Of a stretch of 64,000 bases of DNA, positions 1 to 64,000 are shown one piece after another (position 1 is the stretch's first letter; every line of letters begins with the position of its first letter). The stretch comes from Betaproteobacteria bacterium (GTDB lineage: Bacteria > Pseudomonadota > Gammaproteobacteria > Burkholderiales > SG8-39), in assembly GCA_004298385.1 (NCBI GenBank), contig SCTX01000106.1, positions 12 to 64,011 of the forward strand. Reading direction: 5' to 3'. The notes under the pieces were generated by a model, which saw nothing but the letters and a program-made list of their open reading frames with translations, made no database searches and had not been told where the DNA came from. A program made the position numbers and the translations under genes.

Positions 1-187
1 GCGCGTCAAGGGTTCGCGCCTGTCCTCGGTTCGGCATCCGGCCGGCCAACAGCAAAAAGACCGCCTCGGCGAAGCTCGCATTCTGAATGAGATCGCTGAG
101 GCGGTGCCCGCGCAGGATTACCTCATCGTCATGCTCGTCGCTGACGATCTTGGATATCGCCGTGACGTAGTGGTGCATATCGGACAT
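1..187 (-). CDS. Citryl-CoA lyase / citrate synthase-family protein, N-terminal part (runs off window)
   Basis: Manual translation from ATG at 187: MSDMHHYVTAISKIVSDEHDDEVILRGHRLSDLIQNASFAEAVFLLLAGRMP. The ..RG..L.DLI...SF.E..FLLL.GR.P pattern is typical of this family; GGAG upstream. Confidence 0.7.
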   Translation of the reverse strand, partial: MSDMHHYVTAISKIVSDEHDDEVILRGHRLSDLIQNASFAEAVFLLLAGRMPNRGQARTLDA

Positions 188-311
188 TAGGAGACTCCGT
201 AATACTATGCGGCGGAGCATTGTATCATTCTAAAGTAACTATTCAGCCTACCGGCGGGCATTGCAACGCGTTGATTTAAGTGTCGCCGATTCTAAATTTG
301 GCAACCACGAA

Positions 312-2264
312 TCACAGCTTTGCGTGACGCGCCTGTCGCAGCACGAAGCGCCCGGGATCGAGTGCATCGGCCAGATCGCCCTCGAGCGGCAACGGTTCGC
401 CTTCGATCAGGCTCGCCAGCAGCTCGCCGGCCAGGGTTGCCCAGATGAGGCCGCGCGATGCATAAGCCGAGGCACAGTAAAGCCCCGGGCATCGAGGCAG
501 ATCAGCCAGTTGCGCGCCGGAGAGTGCGGCCTTTTGCGTGTGGGCCGCATCCACGTCCGGCATGGCGCCGATGAGCGGCATGCGGTCCGGCGCCACGCAG
601 CGAAAACCCACTGCACCGCCCAGCTTCGACGCATCCAGTGCAAGCTGCGCATGCGGCAGCAGTTGCGCCAGGCGCAGCAGATTGGCCTCGTGGCTTTGCA
701 CCTGCGGCTCCGGGTCGTCGTTGTCGCGATCATAGGTGCTCCCTGTCACCACGATCCCGCCGGCGGCGGGCAGCACATATCCCGAGCCGGTGAGCACGAC
801 GCGCGGGGCCGTCAGGATTTCCGCCGGCAGATAGGTGATCTGCCCGCGAATGTTCTTGAGCGGCTGCGCGATGGAGGCGAGACGCGTGGTGTCGTTCGAG
901 TTGGCGAGGACGAGCACTGGGGCCGCTGCGATGAGCCTGCCGTCCGCGGCAAGCGCCCGCCATTCGCCGCCGTTGCGCTCGATGGCATGCACTCCGATGC
1001 CGAAATGCGGCGTGAGCGCCGCAGCGCGCGTGGCGCGGGCGCCCGCTGCGGCGAGCTGCGCCGCGATGAGACCGAGCGGACGCATCCATCCGGCGCCGGG
1101 AAACCACCAGCCGCCGCTCTTCAATCGGCATCGCGCCAGCGTCTCGGCCGCGCCACGCTCTACGTATTGCGCATAGTCGGGCGGATAGCCCAGCGCGGCG
1201 ATCGCCTCCGTCATGCGCTGCTCCCGGTCGGAGTCCCCGCCGAGTTGCAGCACGCCGCAACGCGCCCACGCAAGCGCCTGGCCTGTCCGCTCCAGCGCCG
1301 GCCAGCGCGAGACGGCGTAGAGGAAACCGCTGCGCGTGGCTCGCGACAGGATGCAGTCGTCGCGCGAAATGTGCGGGTGGAAGACGCCGGCGTAACTGCC
1401 GGGAGTTTGCGCGCCAGGCGGCGCTCGGCGCTCGATCAGGTCGATTTGCCATCCGCGGGAAGCCAGGCGCTCGCTGATCGCCGCACCCGCCAGGCCTGCC
1501 CCGATGACGATGGCGTGGCGGCTGGTCCGCCCCGGGACGGCTTCCCGCGGACTGCGCGGCGGACGGCGCGGCGCGTAGCTGCCGCGCAGCATTTCGCGCT
1601 TGCGCCCGAATCCGGAGCACTTTTCGAGCGTGAACCCCGCCGCCTCGAGTCCCTGGCGCACGGCGCCCGCGCTCGAGTAGGTCGCGACGCTCGTGCCGGG
1701 GCGAGCGAGCCGCGCCAACTGCCGCATCAGTTGCGGCGACCACATTTCCGGATTGCACCGGGGCGCGAACCCGTCCAGGTAAACGCCGTCCGCGCGCAAG
1801 CGCAAGCGCGGCATCAGCAGGGCGACGTCCCCGAATGCCAGCGTCAGCGTGAGCCTTTCACCGTCTAAATGCAGCCGGTGCAATCCGGCCACGAGCGGCG
1901 GCCACGCCTGCCGCAACCGTTCGGCCAGTGGCGCGAATTCGGCGTAGCGCCGATGCAGGGTGCGCAGCGCGTCGCGCTCGAACGGATGCTTTTCGATCGA
2001 AACAAAGTGCAGGCGTTCGCAGCGCGCGGGATCGGCGCGCCACTCGCGCCAGGTGGCGAGGAAATTCAGCCCCAGCCCGAATCCGGTTTCGAGGATGGTG
2101 AAATTGCGCTCATGTGCCCATCGGCGTGGCAGATCGCTGCCCCCGACGAACACATGGCGCGCCTGACCGGGGCCCGACTCCGCGCTGTGGTAGACATCGC
2201 CGTAGGCGGGCGAATACGGTGTTCCTTCACTGTCAAAGGCGAGTTCGGCGGGCTCGATGCGCAT
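312..2264 (-). CDS. mnmC: Bifunctional tRNA mnm5s2U34 methyltransferase / FAD-dependent oxidoreductase
   Basis: N-terminal ETGFGLGLNF, YLDGFAP..NPEMW and GFGRKREML; C-terminal IVIGAGLAG FAD oxidoreductase domain. Confidence 0.95.
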   Translation of the reverse strand: MRIEPAELAFDSEGTPYSPAYGDVYHSAESGPGQARHVFVGGSDLPRRWAHERNFTILETGFGLGLNFLATWREWRADPARCERLHFVSIEKHPFERDALRTLHRRYAEFAPLAERLRQAWPPLVAGLHRLHLDGERLTLTLAFGDVALLMPRLRLRADGVYLDGFAPRCNPEMWSPQLMRQLARLARPGTSVATYSSAGAVRQGLEAAGFTLEKCSGFGRKREMLRGSYAPRRPPRSPREAVPGRTSRHAIVIGAGLAGAAISERLASRGWQIDLIERRAPPGAQTPGSYAGVFHPHISRDDCILSRATRSGFLYAVSRWPALERTGQALAWARCGVLQLGGDSDREQRMTEAIAALGYPPDYAQYVERGAAETLARCRLKSGGWWFPGAGWMRPLGLIAAQLAAAGARATRAAALTPHFGIGVHAIERNGGEWRALAADGRLIAAAPVLVLANSNDTTRLASIAQPLKNIRGQITYLPAEILTAPRVVLTGSGYVLPAAGGIVVTGSTYDRDNDDPEPQVQSHEANLLRLAQLLPHAQLALDASKLGGAVGFRCVAPDRMPLIGAMPDVDAAHTQKAALSGAQLADLPRCPGLYCASAYASRGLIWATLAGELLASLIEGEPLPLEGDLADALDPGRFVLRQARHAKL

Positions 2265-2289
2265 GTGCGCGAATTAGCGCTGCGTGACG

Positions 2290-3537
2290 CTAGAATGCAA
2301 CATAAGGTCCGCTGGGACCGCCCGGCGTGCCGGTCCCTTCGATTGCCGTGTACACCTTGCGCCCGTAGAAGAAAGGAAGCCCCCAGTCGAAGCTGTTGGC
2401 GGCGAATTGCGGCGCCGCGAGATTGCCGAACGCGGCAAAACCCGGGTTGCTCTTCACCAGCGTAACCGCATTGGCCACGCTGAAATTGACCGGCGCGGAC
2501 CCGCCGTTCCTGCCTAGGATGGTGGCGGATACATTCTTCGCCGCAGGGGGGCAGTAAAACCCGGCGGCGGATGGGTCGGTGCAGACCGGCGTGCCGGCGT
2601 CGGCGAAGAAAAAAGCATTCGAACCGCTATCGATAAAGCTGGCGCTGTAGCTGGCGCCGTTATAAATCGTGGTGAAATTGGCCGTGTTCGAATCCACGCC
2701 GATCACGGTCGCGGTTCCGATCCCGTTGTTCGCCTGCGTGCCGATGCCGAACACCAGCGATCCGCTGACGCTGGCCGCTCCGGCGGCCGGCACCGACGGC
2801 AGCTCGATGATCACGCCGTTGTTGTTGACGGCAAACATCGATACCGGGTGCTGCAATTGCAGGGCCAGAGGAATCGCCGCCGCTTGGCAGCCCGAGGAAG
2901 GGCAGGTGTAATAGATGCCGGGCCTGCCGCTCAGCACACACGCATTGCCGCAGTCCTGGCGGAATATGGCCAGCCCCAATATACCGTTGGCGCGCAATTC
3001 CGACACCGAGTTTCTCGATGGCCCGGTGGCGGAGCATCGGCTCGGCGCCAAGGAAACTTTAGGATCGCCGATTACCTGGATCGGCAGCGAGTTCGCCTGC
3101 TCGCCCGCGATTTTCAAATCCGCCAGTTTCACCGGGCCCCAAGCGTAGCCGTCCGCGAACTGGGCGCACTCGACCACCGGATCGCCTTTGGCGTCCATCT
3201 GCTGCGGCAGCGAAAGCGATGCGGAAAGCGCCGAGGACATGATCCTCAGCCCGGTCGATCCAGTGTCGATCAATACATTGTCGATGGTCTGGCAATTGCC
3301 GCTTCCCGGCGCGCACAGCACGACGCTGGTAAACGCGAGATTGACGCTGCCGCCCAAACCGGCGTTGACTGAAATCGGCTGCACATTGGGGCCAGTGAGC
3401 GCAACCGTGTTTGTGTCCGCCGTTGCCGCGGCCGGCGTTGGCGCACCGCCGCCTCCGCCACCTCCTCCGCCGCACCCCTGGATCGCCATGAGGGCCGCAA
3501 GCGATGCCGGCGTGAGCCATTTGCGCATGCGACTCAT
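2290..3537 (-). CDS. DUF3443-family secreted/lipoprotein with pepsin-like aspartic protease motifs
   Basis: Signal peptide ending QGC plus poly-Gly linker; LIDTGSTG and FIDSGSN motifs; C-terminal FDWGLPFFYGR.VY. Confidence 0.8.
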   Translation of the reverse strand: MSRMRKWLTPASLAALMAIQGCGGGGGGGGGAPTPAAATADTNTVALTGPNVQPISVNAGLGGSVNLAFTSVVLCAPGSGNCQTIDNVLIDTGSTGLRIMSSALSASLSLPQQMDAKGDPVVECAQFADGYAWGPVKLADLKIAGEQANSLPIQVIGDPKVSLAPSRCSATGPSRNSVSELRANGILGLAIFRQDCGNACVLSGRPGIYYTCPSSGCQAAAIPLALQLQHPVSMFAVNNNGVIIELPSVPAAGAASVSGSLVFGIGTQANNGIGTATVIGVDSNTANFTTIYNGASYSASFIDSGSNAFFFADAGTPVCTDPSAAGFYCPPAAKNVSATILGRNGGSAPVNFSVANAVTLVKSNPGFAAFGNLAAPQFAANSFDWGLPFFYGRKVYTAIEGTGTPGGPSGPYVAF

Positions 3538-3540
3538 GCT

Positions 3541-3993
3541 CTATTGAATTTCCCCGGCCAAAACGCCTCGCGGCAACAGCTTGGGAACATACGCTCTGCC
3601 GAAAAATGCCCGCATATGCCCGCCGCTCTGCACCACCAGGCCGGGCTGTTGCGTCACGCGGGGTCCCGGACCGCCATCCGAGGTCTTCACCGCCTCGGTA
3701 TATTGTTCGAAGTACCGGCCCAGGACCTGCCGTAGATCCGGAAGCGAGGGACCCCGCCAGGAAACGGCGAACACCATTCCCGCCGGCGAGACATATTGCC
3801 TGACCACGGTGCCCGAAGGCAACTGGATTTCGTGCACGGCGAATTTTGCGGCGCCGGTGATTTGCAGCGTACCCTGCAGTTGCGTTCGATCGGTCCGCAC
3901 CGAGCTCACGTCCTCTCCCAGCGTTGCTGCGGCGGGAACGGAAACGACCAGCGCAACTAAAGCAAGGCGCGTCAAGCAGAGGTTCAATTCCAA
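3541..3993 (-). CDS. DUF2844-family secreted protein
   Basis: Signal peptide; GTVVRQYV..G.VFAVSW.GP..PDL..LG.YF and SGGHMRAF.GRAY.P; immediately upstream of the DUF3443 gene, its usual partner. Start codon uncertain. Confidence 0.8.
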   Translation of the reverse strand: MELNLCLTRLALVALVVSVPAAATLGEDVSSVRTDRTQLQGTLQITGAAKFAVHEIQLPSGTVVRQYVSPAGMVFAVSWRGPSLPDLRQVLGRYFEQYTEAVKTSDGGPGPRVTQQPGLVVQSGGHMRAFFGRAYVPKLLPRGVLAGEIQ

Positions 3994-4371
3994 TTCCGTC
4001 CCCCGCGTCCGATTGCTTACGGACTCACCCCGGCGTCACAGGATCTGCCGCGCAATGCGCAGGCGCGTCGCGCGCATGTCGGTGCCGCCGGCGATCAGCA
4101 TGCCGCGCGGCCCTTCGCCCGCGAGGATACGAGCGGCTTCCGCCACGCTGGTGAGCGCATGAAATCGAAACCAGAGCAGACGCATCATGATTTACGCGAT
4201 TCCGACCGATTTTGAGGCTCTCGGCATGATATCTGCAATTGACTGCCGCTGCCAGACTCGGAGATACTGTCAAGAGTGTCGCTGAATTTCCTATCCTTGC
4301 ACCGCGGTCATATGCACTTCAGGGCATATCTCTCAGCGCTTGATCTTGATCCATAAGAAGGAGGCCCGTCC

Positions 4372-6420
4372 ATGAAATTCCAGAAACTATTCGAACCCGG
4401 CAAGATTGGCGCCATGGAACTAAAGAACCGGATAGTACTCCCCGCAATGGGGTTGAATTTCTGTACGGACAAAACCCTAAATGAGCGCTTGCTGGGTTTT
4501 TACGAGGAGCGCGCCCGTGGCGGCGTTGGACTGATAATTGCCTCGGCCGGCATAGAACACACCGATGAAAGGGGCTACGAGCAGTTGAACAAGAGCGATA
4601 AGATGGGTTATATCCCCAGCCTGGGCCATGATAAGTATCTGCCCGGATGGCAAAGGCTGGTAGATGTTGCGCACAAACACGGGGCCAAGCTGGGAGTTCA
4701 GATTGCGCACATCGGTAAGTATGCTCATTCCAGCCTATTGGGTGGCGAGCAGCCAGTCTCGCCTTCGGCTATCCAGGCCAATCTGACGGTGCACGGCTTG
4801 CCCGGTGAGATGCCGCGGGAGCTTGCTATTCCGGAAATAAAACTCATCCAGCGAAACATTGCCAATACCGTCAAACGCGCTAAGGGAGCCGGTGTAGATA
4901 TAGTTGAGCTGAATGCGTGCTCGGGCTATCTCATCCGGGAATTTCTCTCGCCCATCACCAATAAGCGGACGGACGAGTATGGCGGCAGTCTGGAGAACCG
5001 GATGCGCTTCCTGCTCGAAGTCATCGGCAAAATCCAAGCGACGGTGGGAAAAGACTATCCCCTGATGGCCCGGATCTCAGCCAACGAGTATCTTCCCGAA
5101 GGCCATACTCTCGATGAGTCCGCCATAGTGGCCCGGGCCTTGGAAAAAGCCGGGCTCCATGCCATTAGTGTTGTCGGGGGGGGGCATGAGACCATGGTTC
5201 CATTGTCGCCTATGTCGGTTCCCCGAGGCGCTTTTGTCTATCTGGCGCAAGGGATCAAGAATGTGGTGAGTATCCCGGTTATTGCTTCAGCCCGGATCAA
5301 TGACCCCGTAATGGCGGAAAATATCTTGCGCGACGATCGGGCCGATTTTGTGGCTATTGCTCGCGCCTTGCTGGCGGACCCTGATTTTTCCAACAAGGCC
5401 AAGGATGGGAGGTCGGATGATATCCGGCCTTGCATCGCCTGTAACCAGGGGTGCTTTGATTTGCTATTCGAATGGAAACCGGTGACCTGTTTGATGAATC
5501 CACTGGTCGGCTGCGAGAAGGAGCGTCAAATAACTCCGGCTGGGAAGAAAAAGAAAGTCATGGTGATCGGAGGTGGGCCGGCCGGCATGGAGATATCCCA
5601 GGTGCTGGCCTTGCGCGGACATACGGTATCTTTATACGAAAAAGCGGATCGGCTGGGAGGTCAGATTAATCTATCGGCCATACCGCCCGGCCGGGAAGAG
5701 CTTGCCAACATACCGGTATATTTCAGCAAGCAACTAAACAAACTGGGGGTTAAGGTAAACCTGGGTCGAGAGGTTAACTCCCAATTGATCAGCCAGGAAA
5801 AACCCGATGCCGTTGTGGTGGCCACGGGTGCTCAGCCCTTGGTTCCGGATCTGCCCGGTTTGAAAGAGAATCAAGTAATCACTGCCTGGGATGCCTTATA
5901 TGGTGATGCGCCGGTAGGCAAACGGATAGTGGTGCTGGGCGGCGGTTCCGTAGGCTGTGAAACCGCCATATTTTTGGCCCAAAAAGGTGCCATAGACGCT
6001 GAAACCTTTGCTTTTCTAAGCAGTTACGGGGCCTGTGATCCGCAAACCGCTTTGGGTTTGACTATGAAAGGGAATAAGGACGTCTCTCTCATAGAGATGC
6101 AGACCCGGATCGGTCAGGACTTCGGCAAAGGGAACCGGTGGGTATTCATGGGCGAGATAAAGCGGCTCGGTATCAAGGTCATAACCAAAGCCGAAGTCAC
6201 GGCAATAACCCCCGAAGGGGTAAGGATCAAAATCGGAGCGCAGGAACAGCTTGTCCCGGCGGATACCGTGGTCTTGGCCGTGGGCTCTCGGCCGAATAAC
6301 CGACTCTATGCGGAGATAAAAGATAAGGTGGCCGAGACTTATCTGATCGGCGATGCCCAGAAACCCAGACGGGCTCTGGATGCAATCCATGAGGGGTTTG
6401 AATTGGGATGCCGCATCTAG
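4372..6420 (+). CDS. NADH:flavin oxidoreductase (OYE barrel + 4Fe-4S + FAD), 2,4-dienoyl-CoA reductase-like
   Basis: LKNRIV.PAM, NKRTDEYGGSLENRMRF, CIACNQGC-x11-C cluster motif, VIGGGPAG; AAGGAGG RBS. Confidence 0.9.
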   Translation: MKFQKLFEPGKIGAMELKNRIVLPAMGLNFCTDKTLNERLLGFYEERARGGVGLIIASAGIEHTDERGYEQLNKSDKMGYIPSLGHDKYLPGWQRLVDVAHKHGAKLGVQIAHIGKYAHSSLLGGEQPVSPSAIQANLTVHGLPGEMPRELAIPEIKLIQRNIANTVKRAKGAGVDIVELNACSGYLIREFLSPITNKRTDEYGGSLENRMRFLLEVIGKIQATVGKDYPLMARISANEYLPEGHTLDESAIVARALEKAGLHAISVVGGGHETMVPLSPMSVPRGAFVYLAQGIKNVVSIPVIASARINDPVMAENILRDDRADFVAIARALLADPDFSNKAKDGRSDDIRPCIACNQGCFDLLFEWKPVTCLMNPLVGCEKERQITPAGKKKKVMVIGGGPAGMEISQVLALRGHTVSLYEKADRLGGQINLSAIPPGREELANIPVYFSKQLNKLGVKVNLGREVNSQLISQEKPDAVVVATGAQPLVPDLPGLKENQVITAWDALYGDAPVGKRIVVLGGGSVGCETAIFLAQKGAIDAETFAFLSSYGACDPQTALGLTMKGNKDVSLIEMQTRIGQDFGKGNRWVFMGEIKRLGIKVITKAEVTAITPEGVRIKIGAQEQLVPADTVVLAVGSRPNNRLYAEIKDKVAETYLIGDAQKPRRALDAIHEGFELGCRI

Positions 6421-6453
6421 AGGCGGGATGGCGGGAGCCTGCGCCGCCCGCGC

Positions 6454-7227
6454 CTACAGTACCGCCGAAGCGCCGCCGTCCAGATTGATGCTGGTGCCGG
6501 TGATATAGCTCGCCGCTTCCGACGCGAGAAACGCGATCGCGTCGGCGACTTCCTCGGCGCGGCCGACGCGCCCCAGCGGTATGTCCTTCGCCAGCTTGGC
6601 GTAGTACTGCTCCAGCGCGACACCGGCCTTGGCTGCCTTGCGTTCGTGCTGCCCCGCGCGCACCAGGCCGATGCATATGGTGTTTACCAGGATCTGGTGT
6701 GGCGCAAACTCCTTCGACAGCGCCTTCGTGAACGCGAGTCCCGCTGCGCGCGTGACCGTGGTCGGCATCGACTTGGCGCGGGGCTGCTTGGCGCCGGTAT
6801 TGGTGATGTTGACGATGCGCCCCCCGCCCTGCTGTTTCAGGTGCGGGATCGCCAGGCGCGCGAGCCGGATCGCGGCGAAGAGCTTGAGCTCGAAGTCCGC
6901 CTGCCAGATGTCATCGGTCACCGATTCGAATTCGCCGGTGGCCGAGGTGCCGGCATTGTTGACGAGAATGTCGAGCCGGCCGAATGCCCCGACCGCCTCC
7001 GCCACCAGCCTGGCGCAATCCTCCGCCCTGCTTACGTCCGCCTGCACCGCGGCAACGCTGCCCCCGGCGGCGCGGATCTCGAGCGCGACCTGATCCAGCA
7101 GCTCCCGGCCGCGCGCGGCAATCACCACGCTTGCGCCCTCTTGCGCCAGCCGCAGCGCGCTCGCCCTGCCTATGCCCTGCGAGCCGCCGGTAACGATCGC
7201 GACCTTGTTCTTCAGTTGCAAATCCAT
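6454..7227 (-). CDS. Short-chain dehydrogenase/reductase
   Basis: TGGSQGIG, LVNNAG, YITGTSINLDGG. Confidence 0.9.
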   Translation of the reverse strand: MDLQLKNKVAIVTGGSQGIGRASALRLAQEGASVVIAARGRELLDQVALEIRAAGGSVAAVQADVSRAEDCARLVAEAVGAFGRLDILVNNAGTSATGEFESVTDDIWQADFELKLFAAIRLARLAIPHLKQQGGGRIVNITNTGAKQPRAKSMPTTVTRAAGLAFTKALSKEFAPHQILVNTICIGLVRAGQHERKAAKAGVALEQYYAKLAKDIPLGRVGRAEEVADAIAFLASEAASYITGTSINLDGGASAVL

Positions 7228-7360
7228 CGGTGTTCTCCCATAGATTCCTGCGCTTCAAATGCCCGACAAAACCGCTACGACAAATTCTTTTTGTCGATAG
7301 ATGATAGGTAAGATCATAGCCAGATACCGGCTTCAGGGCGAGGCCATTTTGAACCTGTGA

Positions 7361-8578
<1,218 letters not shown>

Positions 8579-8613
8579 GGGGCGCTCATCCCGGGTGTTG
8601 CGGGGTCTCGACG

Positions 8614-8800
8614 TTGCGCGGACGAGAACCCGTCCGCGCGGATCGTCGATAGCGCACGGATGAAAAGCACATCCGCGCGCGATCGACGATCTTGGATAAA
8701 AGCCACCCCAAACCGATTTTGGTTTTATTCATAACCGTGTTTTCCGTGCGGATACGCTTTTCATCCGCGCGGAAAACACGGTTGGCGCGCGCGAGCGCGC
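8614..8800. repeat. Modular REP/BIME-like palindromic repeat, copy 1
   Basis: Three hairpins (GCGCGGACG..CGTCCGCGC; GATCGTCGAT..GGATGAAAAGCACATCC..ATCGACGATC; AACCGTGTTTTCC..GGAAAACACGGTT) between convergent genes; the same modules recur at 62287-62560. Confidence 0.8.
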
Positions 8801-8902
8801 AATGCCAGTGCGTCGGCACGCGGCGAAATATAAGGCAGGGTATATAGGGCTCCCGCCTGCCTTGCACACCAGTGTCGGGATTTGCGCTGGCTGACGCCGC
8901 CT

Positions 8903-11380
8903 TCAGCGCACTACGGGTTCGGCCTGCCAGATCTGCTCCGCGTATTCGCGGATGGTGCGGTCGCTGGAGAATTTTCCCATATTGGCTACGTTGAGAATGA
9001 CTTTGCGCAGCCATTGCTGCTGATCGCGATAGGCCGCTTCGACCTCCTTCTGACAGGCAACGTAGGACGCATAGTCGGCCAGCAGCAGATAGTGGTCGCC
9101 GTCGGCGAGCAGGTTATCCACGATGGCCTTGAACCGGTCCGGTTCCTCCGGCGAAAAATAGCCCCTGGCAATCATGTCGATGGCCTGGCGCAAGTCGTCG
9201 TTCGCGAGATAGTAATCCGCCGGCCTGTAGCCGCTGGCGCGCAGCTTGGCGACCTCTTCGGTGGTAAGGCCGAAAATGAAAATATTGTCCTCGCCTACTT
9301 CGCTCCTGATTTCGACATTGGCGCCGTCCAGGGTCCCTATGGTAAGTGCCCCATTCAATGCCAGCTTCATGTTGCCGGTGCCCGACGCCTCGGTGCCGGC
9401 GGTGGATATCTGCTCCGACAAATCGGCTGCCGGAATGATGTTCTCGGCCACGGAAACCCCGTAATTGGGCACGAATACCAGCTTCAGCCGTCCGTGTATG
9501 CGAATGTCATTGTTGACGATATCGGCCACGTCGTTGATCAGCCGGATAATCAGTTTGGCCATGGCGTAGGCCGGCGCCGCCTTGCCGCCGAAGATCACGG
9601 TGCGCGGCACCGCGTCGCCCTGCGGAGCATCGCACAGGCGCTTGTACAACGTCACCACGTGCAGCACGTTGAGCAATTGCCGCTTGTATTCGTGGATGCG
9701 CTTGATCTGCACGTCGAACAGCGAATCAACGTCGATCTCCATGCCCAGTAAAGACTTGAGTTCCGCCGCGAACCTTTGCTTGTTGGCGCGCTTTACCGCC
9801 GCGAATTCCCGGCGGAACTGCGCGTCCTCGGCCAGCGGAATCAGGCGCCGCAACTGGGTGAGATCCTTGAGCCAGCCGTCGCCGATGCGCTCAGTGATTA
9901 AAGCCGCGAGCAGCGGATTGGCCTGGTTCAACCAGCGGCGGGGGGTAATGCCGTTGGTCATGTTGATGATCTTGCCCGGAAAATAGCGGTCGAAATCGGC
10001 AAATATGGTCTGCTTCATGAGCTCGGTGTGGATCTGCGCCACGCCGTTTACCTTATGGCTGCCGACGACGGCGAGGTGCGCCATGCGCACGCGCTTGCCC
10101 TCTTCTTCGCCGATGATCGACATGCGCCGGCGCATGTCGTTGTCGCCGGGAAAACTGTGCATCACCCCGATGAGGAAGCGCTGGTTGATTTCGTAAATGA
10201 TCTGCAGGTGGCGCGGCAGCAGTTGCTCGAACATCGCGATCGGCCAGGTTTCCAGCGCCTCCGCCATCAGCGTATGGTTGGTGTAGGAGAAGGTGCGGGT
10301 GGTGATGTCCCAGGCCCTGTCCCAATCCAGGTGGTTTAGGTCGACGAGGATGCGCATCAGCTCGGGGATGGCGATCGCGGGGTGGGTATCGTTCAACTGG
10401 ATTGCGACTTTGTCCGGAAGCTGGTCGAAGCCTTCGTGGAATTTGCTGTAGCGGTACAGGATGTCTTGCAACGATGCGCAGACGAAGAAATATTGCTGTT
10501 TCAGGCGCAGTTCGCGGCCCATTGCAGTGGAGTCTTGGGGGTAGAGGACCTTGGACAGGTTTTCCGACTGGTTCTTGTCCTCGACCGCCTTGATGTAATT
10601 GCCCTCGTTGAAATATTTAAGGTCGAAGTCGCGCGACGCCTTGGCCGCCCACAAGCGCATGTTGTTTACGGTAGAGGTGGCATAACCAGGGATGGGCGTG
10701 TCGTAGGCCATCGCCATCACGTCTTCGGTGTCCACCCAATGATGGCGCTGCACGCCGTCTTCGTCGGAGAACTGCACCACGCGCCCGCCGAATTTGACAT
10801 GGTAGAGCACTTCCGCGCGCGGGAATTCCCAGGGATTGCCGTAGCGCAGCCAGTTGTCGGGGTGTTCCACCTGCCGCCCCCCCTCGATGCGCTGCGAGAA
10901 CATGCCGTACTCGTAGCGTATGCCGTAGCCGAAGCCGGGCAGATTCAGCGTCGCCATCGAATCCAGAAAACAGGCCGCAAGCCGCCCCAGGCCGCCGTTG
11001 CCCAAAGCCGCGTCGAATTCCATTTCGCACACCTGCCGCAAATCGACGCCTTGCTGCCGCAACGCTTCGCTGCATTCTTTCTCGAAGCCGAGGTTGAGCA
11101 GACTGTTCATCAGCGTGCGCCCCATCAGGAACTCCATCGACAGGTAATACACCCGCTTCGCGTCCGCGGCGTAATAGCTGCGCATGGTTTCCATCCAGCG
11201 CTCGATCAGGCGGTCGCGCGTCATGAACGCGGTGGCATGAAACCAGTCGCGCGTGGTCGCCATGATGTCGTCCTTGCCTACGGAAAACACCAGGCGATTG
11301 ACCATGGACTTGCTCACCGAAGCGACGTCGACGCCGGCAAGCTGATGGTTGATGAGGGATTGCAGCGGCTGCTTTGTCAT
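8903..11380 (-). CDS. glgP: Glycogen/starch phosphorylase
   Basis: LGNGGLGRLAACF, QLNDTHP, KRIHEYKRQ, EASGTGNMK (PLP lysine). Confidence 0.97.
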   Translation of the reverse strand: MTKQPLQSLINHQLAGVDVASVSKSMVNRLVFSVGKDDIMATTRDWFHATAFMTRDRLIERWMETMRSYYAADAKRVYYLSMEFLMGRTLMNSLLNLGFEKECSEALRQQGVDLRQVCEMEFDAALGNGGLGRLAACFLDSMATLNLPGFGYGIRYEYGMFSQRIEGGRQVEHPDNWLRYGNPWEFPRAEVLYHVKFGGRVVQFSDEDGVQRHHWVDTEDVMAMAYDTPIPGYATSTVNNMRLWAAKASRDFDLKYFNEGNYIKAVEDKNQSENLSKVLYPQDSTAMGRELRLKQQYFFVCASLQDILYRYSKFHEGFDQLPDKVAIQLNDTHPAIAIPELMRILVDLNHLDWDRAWDITTRTFSYTNHTLMAEALETWPIAMFEQLLPRHLQIIYEINQRFLIGVMHSFPGDNDMRRRMSIIGEEEGKRVRMAHLAVVGSHKVNGVAQIHTELMKQTIFADFDRYFPGKIINMTNGITPRRWLNQANPLLAALITERIGDGWLKDLTQLRRLIPLAEDAQFRREFAAVKRANKQRFAAELKSLLGMEIDVDSLFDVQIKRIHEYKRQLLNVLHVVTLYKRLCDAPQGDAVPRTVIFGGKAAPAYAMAKLIIRLINDVADIVNNDIRIHGRLKLVFVPNYGVSVAENIIPAADLSEQISTAGTEASGTGNMKLALNGALTIGTLDGANVEIRSEVGEDNIFIFGLTTEEVAKLRASGYRPADYYLANDDLRQAIDMIARGYFSPEEPDRFKAIVDNLLADGDHYLLLADYASYVACQKEVEAAYRDQQQWLRKVILNVANMGKFSSDRTIREYAEQIWQAEPVVR

Positions 11381-11893
11381 GATTATCCCCTAAGCCGGAC
11401 AAATAACAGACTTAGACCCCGTTGCAAATCGAGTGTTACAACGTGCCGAATGCGGGTATTGGACCGGATTACGAACGACATGCGCTTTTTGTTCACCGGA
11501 ACGCAGGACAATCAGGCTCAGTGAGACTATCCATCGGCCGAACCGCCGTGCCTTGCAGCATAATGAACACGATTCTAGGCCTTTTTGCCGCAGTCCGGTT
11601 AAAACGAACCCATGGTCCTGAAAGCGAGAGCTGGCGCGGAAATTGGAGATTTTAAGGGTATCCTCGAGTTGAACGGCGGATTGCCGATCCGACAGTCTTG
11701 CGGCATTGCTTTGGCCGGAGACGCCGATGAATCTTGGCAAAACGCTTTTTGCTCAACTCTACCTACAGGGATTAGCCCATCCGCGGCTGGCCACGTGGTC
11801 GGGACATGTTTTCAAGAACAGCTTGAACCCGGCATGCGCTCCCGATAAACTCTTCGGCCCAACGGCTCATTTTTTGATTGGCAAGGAGGAACC

Positions 11894-12136
11894 ATGTCGG
11901 ACGAAGATCTGAAGGCCGAGCTGGAGCGGCTGCGTAGCGAGAACGCCGCGCTCAAAAAAGGGGGCGCCGCCGGCCTCACCATGAAAGTCAGCGAGAAGGG
12001 CGCGCTCTCGATCTACGGCATGGGGCGTTTCCCGGTGACCTTGTACAAGGAGCAGTGGCTCAAGCTCCTGGAGCGGTCCGATGACATCCGCACGTTCATT
12101 GCGGCGAACGAGGGGCGGTTGAAAACGAAGGGGTGA
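11894..12136 (+). CDS. Small hypothetical protein (80 aa; N-terminal coiled coil + KVSEKGALSIYGMGRFPVTLYKEQW)
   Basis: Strong AAGGAGG RBS, host-like codon usage, protein-like composition. Confidence 0.75.
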   Translation: MSDEDLKAELERLRSENAALKKGGAAGLTMKVSEKGALSIYGMGRFPVTLYKEQWLKLLERSDDIRTFIAANEGRLKTKG

Positions 12137-12229
12137 GTGCGTTGAATAAGCCCAAAATGACCGGCGCGAGCGACGCCGAGGTCATCGCACTGCTGTTGAC
12201 GGAGCGCGCCACCCTGGCTCGGGGTTGGC

Positions 12230-13354
12230 CTAAGCACCCCACTCCCGCCACCCCGCCAGCAGCGGAAAATAAAGCCCCAGCATCGCTCCGTCGCCTTGCG
12301 CGAGTGCCCGGGCGTAGCGTTCGAGTTGAACTTGGTATCGCTCCTTTTCCCGATCGAGGAAGCCGTCCACGTTCGTGCCTTCGTGCCCGCTCGCCTTGTA
12401 GTCCACGATCCAGCGCTTCCCGTCGCGGTCGGTGAAACTGCGGTCGATGACCAAGTTGCGGCGCTCGCCGTCGAGCATGGCCGTGAGGCGGTATTCATTG
12501 CGCGCGTCCTGCTGCGGCCCGAGCAGCCAACGCCCGCGTTCGTCGGCGAGCGCGCTTGCGAGCGCTTTGGCGACGCGTGCGCTGGCGGCGGCAAGCTGCG
12601 CTTCTTCCACGCCACGCGCGGCGAGTTCGTGGTGGAAGACATCGCGCATGGTCTCAACACGCGCCGCGCTCCAGCCGTGCAATTCACCTTCGGCGATTCT
12701 CTGCAGCCAGCGATGCACCACGCTGCCGACGTGGCGCGCGGTTTCGCCCACCCAGGAGTATTCGACGTCGTCCTGCGAACGTGCGGTTTCGCTGGCGGCG
12801 TTCCACGCGAGCGCGGGCGGCGCAACCGGCGGGGACCAGCCAGACGCCAGGCGGCGCAGCGACTGGTCGAGGACTGCGTCCCCGTCCGCGCCCTCGGTCG
12901 CCAACGGCGCCGGCGCTGTCGCGGCAGCGCGTTGGAACTCGCTCGCCACCACCGGCCAGAGCTTGGCCAGCAGGCTGCGCGATTCGGGAGTGCGCGCCGT
13001 TTGCACCTTGTCCTCGACCAGCAGCCGCGTTTCGCCGAATAAATGCAGGCGCTGCTTCGCGCGCGTGGCCGCGACGTAGAGCAGGCGGCCGTCCTCAAAG
13101 GCTGCTTGCTCGGCGGCAAGCTGTTTGATCCACGCATAGATGGGATCGCGCTCGGCGCCGGTTTCTTCGATCGGGGCGAGGAGCAGATTCGTGTTCGCTT
13201 CCGGTCTGCGCGGATTTGACGCATCCGGCTGCGCCGGGCGTTCCATCCACAGCAAGAGCTTCTTTCCTGCGGCAGGCGGCGCCTTGCCCAGGCCGGGCAC
13301 GATCACATGATCGAACTCCAGGCCCTTCGCCTTGTGCATGGTCATGATCTGCAC
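12230..13354 (-). pseudogene. addA: Second, 5'-truncated copy of addA (helicase motifs V-VI + RecB-type nuclease domain), reading frame intact
   Basis: Begins VQIMTMHKAKGLEFD; contains LLYVAATRAK and nuclease DR..IVDYK; colinear with 15913-17030. In-frame stop at 13424-13426 and no upstream helicase sequence. May be expressed rather than a pseudogene. Confidence 0.85.
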
Positions 13355-13606
13355 CGTGAACTTAAGGGGGCGGCATGAAATTTTCTGACGAAGCCAAGCG
13401 TGCTGCTGAAATTCTAGCCCCCCTTAGTCCGTCGACTCCAGGTAGACGATAGCAATGCCCTTTCTGGTACTCTATGTCTTGCTTATGTGGTTTCCATGTA
13501 TCCATCGGCTCCCATGTCACTTTGTCGGAGGCGAAAAATACGGCCAAACGTCCGCGAGGACCAAGGCGCACCCTTCGCGTAGGCACATCCGAGGCTAGAT
13601 GTCGCA

Positions 13607-13636
13607 TTGACGGGCTATTCAAATGGCGAGTACTAT
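13607..13636 (+). promoter_or_regulatory. Sigma70-type promoter of the retron operon
   Basis: TTGACG (13607-13612), 18-nt spacer, TACTAT (13631-13636), placing +1 at about 13642-13643, where the a2 repeat begins. Confidence 0.65.
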
Positions 13637-13642
13637 AAGTGC

Positions 13643-13804
13643 GTCTCTTAGTTGGGCTTGTTCGGTTTTCTGTTCGAATGACGCTCTTGGCCCGGTGTAC
13701 AGCCAGGCCGAATTATATTGCGCGAGACTCTTTGGGCTGGTTTCCCATCCCGAGAGCTCCTCGCTCTCGGGCTGGGAAACCAGCCCACGCTCTTAGTAAG
13801 AGAC
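13643..13804 (+). ncRNA. Retron msr-msd ncRNA
   Basis: Terminal inverted repeat GTCTCTTA (13643-13650) / TAAGAGAC (13797-13804); candidate branch G at 13651 in TTAG context; msd hairpin 13733-13757 / 13763-13787 (25 bp, one mismatch, 5-nt loop); directly upstream of effector and RT. Confidence 0.9.
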
Positions 13805-13808
13805 AATC

Positions 13809-14738
13809 GTGACACCCCAGCTCTCCCATCCGAGCAGTAAGACACTGATGGGGGAGCTGGTTTCTCTTTTTCAATCCAAGAGCATTCATACTCGCCGAGA
13901 TCGGCGACTAATCTTTGTTTGCGGCGGCTCCGTGAAACCGTATGGACGATCTTTCCGAAAACGATTTCTCAATTACGCACGAACCTCTCTCCACGATGTT
14001 CGCCTGTTTCTCGCCGAAGATGCCGCCCGAGATGTCTTCGCACATGAAAATCCATTTTTCGTAAATATTGCCGAATTTGAAACTCTGATCAGCGAGCTTG
14101 CTGATTGCGTTGTTGTAATTCCGGAAAGTACCGGTTCAATCGCAGAACTCGGTTATTTCTCCGGCCACAAATCGATTAGAAGCAAGATTCTCGTCGTCAA
14201 TGATCTTCAGTTTCAAGGTGAGCCATCCTTCCTGAATCTCGGCCCCATCGAACTCGCAAACCATCACTCCGACTACCGCCCGACCCTTCATTTCAACTTA
14301 AAGGAGAAAGATCAGAATTTTCGCGCGATCGTTAACCAGTTAAGGCGCTTCGCACTGGAAATTCGAGGCCCCTTTGAATTCAAGAAATATGGCCAGCTTC
14401 CTATTCGGCATCGCCTTTTTGTAATCTTTGAATTAATCCACTTATTTGGAGAAATTAGTTACGACGCCTTAGAACTCGCGGTTAGATTTGTATTTCTAGG
14501 TGGAAGATACCTAGGCGACAAACATAAACGAGAGGTACGACAACTTCTATCAATTCTCTGTGCAGGGAAATATGTACAGCGCCTCGATAATGGCCTCCTG
14601 TTGTCGCCAGTGCCTGAAGTCAAGCCGTTTTTGGATATCAATGAATCTCTTAGGGATGATCTTCGAGTCAAGATATCTGACTTTGTCCAACGGGTGTCAG
14701 TACGTGATCTGGCCCGGCGCAAAGGGACAACAACATGA
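13809..14738 (+). CDS. Retron Ec86/St85-family effector (NDT-like N-glycosidase + C-terminal wHTH-like region)
   Basis: IFVCGG, FLAED, VIPESTGSIAELGYF, SFLNLGP motifs; ~300 aa; overlaps RT start (ATGA). Start may be GTG 13809 or ATG 13848. Confidence 0.85.
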   Translation: MTPQLSHPSSKTLMGELVSLFQSKSIHTRRDRRLIFVCGGSVKPYGRSFRKRFLNYARTSLHDVRLFLAEDAARDVFAHENPFFVNIAEFETLISELADCVVVIPESTGSIAELGYFSGHKSIRSKILVVNDLQFQGEPSFLNLGPIELANHHSDYRPTLHFNLKEKDQNFRAIVNQLRRFALEIRGPFEFKKYGQLPIRHRLFVIFELIHLFGEISYDALELAVRFVFLGGRYLGDKHKREVRQLLSILCAGKYVQRLDNGLLLSPVPEVKPFLDINESLRDDLRVKISDFVQRVSVRDLARRKGTTT

Positions 14739-15688
14739 TTCTCCGCAAAATGGCCGAAGACATGAGAGTTCCCCTAGCTCATATTGAGTTGTTGGCCACA
14801 ACTGCCAACCATCGTTACAAGATATACCGAATACCAAAGCGCACAGGAGGAACCCGAGAAATCTCACATCCTTCGAAGGAGCTCAAGAGCCTGCAAAGAT
14901 GGCTTGCGCTTCACCTGTTTTCAAGGTTGCCGATTCACGATTCGGTCTATTCGTATCGGATCGGGGTTGGTATTCGCGACCACGCCGAGATCCATAAGAG
15001 GGGCAATTACCTGGTTCGGATCGATCTCAAGGATTTCTTCCCTTCAATTACCTCAAAGGACGTGGCCCGCCTCCTCATTGAGAATCGACAGAAACTTGGA
15101 CAAATAATAACGGCTACGGACTTGAAAGCCATTTGCTGGATCGTCTGCCGCAATGGTCGTTTAACGATCGGGGCCCCGTCCTCTCCTGTTATTTCGAATG
15201 CGGTGCTATATGCGGTCGACGAGTATTGGTCTGTGACTTGCGAGCAACGTGGAATTACTTATTCCCGCTATGCGGATGACATTTACCTTTCAACAAACAG
15301 GCCGAACATTTTAGCCGGCACTTACGACGAAATGCGCAAAGATCTTGAAAATCGCGAATGGCCAAAATTGCAGATCAATCGGCGGAAGGTTGTGTTTACT
15401 TCCCGTAAGCATAATCGAAATGTTACCGGCCTGATCCTCACGTCGGATCGACGAGTGTCGATCGGGCACGAGAAGAAAAGACAGATCCGATCTCAAGTCT
15501 TCAAATTTACGCAAGATCAACTCTCCGCAGAACAAGTTTCTTATCTTCGCGGATATTTATCGTTTGCTAAATCCGTAGAACCAAGCTTTCTAACAAGACT
15601 TAGAAAGAAATTTGGCGTCAGCGTGATTCATCAAATTGCGAATACTCAATCGATACAGATCAAGAAGGTTAAGGCGCGAAAGCAGTGA
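14735..15688 (+). CDS. Retron-type reverse transcriptase
   Basis: IPKRTGGTREI, HAEIH (NAxxH-equivalent), DLKDFFPSI, IGAPSSP.ISN, YSRYADD, VTG. Confidence 0.95.
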   Translation: MILRKMAEDMRVPLAHIELLATTANHRYKIYRIPKRTGGTREISHPSKELKSLQRWLALHLFSRLPIHDSVYSYRIGVGIRDHAEIHKRGNYLVRIDLKDFFPSITSKDVARLLIENRQKLGQIITATDLKAICWIVCRNGRLTIGAPSSPVISNAVLYAVDEYWSVTCEQRGITYSRYADDIYLSTNRPNILAGTYDEMRKDLENREWPKLQINRRKVVFTSRKHNRNVTGLILTSDRRVSIGHEKKRQIRSQVFKFTQDQLSAEQVSYLRGYLSFAKSVEPSFLTRLRKKFGVSVIHQIANTQSIQIKKVKARKQ

Positions 15689-15912
15689 TGCTAGATCCTT
15701 CCTGGTTGGGGAGCCGCTATTCCAGTGACACCCTCCGCACCCAGGAATTATCAGATTTGACCGGGCCGGGGACCCGAACGGGGCTCAATTCTCTCCGGCC
15801 ATTCAACTACTAATATGTCCCTTCGCTCAGGCCAATAGCAACGAAATCCGCAGCATCAGTTGTCTCGCACTCCCCCGCTGGGCCTCAGAGATGGTCGCTT
15901 ACATCGAACAAG

Positions 15913-18900
15913 CTAAGCGCTCCACTCCCGCCAGCCCGCCAGCAGCGGGAAGTAGAGCCCCAGCATCGCTGGCTCAGCGCGAGCGAGTGCTTGGGCGTAA
16001 CGCTCGAGTTGCGCCCGGTAGCGTTCCTGCTCCTGGTCGAGAAACCCGCCCACATTCGTGCCCTCATGGCCGCTCGCCTTGTAGTCCACGATCCAGCGCT
16101 TGCCGTCCGTGCCGGTAAAGGTGCGGTCCATGACCAGGTTGCGGCGCTCGCCTTCGATCACGGTGGTAAGACGGTATTCGCTGCGTGCGTCCTGCTGCGG
16201 CCCGAGCAGCCATTGGCCGCGCGGGTCGGCGAGCGCATTCGCGAGCGCCCTGGCCACGCGCTCGGCCGCCGCGGCAAGCTGCGCTTCCTCGACGCCGAGC
16301 GCGGCGAGTTCGTTGTTGAAGCTCTCGTACATAGTATCGATGCGCGCCGGGTTCCAGCCTTTCAGTTCATCCTCGGCGATCCTCTGCAGCCAGCGGTGCA
16401 CCACGCTGCCGACGTGGCGCGCCGTCTCGCCCACCCAGGAGTATTCGATGTCGTCGCCGACGCGGGCAGTATCGGCAGGCGGCGTCCAGGTCGCGGCGGG
16501 TGGCGGAGCAGGTGATGACCAGTCCGAAGGCAGGCGGCGGAGAGCTTTGGAGGTTTGCCCCTCGGCCGAGGCCTCCTGCCGCGAGCGGGTAGAGGGAGCG
16601 TCAGTTGCATCTTCCGCGGGTGGCGACATGGCAGCGGCCTCGCCGAACTCCGCTTTAACCGCCGGCCATAGCTTTTCCAGCAGTGAACCGCGAGCGGGCG
16701 GTTTTAGTTCGGTCGCGTCGTCCTTGGCGCTGAGTTTCACGTCGCCGAGCAGGTGCAAGTGCTTCTTCGCGCGGGTGGCGGCGACGTAGAGCAGGCGCCC
16801 AAACTCGTGGGCCCCTTTCTCCTTGTCCAGACGGCGGATCGTTTCGTAGATGGGGTCCTTGTCGCTGCCGGTCGGGTTGATGGGCGCGAGGAGCAATCCG
16901 CCGGCCTGGCCTGCGCGCTCCATCCACATGAACAACTGGCGCTCGTCGCGACCGGTGCCCGAGCCGAGGCCGGGGACGATGACGGTGTCGAATTCCAGGC
17001 CCTTGGCTTTGTGGATGGTCATGATCTGCAGGTGATCGCTCGCTGCGAGGTCGGGTTGCGCGTAGAGCTTGGCGAGGCTCGCCTCGAACGAGGCGGGATC
17101 GGTGATGGCGCCGGCTTCCTCGGACTTCTCCAGGTGGTCAAGATAGATGTCAGCGTCTTCGAGATCGGTGTCGTCGGCCACACAGGCGGGACCGCCAAGG
17201 GCGAGCCACACGCCTTCCACCTGCTCCCGCAGACTTGAACGAAAACGCCGGGCGAAGCACGCGGCGAGCGCAGTGCGCGTGCGTTCCAGGCGCGCGCGGC
17301 CGTCGACGGTGAGCGCCGCGAGGCGGCGCGCGTCGTGCATCAGTTCCCACACGGTCCGTCGGCTGGAGATCGGCTCTGGTAGCTGGTCTACGGGCAATTC
17401 CTGTTCGATCAGATCTGTCCCAGCAAGCGCGTGCAGGTCGGCGAGCGTGAGCCCGCACCAGGGCGCGCGCAGCACGGCGAGCCAGGCGAGGCGGTCGGCC
17501 GGGTGGGCGATGGAGCGCGTCAAAGCGAGTAGGTCCTGCACCACCGGGCGGTGGCCGAGCGGCTCGATCTCGATGGCGCGGAACTTGAGGCCGGCGGCGC
17601 GCAGCGCCGGTACGATGGCTTCGAGATGGTTCTTGGCGCGCACCAGCAAACCGATGGTGCCCTGCGGATCCTCGGCCTGCGCCTCGCGAACCAGCGCGAC
17701 GACCTGCTCAGCTTCCGCGACAGCGTCGCCGTTGAAGACGGGATGCACCCTCACCGCATCGGCCTCCGCCGGGTGCACCGGCTCCGAAGGCGAGTATGGC
17801 ACCGCGCCCGCGGCGACGTCTTCCTCCTCGGGCATCAACTGCGCGAACGCATTGTTCACCCACTCGACGATGTCAGCCTGTGAACGAAAGTTGGCCGAAA
17901 GCGTGAGCGGCTCCAGCGCTACGCCGCCTATGCCTTCGTGGCGCGCCTTGAGAAACAGGCCAACCTCGGCCTCGCGGAAACGATAAATCGACTGCATCGG
18001 GTCGCCCACCACGAACAACGTGCGCCCATCGCCCTGCTCCCAGCCTGCGGTGAGCTTCTCCAGCAGTTCGTACTGCGTGAAGGACGTGTCCTGGAATTCG
18101 TCCACCAGGATGTGGCGGATGCGGTAGTCGAGCGACAACAGCAGGTCGGTGGGCCCCTCGTCGGTCTCGAGCGATGTGAGTGCGCCCTGCGCGATCTCGA
18201 CGAAATCGGCCTCGCCGTGCGCGGCGAACACGATCTTTAGCTGCGCGACGGCAAGGGGTAGCAGGCGCGTAATGGCGCCGAGCGCCTGCCACTGCTCCTC
18301 GGAGTAGCGCGCCGGCGGCAGGGACTGCACTGCGAGCAGTGCTTCGAGTAAGTCGTCGCGCTCCGCGAGTGTGTCGTAGAGCGGATGCTTTTTTCGCCAA
18401 CCGCCGGCCTTGGTGAGCAGCGATTCAGCGAAGGCGATCCACGCGCCGGCATCATCATCCGCGGGCGCCTCCAGGCCGGACACGAGCAGCGCGCGCGCGC
18501 GGCGCACGGCGTCGGCCCGCAAGCCTGCGAGCGCGGCCTCGAGCGCAGCGCGGTCTCCGGCGCGGCCGTGCTGCCTCATCCAGTGGTCGCGGCGCGCGAG
18601 CATGCCGGCGATCAAGGACTCGGCGGTGGCGACGTTGTTGTCCAGATGACCGAGCAGGCGCGCGACGTCGGCAGCGGCGGCTTCATCGGCGCCTTCGAGT
18701 GAATCAAGCGTAGCACGCGCGGCTTCGAGGTAAAGTTGCGACGCGTCCTCCACGCTCTCCGGCTGCGCGCCGAAGCGCGCGAGCACTGGCATCTGGCGCG
18801 TGAGCGAAGCGCACAGCGCATCTATGGTCTGGATGCGCAGGCGCGCGGCGACCGTCTCGAGATTCCAGCCGAGCTTGTCGTTGCGCACCAGCGCCGCGCG

Positions 18901-19188
18901 AGAGAGATCCCAGGTCAGGGCACGGTGACCCGCATCGGGGCGTGGCGTGTCGCGCGCGGCGGCAAGCGCTTCCAGCACGCGCTTCTTCATCTCGGCCGCG
19001 GCTTTCTTGGTGAAAGTGACGGCGGCGATTTCCTCCGGGCGCTCCACGCGCGCGAGCAGCACCAGCATGCGCTGGATCAGGAGCTCGGTCTTGCCCGAGC
19101 CTGCAGGCGCTTGCACGATGAACGAGGTATCCGGATCGAGTGCGCGGCGGCGCTGTTCGAAGTCGGGGGCGACGGCGACGTTACTCAT
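15913..19188 (-). CDS. addA: ATP-dependent helicase/nuclease subunit A (UvrD/RecB family)
   Basis: APAGSGKT, VTFTKKAA, DEFQDTS, VGDPMQSIYRFR, TIHKAKGLEFD, YVAATRA, C-terminal IVDYK; ATG 19188 overlaps the addB stop. Confidence 0.92.
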   Translation of the reverse strand: MSNVAVAPDFEQRRRALDPDTSFIVQAPAGSGKTELLIQRMLVLLARVERPEEIAAVTFTKKAAAEMKKRVLEALAAARDTPRPDAGHRALTWDLSRAALVRNDKLGWNLETVAARLRIQTIDALCASLTRQMPVLARFGAQPESVEDASQLYLEAARATLDSLEGADEAAAADVARLLGHLDNNVATAESLIAGMLARRDHWMRQHGRAGDRAALEAALAGLRADAVRRARALLVSGLEAPADDDAGAWIAFAESLLTKAGGWRKKHPLYDTLAERDDLLEALLAVQSLPPARYSEEQWQALGAITRLLPLAVAQLKIVFAAHGEADFVEIAQGALTSLETDEGPTDLLLSLDYRIRHILVDEFQDTSFTQYELLEKLTAGWEQGDGRTLFVVGDPMQSIYRFREAEVGLFLKARHEGIGGVALEPLTLSANFRSQADIVEWVNNAFAQLMPEEEDVAAGAVPYSPSEPVHPAEADAVRVHPVFNGDAVAEAEQVVALVREAQAEDPQGTIGLLVRAKNHLEAIVPALRAAGLKFRAIEIEPLGHRPVVQDLLALTRSIAHPADRLAWLAVLRAPWCGLTLADLHALAGTDLIEQELPVDQLPEPISSRRTVWELMHDARRLAALTVDGRARLERTRTALAACFARRFRSSLREQVEGVWLALGGPACVADDTDLEDADIYLDHLEKSEEAGAITDPASFEASLAKLYAQPDLAASDHLQIMTIHKAKGLEFDTVIVPGLGSGTGRDERQLFMWMERAGQAGGLLLAPINPTGSDKDPIYETIRRLDKEKGAHEFGRLLYVAATRAKKHLHLLGDVKLSAKDDATELKPPARGSLLEKLWPAVKAEFGEAAAMSPPAEDATDAPSTRSRQEASAEGQTSKALRRLPSDWSSPAPPPAATWTPPADTARVGDDIEYSWVGETARHVGSVVHRWLQRIAEDELKGWNPARIDTMYESFNNELAALGVEEAQLAAAAERVARALANALADPRGQWLLGPQQDARSEYRLTTVIEGERRNLVMDRTFTGTDGKRWIVDYKASGHEGTNVGGFLDQEQERYRAQLERYAQALARAEPAMLGLYFPLLAGWREWSA

Positions 19189-21919
19189 CGCTGCGCTCGT
19201 TAATGCGGCACAGCGGCTGCATGCCGCAGAACTGGCAGGTGTCGTCGCCGTGCTTGGGAGCCACGCGCGCGTCACCCGAGGCGAAGCCCTGCCCCAACGC
19301 GGCCAGCTCGCGCCGCCAGCCTTCGACAAGGTTCTCCCAGGAGCCGTAGCCCTTGGCGAGCGCGCTGCGTTGGTCGCCGATGGTTTTGACGCCCGGCAAG
19401 AGATCTTTGTCGCGCGCGATGCCCTTGAATTCCAACTCTCCTGTTTTGACGCGCGCGAAAGCGACGGCCGCGATGTTCTTTTCGCTGCCGATTGCGTAAA
19501 GCGGCAGTTGCGGCTCGTCCGGCCGGGTGCCAAGCCATGCCGTGACGCTGGCTTCGCCCGTCTTATAGTCGAGAATGACGTGGCCGCCCGCGCCCAGTTT
19601 GTCCATGCGGTCGAGCTTGGCGTTCACCGCAACGCCACCGAATTGCACGACGCGTTTTTCTTCCACTGCGGCCACTTCGAAAACCGGGCGTTGCTTCTCG
19701 AATTCGAGCCAGTCGCGCGCGAGTGCGGCGAGGCGCGAGCGTTCCCGCTCGGCGAAGCGGCCTTGCAGCGCTTCGGGTTTCCAGCGGCGCAGCCTGCCGA
19801 TGGCTTCATCCGCGCAGTGAGCGAGTAGCGTGGCAAGATCATCCGTGCTGATCGCATCAAGCGCGGCTTTGCCGCCGAGCGCCGTCCAGACCGCGGCGAG
19901 CACCGAGTGCAGCAGCGTGCCACGGTCCCTTGCGTTTAGACCGGGCTGCGGCGTCTCCAGTGCTTCGGTGCCGAGGCGATGCGCGGCGAAGGCGCGGAAC
20001 GGGCATGCCGCCTGGTCGCGAAATATGCCGGTGCCACCCGAGTGCGGGCCTGCATCCGCGCCCAGGCGTGCGAGCTCAGGCGCCTTATCGTCGGCGATGC
20101 GCTCCTCGCGCCGCGCACGGTGGATCGCGTCGCGCAGCTTGTCGTAGACCGGAATGCCGAAATCTTCGAACATCGCTCCGGGCACGGCCGCAATCAGCGG
20201 GCTCGCAGAAAGTTCGCGGTCGCCCTCGCGTAGCGGATGGCTGAACACCACTTCCGGTGCCGCGGCCAGCCAGCCTGCGGTGATGCGCCGGTCGAGCTCG
20301 ATCGATCCGGCGGCGTCCGCCTGGGGCACTCCCGCTTCGCGCTGCAACTTGATCGGAATGAACGGGTTAGGCCGCACGGGAATGGGCCATGCGTCGTCGG
20401 TGAGTCCCATCACCCACAGGTGGTCGAATTCGAGTCCGGCGGATTCGAGCACGCCGAGTATCTGCACAGGGACATCGGCGGCTTCGGGCTGGAACAGCGT
20501 GTCGGCGGTCACGCGCGCCAGACGCCGGCAGGCATCAGCATAGCCCATGCGCCCGGCGACGGCATCGAGCGCGGCGAAGCCCGCCACCACTTCGTGCCAT
20601 TTTTTCAGCGTCTGGTATTCCGTCGAGTCTAAGCCGCGGCCCTTGTCGAGAAACCCGAGAAGACCGAGCGCCGCCGAGATCGCCTTCGCCCACTCCGAAG
20701 GCCGCTTCGCGCCGAACAGATTTGTCTTGCGGAATTCGGCGAGCTGCGACAGCCGCTCGGCGAGGACGGGGCAACGCGGCGCGCCGCGCATGTCCATCAG
20801 GCGCAGCAGGGCTTCCAGCGTGAGGGTCGTGCCGGCGCGCGCGCGCAACACGGCATCGAGTCGCGCGCGAGCGGTCATTTCCGCCTCGCTGCCCGCGAAA
20901 AACGGCGAACGAAGCAGCCGGCTCGCACGATTGAATTCGATCTCGCGCCCGGCAAGCTGCAGCGCGAGCAACGCGTCATGTACCAGAGGGTATTGATTGA
21001 GAGAGATGCCAATCGATATGTTGAAAGGCAGCGTTTGCTTCGACACCCCGGGCAGTGAATGGTCCGGCTGCATGATCGATGCAAAAATGCGTTTGACCGT
21101 GCTGCGCGCCTGCGCGAGGCCGGGAACGACGACGCCGATATGCGCCTGCGGATTGGCCTCCAGCCGCGCGCGCGCCCAAGTGGCGCTAGCGAGCATTTCG
21201 TCGCGCTCGGCGGTGAACGCGATGCGCGAGCAGCGCCCCGCGTCTCCAGCCGGGCCAGTCGCAAGCACTTCGATACCCACGGCTTCCAGGGCATCAAGCA
21301 ACGCGCGCTGCTGAGCAGTCATAATGTCAAAGCCATAGCGGACCAGGGTCTTTGGTTTGGTGAGGGCCTGATGCGCGAGCAGCGGAATCACTGCGTCGGG
21401 CAGCCGTGCCGCGTCGATGTAGCCGGATTTTCGGCTGGAACGCGCGCAGGCGCGCTCGTAGCGCGCCGCCCAGTCGAGAAAGGCCTTCGCATCTTCGTTC
21501 GCAGCAGCGGCCTTCAGGCGCGGCATCAGGCACCCGGCGTGCGCGAGCTGCCAGGCTTCGCGGCATTGCGTTGCGGCAGACGAGGCCGAGAGCAGAGTCT
21601 CTGCCAGTTTGGATGCGCGGATCGCGTCCTCCCACAGTGATTGCTCCTGCGCCGGCGTGAGCAGGATAGGCAGAGCGGACGCGAGTTCGGAGTAGAGCGC
21701 GTCTTCATAGCAGCGCTGGACGAAAGCGGAGTACGACAGGATGTCGGCCGATTCCCAGGCGCTGCGGCCTTGCGCGGCCTGGGCCGCATCGAATTCGCGC
21801 TCGAGCGATTGCGCCAGGCGCTGGTTGGGGGTGATTACTGTGACACCGCCGGCGAGTCCTTCGGCTAAGCGCGCGAACAGTTGCGCTTTGGATAACGCTG
21901 CGTAAGGTTCGCCGGACAT
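19181..21919 (-). CDS. addB: ATP-dependent helicase/nuclease subunit B (AddB-like, PD-(D/E)xK nuclease)
   Basis: ACPFRAFA, KLDRMD..ILDYKTG, QLPLY and CQFC...LCR Fe-S staple cysteines; upstream of addA. Confidence 0.88.
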   Translation of the reverse strand: MSGEPYAALSKAQLFARLAEGLAGGVTVITPNQRLAQSLEREFDAAQAAQGRSAWESADILSYSAFVQRCYEDALYSELASALPILLTPAQEQSLWEDAIRASKLAETLLSASSAATQCREAWQLAHAGCLMPRLKAAAANEDAKAFLDWAARYERACARSSRKSGYIDAARLPDAVIPLLAHQALTKPKTLVRYGFDIMTAQQRALLDALEAVGIEVLATGPAGDAGRCSRIAFTAERDEMLASATWARARLEANPQAHIGVVVPGLAQARSTVKRIFASIMQPDHSLPGVSKQTLPFNISIGISLNQYPLVHDALLALQLAGREIEFNRASRLLRSPFFAGSEAEMTARARLDAVLRARAGTTLTLEALLRLMDMRGAPRCPVLAERLSQLAEFRKTNLFGAKRPSEWAKAISAALGLLGFLDKGRGLDSTEYQTLKKWHEVVAGFAALDAVAGRMGYADACRRLARVTADTLFQPEAADVPVQILGVLESAGLEFDHLWVMGLTDDAWPIPVRPNPFIPIKLQREAGVPQADAAGSIELDRRITAGWLAAAPEVVFSHPLREGDRELSASPLIAAVPGAMFEDFGIPVYDKLRDAIHRARREERIADDKAPELARLGADAGPHSGGTGIFRDQAACPFRAFAAHRLGTEALETPQPGLNARDRGTLLHSVLAAVWTALGGKAALDAISTDDLATLLAHCADEAIGRLRRWKPEALQGRFAERERSRLAALARDWLEFEKQRPVFEVAAVEEKRVVQFGGVAVNAKLDRMDKLGAGGHVILDYKTGEASVTAWLGTRPDEPQLPLYAIGSEKNIAAVAFARVKTGELEFKGIARDKDLLPGVKTIGDQRSALAKGYGSWENLVEGWRRELAALGQGFASGDARVAPKHGDDTCQFCGMQPLCRINERSDE

Positions 21920-22017
21920 GGTGGCGTATGATAATCCACGAGCGTCAGTCACGTGAGCGAGGTAAGCCGATTGAATACGAACCTGGAATTCCCCGCTGTC
22001 CTCCCAGGCACGCGAAC

Positions 22018-23277
22018 ATGACTGCCGAATCCGCACGCATAAACCGCCTCACGCTGCGTTTCACCGACGCGGGCCTGGAGAAGGCTTTTGCCGAGGAGCA
22101 GGCGAAGAAATCCCTGCGTCCGGTTCGAATCGCGCTCGTCTGCGCCGGTGCGCTGACGGTCGTCATATGGCCCGTGGCCATTCAGACAGCTCCTGCTGTT
22201 CAAGAGCACATGCCGAGAATCGTTGTCACGGTTCTGGCCACGCTTGGCCTCTGCTTTGCCTTGACGCATACGCAGGTTTTTCTGCGCCGGCATCAGTGGA
22301 TAATGCTCGCCCTCGCGTGTGTGCTGTCGTTTGGAATGACAAATGGCATCATGCCACGATATCCGCCGCAGATACTGGAAGCACGCGGCTTTTTCCCAAT
22401 GGCGATTCAATTGTTCACCATCTACGGCGTTTTTCGCCTGCGTTTTCCCGCCGCGGTGGCCGGCGGATGGATCAGCATGGCGATGTACCTTGCCTTGCTT
22501 CGCGCGCTCGGATTGCTGCCCGAAAGCGCGTTCTTCGTGCACGCGTCCACACTCATGGCGGCGAACCTTTGGGGCATGCTGATTTGCTACCAGATGGACC
22601 TCGCCATCCGGCGTGCGTTCCTGGCAATGCGCGACGTCGCCGCCGAGCACGAGCGCTCCGAGCAGCTGCTGCTCAACATCCTGCCGGCGGACCTTGCGAA
22701 AGAGTTATCGGAGACCGGCAGCGCGCGTCCGGCCCGGCACGAGTCCGTCACGATATTGTTTACCGATTTCAGTGGGTTCACGCAGACGGCATCGGCAATG
22801 CCCGCGGACCGCATGGTTGCCGAATTGAGTGACATATTCGCGGCGTTTGACGACATCTGCGATGAACTGGGCGTCGAAAAGATCAAGACCATCGGCGACG
22901 CCTACATGGCCGCCGCCGGTTTGCCCAAGCCCTGCGCGGATCATGCCCAGCGCTGCGTACGCGCGGGCCTGCGCATGTTGGACTATCTTGAGCAGAGGAA
23001 CCGAAAAGCGCCTTTCAAGTGGTCACTTCGCGTCGGCGTTCATTCGGGTCCGGTGGTCGCGGGTGTCGTCGGCAAGCGCAAGTATGCCTTCGACATCTGG
23101 GGCGATACCGTCAATATCGCGTCGCGAATGGAAAGCGCCGGCGAGGCCGGCCGGGTCAACGTTTCGGCCTACACCTTCGATCTGATTCAGGATGAGTTCG
23201 CCTGTGAATATCGCGGCAAGGTGGGCGCCAAGGGCAAGGGCGAGATCGATATGTACTTTGTCACTGGTGCACGATAA
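22018..23277 (+). CDS. Membrane-bound class III adenylate cyclase
   Basis: About six hydrophobic helices, then LLLNILP, LFTDFSGFT, KIKTIGDAYM, FDIWGDTVN.ASRMES (Lys/Asp ATP-specifying residues). Confidence 0.9.
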   Translation: MTAESARINRLTLRFTDAGLEKAFAEEQAKKSLRPVRIALVCAGALTVVIWPVAIQTAPAVQEHMPRIVVTVLATLGLCFALTHTQVFLRRHQWIMLALACVLSFGMTNGIMPRYPPQILEARGFFPMAIQLFTIYGVFRLRFPAAVAGGWISMAMYLALLRALGLLPESAFFVHASTLMAANLWGMLICYQMDLAIRRAFLAMRDVAAEHERSEQLLLNILPADLAKELSETGSARPARHESVTILFTDFSGFTQTASAMPADRMVAELSDIFAAFDDICDELGVEKIKTIGDAYMAAAGLPKPCADHAQRCVRAGLRMLDYLEQRNRKAPFKWSLRVGVHSGPVVAGVVGKRKYAFDIWGDTVNIASRMESAGEAGRVNVSAYTFDLIQDEFACEYRGKVGAKGKGEIDMYFVTGAR

Positions 23278-23322
23278 TCCAGAGGTGCCCCTGGTCACCA
23301 GCAGCGGCGCCATTACCCGAAC

Positions 23323-24165
23323 TTACATCAGTTTCCTGAAAAACCTGTCCAATGCACGCTGAGGCAATAGCGTGGGCAGGGTCCACTTGAAGAATTTATT
23401 CTGAACGATGGCATAGCGTATTTTTGGTTTCTCCGTTTCAAAAATATCCGCGATCTGCCTCGAGCATTGCTCCAGGGGCATTCCTGTTCTTTTCGCCTCA
23501 GGCAAAACTTTGCCAAAGAATCTGGCCAGCGAATCAGAATACGAAGTCCCTTCGAACTGCTGCAGCGAGCCCTTGTCCCAGATGGGCGTCCGGATCACAC
23601 CAGGCCCGATAATGATCACGGTGATGCCATAACGCATGAATTCCATGCGCATGGCATGCGAAATGCCTTCCAGGGCATGCTTCGTACCGGCATAGGGCGC
23701 CATATAAGGGCCTGCAAGCTTGCCGGCCACCGAACTTATATTCAAAATCCTGCCCGGCGCTGACGGATGATCTTTTTGGGCGCCCAGCAACGGCAGAAAG
23801 GCTTTTGTCACACGGAGCAGGCCAAACACATTCACTTCGAAATTATGGGCTATCTCCTCCACGGACAGCAGCTCGATGGGTCCGAGGACCGAAATGCCGG
23901 AGTTGTTGATGAGCCCGCCGAGTCCCTGCCCTTTGCATTGGCCTTTGACTTCAGCCACCGCGCGGCCTATGGCCGCCGCGTCGGTAACGTCGAAGAAAAG
24001 CGGCAGGAAACCGGCACCCAGCTCGGATTTCACCCGGTCCGCATCTTCCTTTTTGCGCACGCTGCCAAAGACCGCGTAGCCTCTGCGGATCAATTCTTTC
24101 GCGGCGCCGTAACCAATGCCCGTGGAAGCGCCGGTGATCAGGACGAACTTGGATTTTGGTTTCAC
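23323..24165 (-). CDS. Short-chain dehydrogenase/reductase
   Basis: TGASTGIG, NISS, YAGTK (YxxxK); GTG start at 24165 inferred. Confidence 0.88.
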   Translation of the reverse strand: MKPKSKFVLITGASTGIGYGAAKELIRRGYAVFGSVRKKEDADRVKSELGAGFLPLFFDVTDAAAIGRAVAEVKGQCKGQGLGGLINNSGISVLGPIELLSVEEIAHNFEVNVFGLLRVTKAFLPLLGAQKDHPSAPGRILNISSVAGKLAGPYMAPYAGTKHALEGISHAMRMEFMRYGITVIIIGPGVIRTPIWDKGSLQQFEGTSYSDSLARFFGKVLPEAKRTGMPLEQCSRQIADIFETEKPKIRYAIVQNKFFKWTLPTLLPQRALDRFFRKLM

Positions 24166-24199
24166 AATCGGTTCGCGTCTAATGGTTTGCGCGTAACAC

Positions 24200-24499
24200 T
24201 CAATCGCTATCCCGATCGGTGCGCCGGGCGGCAAAATACAGGCGCGCGAGCGGCAGCAGGCTCAGGTAGAAGACGAGATAGGTCAACAGCCCCCAGACGA
24301 ATGCGCTTTGATACGGCCGGTCCAACATCCAGGCAATGACAGCAGTCGTCGCGCCCCAAGCGAGGACACCGGCCAATACGCGCGGCCAGGCTTTGTCGAT
24401 GATGAACCATAAATCGGCGATGCCGTGGAGCGCCACGATCATGCGGATCGACAGATAGCTTCCCAGCGCAAAGGCTGCGATCTGAAGGAGCAGTGTCAT
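24200..24499 (-). CDS. Small membrane protein (three predicted TM helices)
   Basis: Hydrophobic 99-aa ORF; ATG overlaps the upstream stop; AAGGAGG RBS. Confidence 0.7.
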   Translation of the reverse strand: MTLLLQIAAFALGSYLSIRMIVALHGIADLWFIIDKAWPRVLAGVLAWGATTAVIAWMLDRPYQSAFVWGLLTYLVFYLSLLPLARLYFAARRTDRDSD

Positions 24500-27120
24500 G
24501 CGTCCTCCTTTGGCGCAAGAATCCGCACGCTGCCAAGGTTACCGTCAACGGCAACGCGATCGCCGTTGCGTATCTTTTGCGTCGCTTCCGCGACGTCGAC
24601 CACGCAGGGCATGCCGAATTCGCGCGCCACGGTTCCGGCGTGCGAAAGATAGCTTCCCACCTCGACCACGGCCGCGCCCGCGGTAAGGAACAGCGGCGTC
24701 CACGCGGGATCGGTATAGGGGGCGACGAGCACCTCGCCCGGCGTCAGTTCCACGTCGATCGACGGGTCCAGGATCACGCGCGCGCGGCCTTCATAGGCGC
24801 CCGGCGAAGCAGGCTGCCCTTGCAGCACTGTGGCGCCCTCATGCTGCGTGGCCGGTGCATATTTCTCGGGCATGTCGATGCCGATCGTCTTCGGCGGACC
24901 CATCTTGCACAGGCGAATATGTTCGATGCGGCGTTCGCGAATCCTGTCCTCCACGTCCAGCCATCCGAGACGGCCGGACTGCAACCCGCTCAGTTCGCTT
25001 ATTTGCAGGAAGAAGATGTCGTCCTTGCATTTGAGCTTTCCCTGACGCATGAGTTCGCCCTCGATGCGCAGCACGATTTTGCGCACCGCGCCCAATCCCA
25101 TGATGTAATAAAAGCGCGAGTTCTCGCGCAGCTTCTGGAAGTAGCGCACCCGTTCCGCGGCAAACTGGATCAGCCGCATGCGCAATCCCAAGGCGCGCTC
25201 GAGCGGCAGCGCTTGCAGCCTGGCGCGCAGATCATCGATCAACGCCGCGCGCGCCTCGGCGATCTTCTGTTCGTGGATCGACGGCGCGGCCTCGATCAGC
25301 AGGTAATTGCGCACCATGCCGAGCACCACCGCCGGGTTTTCGTCCCAGCGCGGCGAGCGAAGTTCCCACTCCTTGATCGCGCGGTGGCCGTTCTTCGCCA
25401 GGAAACCATCGAGATGACGCAGGAAATCCTGCGCGTCCGTGCTCAGTTTGAGTTCGGCCAGCGCCCGCTCCGGCGCCTGCGCGAGGAGTATGCCACGCAC
25501 GCTGGCATTGCGATTCGCCTCGACCGCGAGCGCCCAGATGCCGCGGCCCATTTCCGCCGAGAGCACGCCTTCCCCACCGGAGCAGAGTATGGCCTCCGCG
25601 TCGGCGCGCACATCGGGCGCCCAACGCCGCACGATCCGGCGAAGGACGCGCATCCGCGATATGTATCTGACGGCCGAAAGATTGATCAACAAGGGCATGT
25701 TCGCAACGGGATCGCGCAACTTCGGCAGCAGCAACAGCCGGAGCGCGGCATCGGCGGGACCGATCATTGGATCCGCGCCGATGTCTTTGCATAGCGCCCG
25801 GTAGCTGTCCAGCGCGCCGTCGGGGAGATTTCGCGTGCGCAATAGCAGCACTACATTCACGATGAAAAACATGAAACCCAGCACGAGCAGCGCCGGCAGC
25901 TTGGCGATGGAGATCCTCCACGCCGGCGCGTCCTTCGAAATCGAATAAAGATAGTCGGCAAGCGCTTCGGCCGAAACCTTGAACGGCAGCGGGCGCCGCA
26001 GTGCCTCGACGTCGACGTAGATCCAGCCGTGGATGGACCGGAACAGGAGAGACGGGATCAACATCAGCAGATTCCCGGCCAGCGGTGTAAACGGATCGGT
26101 GAAATTCTCCACCAGCGGCTTGAACAGCACGTATTTGCCCACGATGTCGCGGCCGATGTCCTCGCGACCCATGACCGTGATCGGGCGCGACTGCAGCAGA
26201 TAGAAGTGGCCGTCGCAGATCGCCCACTCCACGTCCTGCGGCTTGCCGAAATGCGACTCGCATTTGAGCGACCACTCGGCGACTGTGCGCAGAAGATCGG
26301 GCGTGAGCGATTCGCGCCGCCGCATCGCGTTCGGGACTTCCTCGAGCCGCGCGGATCGTCCCGCTTCGAGGTGCGCCGCGACCATCAGCCGCTTGTCGGC
26401 CACGCGCTGCGATCGAACCCGCAGATCGGCGCGCTCCAGCACGTAGTTGTCGGGCGTGACGCGGCCATCGACGATGGCTGCGCCCATGCCCCAACTCGAC
26501 TCGATGATGACTTCATCGCGCGAGCCGCTGACCGGATTCGCGGTGAAACTCACGCCGGACACTTCGGAGGCGATCATTTCCTGCACCACCACCGCCATCG
26601 ACACCGACGCATGATCGATGCCGTGCGTGGCGCGATAGGACACCGCTTCCGCGCTCCACAGCGAGCCCCAGCACTGCCTCACTTTCTTCAGCAATTGCGC
26701 CGCGTCGACGTAGTAATAGGTACCGTGCTGACCGGCGAAGCTCGCGGCGCCCAGATCTTCCGCAGTGGCGGAACTCCTGACGGCGCAGACGATCGGCCGC
26801 CCGCGGTTTTCAATCAATCTGCGATGCGCCGCGAGGATCAGATCTGCCAGTTCCGCGGGCAAGTCCTCGTTTTCGAGACGTTCGCGAATCGCGGCGCAGC
26901 GCGGTACGATCTCCTCAGGCGGCACGGAATCGAGCTCGCGCAGTGCGGCGCCCAGATCGAGGACCTCCAAGACACGGGCGTAGGCGTCCGCGCATACCAC
27001 GAATCCAGGCGGAACCGGAAAGCCGTTCCGGAGCAGTTCGCCGAGGTTGGCGCCTTTGCCTCCGACCAGCCCCGTGTCGCCGGCGCCTACTTCATCCAGT
27101 GAAAGGACGAGCGACCTCAC
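24496..27120 (-). CDS. PEP synthase/PPDK-like phosphotransferase with rifampin-phosphotransferase (RPH)-type domain order
   Basis: VGGKGANLGEL, AVRSSATAED..SFAGQ, QDVEWA..LLQSRPIT, a central helical domain and C-terminal LSHAGTVAREFG phospho-His domain; no PEP-binding TIM barrel. Confidence 0.85.
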   Translation of the reverse strand: MRSLVLSLDEVGAGDTGLVGGKGANLGELLRNGFPVPPGFVVCADAYARVLEVLDLGAALRELDSVPPEEIVPRCAAIRERLENEDLPAELADLILAAHRRLIENRGRPIVCAVRSSATAEDLGAASFAGQHGTYYYVDAAQLLKKVRQCWGSLWSAEAVSYRATHGIDHASVSMAVVVQEMIASEVSGVSFTANPVSGSRDEVIIESSWGMGAAIVDGRVTPDNYVLERADLRVRSQRVADKRLMVAAHLEAGRSARLEEVPNAMRRRESLTPDLLRTVAEWSLKCESHFGKPQDVEWAICDGHFYLLQSRPITVMGREDIGRDIVGKYVLFKPLVENFTDPFTPLAGNLLMLIPSLLFRSIHGWIYVDVEALRRPLPFKVSAEALADYLYSISKDAPAWRISIAKLPALLVLGFMFFIVNVVLLLRTRNLPDGALDSYRALCKDIGADPMIGPADAALRLLLLPKLRDPVANMPLLINLSAVRYISRMRVLRRIVRRWAPDVRADAEAILCSGGEGVLSAEMGRGIWALAVEANRNASVRGILLAQAPERALAELKLSTDAQDFLRHLDGFLAKNGHRAIKEWELRSPRWDENPAVVLGMVRNYLLIEAAPSIHEQKIAEARAALIDDLRARLQALPLERALGLRMRLIQFAAERVRYFQKLRENSRFYYIMGLGAVRKIVLRIEGELMRQGKLKCKDDIFFLQISELSGLQSGRLGWLDVEDRIRERRIEHIRLCKMGPPKTIGIDMPEKYAPATQHEGATVLQGQPASPGAYEGRARVILDPSIDVELTPGEVLVAPYTDPAWTPLFLTAGAAVVEVGSYLSHAGTVAREFGMPCVVDVAEATQKIRNGDRVAVDGNLGSVRILAPKEDA

Positions 27121-27515
27121 TGGTTTTCCATCGACAATGCGCTGCCGTCCATCGCCGTCCCGCTCCCTTTGAACCGCCCGACTCCTGGTACCAGGCTGTC
27201 GCGACGCCGAGATTAGGCCGATATTCAAGCTCGCGCAACCTCCAATTTTGAACGGACATTCAGGCTCGATCAAACGGGAATTATTCCCTGCGGCATTCCC
27301 CCATCGCATCGCTCTCATCCCCACTGCGCATCATGCGATGGCCTCATGCCCCTCAGGAATCGCGTCATTTAATTGCAATCGGGCGGGCGAACGTGCAGTA
27401 TGGTTCCCGGCGCAATGCTCGGCAGCGCCGAATCGGCGCCAGACTGTCGCCGTCGACCGGTGGTACGAAAGGATCTGGAGTAGATTTCCTGTCATTTTGT
27501 CCATACCATCCTGGA

Positions 27516-28085
27516 ATGTCCCCGACCAAGCTGATACTTACCATTCTCGTTCGGGCCATGCTTTGCCTGCTGGTTTCAGCCGCCTGCTATTTCATGTTCA
27601 CGGCCTTGCTCGGTGCAACTGGCCAGGCCTCCGAAACGAGAATAATCTGGGCCATGACCATACTCACCAGCGGCGTGGTTTGGGTATTTGCCTTCGTGCG
27701 CCCGGCGTTTGAGCTGGTGGGAGCGCTGACCGACGCGGTTCGGGCGCTGCTCTGGCGCGACGAGAACGGGCGTTATTACGCCTTCGATGGGCAGAGGATC
27801 AGAGTCGTTGTTGTTGAAGGCGAGCCGTGGGTGGCCGAAACGGATGTGCTCAAGGTGTTGGGTCCGAAGGCGCCGAGGCATCTGAACTGGCAAAAGATGC
27901 CCGCCGACGAGTACGGGGAGATTGCAGGGGCGGATCTGAAGGGTTTCTCGGAAAAAGGCGTAGAGAAGCTCTTTACCGGGAAATCCGATGCCTCTTCTCT
28001 ACGGTTTCGAAAATGGCTGATCGGAGATGTGTTCTTTCCGTTTCGCCGCGCGCGCGAGCGTGGCTTGCCGCCGCCGTGGACGTAG
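27516..28085 (+). CDS. Membrane protein with C-terminal Bro-N-like domain
   Basis: Two TM helices, then FDGQRIRVV..EGEPWVA..DV..VLG ... FSE.GV..L ... FRKWL...VF.P. Confidence 0.6.
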   Translation: MSPTKLILTILVRAMLCLLVSAACYFMFTALLGATGQASETRIIWAMTILTSGVVWVFAFVRPAFELVGALTDAVRALLWRDENGRYYAFDGQRIRVVVVEGEPWVAETDVLKVLGPKAPRHLNWQKMPADEYGEIAGADLKGFSEKGVEKLFTGKSDASSLRFRKWLIGDVFFPFRRARERGLPPPWT

Positions 28086-28139
28086 CCATCGATTGTTGGC
28101 CACACAGGCGGCGCGTCATTCGCAAACCGGAGAAGGTAC

Positions 28140-29453
28140 ATGCGCACATTCCTTGGCGGCCTCGTTGGCGTCGCAGCCGCACTGACCATGGTGTTCCCAG
28201 CACGCGCTGCGTCCCCCGTGTTCGAATCGACGCTTGGCATTCGCATGCTCGACTCGAGGACAGAGCAATCGCTCGAAGGTGCGGTGGCGGTAGCCTCGGA
28301 GCACTATTACTGGACTGCTTTTCACAACACGGGCACGACCTGTTTTCGCGCCGCGGCCAAGCGGCTTGAGTCGCGCGGCGAGGCCGGGATCCTGCGCCTG
28401 CCCGCCGTGGACCCGGTCACGTCGGCAAAGGTCATCGACGAGACCCGCCACGTCGAATTGTTCGGCTATCGCGCAGGATATTGCCTTGCGCAGCCGTACG
28501 CTTCGGCGGGACATGCCGGTTTCACCAAGTGGGCGAACAAGGGCAAATCATCGGGCAGTTGGGGAAAGGTCGAGACGCCGCAATTTGGGAGCACCATCGT
28601 GCTGCGCCTGAAGCCTTCGAACGATGCGCCGGAGCGCCGCCTGCGCTACCTCGTGCGCATCGCCGAACAAGTCGGCGGCCACTGCCGCGATGTCGGCGAG
28701 GCTTGGCTGCAACCATTCAAGGCGGCGGTTCTCGCCGAAGCGCACGCCCTGGCGTCGGACCCAGTGGAAAAGCTTCTCGCTGCGCGCGTGAGCGAGGCAT
28801 TCGAGCCCAATCCCCGGCACAAGGTCCTGCGCAACGTGCTGCATGCCTCCGCGGTGAAAGGCGATGTCCCGGGCATGCGCAGAATGCTGGGGTGGGCGAG
28901 AAAGGATCCGTTTCTCGCCGGAAGTTACTGCCCGCCGGATGAATCGACCTGCATGATCCCGGTTCGAGCCCAGGATGAGATGCCGCGCGAGCGTGCCTTC
29001 GACATCAATGAACGCGACGAAAACGGCTACTCCGCGCTGATGGCCGCAGCCAGGGCGATGCAGCCCGCAAGCGTTCGCGCGCTCATCGAAGCGGGGGCTG
29101 ACGTCAATGTGCTGAGCGGCCCGGGCGGCTACGGCGCGCTCGATCTGGTGCTGTCGCGCGCGCGCGATGACCTGAAGGAAGGCGGCGCCGAGGGGCTCGA
29201 GGGCCACTTGCTGCGCATGATCGACCTGCTCAAGAGCGCGAACCCGCCGCCGACGCTGCACCCGGTCTATCACGCGCAACTGTCGGACACTTCGCGCTGG
29301 AAGCTCGGCCCGCGCCTGCAGCCGTTCTGGATGGAAGTGCGCGCGCGCGTCGCCGCGCTCGCGCCGCGCGCCGCGATCGAGGCGGCCTGCCCGATAGAGG
29401 AGCCGGCGCGGTTGTCGCTCGATATTTGGGATGAAAAGCCTGTGGCGCGCTGA
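28140..29453 (+). CDS. Secreted ankyrin-repeat protein
   Basis: Signal peptide; DINERDENGYSALMAAA, LIEAGADVN. Confidence 0.7.
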   Translation: MRTFLGGLVGVAAALTMVFPARAASPVFESTLGIRMLDSRTEQSLEGAVAVASEHYYWTAFHNTGTTCFRAAAKRLESRGEAGILRLPAVDPVTSAKVIDETRHVELFGYRAGYCLAQPYASAGHAGFTKWANKGKSSGSWGKVETPQFGSTIVLRLKPSNDAPERRLRYLVRIAEQVGGHCRDVGEAWLQPFKAAVLAEAHALASDPVEKLLAARVSEAFEPNPRHKVLRNVLHASAVKGDVPGMRRMLGWARKDPFLAGSYCPPDESTCMIPVRAQDEMPRERAFDINERDENGYSALMAAARAMQPASVRALIEAGADVNVLSGPGGYGALDLVLSRARDDLKEGGAEGLEGHLLRMIDLLKSANPPPTLHPVYHAQLSDTSRWKLGPRLQPFWMEVRARVAALAPRAAIEAACPIEEPARLSLDIWDEKPVAR

Positions 29454-29464
29454 AGCGCCGGGTT

Positions 29465-31360
29465 TCAGCGTTGAAGGAACAGCGACGGGTACATCAGTTT
29501 GAGGCGGGCGCGATTCGCGATCTGCTTCACCGACAGTCTGCCGCCGCGTATCTCGAGCAGCGCTTTCACCTCCGGCTTGTTGTCGTAGGCCGCGGCGTAC
29601 GGCGACCCCCCCTCCTTGTCCTCGCGATTCGGGTCGGCGCCCGCGTCGAGCAGGAGCTTCGCCGTCTCGACATTGTTGTTCGACGCCGCCCAGGCGAGCG
29701 GTGTGCTGCCGATGTTATCGGCCGCCTCGACCTTGGCGCCGGCCGCAAGCAGCAGGCGCACGCATTTGGGGCTGCCGCTCGCGGCCGGGTGCAAGGGCGT
29801 CTGGCCCGCGGACGAGGCGGCATTGACATTCGCGCCGCGCGCGAGCAGCAGCGCCGCGAGTTCCACACGCTCGGGCTTGCCGTAGCCGCTGTCGCAGGCG
29901 GCGTGCAGCGGCGTCTTGCCGTCCATGCCGCGGATATTCACGTCGGCACGGGCGTCGAGCAGCAACATGGCCGCGTCGGGATTGGAATATGCAGCCATCA
30001 GCAGCGGCGGCTGAACGCTTTGCGCAACGGGACCGTTCGGGTTGGCGCCGTGGGCAAGCAGGTTGGGGACGATGCGCCGGTAGTGCTCACTCTCGATCCA
30101 GCGCGTCAGCGATTCCGCCGACGGTTCGCGCAGGCTGCGGTTCTCGGCTTCGACCCGGGTGAACAGGCCGGAACTTGCCGCCACGCGCTCGTAGGGAAGG
30201 CGCTCGAGGACGCGACTCTTGAGGCGCGCGAGGTCGACCTGCGCCGGCGGCAGTACCGGCCCCAGCAGCGGCGTAAGCCGGGTCAGGAAGTCGTTGCGGT
30301 CTTCGGGATTCTCGATCGCGGCGGCGCGTTCGATATCGGTCGCGAGCTGCTGCGTCGCCTCCAGCGAATCGCTGGACACGAGCGCATGGTGCAGCGCCAG
30401 GATGTTCCACCAGGTATCCCTGTCGGTCTGCGTACCTTGATCATTCGGAGCCATCTCTTTCAGCACGGCTATCGCGCCAGCGGCATCGGGACTGTAGTGC
30501 CGGGATCTGAAAAACTGCAGGAATGCCGCAGGCGGGCGTGCCGTCTGGAACACGATCCCGTCAGGCCGCCCGCCGGCGCGGCTCCAATCGGCCGCGGGAA
30601 ACAGCGACAGGTCGCGAAATAGCGGTCCGAGTCTGGCCTCGACGCCGGGTACCAGCGTGCGCGCGACCGCCTCGGCGCTCGCCCATTCGCGGTTGGGCCT
30701 GCCCCCGGCGCCAAACGGGCGTCCGTCCAGATCGGTGGCCGAATCGTCTTCGCCTGCGGAAGCACAGGTGTAATTCCAGGTGATCAGGCCGGCGCCGGGC
30801 AGGAATCCGATGCGCGGCTGCCGTCCCGCCGGAAGCGCTATCGCGCCCTGCGCCGGCGCTGCCTGGATCGCGGCGTGTCCGCGGCCGCCGCGCGCCTGAA
30901 TCGGCGCGCGGTACTCCGCGATTTGCGCGCGGCATTTTTGTCGCCGTTCCCTGCGCCAGCGCGCCAGCGTCTCGGCGTCGCGGTACAGCGCTTCGAACAG
31001 CTCCGGATTGCGGTACTGGTACAGCCCCGGAATCAATACCTCGGCAAGCTCGCGATTGCCGAAATGCTTGAGTACGCGCTCCTCGAATCCGGGTGTGCTG
31101 TTCCTGAGGACCGAGCCTTCGGCGAAATTGCGAATCAGGGAAAGCTGGCTGCGCCCGATCAGATAGTCCAGCGCCGCCATGTCCTGTTCGTTGCCGAGGC
31201 GACGGCCAAGGCTGCCCGCCCGCTCCCGCACCGCATTCGAGGCGCCCGGCGTGGCTGCTTCCTCGAACAGCGCGCGGTCGGCATCCGAAAACGCGGCCGC
31301 CGCGCATGGCGCGAACAGCGCGGCTGCAATTAGCACCCAGTTGTGGCAAAGCGTTCTCAT
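29465..31360 (-). CDS. Secreted ankyrin-repeat protein
   Basis: Signal peptide; about five C-terminal ankyrin repeats (GKTPLHAAC, GQTPLHPAA, GSTPLAWAA). Confidence 0.8.
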   Translation of the reverse strand: MRTLCHNWVLIAAALFAPCAAAAFSDADRALFEEAATPGASNAVRERAGSLGRRLGNEQDMAALDYLIGRSQLSLIRNFAEGSVLRNSTPGFEERVLKHFGNRELAEVLIPGLYQYRNPELFEALYRDAETLARWRRERRQKCRAQIAEYRAPIQARGGRGHAAIQAAPAQGAIALPAGRQPRIGFLPGAGLITWNYTCASAGEDDSATDLDGRPFGAGGRPNREWASAEAVARTLVPGVEARLGPLFRDLSLFPAADWSRAGGRPDGIVFQTARPPAAFLQFFRSRHYSPDAAGAIAVLKEMAPNDQGTQTDRDTWWNILALHHALVSSDSLEATQQLATDIERAAAIENPEDRNDFLTRLTPLLGPVLPPAQVDLARLKSRVLERLPYERVAASSGLFTRVEAENRSLREPSAESLTRWIESEHYRRIVPNLLAHGANPNGPVAQSVQPPLLMAAYSNPDAAMLLLDARADVNIRGMDGKTPLHAACDSGYGKPERVELAALLLARGANVNAASSAGQTPLHPAASGSPKCVRLLLAAGAKVEAADNIGSTPLAWAASNNNVETAKLLLDAGADPNREDKEGGSPYAAAYDNKPEVKALLEIRGGRLSVKQIANRARLKLMYPSLFLQR

Positions 31361-31611
31361 TTCCGTGAATAGCGACTTTGATCAAATGTCCCGCGCCAGC
31401 GGGCGCTGCCCGGGTACACTACCAGCGTCAGGAGATCCGATGCAAGCGGCACTGCGCCGACCGCGGGTCAATGCACCCGCCCACGATCGCAGGAAACATC
31501 CGGTTCGAACGTGAAAAATTCACGCTGCGCACGTTTTATTATGTGCGTTACCGCACGGAAGCGCCCGGGCTATTCGCGGAATCTTGCAGCCATAATCACG
31601 GTCATATTCAC

Positions 31612-32964
31612 ATGGACATCAACGTATTGCTGGTAGCCGCCGATCCCGGCGACGTCCGCGCAGTCGAAGCGGCGCTGTCGCGCGGGGGCGACGTGTCGTT
31701 TCGCCTGCGCTGCGTGAGCCAGTTGCCGCAGGACCTCGAATCGCTCGGCGACGGCGGAACGACCGTGGTCCTGCTCGATCTCCATCTGCCCGACGTCAAG
31801 GGCATCGGAGCGCTGGACCGGTTGCTCGCGGCCGCACCGCAGGTCCCGGTGCTGGTCTTCTGCGGCGCGGGCGATGAAGACCTGGCGCGGCAGGCCGTGC
31901 GGCGCGGCGCACAGGACTATCTCCTGAAGACGCACCTCGACAGCTACTCGTTGCCGCGCGCGCTGCGCAACGTGATCGACCGCAGCGCCGCCGAAGAGGC
32001 ATTGTTCCTGGAACGCGAACGCGCCCAGGTTACGCTCGACTCGATCGGCGACGCGGTCGTGACCACCGACATCGCAGGCAAAGTGACTTATCTCAATTCG
32101 GTTGCGGAGAAAATGTCCGGGTGGTTGCGCAAGGACGCCCGCGGCCGGCCTTTTGGCGAGGTGATCCGCATCGTGGACGCGACCACCGGCGCATCCCCCA
32201 CCCGCAATCCGATGGCGCGCGCCATCGAGCAGGACCAGTCCGTGGGCCTGGCGGCAAACAGCGTGCTCGTGCGGCGCGACGGGGTCGAATACGCGATCGA
32301 GGACTCGGCCGCGCCCATCCACGGGCGCAACGGGCGCGTGATCGGTGCGGTGATCGTGTTCCACGACGCCAGCGAATCGCACGCGGTCAAGGCGAGAATG
32401 TCGCATCTGGCGCAATACGACTTTCTCACCGATTTGCCGAATCCCGTTCTGCTCAACGACCGCATGACCCAGGCGATCGCGCTGGCGCGCCGCCACAAAA
32501 AGCAATTGGCGGTGCTGTTCATCGATCTGGACGATTTCAAGCGCATCAACGATACCCTCGGACACGCCGCCGGCGACAAAGTGCTGCAATCGGTGGCGCT
32601 ACGCCTGAAGGCTTGCGTACGCGACTCGGATACGGTCAGCCGCAGGGGTGGCGATGAGTTCGTGATACTGCTCTCCGAGATTAGCCGGGGCGAAGACGCG
32701 GCCCACGGCGCGGACAAGCTCATCGCCGCGGTAGGTGCGGCGCACGCGGCTGCCGGGCAGGAGCTGCTGGTCACCGCAAGCATCGGCATCAGCATCTATC
32801 CGCTGGACGGCGCCGATGCGGAAAGCCTGGTCAAGTGCGCGGACGCGGCGATGTACCAGGCGAAGACAGGCGGCGGCAATCAATACCGATTTTTCGGGCA
32901 GGGCACAAACCCGGGTGCCGCGGGGCAGCGCCCGCCCCCGAATCAGAACCGTCCTGCCGGCTAA
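31612..32964 (+). CDS. REC-PAS-GGDEF diguanylate cyclase
   Basis: VLLDLHLPD, GAQDYLLK, PAS (TLDSIGDAV), DFLTDLPN, RRGGDEF. Confidence 0.92.
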   Translation: MDINVLLVAADPGDVRAVEAALSRGGDVSFRLRCVSQLPQDLESLGDGGTTVVLLDLHLPDVKGIGALDRLLAAAPQVPVLVFCGAGDEDLARQAVRRGAQDYLLKTHLDSYSLPRALRNVIDRSAAEEALFLERERAQVTLDSIGDAVVTTDIAGKVTYLNSVAEKMSGWLRKDARGRPFGEVIRIVDATTGASPTRNPMARAIEQDQSVGLAANSVLVRRDGVEYAIEDSAAPIHGRNGRVIGAVIVFHDASESHAVKARMSHLAQYDFLTDLPNPVLLNDRMTQAIALARRHKKQLAVLFIDLDDFKRINDTLGHAAGDKVLQSVALRLKACVRDSDTVSRRGGDEFVILLSEISRGEDAAHGADKLIAAVGAAHAAAGQELLVTASIGISIYPLDGADAESLVKCADAAMYQAKTGGGNQYRFFGQGTNPGAAGQRPPPNQNRPAG

Positions 32965-33108
32965 GACCCGCGCATCCGCGGCTCGGCGAGGCGGGATCCA
33001 GGGCGACCAGTCCTGCGAATCCACGCACTCCGCACGGTTTGCCAATAGCGTCGCGCCACACGCCGGAGTAAGATGATCGGCGCGTGCTCGTTCAACTGAG
33101 CCACCCCC

Positions 33109-34455
33109 ATGGACAACCCCGATCTCCTCCTGCTCGCCCGCGCCCAGTTCGGGCTGAACATCGGTTTCCACATTCTTTTTCCCAGCCTCACCATCGCGTT
33201 GGCGTGGATCCTGGTGTACTTTCGCATCCGCTTCGCGCAAAGCGGCGACGCGGCCTGGCTCGCGACCTACAAGCTGTGGGTGAAAATATTCGCCCTCAGT
33301 TTCGCCATGGGCGTGGTCTCCGGCATCACCATGTCGTTCCAGTTCGGCACCAACTGGCCCGGTTTCATGAAGCACGTCGGCAACATCGCCGGGCCGCTGC
33401 TCGCCTTCGAGGTGCTGACCGCGTTCTTTCTCGAAGCCACCTTCCTCGGCGTGATGCTGTTCGGCATGAACCGCGTGCCCCCCTGGGTCCACATCGCGGC
33501 AACCGTTCTGGTCGCGGTCGGCACCTTGGTCTCGTCATTCTGGATCCTCGCGCTCAGTTCCTGGATGCATACGCCCGCGGGGCAGGTGATGGACGGCGGC
33601 GCGCTGATCGCGGGTGACTGGCTGCAGGTGATATTCAATCCGTCCTTCCCCTACCGCTTCGTGCATATGCTGCTCGCCTCGGGGCTGACCGCCTCCTTCG
33701 TCCTCGCCGGGCTGTCTGCCTGGCGGCTGCTGCGCGCGCCCGCGGATGCATCGGCATTGCACACACTGCGCACCGGTGTGGCGATCGCCGCCGTGCTGGC
33801 GCCGCTGCAGATTTTCGTGGGCGACCTGCACGGACTGAATACGCTGGAGCATCAGCCGGCGAAAATCGCCGCGATGGAGGCGCTGTGGAAGACCGGACGC
33901 GGCGCGCCGCTGGTGCTGTTCGCGGTGCCGAACGCGGAAACGCGGCGCAACGATTTCGCCATCGAAGTGCCCAAACTGGCGAGCCTGATACTGACGCACG
34001 ACCTGGATGGTGAAGTGAAAGGCATAGACGCGTTTGCGCCCTCCGCACCGGGTGCGGACCAGTTGGCGCCGCCCGTGGCACCCGTGTTCTTCGCCTTTCG
34101 ACTGATGCTTGCGGTGGGAGTATCCATGCTCGCGCTTGCGTGGATTGGGACGTGGGTATTGCGCAAGGGCGCAACGCCGCCCGCGTGGTTGCTGTGGAGC
34201 TTCGCCGGTTTCACCTTTTCCGGCTGGGCGGCGACGCTGGCCGGATGGCTGGTCACCGAAATCGGGCGCCAACCCTGGCTGGTCACCGGCGTCCTGAGAA
34301 CTTCGCAGGCGGTTGGCCGCGTTCCCGAGGCGCAGCTCGGCGCGAGCCTTACCGGCTACGTACTGGTATATGCTCTGATGCTCGGCGCTTACATCGTGGT
34401 GATCACGCACCTTGCGGGCAAAGGGACCACGGCTGCGCGGGCCGAATCAACATGA
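33109..34455 (+). CDS. cydA: Cytochrome bd-type ubiquinol oxidase subunit I (short Q-loop, CioA-like)
   Basis: FHILFP, GVVSG, EATFLG, QPAKIAAME, EIGRQPW. Confidence 0.93.
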   Translation: MDNPDLLLLARAQFGLNIGFHILFPSLTIALAWILVYFRIRFAQSGDAAWLATYKLWVKIFALSFAMGVVSGITMSFQFGTNWPGFMKHVGNIAGPLLAFEVLTAFFLEATFLGVMLFGMNRVPPWVHIAATVLVAVGTLVSSFWILALSSWMHTPAGQVMDGGALIAGDWLQVIFNPSFPYRFVHMLLASGLTASFVLAGLSAWRLLRAPADASALHTLRTGVAIAAVLAPLQIFVGDLHGLNTLEHQPAKIAAMEALWKTGRGAPLVLFAVPNAETRRNDFAIEVPKLASLILTHDLDGEVKGIDAFAPSAPGADQLAPPVAPVFFAFRLMLAVGVSMLALAWIGTWVLRKGATPPAWLLWSFAGFTFSGWAATLAGWLVTEIGRQPWLVTGVLRTSQAVGRVPEAQLGASLTGYVLVYALMLGAYIVVITHLAGKGTTAARAEST

Positions 34456-35447
34456 ACCTCGACCTGCCACTCGTATTTGCCGCGCTGATGGGGGTGGCCG
34501 TGCTCGCCTATGTCGTGCTCGATGGCTATGACCTCGGCGTGGGCATGCTGATGCCCGCAGCCGAAGCGCGCGAGCAGGAGCTCATGGTGGCCTCGATCGG
34601 GCCGTTCTGGGACGCGAACGAAACCTGGCTGGTGCTCGGCGTGGGCATCCTGCTGGTGGCGTTCCCGGTGGCGCACGGCGTGGTGCTGGGCGCACTCTAC
34701 CTGCCGGTGGCGGCGATGCTGATCGGGCTGATGCTGCGCGGCGTCGCGTTCGAGTTCCGCGTCAAGGCCGAGGGCTGGCACCGTGAATTGTGGAACTGGC
34801 TGTTCTGGCTCGGCTCCTTCGTCGCCTCGTTCGCGCAGGGACTGATGCTCGGGCGCTACATCACCGGCTTCGACTCGGGCTTCGGCTTTCTGCTGTTCGG
34901 GCTGGTGGTCGGCGCCGGGCTGTGCGGCGGCTACGTGCTGCTCGGCGCAACCTGGCTCATCTACAAAACCGAGGGCACACTGCAGAAGAAGGCCCTGGCC
35001 TGGGCGCGCTGGGGCCTGCTGTGGGTCGCGCTGGGCGTGGCCGCGGTCAGCGTCGCCACGCCGTTCGTGAGCCAGACGGTGGAGATGAAATGGTTCGATT
35101 TTCCGCGGACGCTCGGACTGATGCTGGTGCCGCTCGCGACGCTCCTCGCATGGATCTGGGTGTGGCGCTCGACCGGGCGCTTGTCGCGGGGCGCCGCGGG
35201 CGCCCCGGAATGGGCGCCGTTCGCCGGCGCCGTGGCCATATTCGTGCTCGCCTTCATCGGCCTCGCCTACAGCCTGTTTCCCTATGTGGTGATCGACCGG
35301 CTGACGTTCTGGGATGCCGCGGCGCATCCGTCGTCGCTCAGGGTGGTGCTCATAGGCGCGCTCATCGTGCTGCCCTTCATCCTCGCCTACACCGCGTTCT
35401 CCTACTACGTGTTCCGCGGCAAGGCGCGACCCGGCCTGTACGATTAG
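34452..35447 (+). CDS. cydB: Cytochrome bd-type oxidase subunit II
   Basis: LDGYDLGVG, GPFWDANETWL; overlaps the cydA stop. Confidence 0.93.
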   Translation: MNLDLPLVFAALMGVAVLAYVVLDGYDLGVGMLMPAAEAREQELMVASIGPFWDANETWLVLGVGILLVAFPVAHGVVLGALYLPVAAMLIGLMLRGVAFEFRVKAEGWHRELWNWLFWLGSFVASFAQGLMLGRYITGFDSGFGFLLFGLVVGAGLCGGYVLLGATWLIYKTEGTLQKKALAWARWGLLWVALGVAAVSVATPFVSQTVEMKWFDFPRTLGLMLVPLATLLAWIWVWRSTGRLSRGAAGAPEWAPFAGAVAIFVLAFIGLAYSLFPYVVIDRLTFWDAAAHPSSLRVVLIGALIVLPFILAYTAFSYYVFRGKARPGLYD

Positions 35448-35655
35448 ACCGGCGGCTTGGGGCAGCGGCGCGGCCGCCGCCGCAGGAGAAAATGCGGCAG
35501 CGTGCGCTATCACACAGATGGCGCCGCGCCGAACGCGTAGATTCCCCATCGCGGCATTGCGCCTGCCGACCGGCGAGAACCGCGTCATCGCAAAGCGCAA
35601 ATGTCCGGCCCGTACCGGGCCGATTCGTCCGCTCAATCTTTCCAGGAGATCTCAC

Positions 35656-36405
35656 ATGCTAGAGAATCGCGAAGGCCAGCGCGTCCCGAACGTCACATTC
35701 CATCTGCGCGCGAACGACGCCTGGCAGCTCGTCACCACCGAGGATCTGTTCCACGGCAAAACTGTGATAGTGTTTTCGCTGCCCGGGGCGTTTACCCCGA
35801 CCTGCTCGGCCACGCACCTGCCGCGCTTCAGCCAGCTCGCCTCGGCGTTCAAGGCCAACGGGGTCGACGACATCATTTGCATTTCCGTGAACGACGCATT
35901 CGTCATGAATGAGTGGAAGAAGAATCAGGCGGCGGACGACATCACGCTGATTGCCGACGGGAACGCGGAATTCACCGAAGGCATGGGCATGCTGGTGGAC
36001 AAGCGCGACATCGGCCTGGGCAAGCGCTCCTGGCGCTACTCGATGCTGGTGAAGGATGGCCTTATAGAAAAGATGTTCATCGAACCGCAGAAGCCCGGGG
36101 ATCCGTTCGAAGTGTCCGATGCGGACACCATGTTCGCGTACCTCGCGCCCGAGGCAAGGAAACCGGCGAAAATCGCCCTGCTGACCAAGCCGGGCTGCCC
36201 GTTCTGCAAGCGTGCCAAGGACCTGCTGCACGAACACGGTCTCGCCTACAGCGAAGTGCCGCTGGAGGATCGCGTGCGGCTGGCCGTGGTAAGCGCCATC
36301 ACCGGCGCGACGAGCACGCCGCAGATGTTCGTCGACGGCAAGCTGATCGGCGGCTCCGAGGCGATCGCGCAGTGGCTCGGTCAGACCGAACTCAAAGCGG
36401 CCTGA
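35656..36405 (+). CDS. Hybrid peroxiredoxin-glutaredoxin (Prx5-Grx)
   Basis: [25 protein letters not shown] and Grx CPFC; AGGAG RBS. Confidence 0.92.
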
Positions 36406-36436
36406 GGCGGGCAAATCAAGAAAGGGGGGACAATCG

Positions 36437-37885
36437 ATGATTCCGGCTCAAATCGAAACCGACATCGCCATCATCGGCGCCGGCACCGCCGGCATGGGTG
36501 CCTATCGCGCCGCCCGCGCGCATACCGAATCGGTCCTGCTGATCGAAGGCGGCGCCTACGGCACGACCTGCGCCCGGGTCGGCTGCATGCCCAGCAAACT
36601 GCTGATCGCCGCGGCGGAAGCCGCGCATCACGCCCGCCATGCCGACCCCTTCGGGGTGCATGTGCAAGGCGTGACGGTGGACGGGGCCGCGGTGATGGCT
36701 AGGGTGCAGCGCGAGCGGAATCGGTTTGTCGGCTTCGTGCTCGAGACCATCGAATCCTATCCGCAGGCGAGCCGCCTGCAGGCGCAGGTGCGCTTTCAGG
36801 ACGCCGGTACCCTGGTCACCGAGCAAGGCCAGTTGATCCGCGCCCGGCGCATCGTGATTGCCAGCGGCAGCGCGCCGGTGCTGCCGCCCCTGCTCAAAGG
36901 CCTGGGCGCGCGCCTGCTGACCAGCGATTCGGTGTTCGAATTACCCACCTTGCCCAAGCGCCTCGTGGTATTCGGCCCGGGTCCGCTCGGCCTGGAACTG
37001 GCGCAGGCGATGAGCCGGCTGGGGGTCGTGATCAGGGTGTTCGGCGTCGGCGGCGGCATCGCCGGCATTCGCGACGAAGCCATGCGCGCATACGCCGACA
37101 GGGTCTTCAATGAAGAGTTCTATCTGGACGCATCGGCCAAGGTGGAGTCGGTCAGGGAAACGGCGGCGGGAGTCGAGGTGCGCTATCTGCACCGGGACGG
37201 CAGCTGGCGGACCGAGCAATTCGACTATGTGCTGGCGGCGACCGGGCGCGCGCCCAATGTCGCAGGTTTGGCGCTGGAAAAAACCGGCCTGCCGCTGGAC
37301 AAACGCGGCGTGCCGCTGTTCGACCGCGCCACCCTGCAGTGCGGCGGCAGCCCGATATTCATCGCCGGCGACGCCAGCAACGACATACCGCTGCTGCACG
37401 AAGCGGCCGACCAGGGCCGCATCGCCGGCGACAACGCCGGGCGTTACCCCAAGGTGCAGGCCGGCCTGCGCCGCACGCCGCTGGCAGTCGTGTTCACCGA
37501 ACCGCAGGTCGCGTCCGCCGGATTGAACCTGGAACAGATCCGCCGGCGATCGCAGGACAGTTACGCCGTGGGCGAAGTGTCATTCGAAGACCAGGGCCGC
37601 AGCCGCGTGATGCTGCGCAACAAAGGTTTGCTGAAGGTCTATGCCGAAATGGGCAGCGGGCTGTTCCTCGGCGCGGAAATGTTCGGACCCGACGCCGAGC
37701 ACATCGGGCATCTGCTCGCCTGGGCGGCACAAAAAAGCATGACGGTTTCCGAAATGCTGGACATGCCCTTTTATCATCCGGTCGTCGAGGAAGGGCTGCG
37801 CACCGCCTTGCGCGACCTCAACCACAAGCTCCACATCGGCCCGAAACCGGTCGAGCACTGCATGGATTGCGGACCGGGAGCGTAG
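36437..37885 (+). CDS. Dihydrolipoyl dehydrogenase-like pyridine nucleotide-disulfide oxidoreductase
   Basis: [25 protein letters not shown]; commonly paired with Prx-Grx. Confidence 0.88.
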
Positions 37886-38026
37886 CTGCGGTCGCCTTCG
37901 ACCGCACGATGGATTTCGACCAGTCTGGAGCGTAGGCGCGCGGAGGGCGGCGCAGGGCCCCCAGCGAACGCCGGGGATGTGACCCTCGGAGCGGGTCCGA
38001 GGCGCCGAAAGCGACTACTACTACTG

Positions 38027-38350
38027 CTACCTCTGCAAAAGCTTCTTCTTGTCTTTCACTTTCGACCATTCTTCGGCGTCCGCCGGCGCGTCCTTGCGCT
38101 CGATGATGGGTTTCCACACCTTGGACAGCTCGGCGTTGATCGCGGTGAATTCCTGTTGGTCGTCCGGCACGTCGTCCTCGGCAAAAATCGCCTCGACCGG
38201 GCATTCGGCCACGCACAGGGTGCAGTCGATGCATTCATCCGGATCGATGACCAGCATGTTCGGCCCCTCGCGGAAGCAATCCACGGGGCACACGTCGACG
38301 CAGTCGGTGTATTTGCACTTGATGCAGGATTCGGTTACGACATAGGTCAT
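38027..38350 (-). CDS. fdxA: 7Fe ferredoxin (FdxA type)
   Basis: [38 protein letters not shown]; 107 aa. Confidence 0.95.
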
Positions 38351-38585
38351 GGGAAATGTCCAAAAAAGACGGCCGCTGAACTCTTGCGGGTTAATAATTA
38401 ATTTTACCATAGCCCTTTCGCGATCTGAAGCTTGAAAACCCGGCGGCTTGCCCCCACACAATCGGAAACGGGTGTCCCTGCGGCAAGTCGGAAATAGGGC
38501 TAGAATCCAACTTCACCCCTCCCCGGCCCTCACGGCCGCGGATCGCGAACAAACCCAGAACACGAAACTGATACAAGAGGACTGC

Positions 38586-38912
38586 ATGAGCGAGCATATA
38601 CATCACGTTACCGATGATACATTCGAAGCCGAGGTGCTGCAGGCGCAAAGCCCGGTGCTGGTCGATTACTGGGCCGAATGGTGCGGCCCGTGCAAGGCAA
38701 TTGCGCCGACGCTGGAGGAAATTGCCAAGGAATATTCCGGCAAGCTCAAGGTCGCCAAAGTCAACGTTGACGAGAACCAGGAGATTCCGCGCAAGTACGG
38801 CATCCGCGGCATCCCCACGCTGATGCTGTTCAAGAAAGGCAACATCGAGGCCACCAAGGTCGGCGCGCTGTCGAAATCGCAGCTCACGGCATTCCTTGAC
38901 AGCAACATCTAG
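38586..38912 (+). CDS. trxA: Thioredoxin
   Basis: WCGPC; upstream of rho. Confidence 0.97.
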
Positions 38913-38925
38913 ACCCTCTATCCTT

Positions 38926-39138
38926 CTCCCCTAAGCGTCGCTGGCGGACTTTCTCAGAGGCCGTTTCAGAATTGTCGAAGCGGCCTCTGACGTAGGGGAG
39001 CATGAGGGGGAATATCCCCTCATATCGTAATAACCCCAGCCGGTTCCGGACGCCGGATCCTCCCTGTTGCAACTCCCAAGGCCTCTTTTGCCTTACCGTT
39101 CCACATGATTTTTTTCGTTCTCCACGAGCGTTATCCGC
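38926..39138 (+). promoter_or_regulatory. Structured rho leader with pyrimidine-rich segment
   Basis: Nested stems CTCCCCTA/TAGGGGAG (38926-39000) and TCAGAGGCCGTTTC/GAAGCGGCCTCTGA (38954-38990), ATGAGGGG..CCCCTCAT, then a C/T-rich tract before the ATG. Confidence 0.45.
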
Positions 39139-40398
39139 ATGCAATTATCCGAGCTTAAAACCCTGCACGTCACCGAGTTGGTCGAAATGGCGGTGGAACA
39201 TGAAATCGAAGGCGCCAACCGCCTGCGCAAACAGGAACTCATTTTCGCGCTGCTGAAAAACCGGGCGAAAAAAGGCGAATCGATTTTCGGCGACGGCACC
39301 CTGGAAGTGCTGCCCGACGGCTTCGGCTTCCTGCGCTCGCCCGACACCTCCTACCTCGCCTCTACCGACGACATCTACGTCTCCCCCTCCCAGATTCGCC
39401 GCTTCAACCTGCATACCGGCGATACCATCGAAGGCGAGATCCGCACGCCCAAGGACGGCGAGCGCTATTTCGCGCTGGTCAAGGTGGACAAGGTCAACGG
39501 CGATCTGCCGGAGAATTCCAAGACCAAGATCCTGTTCGAGAACCTGACGCCGCTGCACCCGGACGAGGTGTTCAAGCTCGAGCGCGACATCAAGGCCGAG
39601 GAAAACATGACCGGCCGCATCATCGACATCATCGCGCCCATAGGCAAGGGCCAGCGCGGACTGATCGTGTCCCCGCCCAAAGCGGGCAAGACAGTGCTGA
39701 TGCAGCACATGGCGCATGCGATCATCGCCAATCATCCGGAAGTGGTGCTGATCGTGCTCCTGATCGACGAGCGTCCCGAGGAAGTGACCGAGATGACGCG
39801 CACCGTGCGTGGCGAGGTGGTTGCCTCCACCTTCGACGAGCCGGCCACGCGCCACGTGCAGGTCGCTGAAATGGTAATCGAGAAGGCGAAGCGCCTGGTC
39901 GAGCACAAGAAGGACGTGGTGATCCTGCTCGATTCGATCACCCGCCTCGCGCGCGCCTACAACACGGTGGTGCCGGCCTCGGGCAAGGTGCTCACCGGCG
40001 GCGTCGATGCCAACGCGCTGCAGCGCCCGAAGCGCTTCTTCGGCGCCGCGCGCAACGTCGAGGAAGGCGGCTCGCTCACCATCCTCGCCACCGCGCTGAT
40101 CGACACCGGCAGCCGCATGGACGACGTGATCTTCGAGGAGTTCAAGGGCACCGGCAACATGGAATTGCACCTTGACCGGCGCATGTACGAAAAGCGCATC
40201 TTCCCGGCGATCAACGTCAACCGTTCCGGCACGCGCCGCGAGGAACTGCTGATAGCGAAGGAAGTGCTGTCCAAGGTATGGGTGCTGCGAAAACTCCTCT
40301 ATCCGATGGACGACCTCGAAGCGGCGGAGTTCCTGGTCGATAAAATCCGGGCGACCAAGAACAACGCGGATTTTTTTGATTCAATGCGTCGCGGCTAA
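39139..40398 (+). CDS. rho: Transcription termination factor Rho
   Basis: [44 protein letters not shown]. Confidence 0.98.
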
Positions 40399-40481
40399 GT
40401 TTGCTTGCTTAGCGCATTGATTTCCGGGATAATTGTTGTTTTTTACGGCTCCTATTTCCGGACCGCGCCAAAGGAAACGCC

Positions 40482-40709
40482 ATGAAAACAGACATCCATC
40501 CCGACTATCACGAAATCCAGGTCACCTGCAGTTGCGGCAACACCTGGAAGACCCGCTCGACCATGAGCAAGGCCCTGCACGTCGAGGTATGCTCCAACTG
40601 CCACCCGTTCTACACCGGCAAGCAGAAAATCGTCGACACCGCCGGCCGCGTGGAGAAGTTCCGCCAGAAATACGCGAAGAAACCCGCGGCAGCCGAAAAG
40701 ACCGCCTGA
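40482..40709 (+). CDS. rpmE: 50S ribosomal protein L31 (Zn-binding type A)
   Basis: [23 protein letters not shown]. Confidence 0.97.
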
Positions 40710-40726
40710 GCTTCGCTGCACCCACG

Positions 40727-40788
40727 AAAAGGCAGCTTCGGCTGCCTTTTGCGTTTTCAGGCAGCCGCGGCTGCCTCTTTTGTTTTCC
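40727..40788 (+). terminator. Tandem intrinsic terminators after rpmE
   Basis: AAAAGGCAGC-TTCG-GCTGCCTTTT (40727-40750), then AGGCAGC-CGCG-GCTGCCT followed by CTTTTGTTTT. Confidence 0.8.
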
Positions 40789-40807
40789 AGCCGAGTAAAA
40801 TAGAAGC

Positions 40808-42244
40808 ATGAACTCGCGCGCCAAAGCCGCGTTCCTTGCGTTGCCTGTGCTGCTCCTGCTCGCCGACTGCGCGCAGAACCCGGTGACGGGCAAGCAGGAC
40901 TTCGTCATGATGAGCGAGTCGCAGGAACTGTCCCTCGGCCTCAAGGCCGACCAGGACGTGAAACGCCAATACCTGCTCTACGATCATCACGGACTCGCCA
41001 AGTACGTGGACGAGGTCGGCCAGCGCCTCGCGCGGCAGAGCCATCGCAACACCCTCGACTACCGGTTCACCGTGGTCGACAGCGCCGAGATCAACGCGTT
41101 TGCGCTGCCTGGAGGGCATGTCTACATCACCCGCGGCATTCTCGCCTACCTCAACTCCGAGGCGGAACTCGCCGCGGTGCTGGGACACGAGATCGGTCAC
41201 GTCACCGCGCGCCACAGCGTGCGCCAGATCAGCGCGGCGCAGGGCGCCGACATCGCCCTTTCGGTCGCCGCAATTCTCAGCCCGGCGTTGCGCGGCGAAG
41301 GCGTGAAGAACATCACCAATCTGCTCGGCACTGCGCTGCTCTCCGGCTACGGCCGCGAGCACGAACTCGAGGCCGACCATCTGGGCGCCGAGTACCTGTC
41401 GCGCGTGGGCTACGATACCCAGGCGATGATCCGCGTCGTCGGCGCGCTGAAGAACCAGGAACTGTTCGACGCCGAAGCCGCGAAGCAGGAAGGCCGCACG
41501 CCGCGCGCCTATCACGGCCTGTTCGCCTCGCACCCGGACAACGACACGCGCCTGAAACAGGTCGTCGCCGATGCATCGCATTACGGCGGCGGCAAGCGCG
41601 ACGACGGCCGCGCCGCGTACCTGGCCAAAACCAGCGGCATGGTCTACGGCGATAACGCCCACCAGGGCGTGATCCGCGCCGGCTACTTCTACCACGAGAC
41701 GCTCGGCGTAGCGTTCAAGCTGCCGCAAGGATGGCGCGCCGCCAACCTGCCGGACAAACTGATCGTGACCGGACCGGGCGACGAGGCGCGCCTCGAATTG
41801 ACCGGGCAAAAAAAACCGGCCGCGACTCCGCAGGAGTACCTGCGCCGCACGCTGCGCATCGCCGCCGGCGATATCGACATCTCGCCGGTCAACGGCCTGC
41901 CGGCCGCCACCCTGGTGACGCGCGACCGTTTCCACGCGGTGATCTATCTGGGTGACGAGGCCTACCTCTTCGCCGGCGCGGCGCGCTCGCCGGAACTCAT
42001 GTCCAAGCATCGGGAGACACTGCGCGCCAGCGTCCGGTCCTTTCATGCGATGACCGACGCCGAACGCAAGCTTGCGCGCCCGCTCGTGATCAAACTCATC
42101 ACCGCCGATGCCGGCACGCGCTTTGCCGACCTTGCGCGGGTCTCGCCGCTGGGCCGCAACGCGGAAGGCCATTTGCGCCTGATCAATGCGATGTACCCTG
42201 CGGGCGAGCCCAAGCCCGGGCAGGCCATCAAGGTGATCGAATAG
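40808..42244 (+). CDS. M48-family (BepA/LoiP-like) zinc metalloprotease
   Basis: INAFALPGG, HEIGH, HELEAD, ASHP. Confidence 0.9.
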   Translation: MNSRAKAAFLALPVLLLLADCAQNPVTGKQDFVMMSESQELSLGLKADQDVKRQYLLYDHHGLAKYVDEVGQRLARQSHRNTLDYRFTVVDSAEINAFALPGGHVYITRGILAYLNSEAELAAVLGHEIGHVTARHSVRQISAAQGADIALSVAAILSPALRGEGVKNITNLLGTALLSGYGREHELEADHLGAEYLSRVGYDTQAMIRVVGALKNQELFDAEAAKQEGRTPRAYHGLFASHPDNDTRLKQVVADASHYGGGKRDDGRAAYLAKTSGMVYGDNAHQGVIRAGYFYHETLGVAFKLPQGWRAANLPDKLIVTGPGDEARLELTGQKKPAATPQEYLRRTLRIAAGDIDISPVNGLPAATLVTRDRFHAVIYLGDEAYLFAGAARSPELMSKHRETLRASVRSFHAMTDAERKLARPLVIKLITADAGTRFADLARVSPLGRNAEGHLRLINAMYPAGEPKPGQAIKVIE

Positions 42245-43908
42245 TGGCCGGCGCGCGCATCGCGCTGCCGCTTGCGGGTATCCCGCTGCTGATTCTGGTT
42301 GCGATCTGGCTGCTGCCCGGCCTGATCGGTCACGATCCGTGGAAGAACGACGATGCCATCGGCATCGGCATCGCACACCAGTTTGCGAGCCACGGCGATT
42401 GGTTGCTGCCGCGGCTCTCAGGCGAGCACTATGCCGAGGACGGCCCGCTGTTCTACTGGATCGCGGCGGCGTTCGCCAAACTGCTGGGCTGGCTCGTCGC
42501 GCCGCACGATGCCGCGCGCCTCGCGGGCGGCGCCTGCATTGCCTTGGCGCTCGTATTCGTGCGCCTCGCGGGACGCGCGTTTCAGCAAGGCGAGGCGCGC
42601 AGCAGCGACCAGCGCGAGCAGCGCGGCCGCGGCGACGCCGTCATGCTCCTGTTCATCGGTTGCACCGGCTTGCTGCTGCACGCGCACGAGACCATCAGCG
42701 ACACCGCGCTGCTCGCCGGCCTCGCCTGCGCCTATTACGGCGCCGCACTGGTCGAGCGGCGCCCCTATGCGGCAGGCATCGCCATCGGCTGCGGACTGGG
42801 CTCGGCATTTCTCGCCACGGCGTTTGCGCCGATCCTGCCCCTGCTGTTCGCCCTGTTGGTGACGCCGCTGTTCGTGCCGGACTGGCGCAGCCGCAATGCC
42901 GCGCTCGCGCTCGTTTGCGCGCTGGTGGTGCTGCTGCCCTGGCTCGCGCTGTGGCCGGCGCTGCTTCACGCGCGCTCGCCCGCGCTGTTCGCGGCCTGGC
43001 TCTACCAGGCCAATCTGGCGGCATTCGCCCAGGAGCCGAGCCTCGCGGCATTCGGGTACATGCTGCAAACGCTATCCTGGTTTGCGTGGCCGGCGTGGCC
43101 GATCGCGCTGTGGGCGCTCTGGCTTTATCGCAGGAAGCCGATGTCTGCCGGCGTGGTGCTGCCGCTCGCCGCCCTCGTCGCCGGGCTGGGACTGGCCGCG
43201 TTGGCGCGCGCGCACGGCGAGTTGCCCTTGTTGCCGCTGCTGTTGCCGCTCGCACTGCTCGGCGCGCCGGTGCTCGACGATTTGCGCCGCGGCGCGGCCA
43301 ACGCGCTCGCCTGGTTCGGCGCCATGACCTTCAGCCTGCTCGGCGGCCTGATCTGGCTTGGCTATTGCGCGCTGCAAACCGGCTTTCCGCCACGCATCGC
43401 CGCCAACGCAATACGGCTCGAGCCCGGTTTCGTGTCGCAGTTTGCCTGGCTGCCGTTCCTTGCCGCGATCGCGCTGACGCTTGCCTGGGTCGCGCTGCTT
43501 GCGCGCAGCCAGCATTCGCCGCAGCGCAGCGTCACCTTCTGGGCGGCGGGCCTCGCGCTGTTCTGGGCGCTGACCATGCTGCTGTGGCTGCCGTGGATCG
43601 ATTACGGCAAGAGCTACGCCAGGGTGGCGCGAATGCTGCACGCGAGCCTGCCCAAACAGCCGGGCTGTATTGCGAGCCTGGGCCTGGGCGAGGCGCAGCG
43701 CGCCGCCTTCGATTACCATGCGGGCATTGTCACCGTGCGCGCCGAACTGCGCCCGCGGCATGATTGCCGCCTGCTACTCGTGCAAAGCAATGCGCGGCAG
43801 CCCGAGGCGAGCTGGGGGGAAGCCTGGAAGAAACTCTGGGAAGGCAACCGCGTCGGCGACCGCAGCGAAAAATTTCGCCTCTATGCGAAAGAAAGAACAA
43901 CGCCATGA
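42244..43908 (+). CDS. ArnT/PMT-like membrane glycosyltransferase
   Basis: GLIGHDPWK.DD, many TM helices, PWIDYGKSY. Confidence 0.8.
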   Translation: MAGARIALPLAGIPLLILVAIWLLPGLIGHDPWKNDDAIGIGIAHQFASHGDWLLPRLSGEHYAEDGPLFYWIAAAFAKLLGWLVAPHDAARLAGGACIALALVFVRLAGRAFQQGEARSSDQREQRGRGDAVMLLFIGCTGLLLHAHETISDTALLAGLACAYYGAALVERRPYAAGIAIGCGLGSAFLATAFAPILPLLFALLVTPLFVPDWRSRNAALALVCALVVLLPWLALWPALLHARSPALFAAWLYQANLAAFAQEPSLAAFGYMLQTLSWFAWPAWPIALWALWLYRRKPMSAGVVLPLAALVAGLGLAALARAHGELPLLPLLLPLALLGAPVLDDLRRGAANALAWFGAMTFSLLGGLIWLGYCALQTGFPPRIAANAIRLEPGFVSQFAWLPFLAAIALTLAWVALLARSQHSPQRSVTFWAAGLALFWALTMLLWLPWIDYGKSYARVARMLHASLPKQPGCIASLGLGEAQRAAFDYHAGIVTVRAELRPRHDCRLLLVQSNARQPEASWGEAWKKLWEGNRVGDRSEKFRLYAKERTTP

Positions 43909-45455
43909 GCAAACTCACGCGTAGCCACGCCTGGAAGGCGCTGCAAGCGCACCAGGCCGAAATGGCGGGCGTGCACCTGCGCGAGCTGTTCGCGCGCCAA
44001 CCCGGGCGCGCGCGCGAGTTTTCGCTCGAGGCCGGCGCGCTGCTGCTCGATTACTCCAAGCACCGCGTGACCGATGCCACGCTGGCCCTGCTCGTCGATC
44101 TGGCGCGGCAGGCCGGGGTCGAGGCCTGGCGCGCGCGCATGTTCGCAGGCGAGCACATCAACGCGAGCGAAGACCGCGCCGTGCTGCACGTGGCGCTGCG
44201 CTCCGCGCTCGACGCCTTTCCCGCGCGTGGCGATGTCATGCCCCTGGTGCGCAAAGCGAAAGAGGACATGCGCGCGTTCAGCGAGGCGGTGCGCGGCGGG
44301 CGCCTGCTGGGCAATGGCGGCAAGCCGATGCGCACTGTGGTCAACATCGGCATCGGCGGTTCCGATCTCGGCCCGCGCATGCTGACGCAGGCGCTGTGGC
44401 GCCACGCGGATGCGCCGCAGTCGGTCGCTTTCGTCGCCAACGCGGACCCCGGCGATCTCGCGCGCGTGCTCGCGCAGGCGCAGCCGGAAACGACGCTGTT
44501 CATCATCGCCTCGAAGACTTTCACCACCGTCGAGACCCTGGGCAATGCCCGTCTTGCGAAAGCCTGGCTCGTCCGCGCGCTGGGAAGCGAGACCGCGGCG
44601 ACATGGCATTTCGCCGCGGTCACCGCCAACACCGAGGCCGCAACCGCCTTCGGCATCGCCCGCGAGCGCTGCTTCCCGCTGTGGGACTGGGTCGGCGGGC
44701 GCTATTCGGTCTGGTCGTCCGTGGGACTGCCCGTGGCCATCGCCATCGGCATGGACCGGTTCGAACAACTGCTCGCCGGCGCGCGCGCCATGGACGAACA
44801 TTTCCTCACCGCGCCGCTCGACGCGAACATGCCGGTGCTGCTGGCGCTGCTCGGCATCTGGTACGCGAATTTCTTCGGCGCCGAAACTCACGCCGTTCTG
44901 CCTTACGCGGAAAGCCTGCGCGAGTTGCCGGCCTACCTGCAGCAACTGGAAATGGAATCCAACGGCAAGAGCGTCGATCGCGACGGGCAGCCGGTAGATT
45001 ACGCCACCGTGCCCGTGGTCTGGGGCGCGCCGGGCACCAACAGCCAGCACGCTTTCCATCAGATGCTGCATCAGGGCACGCACCTCGTGCCCTGCGATTT
45101 CCTGGCGCCGGCCGACACTGGCGCGGCGGCCGAGAACGCGCTGGCGCAGGCCGCCGCACTGATGGCGGGAAGGGAGGCGACCCTGCCGCAGCGGCGCTTC
45201 GATGGCAACCGGCCTACTTCCACACTCATGTTCAAGACCATCGACGCCTATACGATGGGACAAGTGCTCGCACTCTACGAGCACAAGGTGTTCGTGCAGG
45301 GCATCATCTGGAACCTCAACAGCTTCGACCAGTGGGGCGTGGAACTGGGCAAAGACATCGCGCGCGCGCTCGCGGCGCAGGCGGCCGGCAGCGTCCCCGG
45401 GCTGGACGCATCGACCAATGCCCTGCTCGCGCGCCTGCGCGAATGGCGCAGTTGA
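43905..45455 (+). CDS. pgi: Glucose-6-phosphate isomerase
   Basis: [46 protein letters not shown]. Confidence 0.96.
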
Positions 45456-45466
45456 TCCGGAGCCGC

Positions 45467-47623
45467 ATGGACACTCAAGTCAAGCCGATCTTCTCGTATC
45501 GCAAGCACTGGGCCGAGCGCTTCGGCATCGCCCCGTTCCTGCCGATGTCGCGGGAGGAAATGCAGACGCTCGGCTGGGACGCGTGCGACGTCATCATCGT
45601 CACCGGCGACGCCTACATCGATCATCCGAGTTTCGGCATGGCGCTTGTAGGGAGGCTGCTCGAGGCGCAGGGGTTCCGCGTCGGCATCATCAGCCAGCCC
45701 GACTGGCGCTCCGCCGCGGACTTCAGGCGACTGGGCAAGCCCAAGCTGTTTTTCGGCGTCACCGCCGGCAACATGGATTCGATGGTCAACCGCTATACCG
45801 CCGACCGCAGGATCCGGTCCACCGACGCCTACACCCCCGACGCCGCGCCGGACAAGCGTCCCGATCACGCGGTGACCGTTTACTCGCAGCGCTGCCGCGA
45901 AGCCTACCCCGATGCCGCGCTGGTGATCGGCAGCATCGAGGCGAGCCTGCGCCGCATCGCGCATTACGATTACTGGTCGGACACCATGCGGCGCTCGATC
46001 CTGCCCGATGCGAAGGCCGACCTGTTGCTCTTTGGGAATGCCGAGCGCGCGCTGGTGGAACTCGCGCACCGCCTGGCCCGCGGCGAGAACATCAAGGTGA
46101 TCCGCGACCTGCGCGGCAGCGCCTTCATGGTGCCGCGCGGCTGGCGACCCGAGGGCTGGACCGAGGCGGACTCCATCAGCGTGGATACGCCGGGGGCGAT
46201 CCATGCGCGTCCCGATCCGTACGCGATGGTGCAGACGCCGGCTCCTGCGGCCGCGGCAGCGGCGAGGACCCATACCCTCCGTTTCCAAAGCCGCGGCGAG
46301 CGCCTCGCTGCGCGTCAAGAAGAGCGCGCGCGCAGCGTCATTCGCTTGCCCTCGTACGAGCAAGTAAATGCGGACCCAGTGCTCGATGCGCACGCTTCGC
46401 GCACTTTTCACCTCGAATCGAACCCGGGCAATGCCCGCGCGCTGGTGCAGGCGCACGCCGATCGCGATGTCTGGCTCAATCCGCCGCCGCTGCCGCTTGC
46501 CACCGCCGAAATGGATCATGTCTACGGCCTGCCCTATGCGCGCGCGCCGCACCCTGTCTACGGTGACGCCAAAATTCCGGCCTGGGAAATGATCCGTTTT
46601 TCGGTGAACATCATGCGCGGCTGCTTCGGCGGCTGCACCTTCTGCTCGATCACGGAACACGAGGGACGCATCATCCAGAGCCGCTCGGAAGCATCCGTCC
46701 TGCACGAGATCGAGGAAATCCGCGACAAGACGCCCGGCTTCACCGGGGTGATTTCCGACCTGGGCGGGCCGACCGCCAACATGTACCGCATGGCGTGCAA
46801 GGATCCGGCGATCGAATCCGCCTGCCGCCGCCTGTCCTGCGTCTATCCCGGCATCTGCGAAAACCTCAACACCGACCACGCGCCACTCGTCGGGATCTAC
46901 CGCAAGGCGCGCGCGCTGCCCGGCATCAAGAAAGTGCTGATCAGCTCGGGCATCCGCTACGACCTCGCCGTGCGCTCGCCCGAATACGTGAAGGAACTCG
47001 CGACCCACCACGTTGGCGGCTATCTGAAGATCGCACCCGAACATATCGAAGACGGGCCGTTATCGAAAATGATGAAACCCGGAATCGGCAGCTACGACAA
47101 ATTCAAGGCGCTGTTCGACCGCTTCTCGCGCGAAGCAGGCAAGGAGCAGTACCTGATCCCCTACTTCATCGCCGCGCATCCGGGCACCTCTGACTCCGAC
47201 ATGCTCGCGCTGGCGCTCTGGCTCAAGCACAACGGCTTCCGCCTGGACCAGGTGCAGACCTTCCTGCCGACGCCGCTGGCGCTGGCGACGACCATGTACC
47301 ACACGGGCAAGAACCCGCTGCACAAGTTGTCGGCCACATCGGAACAAGTGAGCGTGGTCCGCGGCGCACGCCAGCGGCGGCTGCACAAGGCGTTCCTGCG
47401 CTATCACGACCCGGAGAACTGGCCGCTGCTGCGCGAGGCGCTCGCCCGCATGGGCCGCGCCGATCTCATCGGCAACGGCAAGAAACACCTGATTCCAACG
47501 TATCAACCGGCGGGGACCGGGAAGGTACCGCGGCGCGCGGGCAGGCGGCCACCCGTGAACCGCGTTGCGCCGGTAAAGCCCGGCGGCAAACCGAGTCGCT
47601 TTATACGCCGTACTGCTCCCTGA
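45467..47623 (+). CDS. ygiQ: YgiQ-family radical SAM protein
   Basis: [31 protein letters not shown]; ATG 45467. Confidence 0.93.
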
Positions 47624-47809
47624 CCACGTCCGCTAGCCCCGCTTTCTGCGGCCGCTCCATCGGCGCCGGCAGGGTGACCGTGACCATGCCGGCGCGGCGG
47701 CCGATTTCGATGGCGACGGTCAGAGTGGCGCGGTTCGCCACTTCGACTTTCGCATAACCCAGCAACACGCTTAACAATAAGCTGCTCATCCAAAAAGAAC
47801 GGAATCTCC

Positions 47810-49003
47810 ATGCAACTACCGCTAGAAGGAATCAAGGTACTCGACCTGAGCCATGCGCTCGCCGGGCCGTTCTGCTCGACCATGCTGGCCGATTATGGCG
47901 CGCAGGTGATCAAGATCGAACCGCCCGGCCCGGGCGACATCGCCCGCGCCTGGGGCTCGCCGCTGCCGGGCGGGGAAACGGATTATTTTGTGAGCCTGCA
48001 TCGCAACAAGAAAGGCATCGTGCTCGATCTGAAGACCCTCCAGGGCAAGGAAACTTTCCTGCGCATGGTTGAGCGCTGCGACATTGTGCTTGAGAACTAC
48101 CGCGCCGGCGCGCTGGCGCGCCTGGGGCTAGCCTACGAAACGGCGCGCCTGCGCAATCCCGGCATCATCTACTGCTCGATTTCCGGATTCGGCCAGGACG
48201 GGCCGTACCGCGACCGTCCCGCGCTCGACCTGATTGTTCAAGCCGAGAGCGGCATGATCAGCGTGACCGGCGAAGCCGGCGGACACGGCGCCCGCGCCGG
48301 CGTTTCCATCGCCGACCTGACTGCCGGCATGAACGCCGCCTTCGGCGTTATGCTTGCGCTCAGAGCAAAGGAGAAAAGCGGGTTTGGACAGGCGATCGAC
48401 GTGTCGATGATGGAGGGCCAGCTCGCGCTGCTCGGCACCATGATCGCAAACTATTGCGCCAGCGGCGACATCCCCAGGCCCATGGGCACCGCGTACAAGG
48501 CCCTGCTGCCCTACCAGACGTTTCAAACCAAAACGCGGGATCTGGCGCTTGCCGTGGGCAGCGAGAAACTGTGGAAAATATTTTGTCCCGCGATCGGCTG
48601 CCCCGAACTTGCCGACGACCCGCGTTTTCGCGGCAATGGCGAGCGCAATCGAAACCGCGAAAGCCTGATCGCAAAGCTGCAACAGGTGTTCCTCACGCGG
48701 ACCTACGACGAGTGGGAAGCGCTTCTGAGCGCGAACGGCATTCCGGTCGGCGCCATCAACAACCTCGCCCAGGTGGTCGATCACCCGCAGGTGAAGTCGC
48801 GCGGCTCCATTGTCGAGATCGACCATCCGCGCGCGGGCGCGATGCGCGTCGTGGGCGTGCCGGTACGCCTGTCGGCGACACCGGGTTCATTGCGCACGCC
48901 CGCGCCGGCGCTGGGCGAGCACACCGACGAAGTGCTGCGCGAACTGCTGGGCTTGAGCGTTGCGGAAATCGGCGCGCTACGCGCGGCAGGCGCGCTGGGT
49001 TGA
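47810..49003 (+). CDS. CaiB/BaiF family III CoA-transferase
   Basis: LEGIKVLDL..AGP, RNKK...DLK, ISGFGQDGPY. Confidence 0.92.
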   Translation: MQLPLEGIKVLDLSHALAGPFCSTMLADYGAQVIKIEPPGPGDIARAWGSPLPGGETDYFVSLHRNKKGIVLDLKTLQGKETFLRMVERCDIVLENYRAGALARLGLAYETARLRNPGIIYCSISGFGQDGPYRDRPALDLIVQAESGMISVTGEAGGHGARAGVSIADLTAGMNAAFGVMLALRAKEKSGFGQAIDVSMMEGQLALLGTMIANYCASGDIPRPMGTAYKALLPYQTFQTKTRDLALAVGSEKLWKIFCPAIGCPELADDPRFRGNGERNRNRESLIAKLQQVFLTRTYDEWEALLSANGIPVGAINNLAQVVDHPQVKSRGSIVEIDHPRAGAMRVVGVPVRLSATPGSLRTPAPALGEHTDEVLRELLGLSVAEIGALRAAGALG

Positions 49004-49033
49004 CCCCGACCCGCGAGCGGGTTACTCGGCCGA

Positions 49034-49417
49034 TCAGTTATTCTTCGCGCCCTCGTTCACCCAGACCTTGAGCGTTTCGATGTCCTTGGCGGGGAGTTTT
49101 TCCCGGCCATGCGGCATCTGGATGGACGCATGCACGCGTCCTTCCACCAGCATATTGAGCGCGCTGGTCAAGGCATCGCCCGGCTTGACTAGTTGCCCGA
49201 ACTTGCCGCCTTTCATCAGACTTTGATAGCTCGTGGTATCCAGCCCGCTCGCCTCGAAGCCCTTCTGGCCCGGCGCGTGGCATTCAGTGCAGTTCTTGGC
49301 AAGAATCGGCTGTACGTCCTTGTTGTAGCTCACGCCTGCGGGCGCGCACGCGGCCACGGCAAGCAGCGCCAGCGCGGCGAGGGAACTTCTCGATACGGCT
49401 CCGAACCCGGCATTCAT
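49034..49417 (-). CDS. Monoheme c-type cytochrome lipoprotein (planctomycete cytochrome c-like)
   Basis: Lipobox VAAC, CTECH heme motif, QMP distal Met, WVNEGAKNN. Confidence 0.8.
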   Translation of the reverse strand: MNAGFGAVSRSSLAALALLAVAACAPAGVSYNKDVQPILAKNCTECHAPGQKGFEASGLDTTSYQSLMKGGKFGQLVKPGDALTSALNMLVEGRVHASIQMPHGREKLPAKDIETLKVWVNEGAKNN

Positions 49418-49591
49418 GACTGATCTCCTTAGCTGTTGCAGGGCGAGGGGAAACACCCCCTCATGCTCCCCTATCCTGACGTCGTTGCGGCAAATCCGAA
49501 ACGGCGTTTTTGCGCGTGATGTTGCGAATCTACCCCAGAGCAGGGCGACTGGCAACCAATGCGCCCCGGAATCCGCTTTCAAAATGAGCCC

Positions 49592-51910
49592 TCACTTGCT
49601 TTCCATCACCCACACACCGTTCCAGTCACCGCCCGGGGGATGCTCGCCGAGATAACGGCAACGCTCGACGTAGAGCTTGGCCGCCTTGTCCGCCGGGTTC
49701 ATAGCCATCACTTCCGAAAATTGCTTTACCGCATCGTTCCACTTGCCCTGGCGATACTTGACGAGCCCGTCGCGGAAATAGCCCAGCGCGTCGATCAGGC
49801 GCGGGTAGGTTTCGTCGGTATGGTAGTCGAGTATTTCGTGGATCGCGACCGGCTGGGTCTTGCCCTTGACCACCACCAGATCCACCTCGCGCGCGCGGTA
49901 GGTGCCGCGCAGCTTGGCATAGGTAAACTCGCTCACCAGAATGTGGGTGCCATACTGCTTGCACGCCGACTCCAGGCGCGATGCAAGGTTCACCCCGTCG
50001 CCGATGATGGTGTAGTCCATCCGTTTCTTCGAACCGATATTGCCCGACACCACCATGTCGGTATTCAGGCCGACGCCTATGTCGATCGGCATCTTGCCCT
50101 CGGCAACGCGCTGGACGTTCCATGCCTTCAACGCGCGCAGCATCGCGATCGCGGCGCGCACCGCCCGGTCCGCGTCGTCCTCGTGCCCGACGGGGATGCC
50201 GAAGGCGGCCATGATGGCGTCGCCGATGAACTTGTCGAGCATGCCCTCTTCATGCTGGATGCAGTCGACCATGAGGGTGAAATATTCGTTGATCAGGGCC
50301 ACGGTTCCCTGCGCGCCCAGTTGCTCGGTGATGGTGGTGAAGCCGCGAATATCGGAGAACAACACAGTTGCCAGCACGCTCTGGCCGCCGAGCAGCTCGG
50401 CGCCGCTCGCCACCAGCCGGTCGGCGATGCCCGGATCCATGTAGCGCGACATGGTCGATTTCATGCGCTTTTCGCTGCTGATGTCCTCGATCAGCAGCAT
50501 CGAGCCGAGGCGCTTCTTCTCCATGTTGAATAAGGGCAGGATAGTCACATTGGCCGAGACTTTTTCGTCGCCGACCGCGAGTTCCGCATCCATGAACATG
50601 TCGGCGGCTGCGGTTTCGTCGACCTGCTTCAGCCTTTCCAGGATCCAGTCGTTCGCGCCACCGAAGAACTCCGCCACTTGGCGCTGCAGGATCTGCTCCG
50701 GACTGACCTTCAGGATTTTCAGCCCGGCGGCGTTGCAGGTGGCGATCTTGCCGCCGTCGTCCAGCGTGACCACTGCGTTCGACATCGACTCCAGCATCGC
50801 CTCGTTGTAGTTTTTCATGTTGTGGACGTCGGCGAACAGCTTGGCGTTCTCCAGCGCGATCGAAATCTGCGCGGTGAAGGCGCGCAGGCGTGACTCGTCT
50901 TCGTTGGTGAACGGCCCGCCGTGCTTGTTCAGAACCTGGGTAACGCCGATGGTCTTGCCGTGCTTGTTGACGATGGGAACGCATAGAATGGAGCGTGTGA
51001 AAAAGCCGGTCTTCTTGTCGAACGCGGGATTGAAGCGCAGGTCGGCATAGGCGTAGGGAATGTTGATCGCCTTGCTGGTGGTAAACACCGCGCCCGCGAT
51101 GCCGAGGTGGTTGGGCAGCCGGATCTGCACCGACGCGAGCCCCTGTCCGACCTCCGACCACAGCTCGTGGGTCTTGTCGTCGTTGAGAAACAGGGTCGAG
51201 CGCTCGGCGTTGAGCATGCGCGTCGCCTCGCCCATCACCTTCTGCAGCAGCGAGCCGAGCTTGATGTCCGCGGTCATCTCCGACACCACATCGACGAACT
51301 CCATCTCCTGCTTGCGCACCGCCTTCATGCGCTCGATGAATACCGCGCCCTGCAGCGCCAGCGTTCCCTGGGTGGTCATCGCCTCGAGCACGGCGAGATC
51401 GCGCTTGGTGAAGTCGCCCTTCTTTTTGTTCAGGGTCTGCGCCACGCCGATGATTTCGCCTTTCACCGTCCTGATCGGCGTGCACAGGATGTTGCGGGTG
51501 ACAAACCCCGTCTGCTCGTCGACTGTGCGATTAAACCGCGGATCCGAATAGGCATCGGCAATCAGGACCGACTCCCCGGAAGTAAACACGTAGCCGGCGA
51601 TGCCGCTGGTGTTCAAAAGGCGAATCTCGTGCTTGATATTTCCCTGAGCCACGCGCGAATACAACTCGTTGGTTTCCGCGTCGTTGAGAAACAGGGTTCC
51701 ACGCTCGGCCTCGAGTTCCGCGGTCGTCATCTCGACCAGAATTCTCAGCACATCGTCGAGCGAGTCGTAGGCCGCCATTTTGCGCGACACCTCGAGCAGC
51801 AGCTCGACCAGCTTCAGCCGCCCGCGAACCGCCGTGCTTGCCTGCTTTTTCCGCTGCTTGCGCCGCCCGGCCAGGTGCGTGATTTCGGCAGTGTGTTTGG
51901 GTTGCTCCAT
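49592..51910 (-). CDS. GAF-GAF-PAS class III adenylate cyclase with C-terminal TPR-like tail
   Basis: Two GAF domains (AY.D.RFN...D..TGF.TR..LC.PI..LNK), PAS, LFSDIRGFT, DKFIGDAIMA, DYTIIGDGVNLASRLE. Confidence 0.92.
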   Translation of the reverse strand: MEQPKHTAEITHLAGRRKQRKKQASTAVRGRLKLVELLLEVSRKMAAYDSLDDVLRILVEMTTAELEAERGTLFLNDAETNELYSRVAQGNIKHEIRLLNTSGIAGYVFTSGESVLIADAYSDPRFNRTVDEQTGFVTRNILCTPIRTVKGEIIGVAQTLNKKKGDFTKRDLAVLEAMTTQGTLALQGAVFIERMKAVRKQEMEFVDVVSEMTADIKLGSLLQKVMGEATRMLNAERSTLFLNDDKTHELWSEVGQGLASVQIRLPNHLGIAGAVFTTSKAINIPYAYADLRFNPAFDKKTGFFTRSILCVPIVNKHGKTIGVTQVLNKHGGPFTNEDESRLRAFTAQISIALENAKLFADVHNMKNYNEAMLESMSNAVVTLDDGGKIATCNAAGLKILKVSPEQILQRQVAEFFGGANDWILERLKQVDETAAADMFMDAELAVGDEKVSANVTILPLFNMEKKRLGSMLLIEDISSEKRMKSTMSRYMDPGIADRLVASGAELLGGQSVLATVLFSDIRGFTTITEQLGAQGTVALINEYFTLMVDCIQHEEGMLDKFIGDAIMAAFGIPVGHEDDADRAVRAAIAMLRALKAWNVQRVAEGKMPIDIGVGLNTDMVVSGNIGSKKRMDYTIIGDGVNLASRLESACKQYGTHILVSEFTYAKLRGTYRAREVDLVVVKGKTQPVAIHEILDYHTDETYPRLIDALGYFRDGLVKYRQGKWNDAVKQFSEVMAMNPADKAAKLYVERCRYLGEHPPGGDWNGVWVMESK

Positions 51911-51915
51911 GGCGC

Positions 51916-52464
51916 CTACTTTACCCGATCGGCCGGCGCTGCCGGCAGTTGTTCGCGCAGCTCGCGCAGCGTCGCCTGCAGTTGTACGATTTCCGCGTGA
52001 TCCTGCGCGCGCGCCGCCGCAACCGCGCTCTGCTTCGCGAAATTTGCCAGTTCCAGCGCCTCGCGCAAGGAAGCCGCGGTCGAGCGCAATTGCGCGATTT
52101 CGTCCTGCGCGGCGATGATCGCCTGGCGCACGGCCGTCTCCTGCGCGAGGCGCGCCGCCTCCAAGGCATCGCGCAAGGCCCCGACGCTGGCTTTCAACTG
52201 CTTGATCTCGTCCAGATTGGCGGACTGGGCGAGCCTTGCGGCCTCGTCGCGCCTGATCGGCCACTCCTGCAGTTCCTCGCGCAGCGCGGTGATGGTCGCC
52301 TTCAACTGCGCGATTTCGGCGTTCGCCCCGGACACTGCCTGCCGCACCGCCTCGCCGGTATCGCGGCGCGCCTGTTCCAACTCCTCGCGTAGCGCGAACA
52401 CCGTCATCTTCAAATCGCGGATCTCGGCAAGATCGAGGGCGGTGGTTTCCGTTTCGGCGATCAT
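51916..52464 (-). CDS. Coiled-coil protein made of 36-aa tandem repeats
   Basis: Repeating EIxQL(K/R)xT...LRExL every 36 residues; ends 5 bp before the cyclase start. Confidence 0.75.
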   Translation of the reverse strand: MIAETETTALDLAEIRDLKMTVFALREELEQARRDTGEAVRQAVSGANAEIAQLKATITALREELQEWPIRRDEAARLAQSANLDEIKQLKASVGALRDALEAARLAQETAVRQAIIAAQDEIAQLRSTAASLREALELANFAKQSAVAAARAQDHAEIVQLQATLRELREQLPAAPADRVK

Positions 52465-52515
52465 AGAGCTATTCTAATACCGCGGCGCAGTTCGAGGAAC
52501 CTTGTTCGTTCTCGC

Positions 52516-53133
52516 CTACCTGCCTCCTGGAACCGGCAAGCGTGCCATTTCGAAGCGGTCGGTAATGCGGGTATAACCGCCCCTGCCGGCGAGGCGGCCA
52601 ATGGGATTGATCTTGCCTACGTCGACGTGAAACCGCTCGTCGACGATACCTTCGTGGAAATGATAGTAGACGACCTCGCCGATCACCACGTGATAAGGCG
52701 CGCGGCCGAGCTCCAGCCTCTGCAGCAAGCGGCACTCGAACGCGACCGGAGCTTCCGCGATGCGCGGCGGACGCACCTTTTTCGACGCCAGCGCGGTGAA
52801 GCCCGCCTCGGCGATTTCGTTCACGCCGCGCGGGTAGTCGATCGCGCATACATTCATCTTCTCCTTGATCGCATCGCTCACGATGTGCACCACGAATTCC
52901 GGGATCTCGAGGATGTTCGCGATGGTGTCCTTGGCGCCGCCTTCCCTCGCGCCGACCGAGAACATGAGCATTGCCGGGTCGGTGCCGACCCCGTTGAAAA
53001 AGCTGAACGGCGCGGCGTTCGGCCCGCGGCTGCCGAGCGTGGTCACCAGCGCGATCGGCCGCGGCGTCACGCTCCCGATCAGCAACTTGTACTGCAATTG
53101 CCAGTCGAGCGTGGCGGCGTCGAATTCGGTCAT
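52516..53133 (-). CDS. Flavin reductase-like FMN-binding protein
   Basis: PRPIALVTT..NAAPFSFFN, KDT..NI...EFVV, GRLAG..Y. Confidence 0.88.
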   Translation of the reverse strand: MTEFDAATLDWQLQYKLLIGSVTPRPIALVTTLGSRGPNAAPFSFFNGVGTDPAMLMFSVGAREGGAKDTIANILEIPEFVVHIVSDAIKEKMNVCAIDYPRGVNEIAEAGFTALASKKVRPPRIAEAPVAFECRLLQRLELGRAPYHVVIGEVVYYHFHEGIVDERFHVDVGKINPIGRLAGRGGYTRITDRFEMARLPVPGGR

Positions 53134-53352
53134 GTTGTTCCTTTGCAGAATAAGATGGTTTCGGTCGATCACGGGGTAATGGTGATTTTCCATGGCCAAT
53201 CTATCCCTATCCGGGCAAAGACGCAACGCTGCGCCGGCATTAGCCCCCGGTAAGATAGGGCGGAACGCCAACCGCACGTGAACGAACCTCTTTGCCCGCC
53301 GCCTGGACCGCTTCTAATCTATAATCACCGGTCCCATCCATCGGGGGCTTCC

Positions 53353-54738
53353 ATGAATCAGCCGCGCGAACTCGACGCCAGCCTCGTCAACGAACTCAAG
53401 GTCCTGCTGGGCGAACGCGCCACCATCGCCCGCGGAATCTGCGATCAACACGGCAAGGACGAGTCCTACTTTCCGCATGCGCCCCCCGATGCCGTGGTGT
53501 TTCCCCAGACCACCGAGGAAGTGCGCGATATCGTCAACGTCTGCCGCCGCCACCAGGTTCCGATGATTCCCTACGGCGTCGGCACTTCGCTCGAAGGCCA
53601 CATCCTGGCGGTGAAGGGCGGCGTGTGCATAGATCTGAGCCAGATGAACAAGGTGCTCGCGGTGCACGAAGCCGATCTCGACGCGGTGGTGCAGGCCGGC
53701 GTCACACGCAAGCAATTGAACGAGCACATCCGCCACACCGGGCTGTTCTTTCCCGTCGACCCGGGCGCCGATGCGACCATCGGCGGCATGAGCGCCACGC
53801 GCGCCTCCGGCACCAACGCGGTGCGCTACGGCACCATGCGCGAGAACGTGATTTCGCTCACCGTGGTGCTCGCCGACGGCCGCATCATCAGGACTGCGCG
53901 GCGGGCGAAGAAATCCGCGGCGGGCTACGATCTGACGCGGCTGTTCGTCGGTTCGGAAGGCACGCTAGGCGTCATCACGGAGATCACGGTGAAACTGTAT
54001 GCGGTGCAGGAAGCCATGTCCGCCGCGGTGTGCGCATTCGATTCCATCGAAGGTTGCACCAAGACCGTGATCCAGACCATCCAGGCGGGCGTGCCGGTGG
54101 CGCGCTGCGAGATCGTCGACGCGACCGCGATCGGCTGCATCAACAAATACAGCAAGACCGACTACCGCGTCGCCCCGACCCTGTTCTTCGAATTCCACGG
54201 CACCGAGGCGAGCGTGATCGAGCAGGCCGAGGCGGTGCAGGCCATCGCCAGGGAGAACGGCGGCAAGGATTTCCAGTGGGCGACCAAGGCCGAGGACCGC
54301 ACCAGGCTATGGGAAGCGCGCCACAATGCCTACTATGCCGGCTTGCAGCTTCGCCCCGGCTGCCGTGCGATTTCTACCGACGTGTGCGTGCCGATCTCCC
54401 GCCTGGCCGAGTGCGTGTCCGAGACCATGAAAGACGTGGCGAACTATCTGTGCCCGGTGCCGCTGCTCGGCCACGTGGGCGACGGCAATTTTCACCTGGC
54501 GTTTCTGGTCGACCCGGCCAAGCCGGAAGAGTTGGAACTCGCCAAGTCGTTCAACCAGCGGCTGGTCGAGCGCGCGCTCGCCATGGAAGGCACCTGCACC
54601 GGAGAGCACGGCATCGGCATGGGCAAGCAGATCTGGCTGAAACAGGAATTGGGCGAAGCCGTCGACGTGATGCGCGACATCAAGCACCTGTTCGACCCCG
54701 GCAACCTGATGAATCCGGGGAAGATGGTGCCGCTATAG
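53353..54738 (+). CDS. FAD-linked oxidase, D-lactate dehydrogenase/GlcD family
   Basis: GTSLEGH, DPGADATIGG, GSEGTLG, GHVGDGNFH, TGEHGIG, NPGK. Confidence 0.9.
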   Translation: MNQPRELDASLVNELKVLLGERATIARGICDQHGKDESYFPHAPPDAVVFPQTTEEVRDIVNVCRRHQVPMIPYGVGTSLEGHILAVKGGVCIDLSQMNKVLAVHEADLDAVVQAGVTRKQLNEHIRHTGLFFPVDPGADATIGGMSATRASGTNAVRYGTMRENVISLTVVLADGRIIRTARRAKKSAAGYDLTRLFVGSEGTLGVITEITVKLYAVQEAMSAAVCAFDSIEGCTKTVIQTIQAGVPVARCEIVDATAIGCINKYSKTDYRVAPTLFFEFHGTEASVIEQAEAVQAIARENGGKDFQWATKAEDRTRLWEARHNAYYAGLQLRPGCRAISTDVCVPISRLAECVSETMKDVANYLCPVPLLGHVGDGNFHLAFLVDPAKPEELELAKSFNQRLVERALAMEGTCTGEHGIGMGKQIWLKQELGEAVDVMRDIKHLFDPGNLMNPGKMVPL

Positions 54739-54795
54739 GCGTGTCGTCAATGCGGCCACGCCGCTGATTCGATCGATTATTGACTACCCGGAAAG

Positions 54796-55212
54796 CTATG
54801 CGACCAACCTGAAACCGGCAACCGCGAAGTGGTGATCGAACGCGAACGCGAACCGGATGCGCGCGCGCTTCATGATGGTGAAGCTGGTCGCGTCCACGGC
54901 AGACAGCTTGTGCAGATCCGGGCGCCGAAAATACTCCCAGGAATGCTCCAGATCGCGCAACTCGCAGGGAAGGATCTTGACGGTTCCAGGCTTGTAGATC
55001 CAACCCTTCCACGTCAAGGCCACGTCCAGGTTGGCATTGCGCTCAAGAAAGGTGAATGTCTCAATCAACACGGGAATGGAGGTGTGAAGCTTCGCACCGG
55101 CACCCTGCAGAATTTCCCACTGCTCCCGCGCTTGCACGTGCAGAGGATCCCGCGTAAGCGCAAGCGCGATCCACGCTCCGCTGTCGACGAAAGCGGCCTC
55201 CCGCTGCCGCAT
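54796..55212 (-). CDS. vapC: VapC-like PIN-domain toxin
   Basis: FVDSGAWIA, LS.VDATSF, AFDHHF..AGF. Confidence 0.88.
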   Translation of the reverse strand: MRQREAAFVDSGAWIALALTRDPLHVQAREQWEILQGAGAKLHTSIPVLIETFTFLERNANLDVALTWKGWIYKPGTVKILPCELRDLEHSWEYFRRPDLHKLSAVDATSFTIMKRARIRFAFAFDHHFAVAGFRLVA

Positions 55213-55421
55213 CAGGGCTCGTCGTGAACGGTGTCGTGCTCCACTGACAGGCGCTTGGGCTCGCCGTCCCAGATTGCGACCGGACCCGCAGCCTGCGGCT
55301 TGAGCACAACCTTGCGAACAGCGTCCCGAACCAGCTCCGCGACGCTCCGTCCCGATCGGGCCGCGGCTTTGCGCAGCGCGGCAAGTTCCTCCTTGCGCAG
55401 GTACACCTGGGTCTTTTCCAT
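55212..55421 (-). CDS. vapB: CopG/RHH antitoxin (VapB-like)
   Basis: MEKTQVYL...L..L...A...GRSVAELVRDAV; TGATG overlap with the toxin. Confidence 0.82.
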   Translation of the reverse strand: MEKTQVYLRKEELAALRKAAARSGRSVAELVRDAVRKVVLKPQAAGPVAIWDGEPKRLSVEHDTVHDEP

Positions 55422-55457
55422 ATGTGTCAATTTAGTCCTTAAAGTGACATATGTCAA
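55422..55457 (-). promoter_or_regulatory. vapBC promoter with palindromic operator
   Basis: Minus strand: TTGACA (55457-55452), 17 nt, TAAATT (55434-55429), 7 nt, ATG; perfect palindrome TGACATATGTCA at 55445-55456. Confidence 0.7.
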
Positions 55458-55525
55458 ACCCGCAAAGGAAAAACGAGTAGCGTGCTGTTTACGACCCGCG
55501 CCACGCCCTGCCCGGGCGTTGCGCT

Positions 55526-56071
55526 CTACACTTTCAAAAAGTGCTCGCGGTAGTACTTAAGTTCCTCGATCGACTCCTGGATGTCGGCCAGCGCTTCGTG
55601 CTTGCCATGCTTCACCATTCCCTTGGCGAGTTCCGGCTTCCAGCGTTTCACCAACTCCTTGAGCGTGCTGACATCGAGATTGCGGTAGTGGAAATGGGCT
55701 TCCAGCCGGGGCATGTAGCGCGCGAGGAAGCGCCGATCCTGGCAGATCGAGTTGCCGCACATCGGTGAAGTACGCACGGGCACGTGCTGCAGCAGGAAAT
55801 CGAGGAACTTCTGCTCGGCTTCGGCCTCTATTACAGTGGACGCCTTGACCTTGGCGATCAGGCCGGAGCGGGCGTGTGCGGACTTGTTCCAATCGTCCAT
55901 CGCCTCGAGCACGCTGTCCGGCTGATGCAGGACCAGCACCGGCGCCTCGGCGACGGTATTCAATTGCGAGTCGGTGACCACCATGGCGACTTCGATGATC
56001 CGGTCGCGGTCGGGATCCAGGCCGGTCATTTCCATGTCCAACCACACGAGACTATTCTGATCTTGAGGCAT
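55526..56071 (-). CDS. orn: Oligoribonuclease
   Basis: [36 protein letters not shown]. Confidence 0.96.
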
Positions 56072-56131
56072 GGCTCGGATTTCTTCCGCGTCGATTGATT
56101 GAAGGGCGTTATTGTGTCATATTTCAGCCAG

Positions 56132-57400
56132 ATGCAGACCTTCACCGCCGTTTTTCTTGCAGCGCTCGCGCTTACCGTGGGCCTGCGCCTGTGGCTGGCC
56201 TGGCGTCACATCCGCCACATCGCACGCTGCCGCGACGACGTGCCGGCGGATTTCTCGCTGCATATCGGCCTGGCCGCGCACCAGAAGGCAGCCGATTACA
56301 GCGGCGCCAGGACGCGGTTCGGCATGGTCGAAATGCTCATCGGTGCGGTGCTGCTGCTCGCGCTCACCCTGGGCGGCGCGCTGCAGGCGCTGCACGACGC
56401 CTGGCTCGGCGTGTTCGGCGCCGGCGGCTACGCGCAGGGCATCGCGCTCATAGTCAGCGTCGCCTTGATTTCCGGCCTGGTCGACCTGCCGCTGTCGCTA
56501 TACCGGACCTTCGTCATCGAAACGCGCTTCGGCTTCAACAAAATGACGCTACGTCTGTTCTTCGCCGATCTCGTCAAGCAGACCTTGATCGGCGCGGCAC
56601 TGGGCCTGCCGCTGCTCGCGTGCGTGCTCTGGCTGATGCAAGGCATGGGCGAGCAATGGTGGCTGTACGTCTGGATCACCTGGATCGCGTTCAATCTGCT
56701 GGTGCTCACCCTCTACCCGACACTGATCGCGCCGCTGTTCAACAAGTTCACGCCGCTCGCGGATGCCGGCCTCAAAAACCGGATCGAGGCGCTGCTTGCC
56801 AAATGCGGTTTCAAGGCGCAAGGCCTCTACATGATGGACAGCTCCAGGCGCTCCAGCCACGGCAATGCCTATTTCACCGGTTTCGGCGCGGCCAAGCGCA
56901 TCGTGCTGTTCGACACCCTGATCGCGCGCCTCGCGCCGGCGGAAATCGAGGCGGTGCTGGCGCATGAGCTGGGGCACTTCCGCCACCATCACGTGTGGAA
57001 ACGCATGGCCGCGCTATTCGCGTTGAGCCTCGGTTTCCTCTGGCTGCTCGGTTACGCGATGAAACAGGACTGGTTCTACGCCGGCCTCAATGTCCAGGCG
57101 CAGTCGACCGCGCTCGCGTTGGTGCTGTTCTTCCTGGTGGTGCCGGTGTTCACCTTTCCCCTGCACCCGCTCACCAGCCTGTATTCGCGTATGCACGAGT
57201 ACCAAGCCGACGCCTATGCCGCCCGGCACACGGCGCCGGCCGACCTGATCCATGCGCTGGTGAAGCTGTACCAGGACAACGCCGCCACGCTCACACCCGA
57301 TCCGCTGTACTCGGCCTTCTACGATTCGCATCCGCCGGCGCTGCTGCGCATTGCCCGGCTGCAGGGCGCGGGGGCGCAAGTGCAGGCGCAGCCTGCATGA
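56132..57400 (+). CDS. Ste24/M48 membrane zinc metallopeptidase
   Basis: NAYFTGFG..KRIVLFDTL, HELGH, YDSHP. Confidence 0.92.
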   Translation: MQTFTAVFLAALALTVGLRLWLAWRHIRHIARCRDDVPADFSLHIGLAAHQKAADYSGARTRFGMVEMLIGAVLLLALTLGGALQALHDAWLGVFGAGGYAQGIALIVSVALISGLVDLPLSLYRTFVIETRFGFNKMTLRLFFADLVKQTLIGAALGLPLLACVLWLMQGMGEQWWLYVWITWIAFNLLVLTLYPTLIAPLFNKFTPLADAGLKNRIEALLAKCGFKAQGLYMMDSSRRSSHGNAYFTGFGAAKRIVLFDTLIARLAPAEIEAVLAHELGHFRHHHVWKRMAALFALSLGFLWLLGYAMKQDWFYAGLNVQAQSTALALVLFFLVVPVFTFPLHPLTSLYSRMHEYQADAYAARHTAPADLIHALVKLYQDNAATLTPDPLYSAFYDSHPPALLRIARLQGAGAQVQAQPA

Positions 57401-57410
57401 AAGGCGGCAC

Positions 57411-57740
57411 ATGAGCAAACTCTCGGAAAGAATGTCCAAACCGCAACCGGCCGGAACGCCGCCGCTAGCGCAGGCGAAGATCGACGAATACCTGAAGCAG
57501 GTGCCGGGTTGGGAGCATCGGGACGGCGCGATCCGCAAGACCTACTCGTTCAAGAATTATTACGAAACGGTGGCGTTCGTGAACATGGTGGCCTGGATCG
57601 CTCACCGCGAGGATCATCATCCGGAAATGCTCATGGGCTACAACAAGTGCCAGGTCGCCTGGAACACCCACTCCGTGGGCGGCATCTCGATGAATGATTT
57701 CATCTGCGCGGCGAAGATCGAATCCCTTTGCCTGATCTGA
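57411..57740 (+). CDS. phhB: Pterin-4-alpha-carbinolamine dehydratase
   Basis: EDHHPE, THSVGG.S.NDFICAAKI. Confidence 0.88.
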   Translation: MSKLSERMSKPQPAGTPPLAQAKIDEYLKQVPGWEHRDGAIRKTYSFKNYYETVAFVNMVAWIAHREDHHPEMLMGYNKCQVAWNTHSVGGISMNDFICAAKIESLCLI

Positions 57741-57751
57741 AGGACGACCGG

Positions 57752-58624
57752 ATGCTCGCCGGCCAGGTGATCGCAGCCTACGGCCGGCACTACCTGGTTG
57801 AAACCGGCGACGGCCGCCAATACGCCTGCTTTCCGCGCGGCAAGAAAAGCACGGTCGCGTGCGCAGATCGAGTGATGTTCGTCCGAACCGCGGACCAGCA
57901 GGGCGTGATCGAGGCAGTGGAGCCGCGCTCCACCCTGTTCTCCCGCTCCGCTGCACACCGGCAAAAACTGATCGCCGCCAACGTCTCCCAGCTCGCCATC
58001 GTCGTCGCCGCCGAGCCCAGCTTCAGCGAGGAATTGATCAACCGCTGCCTCGTGGCCGCCGAGTATCAGAACATGCACGCCCTCATCCTGCTCAACAAGT
58101 GCGACCTGAAGCAAGCCGCGATGGCGGCACTGGCGCGGCTCGAACCCTACGCCCAGGCCGGTTATCGCGTGGTCCAGTTGTCGGCGCTGGAAGGCGCGGA
58201 GGCGCTGCGCCCACTGCTCACAGGCCAGTCTACCGTGCTGGTCGGGCAGTCCGGCATGGGCAAGTCCACCATCATCAACGCACTGTTGCCGGATGCGCGC
58301 GTCGCCACCAGGGAAATCTCCGCTTTTCTCGCTTCCGGCCGCCACACCACGACCCAGGCGCGGTTGCACCGCCTGGACACCGCCAGCACCCTGATCGATT
58401 GCCCCGGCCTACAGGAGTTCGGCCTGCATCACCTGTTGCCGCAAGACATCGAAGCCGGTTTCGTCGAGTTCCGGCGTTTTCTGGGGCAATGCCGCTTTCA
58501 AAACTGCCGCCACCTGAGCGAGCCGAGTTGCGCCCTGGCGCAGGCCGCCGCGGAAGGCGTCATCCACCCGCGGCGCCTGGACATGTTCCGCCGCATCAGC
58601 CGTGCTGAAACCGGCCAAAAGTAA
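57752..58624 (+). CDS. rsgA: Ribosome small subunit-dependent GTPase A
   Basis: NKCD, GQSGMGKS, GRHTT, DCPG, CRF.NC.H..EP.C. Confidence 0.93.
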   Translation: MLAGQVIAAYGRHYLVETGDGRQYACFPRGKKSTVACADRVMFVRTADQQGVIEAVEPRSTLFSRSAAHRQKLIAANVSQLAIVVAAEPSFSEELINRCLVAAEYQNMHALILLNKCDLKQAAMAALARLEPYAQAGYRVVQLSALEGAEALRPLLTGQSTVLVGQSGMGKSTIINALLPDARVATREISAFLASGRHTTTQARLHRLDTASTLIDCPGLQEFGLHHLLPQDIEAGFVEFRRFLGQCRFQNCRHLSEPSCALAQAAAEGVIHPRRLDMFRRISRAETGQK

Positions 58625-58626
58625 TC

Positions 58627-58941
58627 ATGCAGCCGCTGTACAGCTCGCTTAACCTGCTCGAGATCCATCACCTGAAGAACCTGCTCGAGGCCGAGGGCAT
58701 CCGCTGCCAGCTCAAGAACGAGTTGCTCAGCCGGCTTGCCGGAGAAATTCCGTTCACCGAATGCGCGCCCCAATTGTGGCTGCTGGACGAGCGCGATCTG
58801 GAGCGGGCCAGGCGGGTCGTGAGCGATTTCGGCCGAGGCGCAGTTGCCGGGCCGCAGTGGCAGTGCCCAAGCTGTGGCGAGGCGCTGGAAGGCCAATTCA
58901 GCGCCTGCTGGCATTGCGGCGCACTGCGGCCGCAATGCTGA
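58627..58941 (+). CDS. DUF2007-like protein with C-terminal zinc ribbon
   Basis: LLEAEGI; WQCPSCGE...QFSACWHCG. Confidence 0.75.
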   Translation: MQPLYSSLNLLEIHHLKNLLEAEGIRCQLKNELLSRLAGEIPFTECAPQLWLLDERDLERARRVVSDFGRGAVAGPQWQCPSCGEALEGQFSACWHCGALRPQC

Positions 58942-58992
58942 TAAGTATGCGTCAGCGGCGGTGACGCGGACATCGCGTCCTCGCCCGCGTCG

Positions 58993-59916
58993 CTAGCTGA
59001 GTGCCCTCGCAATAGCCAGCAGCAACAATATGAACAGGATCACGACCAGCGCGCGCCATACCAAACCGATGGTGCTGTCGAGAAAACCGACGTCGGCCGC
59101 GTCGCCCAAGCCCAGTTCCGGCCGGTCGACGGGACTCAGCTCGGAAAGAAATGGCATGCCCAGGCGCACGCCCATGGCGCCGGCGCCGCTGGCGAGCACG
59201 ACACCGAGCGAGGGGTCGGGCCATTTCGCCGCCTGCATGCGCCAGCAGTAGGCTGCATCCTCGAAATCGCCGACGACGGCAAAGGCAATGCCGGTCAGCC
59301 GCGCCGGTACCCAATCAAGCAGCCTGAACACCTGGGCGGCGAAACTGCCGAACGCCGCCAGTCCGGCATCGCCGCCATCGGCCCAGCGACGCTGCAAGAA
59401 CGCCGACAGCCGGTAGAGTATTGCCCCGCTCGGTCCAGGCAGCACCACGAACCAGAACACCACCGCGAACACGTGCCGATACGAGGCCACGAGCGCCTCT
59501 TCGATGCTAAGGCGGACCACCTCTTCGAGGCTCAGCCGCGCGCAGCTCGCGCCGCGCCATTGGCCGAGGAGCGCGCGCGCCTGGTCCAGGTCGCCGCTCT
59601 TAAGCGCCCAATGAATGTCGGTAAAATAGTGGCCCACCTGGCGGAAACCCATGGTCATGTACAGTATGAGCACGTTGAAAGCCAGGGCCAGTAGCCAAGA
59701 CAGGTGATAAAGAAGGTAATGTGCGCCGATCGCCAGCAGCGTCGCCGGTACCACGCCCAGCGCCCACGCGATCATTCCATGCGCGCGCTCGCCCGCATTG
59801 AAATGATGCAGCAGGAAGTCGGCAAATCGCGCGGCCGGGGATGCCAGGTACTTGCGCTCGGCCAGCGGCCGCCACTGCTCGAGCAGCAAGGCGATGATCA
59901 GCGAGATAAGACTCAT
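58993..59916 (-). CDS. CobD/CbiB-family membrane protein
   Basis: ALLLEQ, LDWVPARL, GAMGVRLG. Confidence 0.8.
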   Translation of the reverse strand: MSLISLIIALLLEQWRPLAERKYLASPAARFADFLLHHFNAGERAHGMIAWALGVVPATLLAIGAHYLLYHLSWLLALAFNVLILYMTMGFRQVGHYFTDIHWALKSGDLDQARALLGQWRGASCARLSLEEVVRLSIEEALVASYRHVFAVVFWFVVLPGPSGAILYRLSAFLQRRWADGGDAGLAAFGSFAAQVFRLLDWVPARLTGIAFAVVGDFEDAAYCWRMQAAKWPDPSLGVVLASGAGAMGVRLGMPFLSELSPVDRPELGLGDAADVGFLDSTIGLVWRALVVILFILLLLAIARALS

Positions 59917-60029
59917 TGGGGAAGCGGGATTCTTAAGCGGCGGCGCAGAACAGCCATCACGATATTATACGCACTCCGCCGGGTCGGACGCATGACCAGA
60001 CACGCAGGCATCGGCAAACGATTGCCGAG

Positions 60030-60665
60030 CTACGACCCAGTCAGAAACGCGTAGAGGTTCATCAGCATCCCCGCCGTTGCGCCCCAGATATAGCGACGTT
60101 CAAAAGGCATGGCGTAGTAATGCCGGGTGCGGCCCTGATACTGCATGCTGTTGCGCTGATGGTTGACGGGATCGAGAAAAAACGTCAACGGCACCTCGAA
60201 TGCCTCCGCCACCTCGAATGCGTCCAGGCTCAAGATCGGCGGTGAGCTCACCAACCCGACCACCGGGGTGACGTGGTAGCCGCTGACCGTGGTGTACTCG
60301 GGCAGCAAACCCAGCACTTCGACATGGGAGTGCGGCAGGCCGATTTCCTCGAACGTTTCGCGCAAGGCTGTCGCTGCGGGGGATTCATCGTGGACTTCGC
60401 TGCGCCCCCCCGGAAAGCTGATCTGGCCGGCATGGTCGTACAGGTGGTCGGTACGCTGGGTAAGCAGGATGGTAAGCCCGGTCTCGCGCCTCACCACCGG
60501 CACCAGCACCGCCGCGGGCCGCAGCTCCTCGGTCTGGCGCCACAACTGACCGTCCCCGGTGGCGATGGGCGTCATCGCGCAGCCGGCCGCGAAGCGCCGG
60601 CGCAGCCAGGCTTCGGCGGCGGGGCCGCTCATTTCCCTCCAGTCGGTTGCGTCTGAGGACATCAT
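60030..60665 (-). CDS. Nudix CoA pyrophosphatase
   Basis: AAVLVP, HAGQISFPGG, ALRETFEEIG, IWGATAGML. Confidence 0.9.
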   Translation of the reverse strand: MMSSDATDWREMSGPAAEAWLRRRFAAGCAMTPIATGDGQLWRQTEELRPAAVLVPVVRRETGLTILLTQRTDHLYDHAGQISFPGGRSEVHDESPAATALRETFEEIGLPHSHVEVLGLLPEYTTVSGYHVTPVVGLVSSPPILSLDAFEVAEAFEVPLTFFLDPVNHQRNSMQYQGRTRHYYAMPFERRYIWGATAGMLMNLYAFLTGS

Positions 60666-60668
60666 TTC

Positions 60669-61643
60669 TCAGGGAACGAGCAAGGTCGATCCGCTGGTCT
60701 TGCGCGCTTCCAGGTCACGGTGCGCCTGCATCGCGTCCTTGAGCGCATAGCGCTGCCGCACCTCGATTTTCACCTTGCCCGACAGGACGATGTCGAACAG
60801 ATCCTTAGCCGTGGCCGTCAGGTCTTCGCGCTTCGCCGTGTAGTGCATCAGGCCCGGCCGAGTGAAAAATAGCGAACCGCGCGAAGCGAGCATGCTCGAG
60901 TCGAACAGCGGGATCGGACCCGAGGCGTTGCCGAAGCTCACCATCATGCCCATCGGGCGCAGGCAGTCGAGCGACCCGACGAAGGTGTCCTTGCCGATCG
61001 AGTCATACACCACCGGCAACAGAGCGCCTCCGGTGATCTCCTTCACCCGCTGGGCAAAATTCTCGCGCGTGTATACGATGGCGTGGTCGCAGCCGTGAGA
61101 CTTCGCCAGCGCCGCCTTCTCGTCCGAGCCGACGGTGCCGATCACGGTCGCGCCCAGCGCCTTCGCCCATTGACAGACAATCAGGCCCACACCGCCCGCC
61201 GCAGCGTGGATGAGGATGGTGTCGCCGGGTTGGACCTTGTAGGTGCGCTTGAGCAGATACTGTGTGGTCATGCCCTGCAGCATCATCGCCGCGCCCTGGT
61301 CGAAGGAAATCCAATCGGGCAGATTCACCAGGCGGTCGACGGCCATGATGCGCACTTCCGCATAGGCGCCGACCGGGCCGGAAGCGTAGGCCACACGGTC
61401 GCCCTTCTTGACGTTGGTCACGCTCGGCCCCACCGCTTCGACCACGCCGGCGGCTTCCATGCCGATGCCGCTCGGCAACTGCAGCGGATACAGGCCGGAG
61501 CGGTGGTAGACGTCGATGTAGTTCAAGCCGCAGGCATTGTGGCGCACGCGCGCCTGCCCCGGTCCGGGCTCGCCTACCTCGACGTCCTCCCACGCCATGA
61601 CTTCGGGACCGCCTTGTTGATGCAATCGGATCGCTTTTGACAT
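60669..61643 (-). CDS. qor: NADPH:quinone oxidoreductase
   Basis: GLNYIDVY.RSG, HAAAGGVG, FGNASG. Confidence 0.9.
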   Translation of the reverse strand: MSKAIRLHQQGGPEVMAWEDVEVGEPGPGQARVRHNACGLNYIDVYHRSGLYPLQLPSGIGMEAAGVVEAVGPSVTNVKKGDRVAYASGPVGAYAEVRIMAVDRLVNLPDWISFDQGAAMMLQGMTTQYLLKRTYKVQPGDTILIHAAAGGVGLIVCQWAKALGATVIGTVGSDEKAALAKSHGCDHAIVYTRENFAQRVKEITGGALLPVVYDSIGKDTFVGSLDCLRPMGMMVSFGNASGPIPLFDSSMLASRGSLFFTRPGLMHYTAKREDLTATAKDLFDIVLSGKVKIEVRQRYALKDAMQAHRDLEARKTSGSTLLVP

Positions 61644-61789
61644 CTTCTGTTCCCAACAAGAAGATTGAACCATGGAAAATCAGAGATGGGTCGCGCAAAG
61701 CCCACTGCGGTCGAACCCCAACGGAGCGGCATATTACAACAGAAAATCCGCCGCGATCGAATGAGACCCGCGGCGCGGGTCCGTTCCCG

Positions 61790-62185
61790 CTATTTTGGCT
61801 TCGCCTTGGCCGGCGTCTCATCCGCGGGCTTTGCCTCGGCCGGCTTGGCCGCGGCGGCACTCGCGGCCGCGGCCTGCATCATGGTCCACCAGGCGCTAGG
61901 ATCCGGGAACGGAATCTTGGCCGATTGCCCGCCGGCGTCTGCCGGCCCGGATTGCATGGCCGTCATCGCGGCCAGCGTGTTCTTCTGCATCTCCAGTCCC
62001 TGGATCGACAGGCGCAGCATGTTGAGATTGAGATTGAGCCAGCTCTCCACCGATTTCAAGTCGGTGATCTTTTTTTCCACGGCGTCTAGGTCGAGCGTGG
62101 GCGCGACCATCCCCGGCATGGGCAATCCCATGGGGTTCCACAGCTTTTTCATGAATTCGAACGGATCAGGCAGCGGATCGGACAT
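61790..62185 (-). CDS. PhaM-like PHA-granule-associated protein
   Basis: PTLDL..VEKKI.DLKSVE.WL.LN..ML..SIQGLE.Q; Ala/Lys/Pro-rich tail. Confidence 0.7.
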   Translation of the reverse strand: MSDPLPDPFEFMKKLWNPMGLPMPGMVAPTLDLDAVEKKITDLKSVESWLNLNLNMLRLSIQGLEMQKNTLAAMTAMQSGPADAGGQSAKIPFPDPSAWWTMMQAAAASAAAAKPAEAKPADETPAKAKPK

Positions 62186-62286
62186 GGCGGCACCTCGATA
62201 CGCGATGGAGAGTTACAAGTTTAGTCCAAAGCCGGACAAGCCGGAAGCGAACTTGCGCGCCGCGCGCGGTTATGGATGAAAACAAT

Positions 62287-62560
62287 GACAGCGCAGGGTC
62301 TTATCCAAGATCGTCGATTGCGCGCGGATATGCTTTTCATCCGTGCGCAAGCGACGATCCGCGCGGACGGTTTTTCGTCCGCGCAGGTTTCGCCAAAACC
62401 CGCGCGCTGCGCGCGCCAACCGAGTTTTCTGGACGGATGAAAAGCACATCCGTCCAGAAAACTCGGTTATCGATAAAAGCAAGGACAGTGCGGGGGTTTC
62501 ATACAAGATCGCCGATTGCGCGCGGACGGTTCTTCGTCCACGCAACAAGCGCAAAACCGC
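62287..62560. repeat. Modular REP/BIME-like palindromic repeat, copy 2 (includes an internally deleted duplicate)
   Basis: 62301-62385 is the reverse complement of ~8615-8699; 62404-62470 matches 8731-8798; 62485-62560 is a shortened direct repeat of 62287-62402. Confidence 0.8.
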
Positions 62561-62567
62561 ACATAGT

Positions 62568-63707
62568 TCATTGCCCCACGCCGAGAAACTCCAGCACCGC
62601 ATCGCGCCGGGAGAAGGTGTCCCGATAGCCCAGATCGATGAGTGCTCGGCAATAGGTCTCCTCGAACAACAGGTAGCTCGCCAGGTTGGAGCCTCGGCGG
62701 TTCATCGCGCCGATGCCGCCGAGCACGAATTTCAGCATCCGCGGCAACTCCTGCACGTGCCGGCCAGCGATGCGCTCGATCGGCTCGCTGGGCGAGATCA
62801 TCAGCACCTTGATCGGGCGCAGGTGCACCCCGGCCTCGAGCCGCTTGTCCTCCGGAATCAGGCTGACCGTGCGGTTGATGCGTTGCAGCCGCTCCAAGTC
62901 CACCGCCAAACCGTCCAGAAAAATGCTATTCAGCGCATGGCCGGCGATCTGAGCGATCGAAGGATAAAGGCTGGAGCGCACCCGCGCCGCCTCGGTCTGC
63001 GCTCGCCCGGTGCCGATCACCAGCACGCGATCGGCGCCCAGATGCAGTGCCGGACTGATCGGCGCGATCTGCCGGATCGAGCCGTCGCCGAAGTATTCGC
63101 GATTGAGCTTCACCGCGGGGAAAAGGAAGGGCAAGGCCGAGGATGCCATGAGGTAATCGACGTTGAGCGTGGTGGCGGCGCCCACGCGCTGGGTGCGCTC
63201 CCAAGCCTCGAGTCCGGGGCCACCTTGGTAAAAGGAGACATTTTCCCCGGATGAATAGCCCGAAGCAGTGACCGACACCGCATAAAGCGCACCCTTGTCG
63301 ATGTTTTTCTGGATGCGCCCGAAATCGAGGTTCTTCTCCAGCATCTCGCGTATCGGCGTGTTGTCGAATAGCGATGCCGGGCTGTTGCGTTTGATCCACA
63401 ACATCGAGGCGAACCAGCGGGCGCTGGTCTTGAGCATGGACCAGGGATCGGCGCGGTAGACCCGCTCCACGTGAAAATTCTCCCACACGTCCAGCAAGTA
63501 GCCCACGCCGCGGCGGAAGTCGTCGGCATAGATCGCGAGCACCGCGGCGTTGATGGCGCCGGCCGAAGTCCCGCACAGTATGGGAAAGGGGTTCTTCGCC
63601 TGGTCGGGCAGCAGATCGCGGACCGCCTTGAGCACGCCTGCCTGGTAGGCAGCGCGCGCGCCGCCGCCGGTGAGAATCAAACCTGCTTTTGGTTTTGTCT
63701 GTCCCAT
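62568..63707 (-). CDS. Patatin-like phospholipase/esterase
   Basis: GGGARAAYQ, GTSAG, DGS. Confidence 0.9.
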   Translation of the reverse strand: MGQTKPKAGLILTGGGARAAYQAGVLKAVRDLLPDQAKNPFPILCGTSAGAINAAVLAIYADDFRRGVGYLLDVWENFHVERVYRADPWSMLKTSARWFASMLWIKRNSPASLFDNTPIREMLEKNLDFGRIQKNIDKGALYAVSVTASGYSSGENVSFYQGGPGLEAWERTQRVGAATTLNVDYLMASSALPFLFPAVKLNREYFGDGSIRQIAPISPALHLGADRVLVIGTGRAQTEAARVRSSLYPSIAQIAGHALNSIFLDGLAVDLERLQRINRTVSLIPEDKRLEAGVHLRPIKVLMISPSEPIERIAGRHVQELPRMLKFVLGGIGAMNRRGSNLASYLLFEETYCRALIDLGYRDTFSRRDAVLEFLGVGQ

Positions 63708-63714
63708 CCCAATG

Positions 63715-64000
63715 CTAGAGCGAAAGTTGCAGCCGGCTGCGCGCCGCGTTCGCGTCTACCACCGTCAGCGCCGCCATGTTGACGATGCGCCGCACCGTGG
63801 CCGATGGCGTGAGGACGTGTACGGGCTTGGCCGAACCGAGCAGGATGGGGCCGAGCGAAATGCCGTCGCCGGCCGCGGTCTTGAGCAGGTTGAAGGCGAT
63901 GTTGGCCGCGTCCACCGTGGGCATAAGCAGCAGATTCGCCTCGCCCTTCAGGCGCGAGCGCGGGAACGCGGCGCGGCGCACCTCGTCGGAGAGCGCCGCA
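63715..64000 (-). CDS. maeB: NADP-malic enzyme C-terminal (PTA-like) domain, partial
   Basis: ANLLLMP..DAANIAFNLLK, GPILLG..KPVH.LTPSATVRRIVNM. Confidence 0.85.
   Translation of the reverse strand, partial: AALSDEVRRAAFPRSRLKGEANLLLMPTVDAANIAFNLLKTAAGDGISLGPILLGSAKPVHVLTPSATVRRIVNMAALTVVDANAARSRLQLSL

Follow-up and report, generated by a model that had tools for sequence, protein, structure and literature searches.

How did a retron come to lie between two copies of the 3' end of addA? In the window (the whole 64,000-nt stretch of DNA analyzed here), the minus strand carries addB and full-length addA, followed by a reverse transcriptase (RT) and an NDT effector on the plus strand and then by a 374-codon fragment of the addA 3' end, as placed by the ORF map and by Pfam, PADLOC, and NCBIfam scans. 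Full-length addA (15913..19188, minus strand; Pfam SF1 UvrD-like helicase and PD-(D/E)XK nuclease) occupies an ORF of 15913-19533, with the likely start at 19188, where homology to relatives begins. The adjoining addB (19181..21860, minus strand; PD-(D/E)XK; NCBIfam TIGR03623 with 930.4 bits against a cut-off of 299.6, residues 65-945 matched) occupies an ORF of 19181-22036, its start near 21860 being estimated from the beginning of the TIGR03623 match. The fragment, to which we refer as the stub (12230..13354, minus strand; Pfam UvrD_C and PD-(D/E)XK), runs from helicase motif V to the stop codon.

The preliminary description of this locus, duplicated addA 3' ends around a complete retron, was confirmed by the ORF map, the profile scans, and BLASTP. 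The fragment aligned to residues 835-1206 of full AddA with 234/383 identities (61% at the amino acid level, E = 1e-135). Both copies begin with (M/L)QIMT(M/I)HKAKGLEFD and end with PLLAGWREW(G/S)A; their DNA is 82% identical over the last 300 nt and 84% over a 68-nt stretch at motif V. The earlier estimate of about 39 mismatches in about 180 nuclease-domain residues proved to be exact (39 of the last 180), and the linker indels noted with it correspond to 20 gap positions in the alignment. With 61% amino acid identity, 39 of 180 terminal residues differing, and linker indels, the duplication is not recent, as had been proposed. The retron is also of lower GC content, as described, with 0.45-0.50 across the retron vs. 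0.62-0.72 in both addA copies.

From its sequence, the cassette is a complete retron of the St85/Sen2 family (type II-A) with promoter, msr-msd, NDT/RcaT-like effector, and RT; profile scans, inverted repeats, and the predicted fold identified msr-msd, effector, and RT, in agreement with the completeness claimed for it. In the predicted ncRNA (msr-msd, 13643..13804, plus strand), the a1 repeat (13643-13650) pairs with a2 (13797-13804), and two msr stem-loops are accompanied by a 25-bp msd hairpin at 13733-13787. A consensus fold with the copy of genome G107 contains 63 pairs, and RNAalifold reported two pairs in which both partners differ, including one in the msd stem (U-A to A-U). An Rfam search of the ncRNA returned no retron family; the sole match, to mir-TAR, was the hairpin, with a score below threshold. 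Just upstream of msr, and inside the block conserved in G107, lies a candidate sigma-70-like promoter (13607..13636, plus strand; TTGACG, 18-nt spacer, TACTAT), a consensus match only, with two sites found vs. 2.8 expected by chance.

The effector (13809..14738, plus strand) was assigned to the St85/Sen2 RcaT family by PADLOC (NDT_II-A, E = 1.2e-50) and NCBIfam (NF038232, "retron St85 family effector", 163.5 bits vs. a cut-off of 100) and shares 75.7% amino acid identity with the G107 copy. The RT (14735..15688, plus strand) matched Pfam RVT_1, PADLOC RT_II-A (E = 1.7e-106), and NCBIfam NF038233 (retron_St85_RT, 327.9 bits vs. a cut-off of 235); its YADD motif is at residues 179-182, with Y179, A180, D181, and D182 invariant in the alignment. 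Compared with the metagenome contig L044 (6521 bp, 94% identical to the window), dN/dS was 0.19 for the effector and 0.13 for the RT, pointing to purifying selection on both genes. L044 is identical to the window across 13600-13808.

The closest homologue of the retron is that of G107 (RT 83% at the amino acid level; 80% at the nucleotide level over 13600-15711), and homology between the two begins at 13600 and ends at 15711. The 245-bp junction segment between stub and retron (13355..13599, delimited by three-way sequence comparison) had no match in any of the 22 other genus members, is missing from the G107 retron locus, and is identical in L044; an 86-codon ORF at 13362-13622 on the minus strand had no Pfam or PADLOC match. 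At the other end, the 201-bp spacer from the end of the retron unit, as set by the limit of G107 homology, to the addA stop codon (15712..15912) likewise had no match in the 22 other genomes and is identical in L044 as far as 15866, where that contig ends. In its mechanism, the retron most likely follows its family: the NDT/RcaT-like toxin would be kept inactive by RT and msDNA until phage proteins modify or degrade the msDNA and so free the toxin, resulting in abortive infection. The triggers that the cited sources describe for the Sen2 family, Dam and RecE, act on msDNA itself (10.64898/2026.10.13.758329; 10.1101/2020.06.22.160242).

The ancestry of the flanking genes bears directly on the origin of the locus. 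Within the genus, we distinguish class I addAB alleles (G019, G016, G005, and G008) from divergent, G012-like class II alleles. The stub is 80-82% identical at the amino acid level to the AddA C-termini of the four class I genomes and 61% identical to those of G012 and the full copy; AddA of G019 is 79-81% identical to that of the other three, the same distance as that of the stub to these genes. In a tree of residues 835-1018, the stub groups in the class I clade with G019 (support 94/92). Its position relative to glgP is that of addA in G019, which has the same gene order (glgP, small ORF, addA, addB, orf449) without the retron, and both flanks resemble G019 as well (93% nucleotide identity over 8473-12136 and 89% over 22100-28100; GlgP 95% and orf449 83.5% at the amino acid level). 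Homology of addA to G019 ends abruptly at 13354/13355, with unrelated sequence beyond in the three-way comparison. The view that the downstream piece is the old, displaced 3' end of the resident addA was thereby upheld, with stub and both flanks closest to G019, the one close relative, a MAG with 7% contamination, on which the call as resident mainly rests.

Full-length AddA, on the other hand, is 73.7% identical at the amino acid level to that of G012 vs. 55-60% to those of eight other genus members, and AddB 79.7% vs. 52-55%. The full gene (G000 in the trees) pairs with G012 for residues 116-834 (support 100/100) as well as for residues 835-1018 (98/97), and the G012-like signal is unbroken between about 16500 and about 21700, taking in motif V (17031), the addA 5' part, and addB. 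Since stub and flanks are G019-like and addB-addA G012-like, the imported tract would measure about 8.3 kb, from 13355 to about 21700. A donor was not found among the genomes compared; G012 is only 78-80% identical to the tract at the nucleotide level and lacks the retron.

Based on these ancestries, we propose that a foreign tract of class II addB-addA and retron probably overwrote the resident class I pair, with one homologous and one non-homologous end; the type of the joins and the single event are what we infer. The tract of about 8.3 kb would have contained a class II addA in full, most of the addB of that class, and, downstream of addA, the type II-A retron. On the left, homologous recombination would have taken place within the conserved 5' end of addB (breakpoint at 21650..21720); on the right, a non-homologous join, deduced from one side only, would lie within the resident addA, at the first codon of helicase motif V. 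Such a one-sided homologous anchor would correspond to homology-facilitated illegitimate recombination. The event would have removed the resident addB along with addA codons 1-834, and the remaining 3' 1.1 kb of addA would persist as a stub without translation, comparable to an "orphan" module. Entry free of an integrase, as suggested before, agrees with the content of the tract: addB, addA, RT, NDT, and 0.45 kb of non-coding DNA leave no room for an integrase gene.

Hitch-hiking, and not functional coupling, is the best reading of why the retron lies beside addAB. We consider it unlikely that the retron guards, or requires, the AddAB allele transferred with it, whether in the way in which Ec48 is described to guard RecBCD in the respective study (10.1101/2020.06.21.156273) or via msDNA compatibility, with both being co-selected and moving together. 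Such a unit would fit the presence of retron and class II addAB within one imported tract, the same retron/addA junction in a second strain variant, and two deeply divergent addAB allele classes at one locus of the genus, as phage pressure might yield. However, the retron of G107 is located on contig C18 and the addA of that genome on C3, AddB or the AddA C-terminus was found in 0 of 80 related retron RT loci and in 0 of 22 with an NDT effector (flanks up to 10 kb), and G012 has class II addAB without such a retron. Moreover, the effector of Ec48 is a 2TM protein, not NDT, the Sen2-family triggers described act directly on msDNA, and the Ec48 study reports that another retron does not guard RecBCD. 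The suggested AddAB-guarding unit is thus unsupported, and so is a matched AddA nuclease allele, the nuclease domain carrying no allele-class signal. Nor did a survey for repeated addA 3' fragments point to a general delivery route: same-contig duplicates occurred only in this genome among those sampled, and a retron downstream of addA in 1 of 23 genomes of the genus, this one. The downstream neighbours of addA in the genus vary (methylase, Fic, lactonase, binding protein, cytochromes).

Slightly less probable again is the model of the preliminary description, by which only a foreign addA 3' end and the retron entered through a crossover upstream of motif V, restoring a chimeric addA. Foreign DNA did enter and the stub does represent the former 3' end of the resident gene, but addB and addA residues 116-834 are no less foreign than residues 835-1018 (73-80% amino acid identity to G012 vs. 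52-60% to class I), and the separate trees of addA 5' and 3' parts that had been proposed both place the full gene with G012, the former at 100/100. We found no breakpoint at or upstream of motif V; the sole sharp switch to resident ancestry is at about 21700, in addB. There, identity to G019 is 0.57 in the sliding window 21506-21655 and climbs to 0.93 in the next one, 21656-21805, and informative sites (G019-only to G012-only) turn from 14:49 in the bin 21500-21700 to 21:8 in the bin 21700-21900. Because the G012-like signal is continuous through addA 5' and addB, addA as far as about residue 1018 is wholly foreign, and it is addB that is the hybrid, being G012-like to about 21700 and resident (G019-like) in roughly its first 60 codons. 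Full addA is mosaic in one respect, as that model would have it: its nuclease domain (about 15913-16480) shows neither an allele-class signal nor class structure in the tree, and informative sites in 15900-16100 are 24:6 toward G019. Since this domain is not G012-like, the tract is itself mosaic and may stem from more than one event.

We also regard it as improbable, by a little more, that the stub is a working stand-alone helicase-2B/nuclease protein under selection, perhaps a retron accessory or a decoy for AddAB inhibitors. Its 374-codon frame is intact in both strains (window and L044), the 86-codon ORF ends 7 nt before its GTG, and dN/dS gives no sign of relaxed constraint (0.245 between the two stubs at dS 0.30; 0.21-0.26 against functional genes). 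Yet inspection by eye revealed no Shine-Dalgarno-like sequence ahead of the GTG, long frames arise by chance in DNA of about 70% GC, where overlapping frames of 403 and 248 codons are also present, and the 86-codon ORF lacks a family match and is absent from the G107 locus. Functional class I pairs likewise give 0.21-0.26, so that most of the stub divergence arose in working genes, and a tract without differences over the junction indicates recent exchange, which accounts for the low dN/dS without selection on the stub.

A chimeric assembly of two co-occurring strains is hardly credible: the genome is a MAG of 169 contigs and several related species share the samples, with summed depth over the stub far exceeding that over the retron, but two independent metagenome contigs, L044 (glgP, fragment, junction 13354/13355, and retron, to 15866) and L045 (2075 bp, 96% identical, spanning 13214-15288), cross the stub/retron junction with at least 141 nt on either side, and Logan contigs of runs X3 and X4 from other studies (15173-16030 and 15173-16099; near-identical figures, possibly one data set) bridge the retron/addA junction from the RT end to the addA 3' end. 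In an X3/X4 contig at 13327-14044, the fragment side accounts for just 28 letters, fewer than the 31 that the search tool requires for bridging. The stub-retron arrangement is not an assembly artefact, in line with the earlier statement that it is not an assembly repeat.

Under the proposed replacement of a class I pair by a class II tract, the stub may have acquired a further role. Window and L044 show 0 differences across 13282-13907, junction included, and about 15% differences across 12230-13060 of the stub. Both are thus mosaics with a common, recent junction, and the identical junction next to divergent stubs suggests that the stub now serves as a homology arm. Stub and addB 5' end would provide the block of addAB and retron with homology arms on both sides, and ordinary recombination could then shift it between class I backgrounds. 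This step is drawn from two strains, and patchy recombination after a single insertion gives the same pattern.

The retron shares with Retron-Sen2 (St85)/type II-A the gene order ncRNA, effector, and RT, scores of RT and effector above the curated NCBIfam St85 cut-offs with RT_II-A and NDT_II-A as best PADLOC models, and an ncRNA with a1/a2 repeats and a long msd hairpin. Unlike Sen2, it is known from sequence alone in an uncultured groundwater bacterium, its ncRNA has no Rfam family match, and its msd hairpin contains no GATC site; therefore, the Dam trigger of Sen2 would not apply as such. The likeness to Ec48 is positional only, the retron here lying by an end-resection helicase-nuclease; Ec48 is another retron type with a 2TM effector, and the link to RecBCD described for it is functional, not positional.

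Islands that carry an integrase, such as tRNA/tmRNA islands and e14 in icd, bring a second copy of the 3' end of the gene they target, and their cargo, as in the window, lies between the restored 3' end and the displaced old one. Here, however, there is no integrase, the repeat is 1.1 kb at 61% amino acid identity and not a short, near-identical att site, and the foreign tract reaches 5.8 kb upstream through two genes. For core defence hotspots, transfer via recombination in conserved flanks has been proposed in the source cited (PMC10250203). The window resembles these in having defence cargo between core genes without integrase or transposase and differs in that the flanking "core gene" has itself undergone replacement and partial duplication.

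In the orphan modules of rhs, cdiA, and T6SS loci, as the cited sources describe them, an incoming gene version with its cargo displaces the resident 3' end (PMC3967940; PMC11751169). The locus differs from these in its gene, a DNA-repair helicase-nuclease and not a polymorphic toxin, in its cargo, a retron and not an immunity gene, in the replacement of two whole genes with a single stub and no array, and in that the arrangement does not recur in the other genomes sampled. As in orphan modules, the displaced 3' end is left downstream as a fragment without start signals, and as in effector swapping, a junction in conserved homologous sequence is paired with a non-homologous one. Recombination between main gene and stub could in principle, as in rhs, remove the cargo and join the two into one gene.

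The DNA on either side of the addAB locus in the window closely resembles that of G019, a retron-free close relative with the same gene order (glgP, a small ORF, addA, addB and a gene with an adenylate-cyclase domain). Nucleotide identity to G019 is 93% over 8473-12136 and 89% over 22100-28100, while GlgP and the product of orf449 are 95% and 83.5% identical at the amino acid level. The addA 3' fragment on the minus strand (12230-13354), referred to here as the stub, is 83% (nucleotide) and 80% (amino acid) identical to G019. This is on par with the 79-81% amino acid identity between the AddA C-terminus of G019 and those of G016, G008 and G005. The full-length proteins gave a different picture, with AddA and AddB being only 59% and 55% identical to G019, but 74% and 80% identical to G012. 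The allele group that comprises G019, further genomes and the fragments is referred to as class I, and that of G012 and the full-length gene of the window as class II; both names were coined in this analysis.

Separate trees for the 5' part of addA and its 3' copies, as proposed in a preliminary description of the locus, placed the full-length gene with G012 in both cases, namely for AddA residues 116-834 (13 sequences, support 100/100) and for residues 835-1018 representing the 3' part (19 sequences, 98/97). In the latter tree, the fragments of the window and of the metagenome contig L044 fell together with G019 in a clade of 15 sequences (94/92). By identities and trees, the ancestry of the fragment thus matches that of the flanks, in agreement with the earlier view that the downstream piece is the resident remnant. 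The tree of the nuclease domain (residues 1019-1206) had no class structure and did not pair the full-length gene of the window with G012; identities in this domain were 68-90% in every pair examined. Between the classes, the nuclease domain (15913-16480) is about 80% identical, whereas residues 855-1018 just upstream are only 20-65% identical. This contrast reflects either very uneven constraint or genus-wide homogenization by recombination.

Sliding identity and informative sites revealed an unbroken G012-like signal from about 16500 to about 21700. Near 21700, about 60 codons into addB, it gives way sharply to a G019-like one, with identity to G019 climbing from 0.57 to 0.93 and the ratio of G019-only to G012-only sites changing from 14:49 to 21:8. 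By these sequence comparisons, the foreign tract extends from 13355 to about 21700 (about 8.3 kb). It takes in the retron, the whole of addA and the greater part of addB, which is the hybrid gene. The preliminary description had confined the foreign DNA to the addA 3' end plus the retron and had considered addA chimeric. Neither holds, since the G012-like signal continues through motif V (17031) and the 5' part of addA, and the ancestry switch sits inside addB. G012 itself is not the donor, because it is only 78-80% identical to the tract at the nucleotide level and the retron is absent. Its class II addAB adjoins homologues of the genes at 33-40 kb of the window, as does the class I addAB of G005, and the two classes therefore share a chromosomal neighborhood. 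In both of these genomes, addB directly adjoins the cytochrome bd genes, which begin at 33109 in the window. We also observed that about 5 kb of the window (28100-33100) are unaligned in G019, whose matches jump from about 28100 to about 33100. This region codes for two ankyrin-repeat proteins (28140-29453 and 29465-31360) and a response-regulator/PAS/GGDEF protein (31378-32964).

We confirmed that the observed arrangement is real and robust to assembly error. Two metagenome contigs cross the junction between stub and retron: L044 (6521 bp, 94% identical) extends from glgP through the fragment and the junction into the retron, ending at 15866, and L045 (2075 bp, 96%) spans 13214-15288. The junction between retron and addA is crossed by Logan contigs from other studies (sequencing runs X3, 15173-16030, and X4, 15173-16099), which contain the RT end, the spacer and the addA 3' end; their figures are almost identical, and the two may be a single data set. 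A further X3/X4 contig (13327-14044) has 28 letters on the fragment side, which is under the bridging rule, and an X3/X4 joint of 13338 to 18068 was disregarded for its 26-letter side. Contig depths sum all organisms and are hence unsuited to comparing strains.

The left junction, near 21700, lies within addB sequence that can be aligned to both G019 and G012. At the right junction, read from the resident side, identity to G019 ends abruptly at 13354/13355, and the 245 bp that follow lie outside the retron unit that the window has in common with G107, the genome with the closest retron homologue. No match was found in 22 other genomes of the genus for 13355-13640 or for 15689-15912, the latter including the 201-bp spacer between the retron end and the addA stop. 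Homology-facilitated illegitimate recombination characteristically leaves one homologous and one abrupt end, as seen here; likewise, the displaced fragment shares the ancestry of the flanks, while the replacing gene does not. We infer a join of this type. The tract between 13355 and about 21700 is filled by addB, addA, the RT and NDT genes and 0.45 kb of non-coding DNA, and thus contains no integrase or transposase and has no room for one. An integrase-mediated island with duplication of the target 3' end was rejected, as the tract holds no site-specific integrase or recombinase.

We consider it likely that the resident addBA was swapped for a divergent addBA with a hitch-hiking St85-family retron. 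The replacement would have been anchored by homology in addB and closed by a non-homologous join at motif V of addA, leaving behind an orphan addA 3' stub that probably serves as a homology arm today.

The window and L044 do not differ at a single position in 15400-15866, nor in 13282-13907, a stretch that spans the junction and contains the 245-bp segment as well as the ncRNA. They diverge by about 15% in the fragment (12230-13060), by about 10% in the effector (13908-14770; the divergent variant also occurs in L045 and X3/X4) and by about 5% in the flanks. The two stubs have a dN/dS of 0.245 at a dS of 0.30, and functional class I genes have values of 0.21-0.26. Drift since one shared insertion should push this ratio toward 1. 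Most of the stub divergence thus goes back to addA genes that were still functional, and the exchange of the identical junction came afterwards. In the simplest view, the block is ferried among class I backgrounds by recombination within its two arms, the stub on the right and addB on the left; equivalently, the distal stub was overwritten by class I DNA of retron-free strains. The same ratio, typical as it is of functional class I genes, could also be taken to mean that the stub is itself a functional gene. Its frame of 374 codons begins at motif V and shares its C-terminal motif with the full AddA, with 61% identity to residues 835-1206 and 39 differences over the last 180 residues, exactly the number counted manually before. 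We rate this possibility low, since no ribosome-binding site was evident upstream of the fragment when the sequence was read by eye and long open frames arise commonly by chance at this GC content.

The divergent effector alleles (dN/dS 0.19) are bordered by ncRNA without differences and by RT 3' sequence that is near-identical, implying recombination inside the retron. Hypervariability was seen at 11500-11800, in the interval from glgP to the small ORF (11894-12136): when L044 is aligned with the window, 204 columns in 11600-11799 differ or are gapped, and the X3/X4 contigs skip 173 nt (11585-11759). In G019, about 525 bp of extra sequence separate the small ORF from the addA stop, with a candidate small minus-strand ORF seen by eye.

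The retron cassette is encoded on the plus strand in the order ncRNA (13643-13804), effector (13809-14738) and RT (14735-15688). The RT (317 aa, YADD box at residues 179-182) scored 327.9 bits against NCBIfam NF038233 (retron St85 RT, cut-off 235), and its best PADLOC match was RT_II-A (E 1.7e-106). The NDT-like (RcaT) effector (309 aa) scored 163.5 bits against NF038232 (retron St85 family, cut-off 100), with NDT_II-A as best PADLOC match (E 1.2e-50). The putative msr-msd ncRNA, delineated by inverted repeats and a predicted fold, is flanked by the complementary a1 (13643-13650) and a2 (13797-13804) and includes a 25-bp msd hairpin (13733-13787). The G107 locus has the same predicted fold, including a compensatory pair in the msd stem, in this comparison of two sequences only. 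An Rfam scan of 11000-17000 detected no retron ncRNA family; the sole match was a sub-threshold one of the msd hairpin to mir-TAR. Upstream of the effector, 13607-13636 matches the consensus of a sigma-70-like promoter. By sequence criteria, the retron is complete and of type II-A, the St85 (Sen2) family.

The retron block has a GC content of 0.45-0.50, compared with 0.62-0.72 in both addA copies, and 13355-15912 had no blastn match among plasmids and phages. Within the genus, one of 23 genomes has the RT; an order-level sample yielded it in 6 of 401 genomes (E ≤ 1e-40). A scan of genome contigs with the single RT protein found no relative, whereas an alignment-based scan did. The closest copy, in G107, has 83% (RT) and 76% (effector) amino acid identity, and the unit common to both (13600-15711) is 80% identical at the nucleotide level. 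There, the retron lies on contig C18 in a low-GC island with a TPP-enzyme gene on one side and a Dak1 gene on the other. This island of about 6 kb (L037, 6500-12500) also holds two ORFs without a Pfam match, of 498 aa (7025-8521) and 221 aa (11846-12511); adjoining the retron, they may be further defence genes.

The window belongs to contig C144 of a MAG with 169 contigs. Both addA and addB are on the minus strand. The addB ORF (19181-22036) scored 930.4 bits against TIGR03623, "probable DNA repair protein" (cut-off 299.6), and contains Pfam PDDEXK_1 (E 6.9e-26). The addA ORF extends over 15913-19533, with 19188 as the likely start, since homology of the relatives begins near ORF residue 116; the addB stop overlaps this start. 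Pfam domains (UvrD-helicase, UvrD_C and PDDEXK_1) show an SF1 UvrD-like helicase with a C-terminal PD-(D/E)XK nuclease. The scores of 228.5 bits against addA_alphas and 169.4 against addA_Gpos are below the NCBIfam equivalog cut-offs of 860.75 and 707.65. The protein is thus AddA-like, of a type outside these two models, and "addA" here names the architecture and the partner. A 28-nt repeat (15764-15791 and 16968-16995, 71% identity), considered as a small addA remnant between RT and addA, was treated as chance. Among the addA genes of relatives (L003-L020), those of several MAGs of the genus are broken by contig ends near residues 708-720 or 753 (for example G014 C73/C264, G020 C21/C19 and G013 C21), and in others the addA match splits at the same place. 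A hypervariable or strain-variable segment of addA that defeats assembly may lie here.

We surveyed other genomes for addA 3' duplicates with the fragment protein as query. In the order-level sample, 101 of 401 genomes gave a match (E ≤ 1e-25) and eight gave two, but only G000, the genome of the window, has two full-length matches on one contig; besides G000 and G099, the six double matches are split matches or contig-end overlaps. Matches were found in 153 of the 400 scored genomes at the class level (E ≤ 1e-20, G670 left unscored), with two in four genomes. Here again only G000 is a true duplicate, the second match of G494 not being among the matches listed. Within the genus and its relatives (41 genomes), G000 alone has a duplicate. 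These tallies include genomes flagged unpublished (G050 and G403 at the order level; G718, G730 and G564 at the class level), and no conclusion depends on any single one of them. Several candidates were rejected: G146, G701 and G717 are contig-end overlaps, G066, G120, G257, G259 and G403 have a single gene in two matches, the short open frames in G143, G311, G362 and G405 are contig-end cuts or single genes, and G021 has two partial matches at contig ends that overlap by about 40 residues. G099 is ambiguous. Its two addA 3' regions (89% identical over 1463 nt), one ending C96 and the other beginning C27 (L038/L039), represent either a strain mixture (MAG with 5% contamination) or a second duplication. 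With a same-contig duplicate only in G000 among the genomes searched, the preliminary proposal of a general route finds no backing.

The genes downstream of addA vary among relatives. An N6/N4 DNA methylase (G016; L022 8330-9376) and a Fic/DOC protein (G022; L024 8575-9822) are directly adjacent to it, and other neighbors are a lactonase, a kinase and an oxidoreductase (G017), a binding protein (G002), or DUF364 and cytochromes (G012). This variety makes a weak case for a hotspot, and the methylase and Fic/DOC genes hint that the position gathers defence- or toxin-like cargo in the genus.

A second proposal, that the retron and AddAB form a guarding unit, was not supported. Of 587 confirmed RT relatives from an alignment-based scan with one genome per species, we took the best 80. 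An NDT effector was nearby in 22 of these best 80 loci, and none of the 80 had AddB or the AddA C-terminus in its flanks (up to 10 kb, some shorter); AddA matches were limited to two weak, generic helicase ones (E ~1e-7). In G107, addA is on C3, apart from the retron on C18. The known RecBCD "guardian", Ec48, has a 2TM effector, unlike the NDT-like one found here, and the same report shows another retron that does not guard RecBCD (10.1101/2020.06.21.156273). Among the titles and abstract openings listed for retrons together with AddAB, none describes a retron in an addAB locus. A functional link between the two is possible but unsupported.

How defence systems lacking an integrase or transposase pass from one chromosome to another remains for the most part a matter of inference from hotspot statistics. 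The present locus retains both scars of one such event, the homologous breakpoint in addB and the non-homologous join in addA, together with the displaced resident fragment, so that direction and extent can be read directly. It also reveals that addAB, a central hub of repair and anti-phage activity, occurs at a single locus of one genus in the form of two deeply divergent alleles (about 55% amino acid identity, compared with 83-95% for flanking genes), one of which replaced the other and brought a retron along. If the stub does act as a homology arm, this would be a simple, testable means by which defence cargo spreads inside a genus. We think it improbable that stub and addB 5' end are the arms of an integrase-free cassette of class II addAB and retron that ordinary recombination spreads among the class I strains of the genus, with the divergent AddAB allele (escaping phage inhibitors) and the retron (as abortive-infection back-up) co-selected against phages that attack end resection.

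Compared with known systems, the retron is a new but ordinary representative of a family that has been studied well. In the Sen2 family, RcaT is reported to be sequestered by RT-msDNA, and the msDNA is the target of triggers, among them its methylation by Dam or degradation by RecE (10.1101/2020.06.22.160242; 10.64898/2026.10.13.758329); GATC is, however, absent from the msd hairpin described here. The stub resembles the rhs "orphan" modules, which are likewise displaced 3' fragments without a start (PMC3967940). Homology-facilitated illegitimate recombination has been invoked for the swapping of T6SS effectors (PMC11751169). The arrangement at addAB is a new variant of this known, recombination-driven swapping of cargo.
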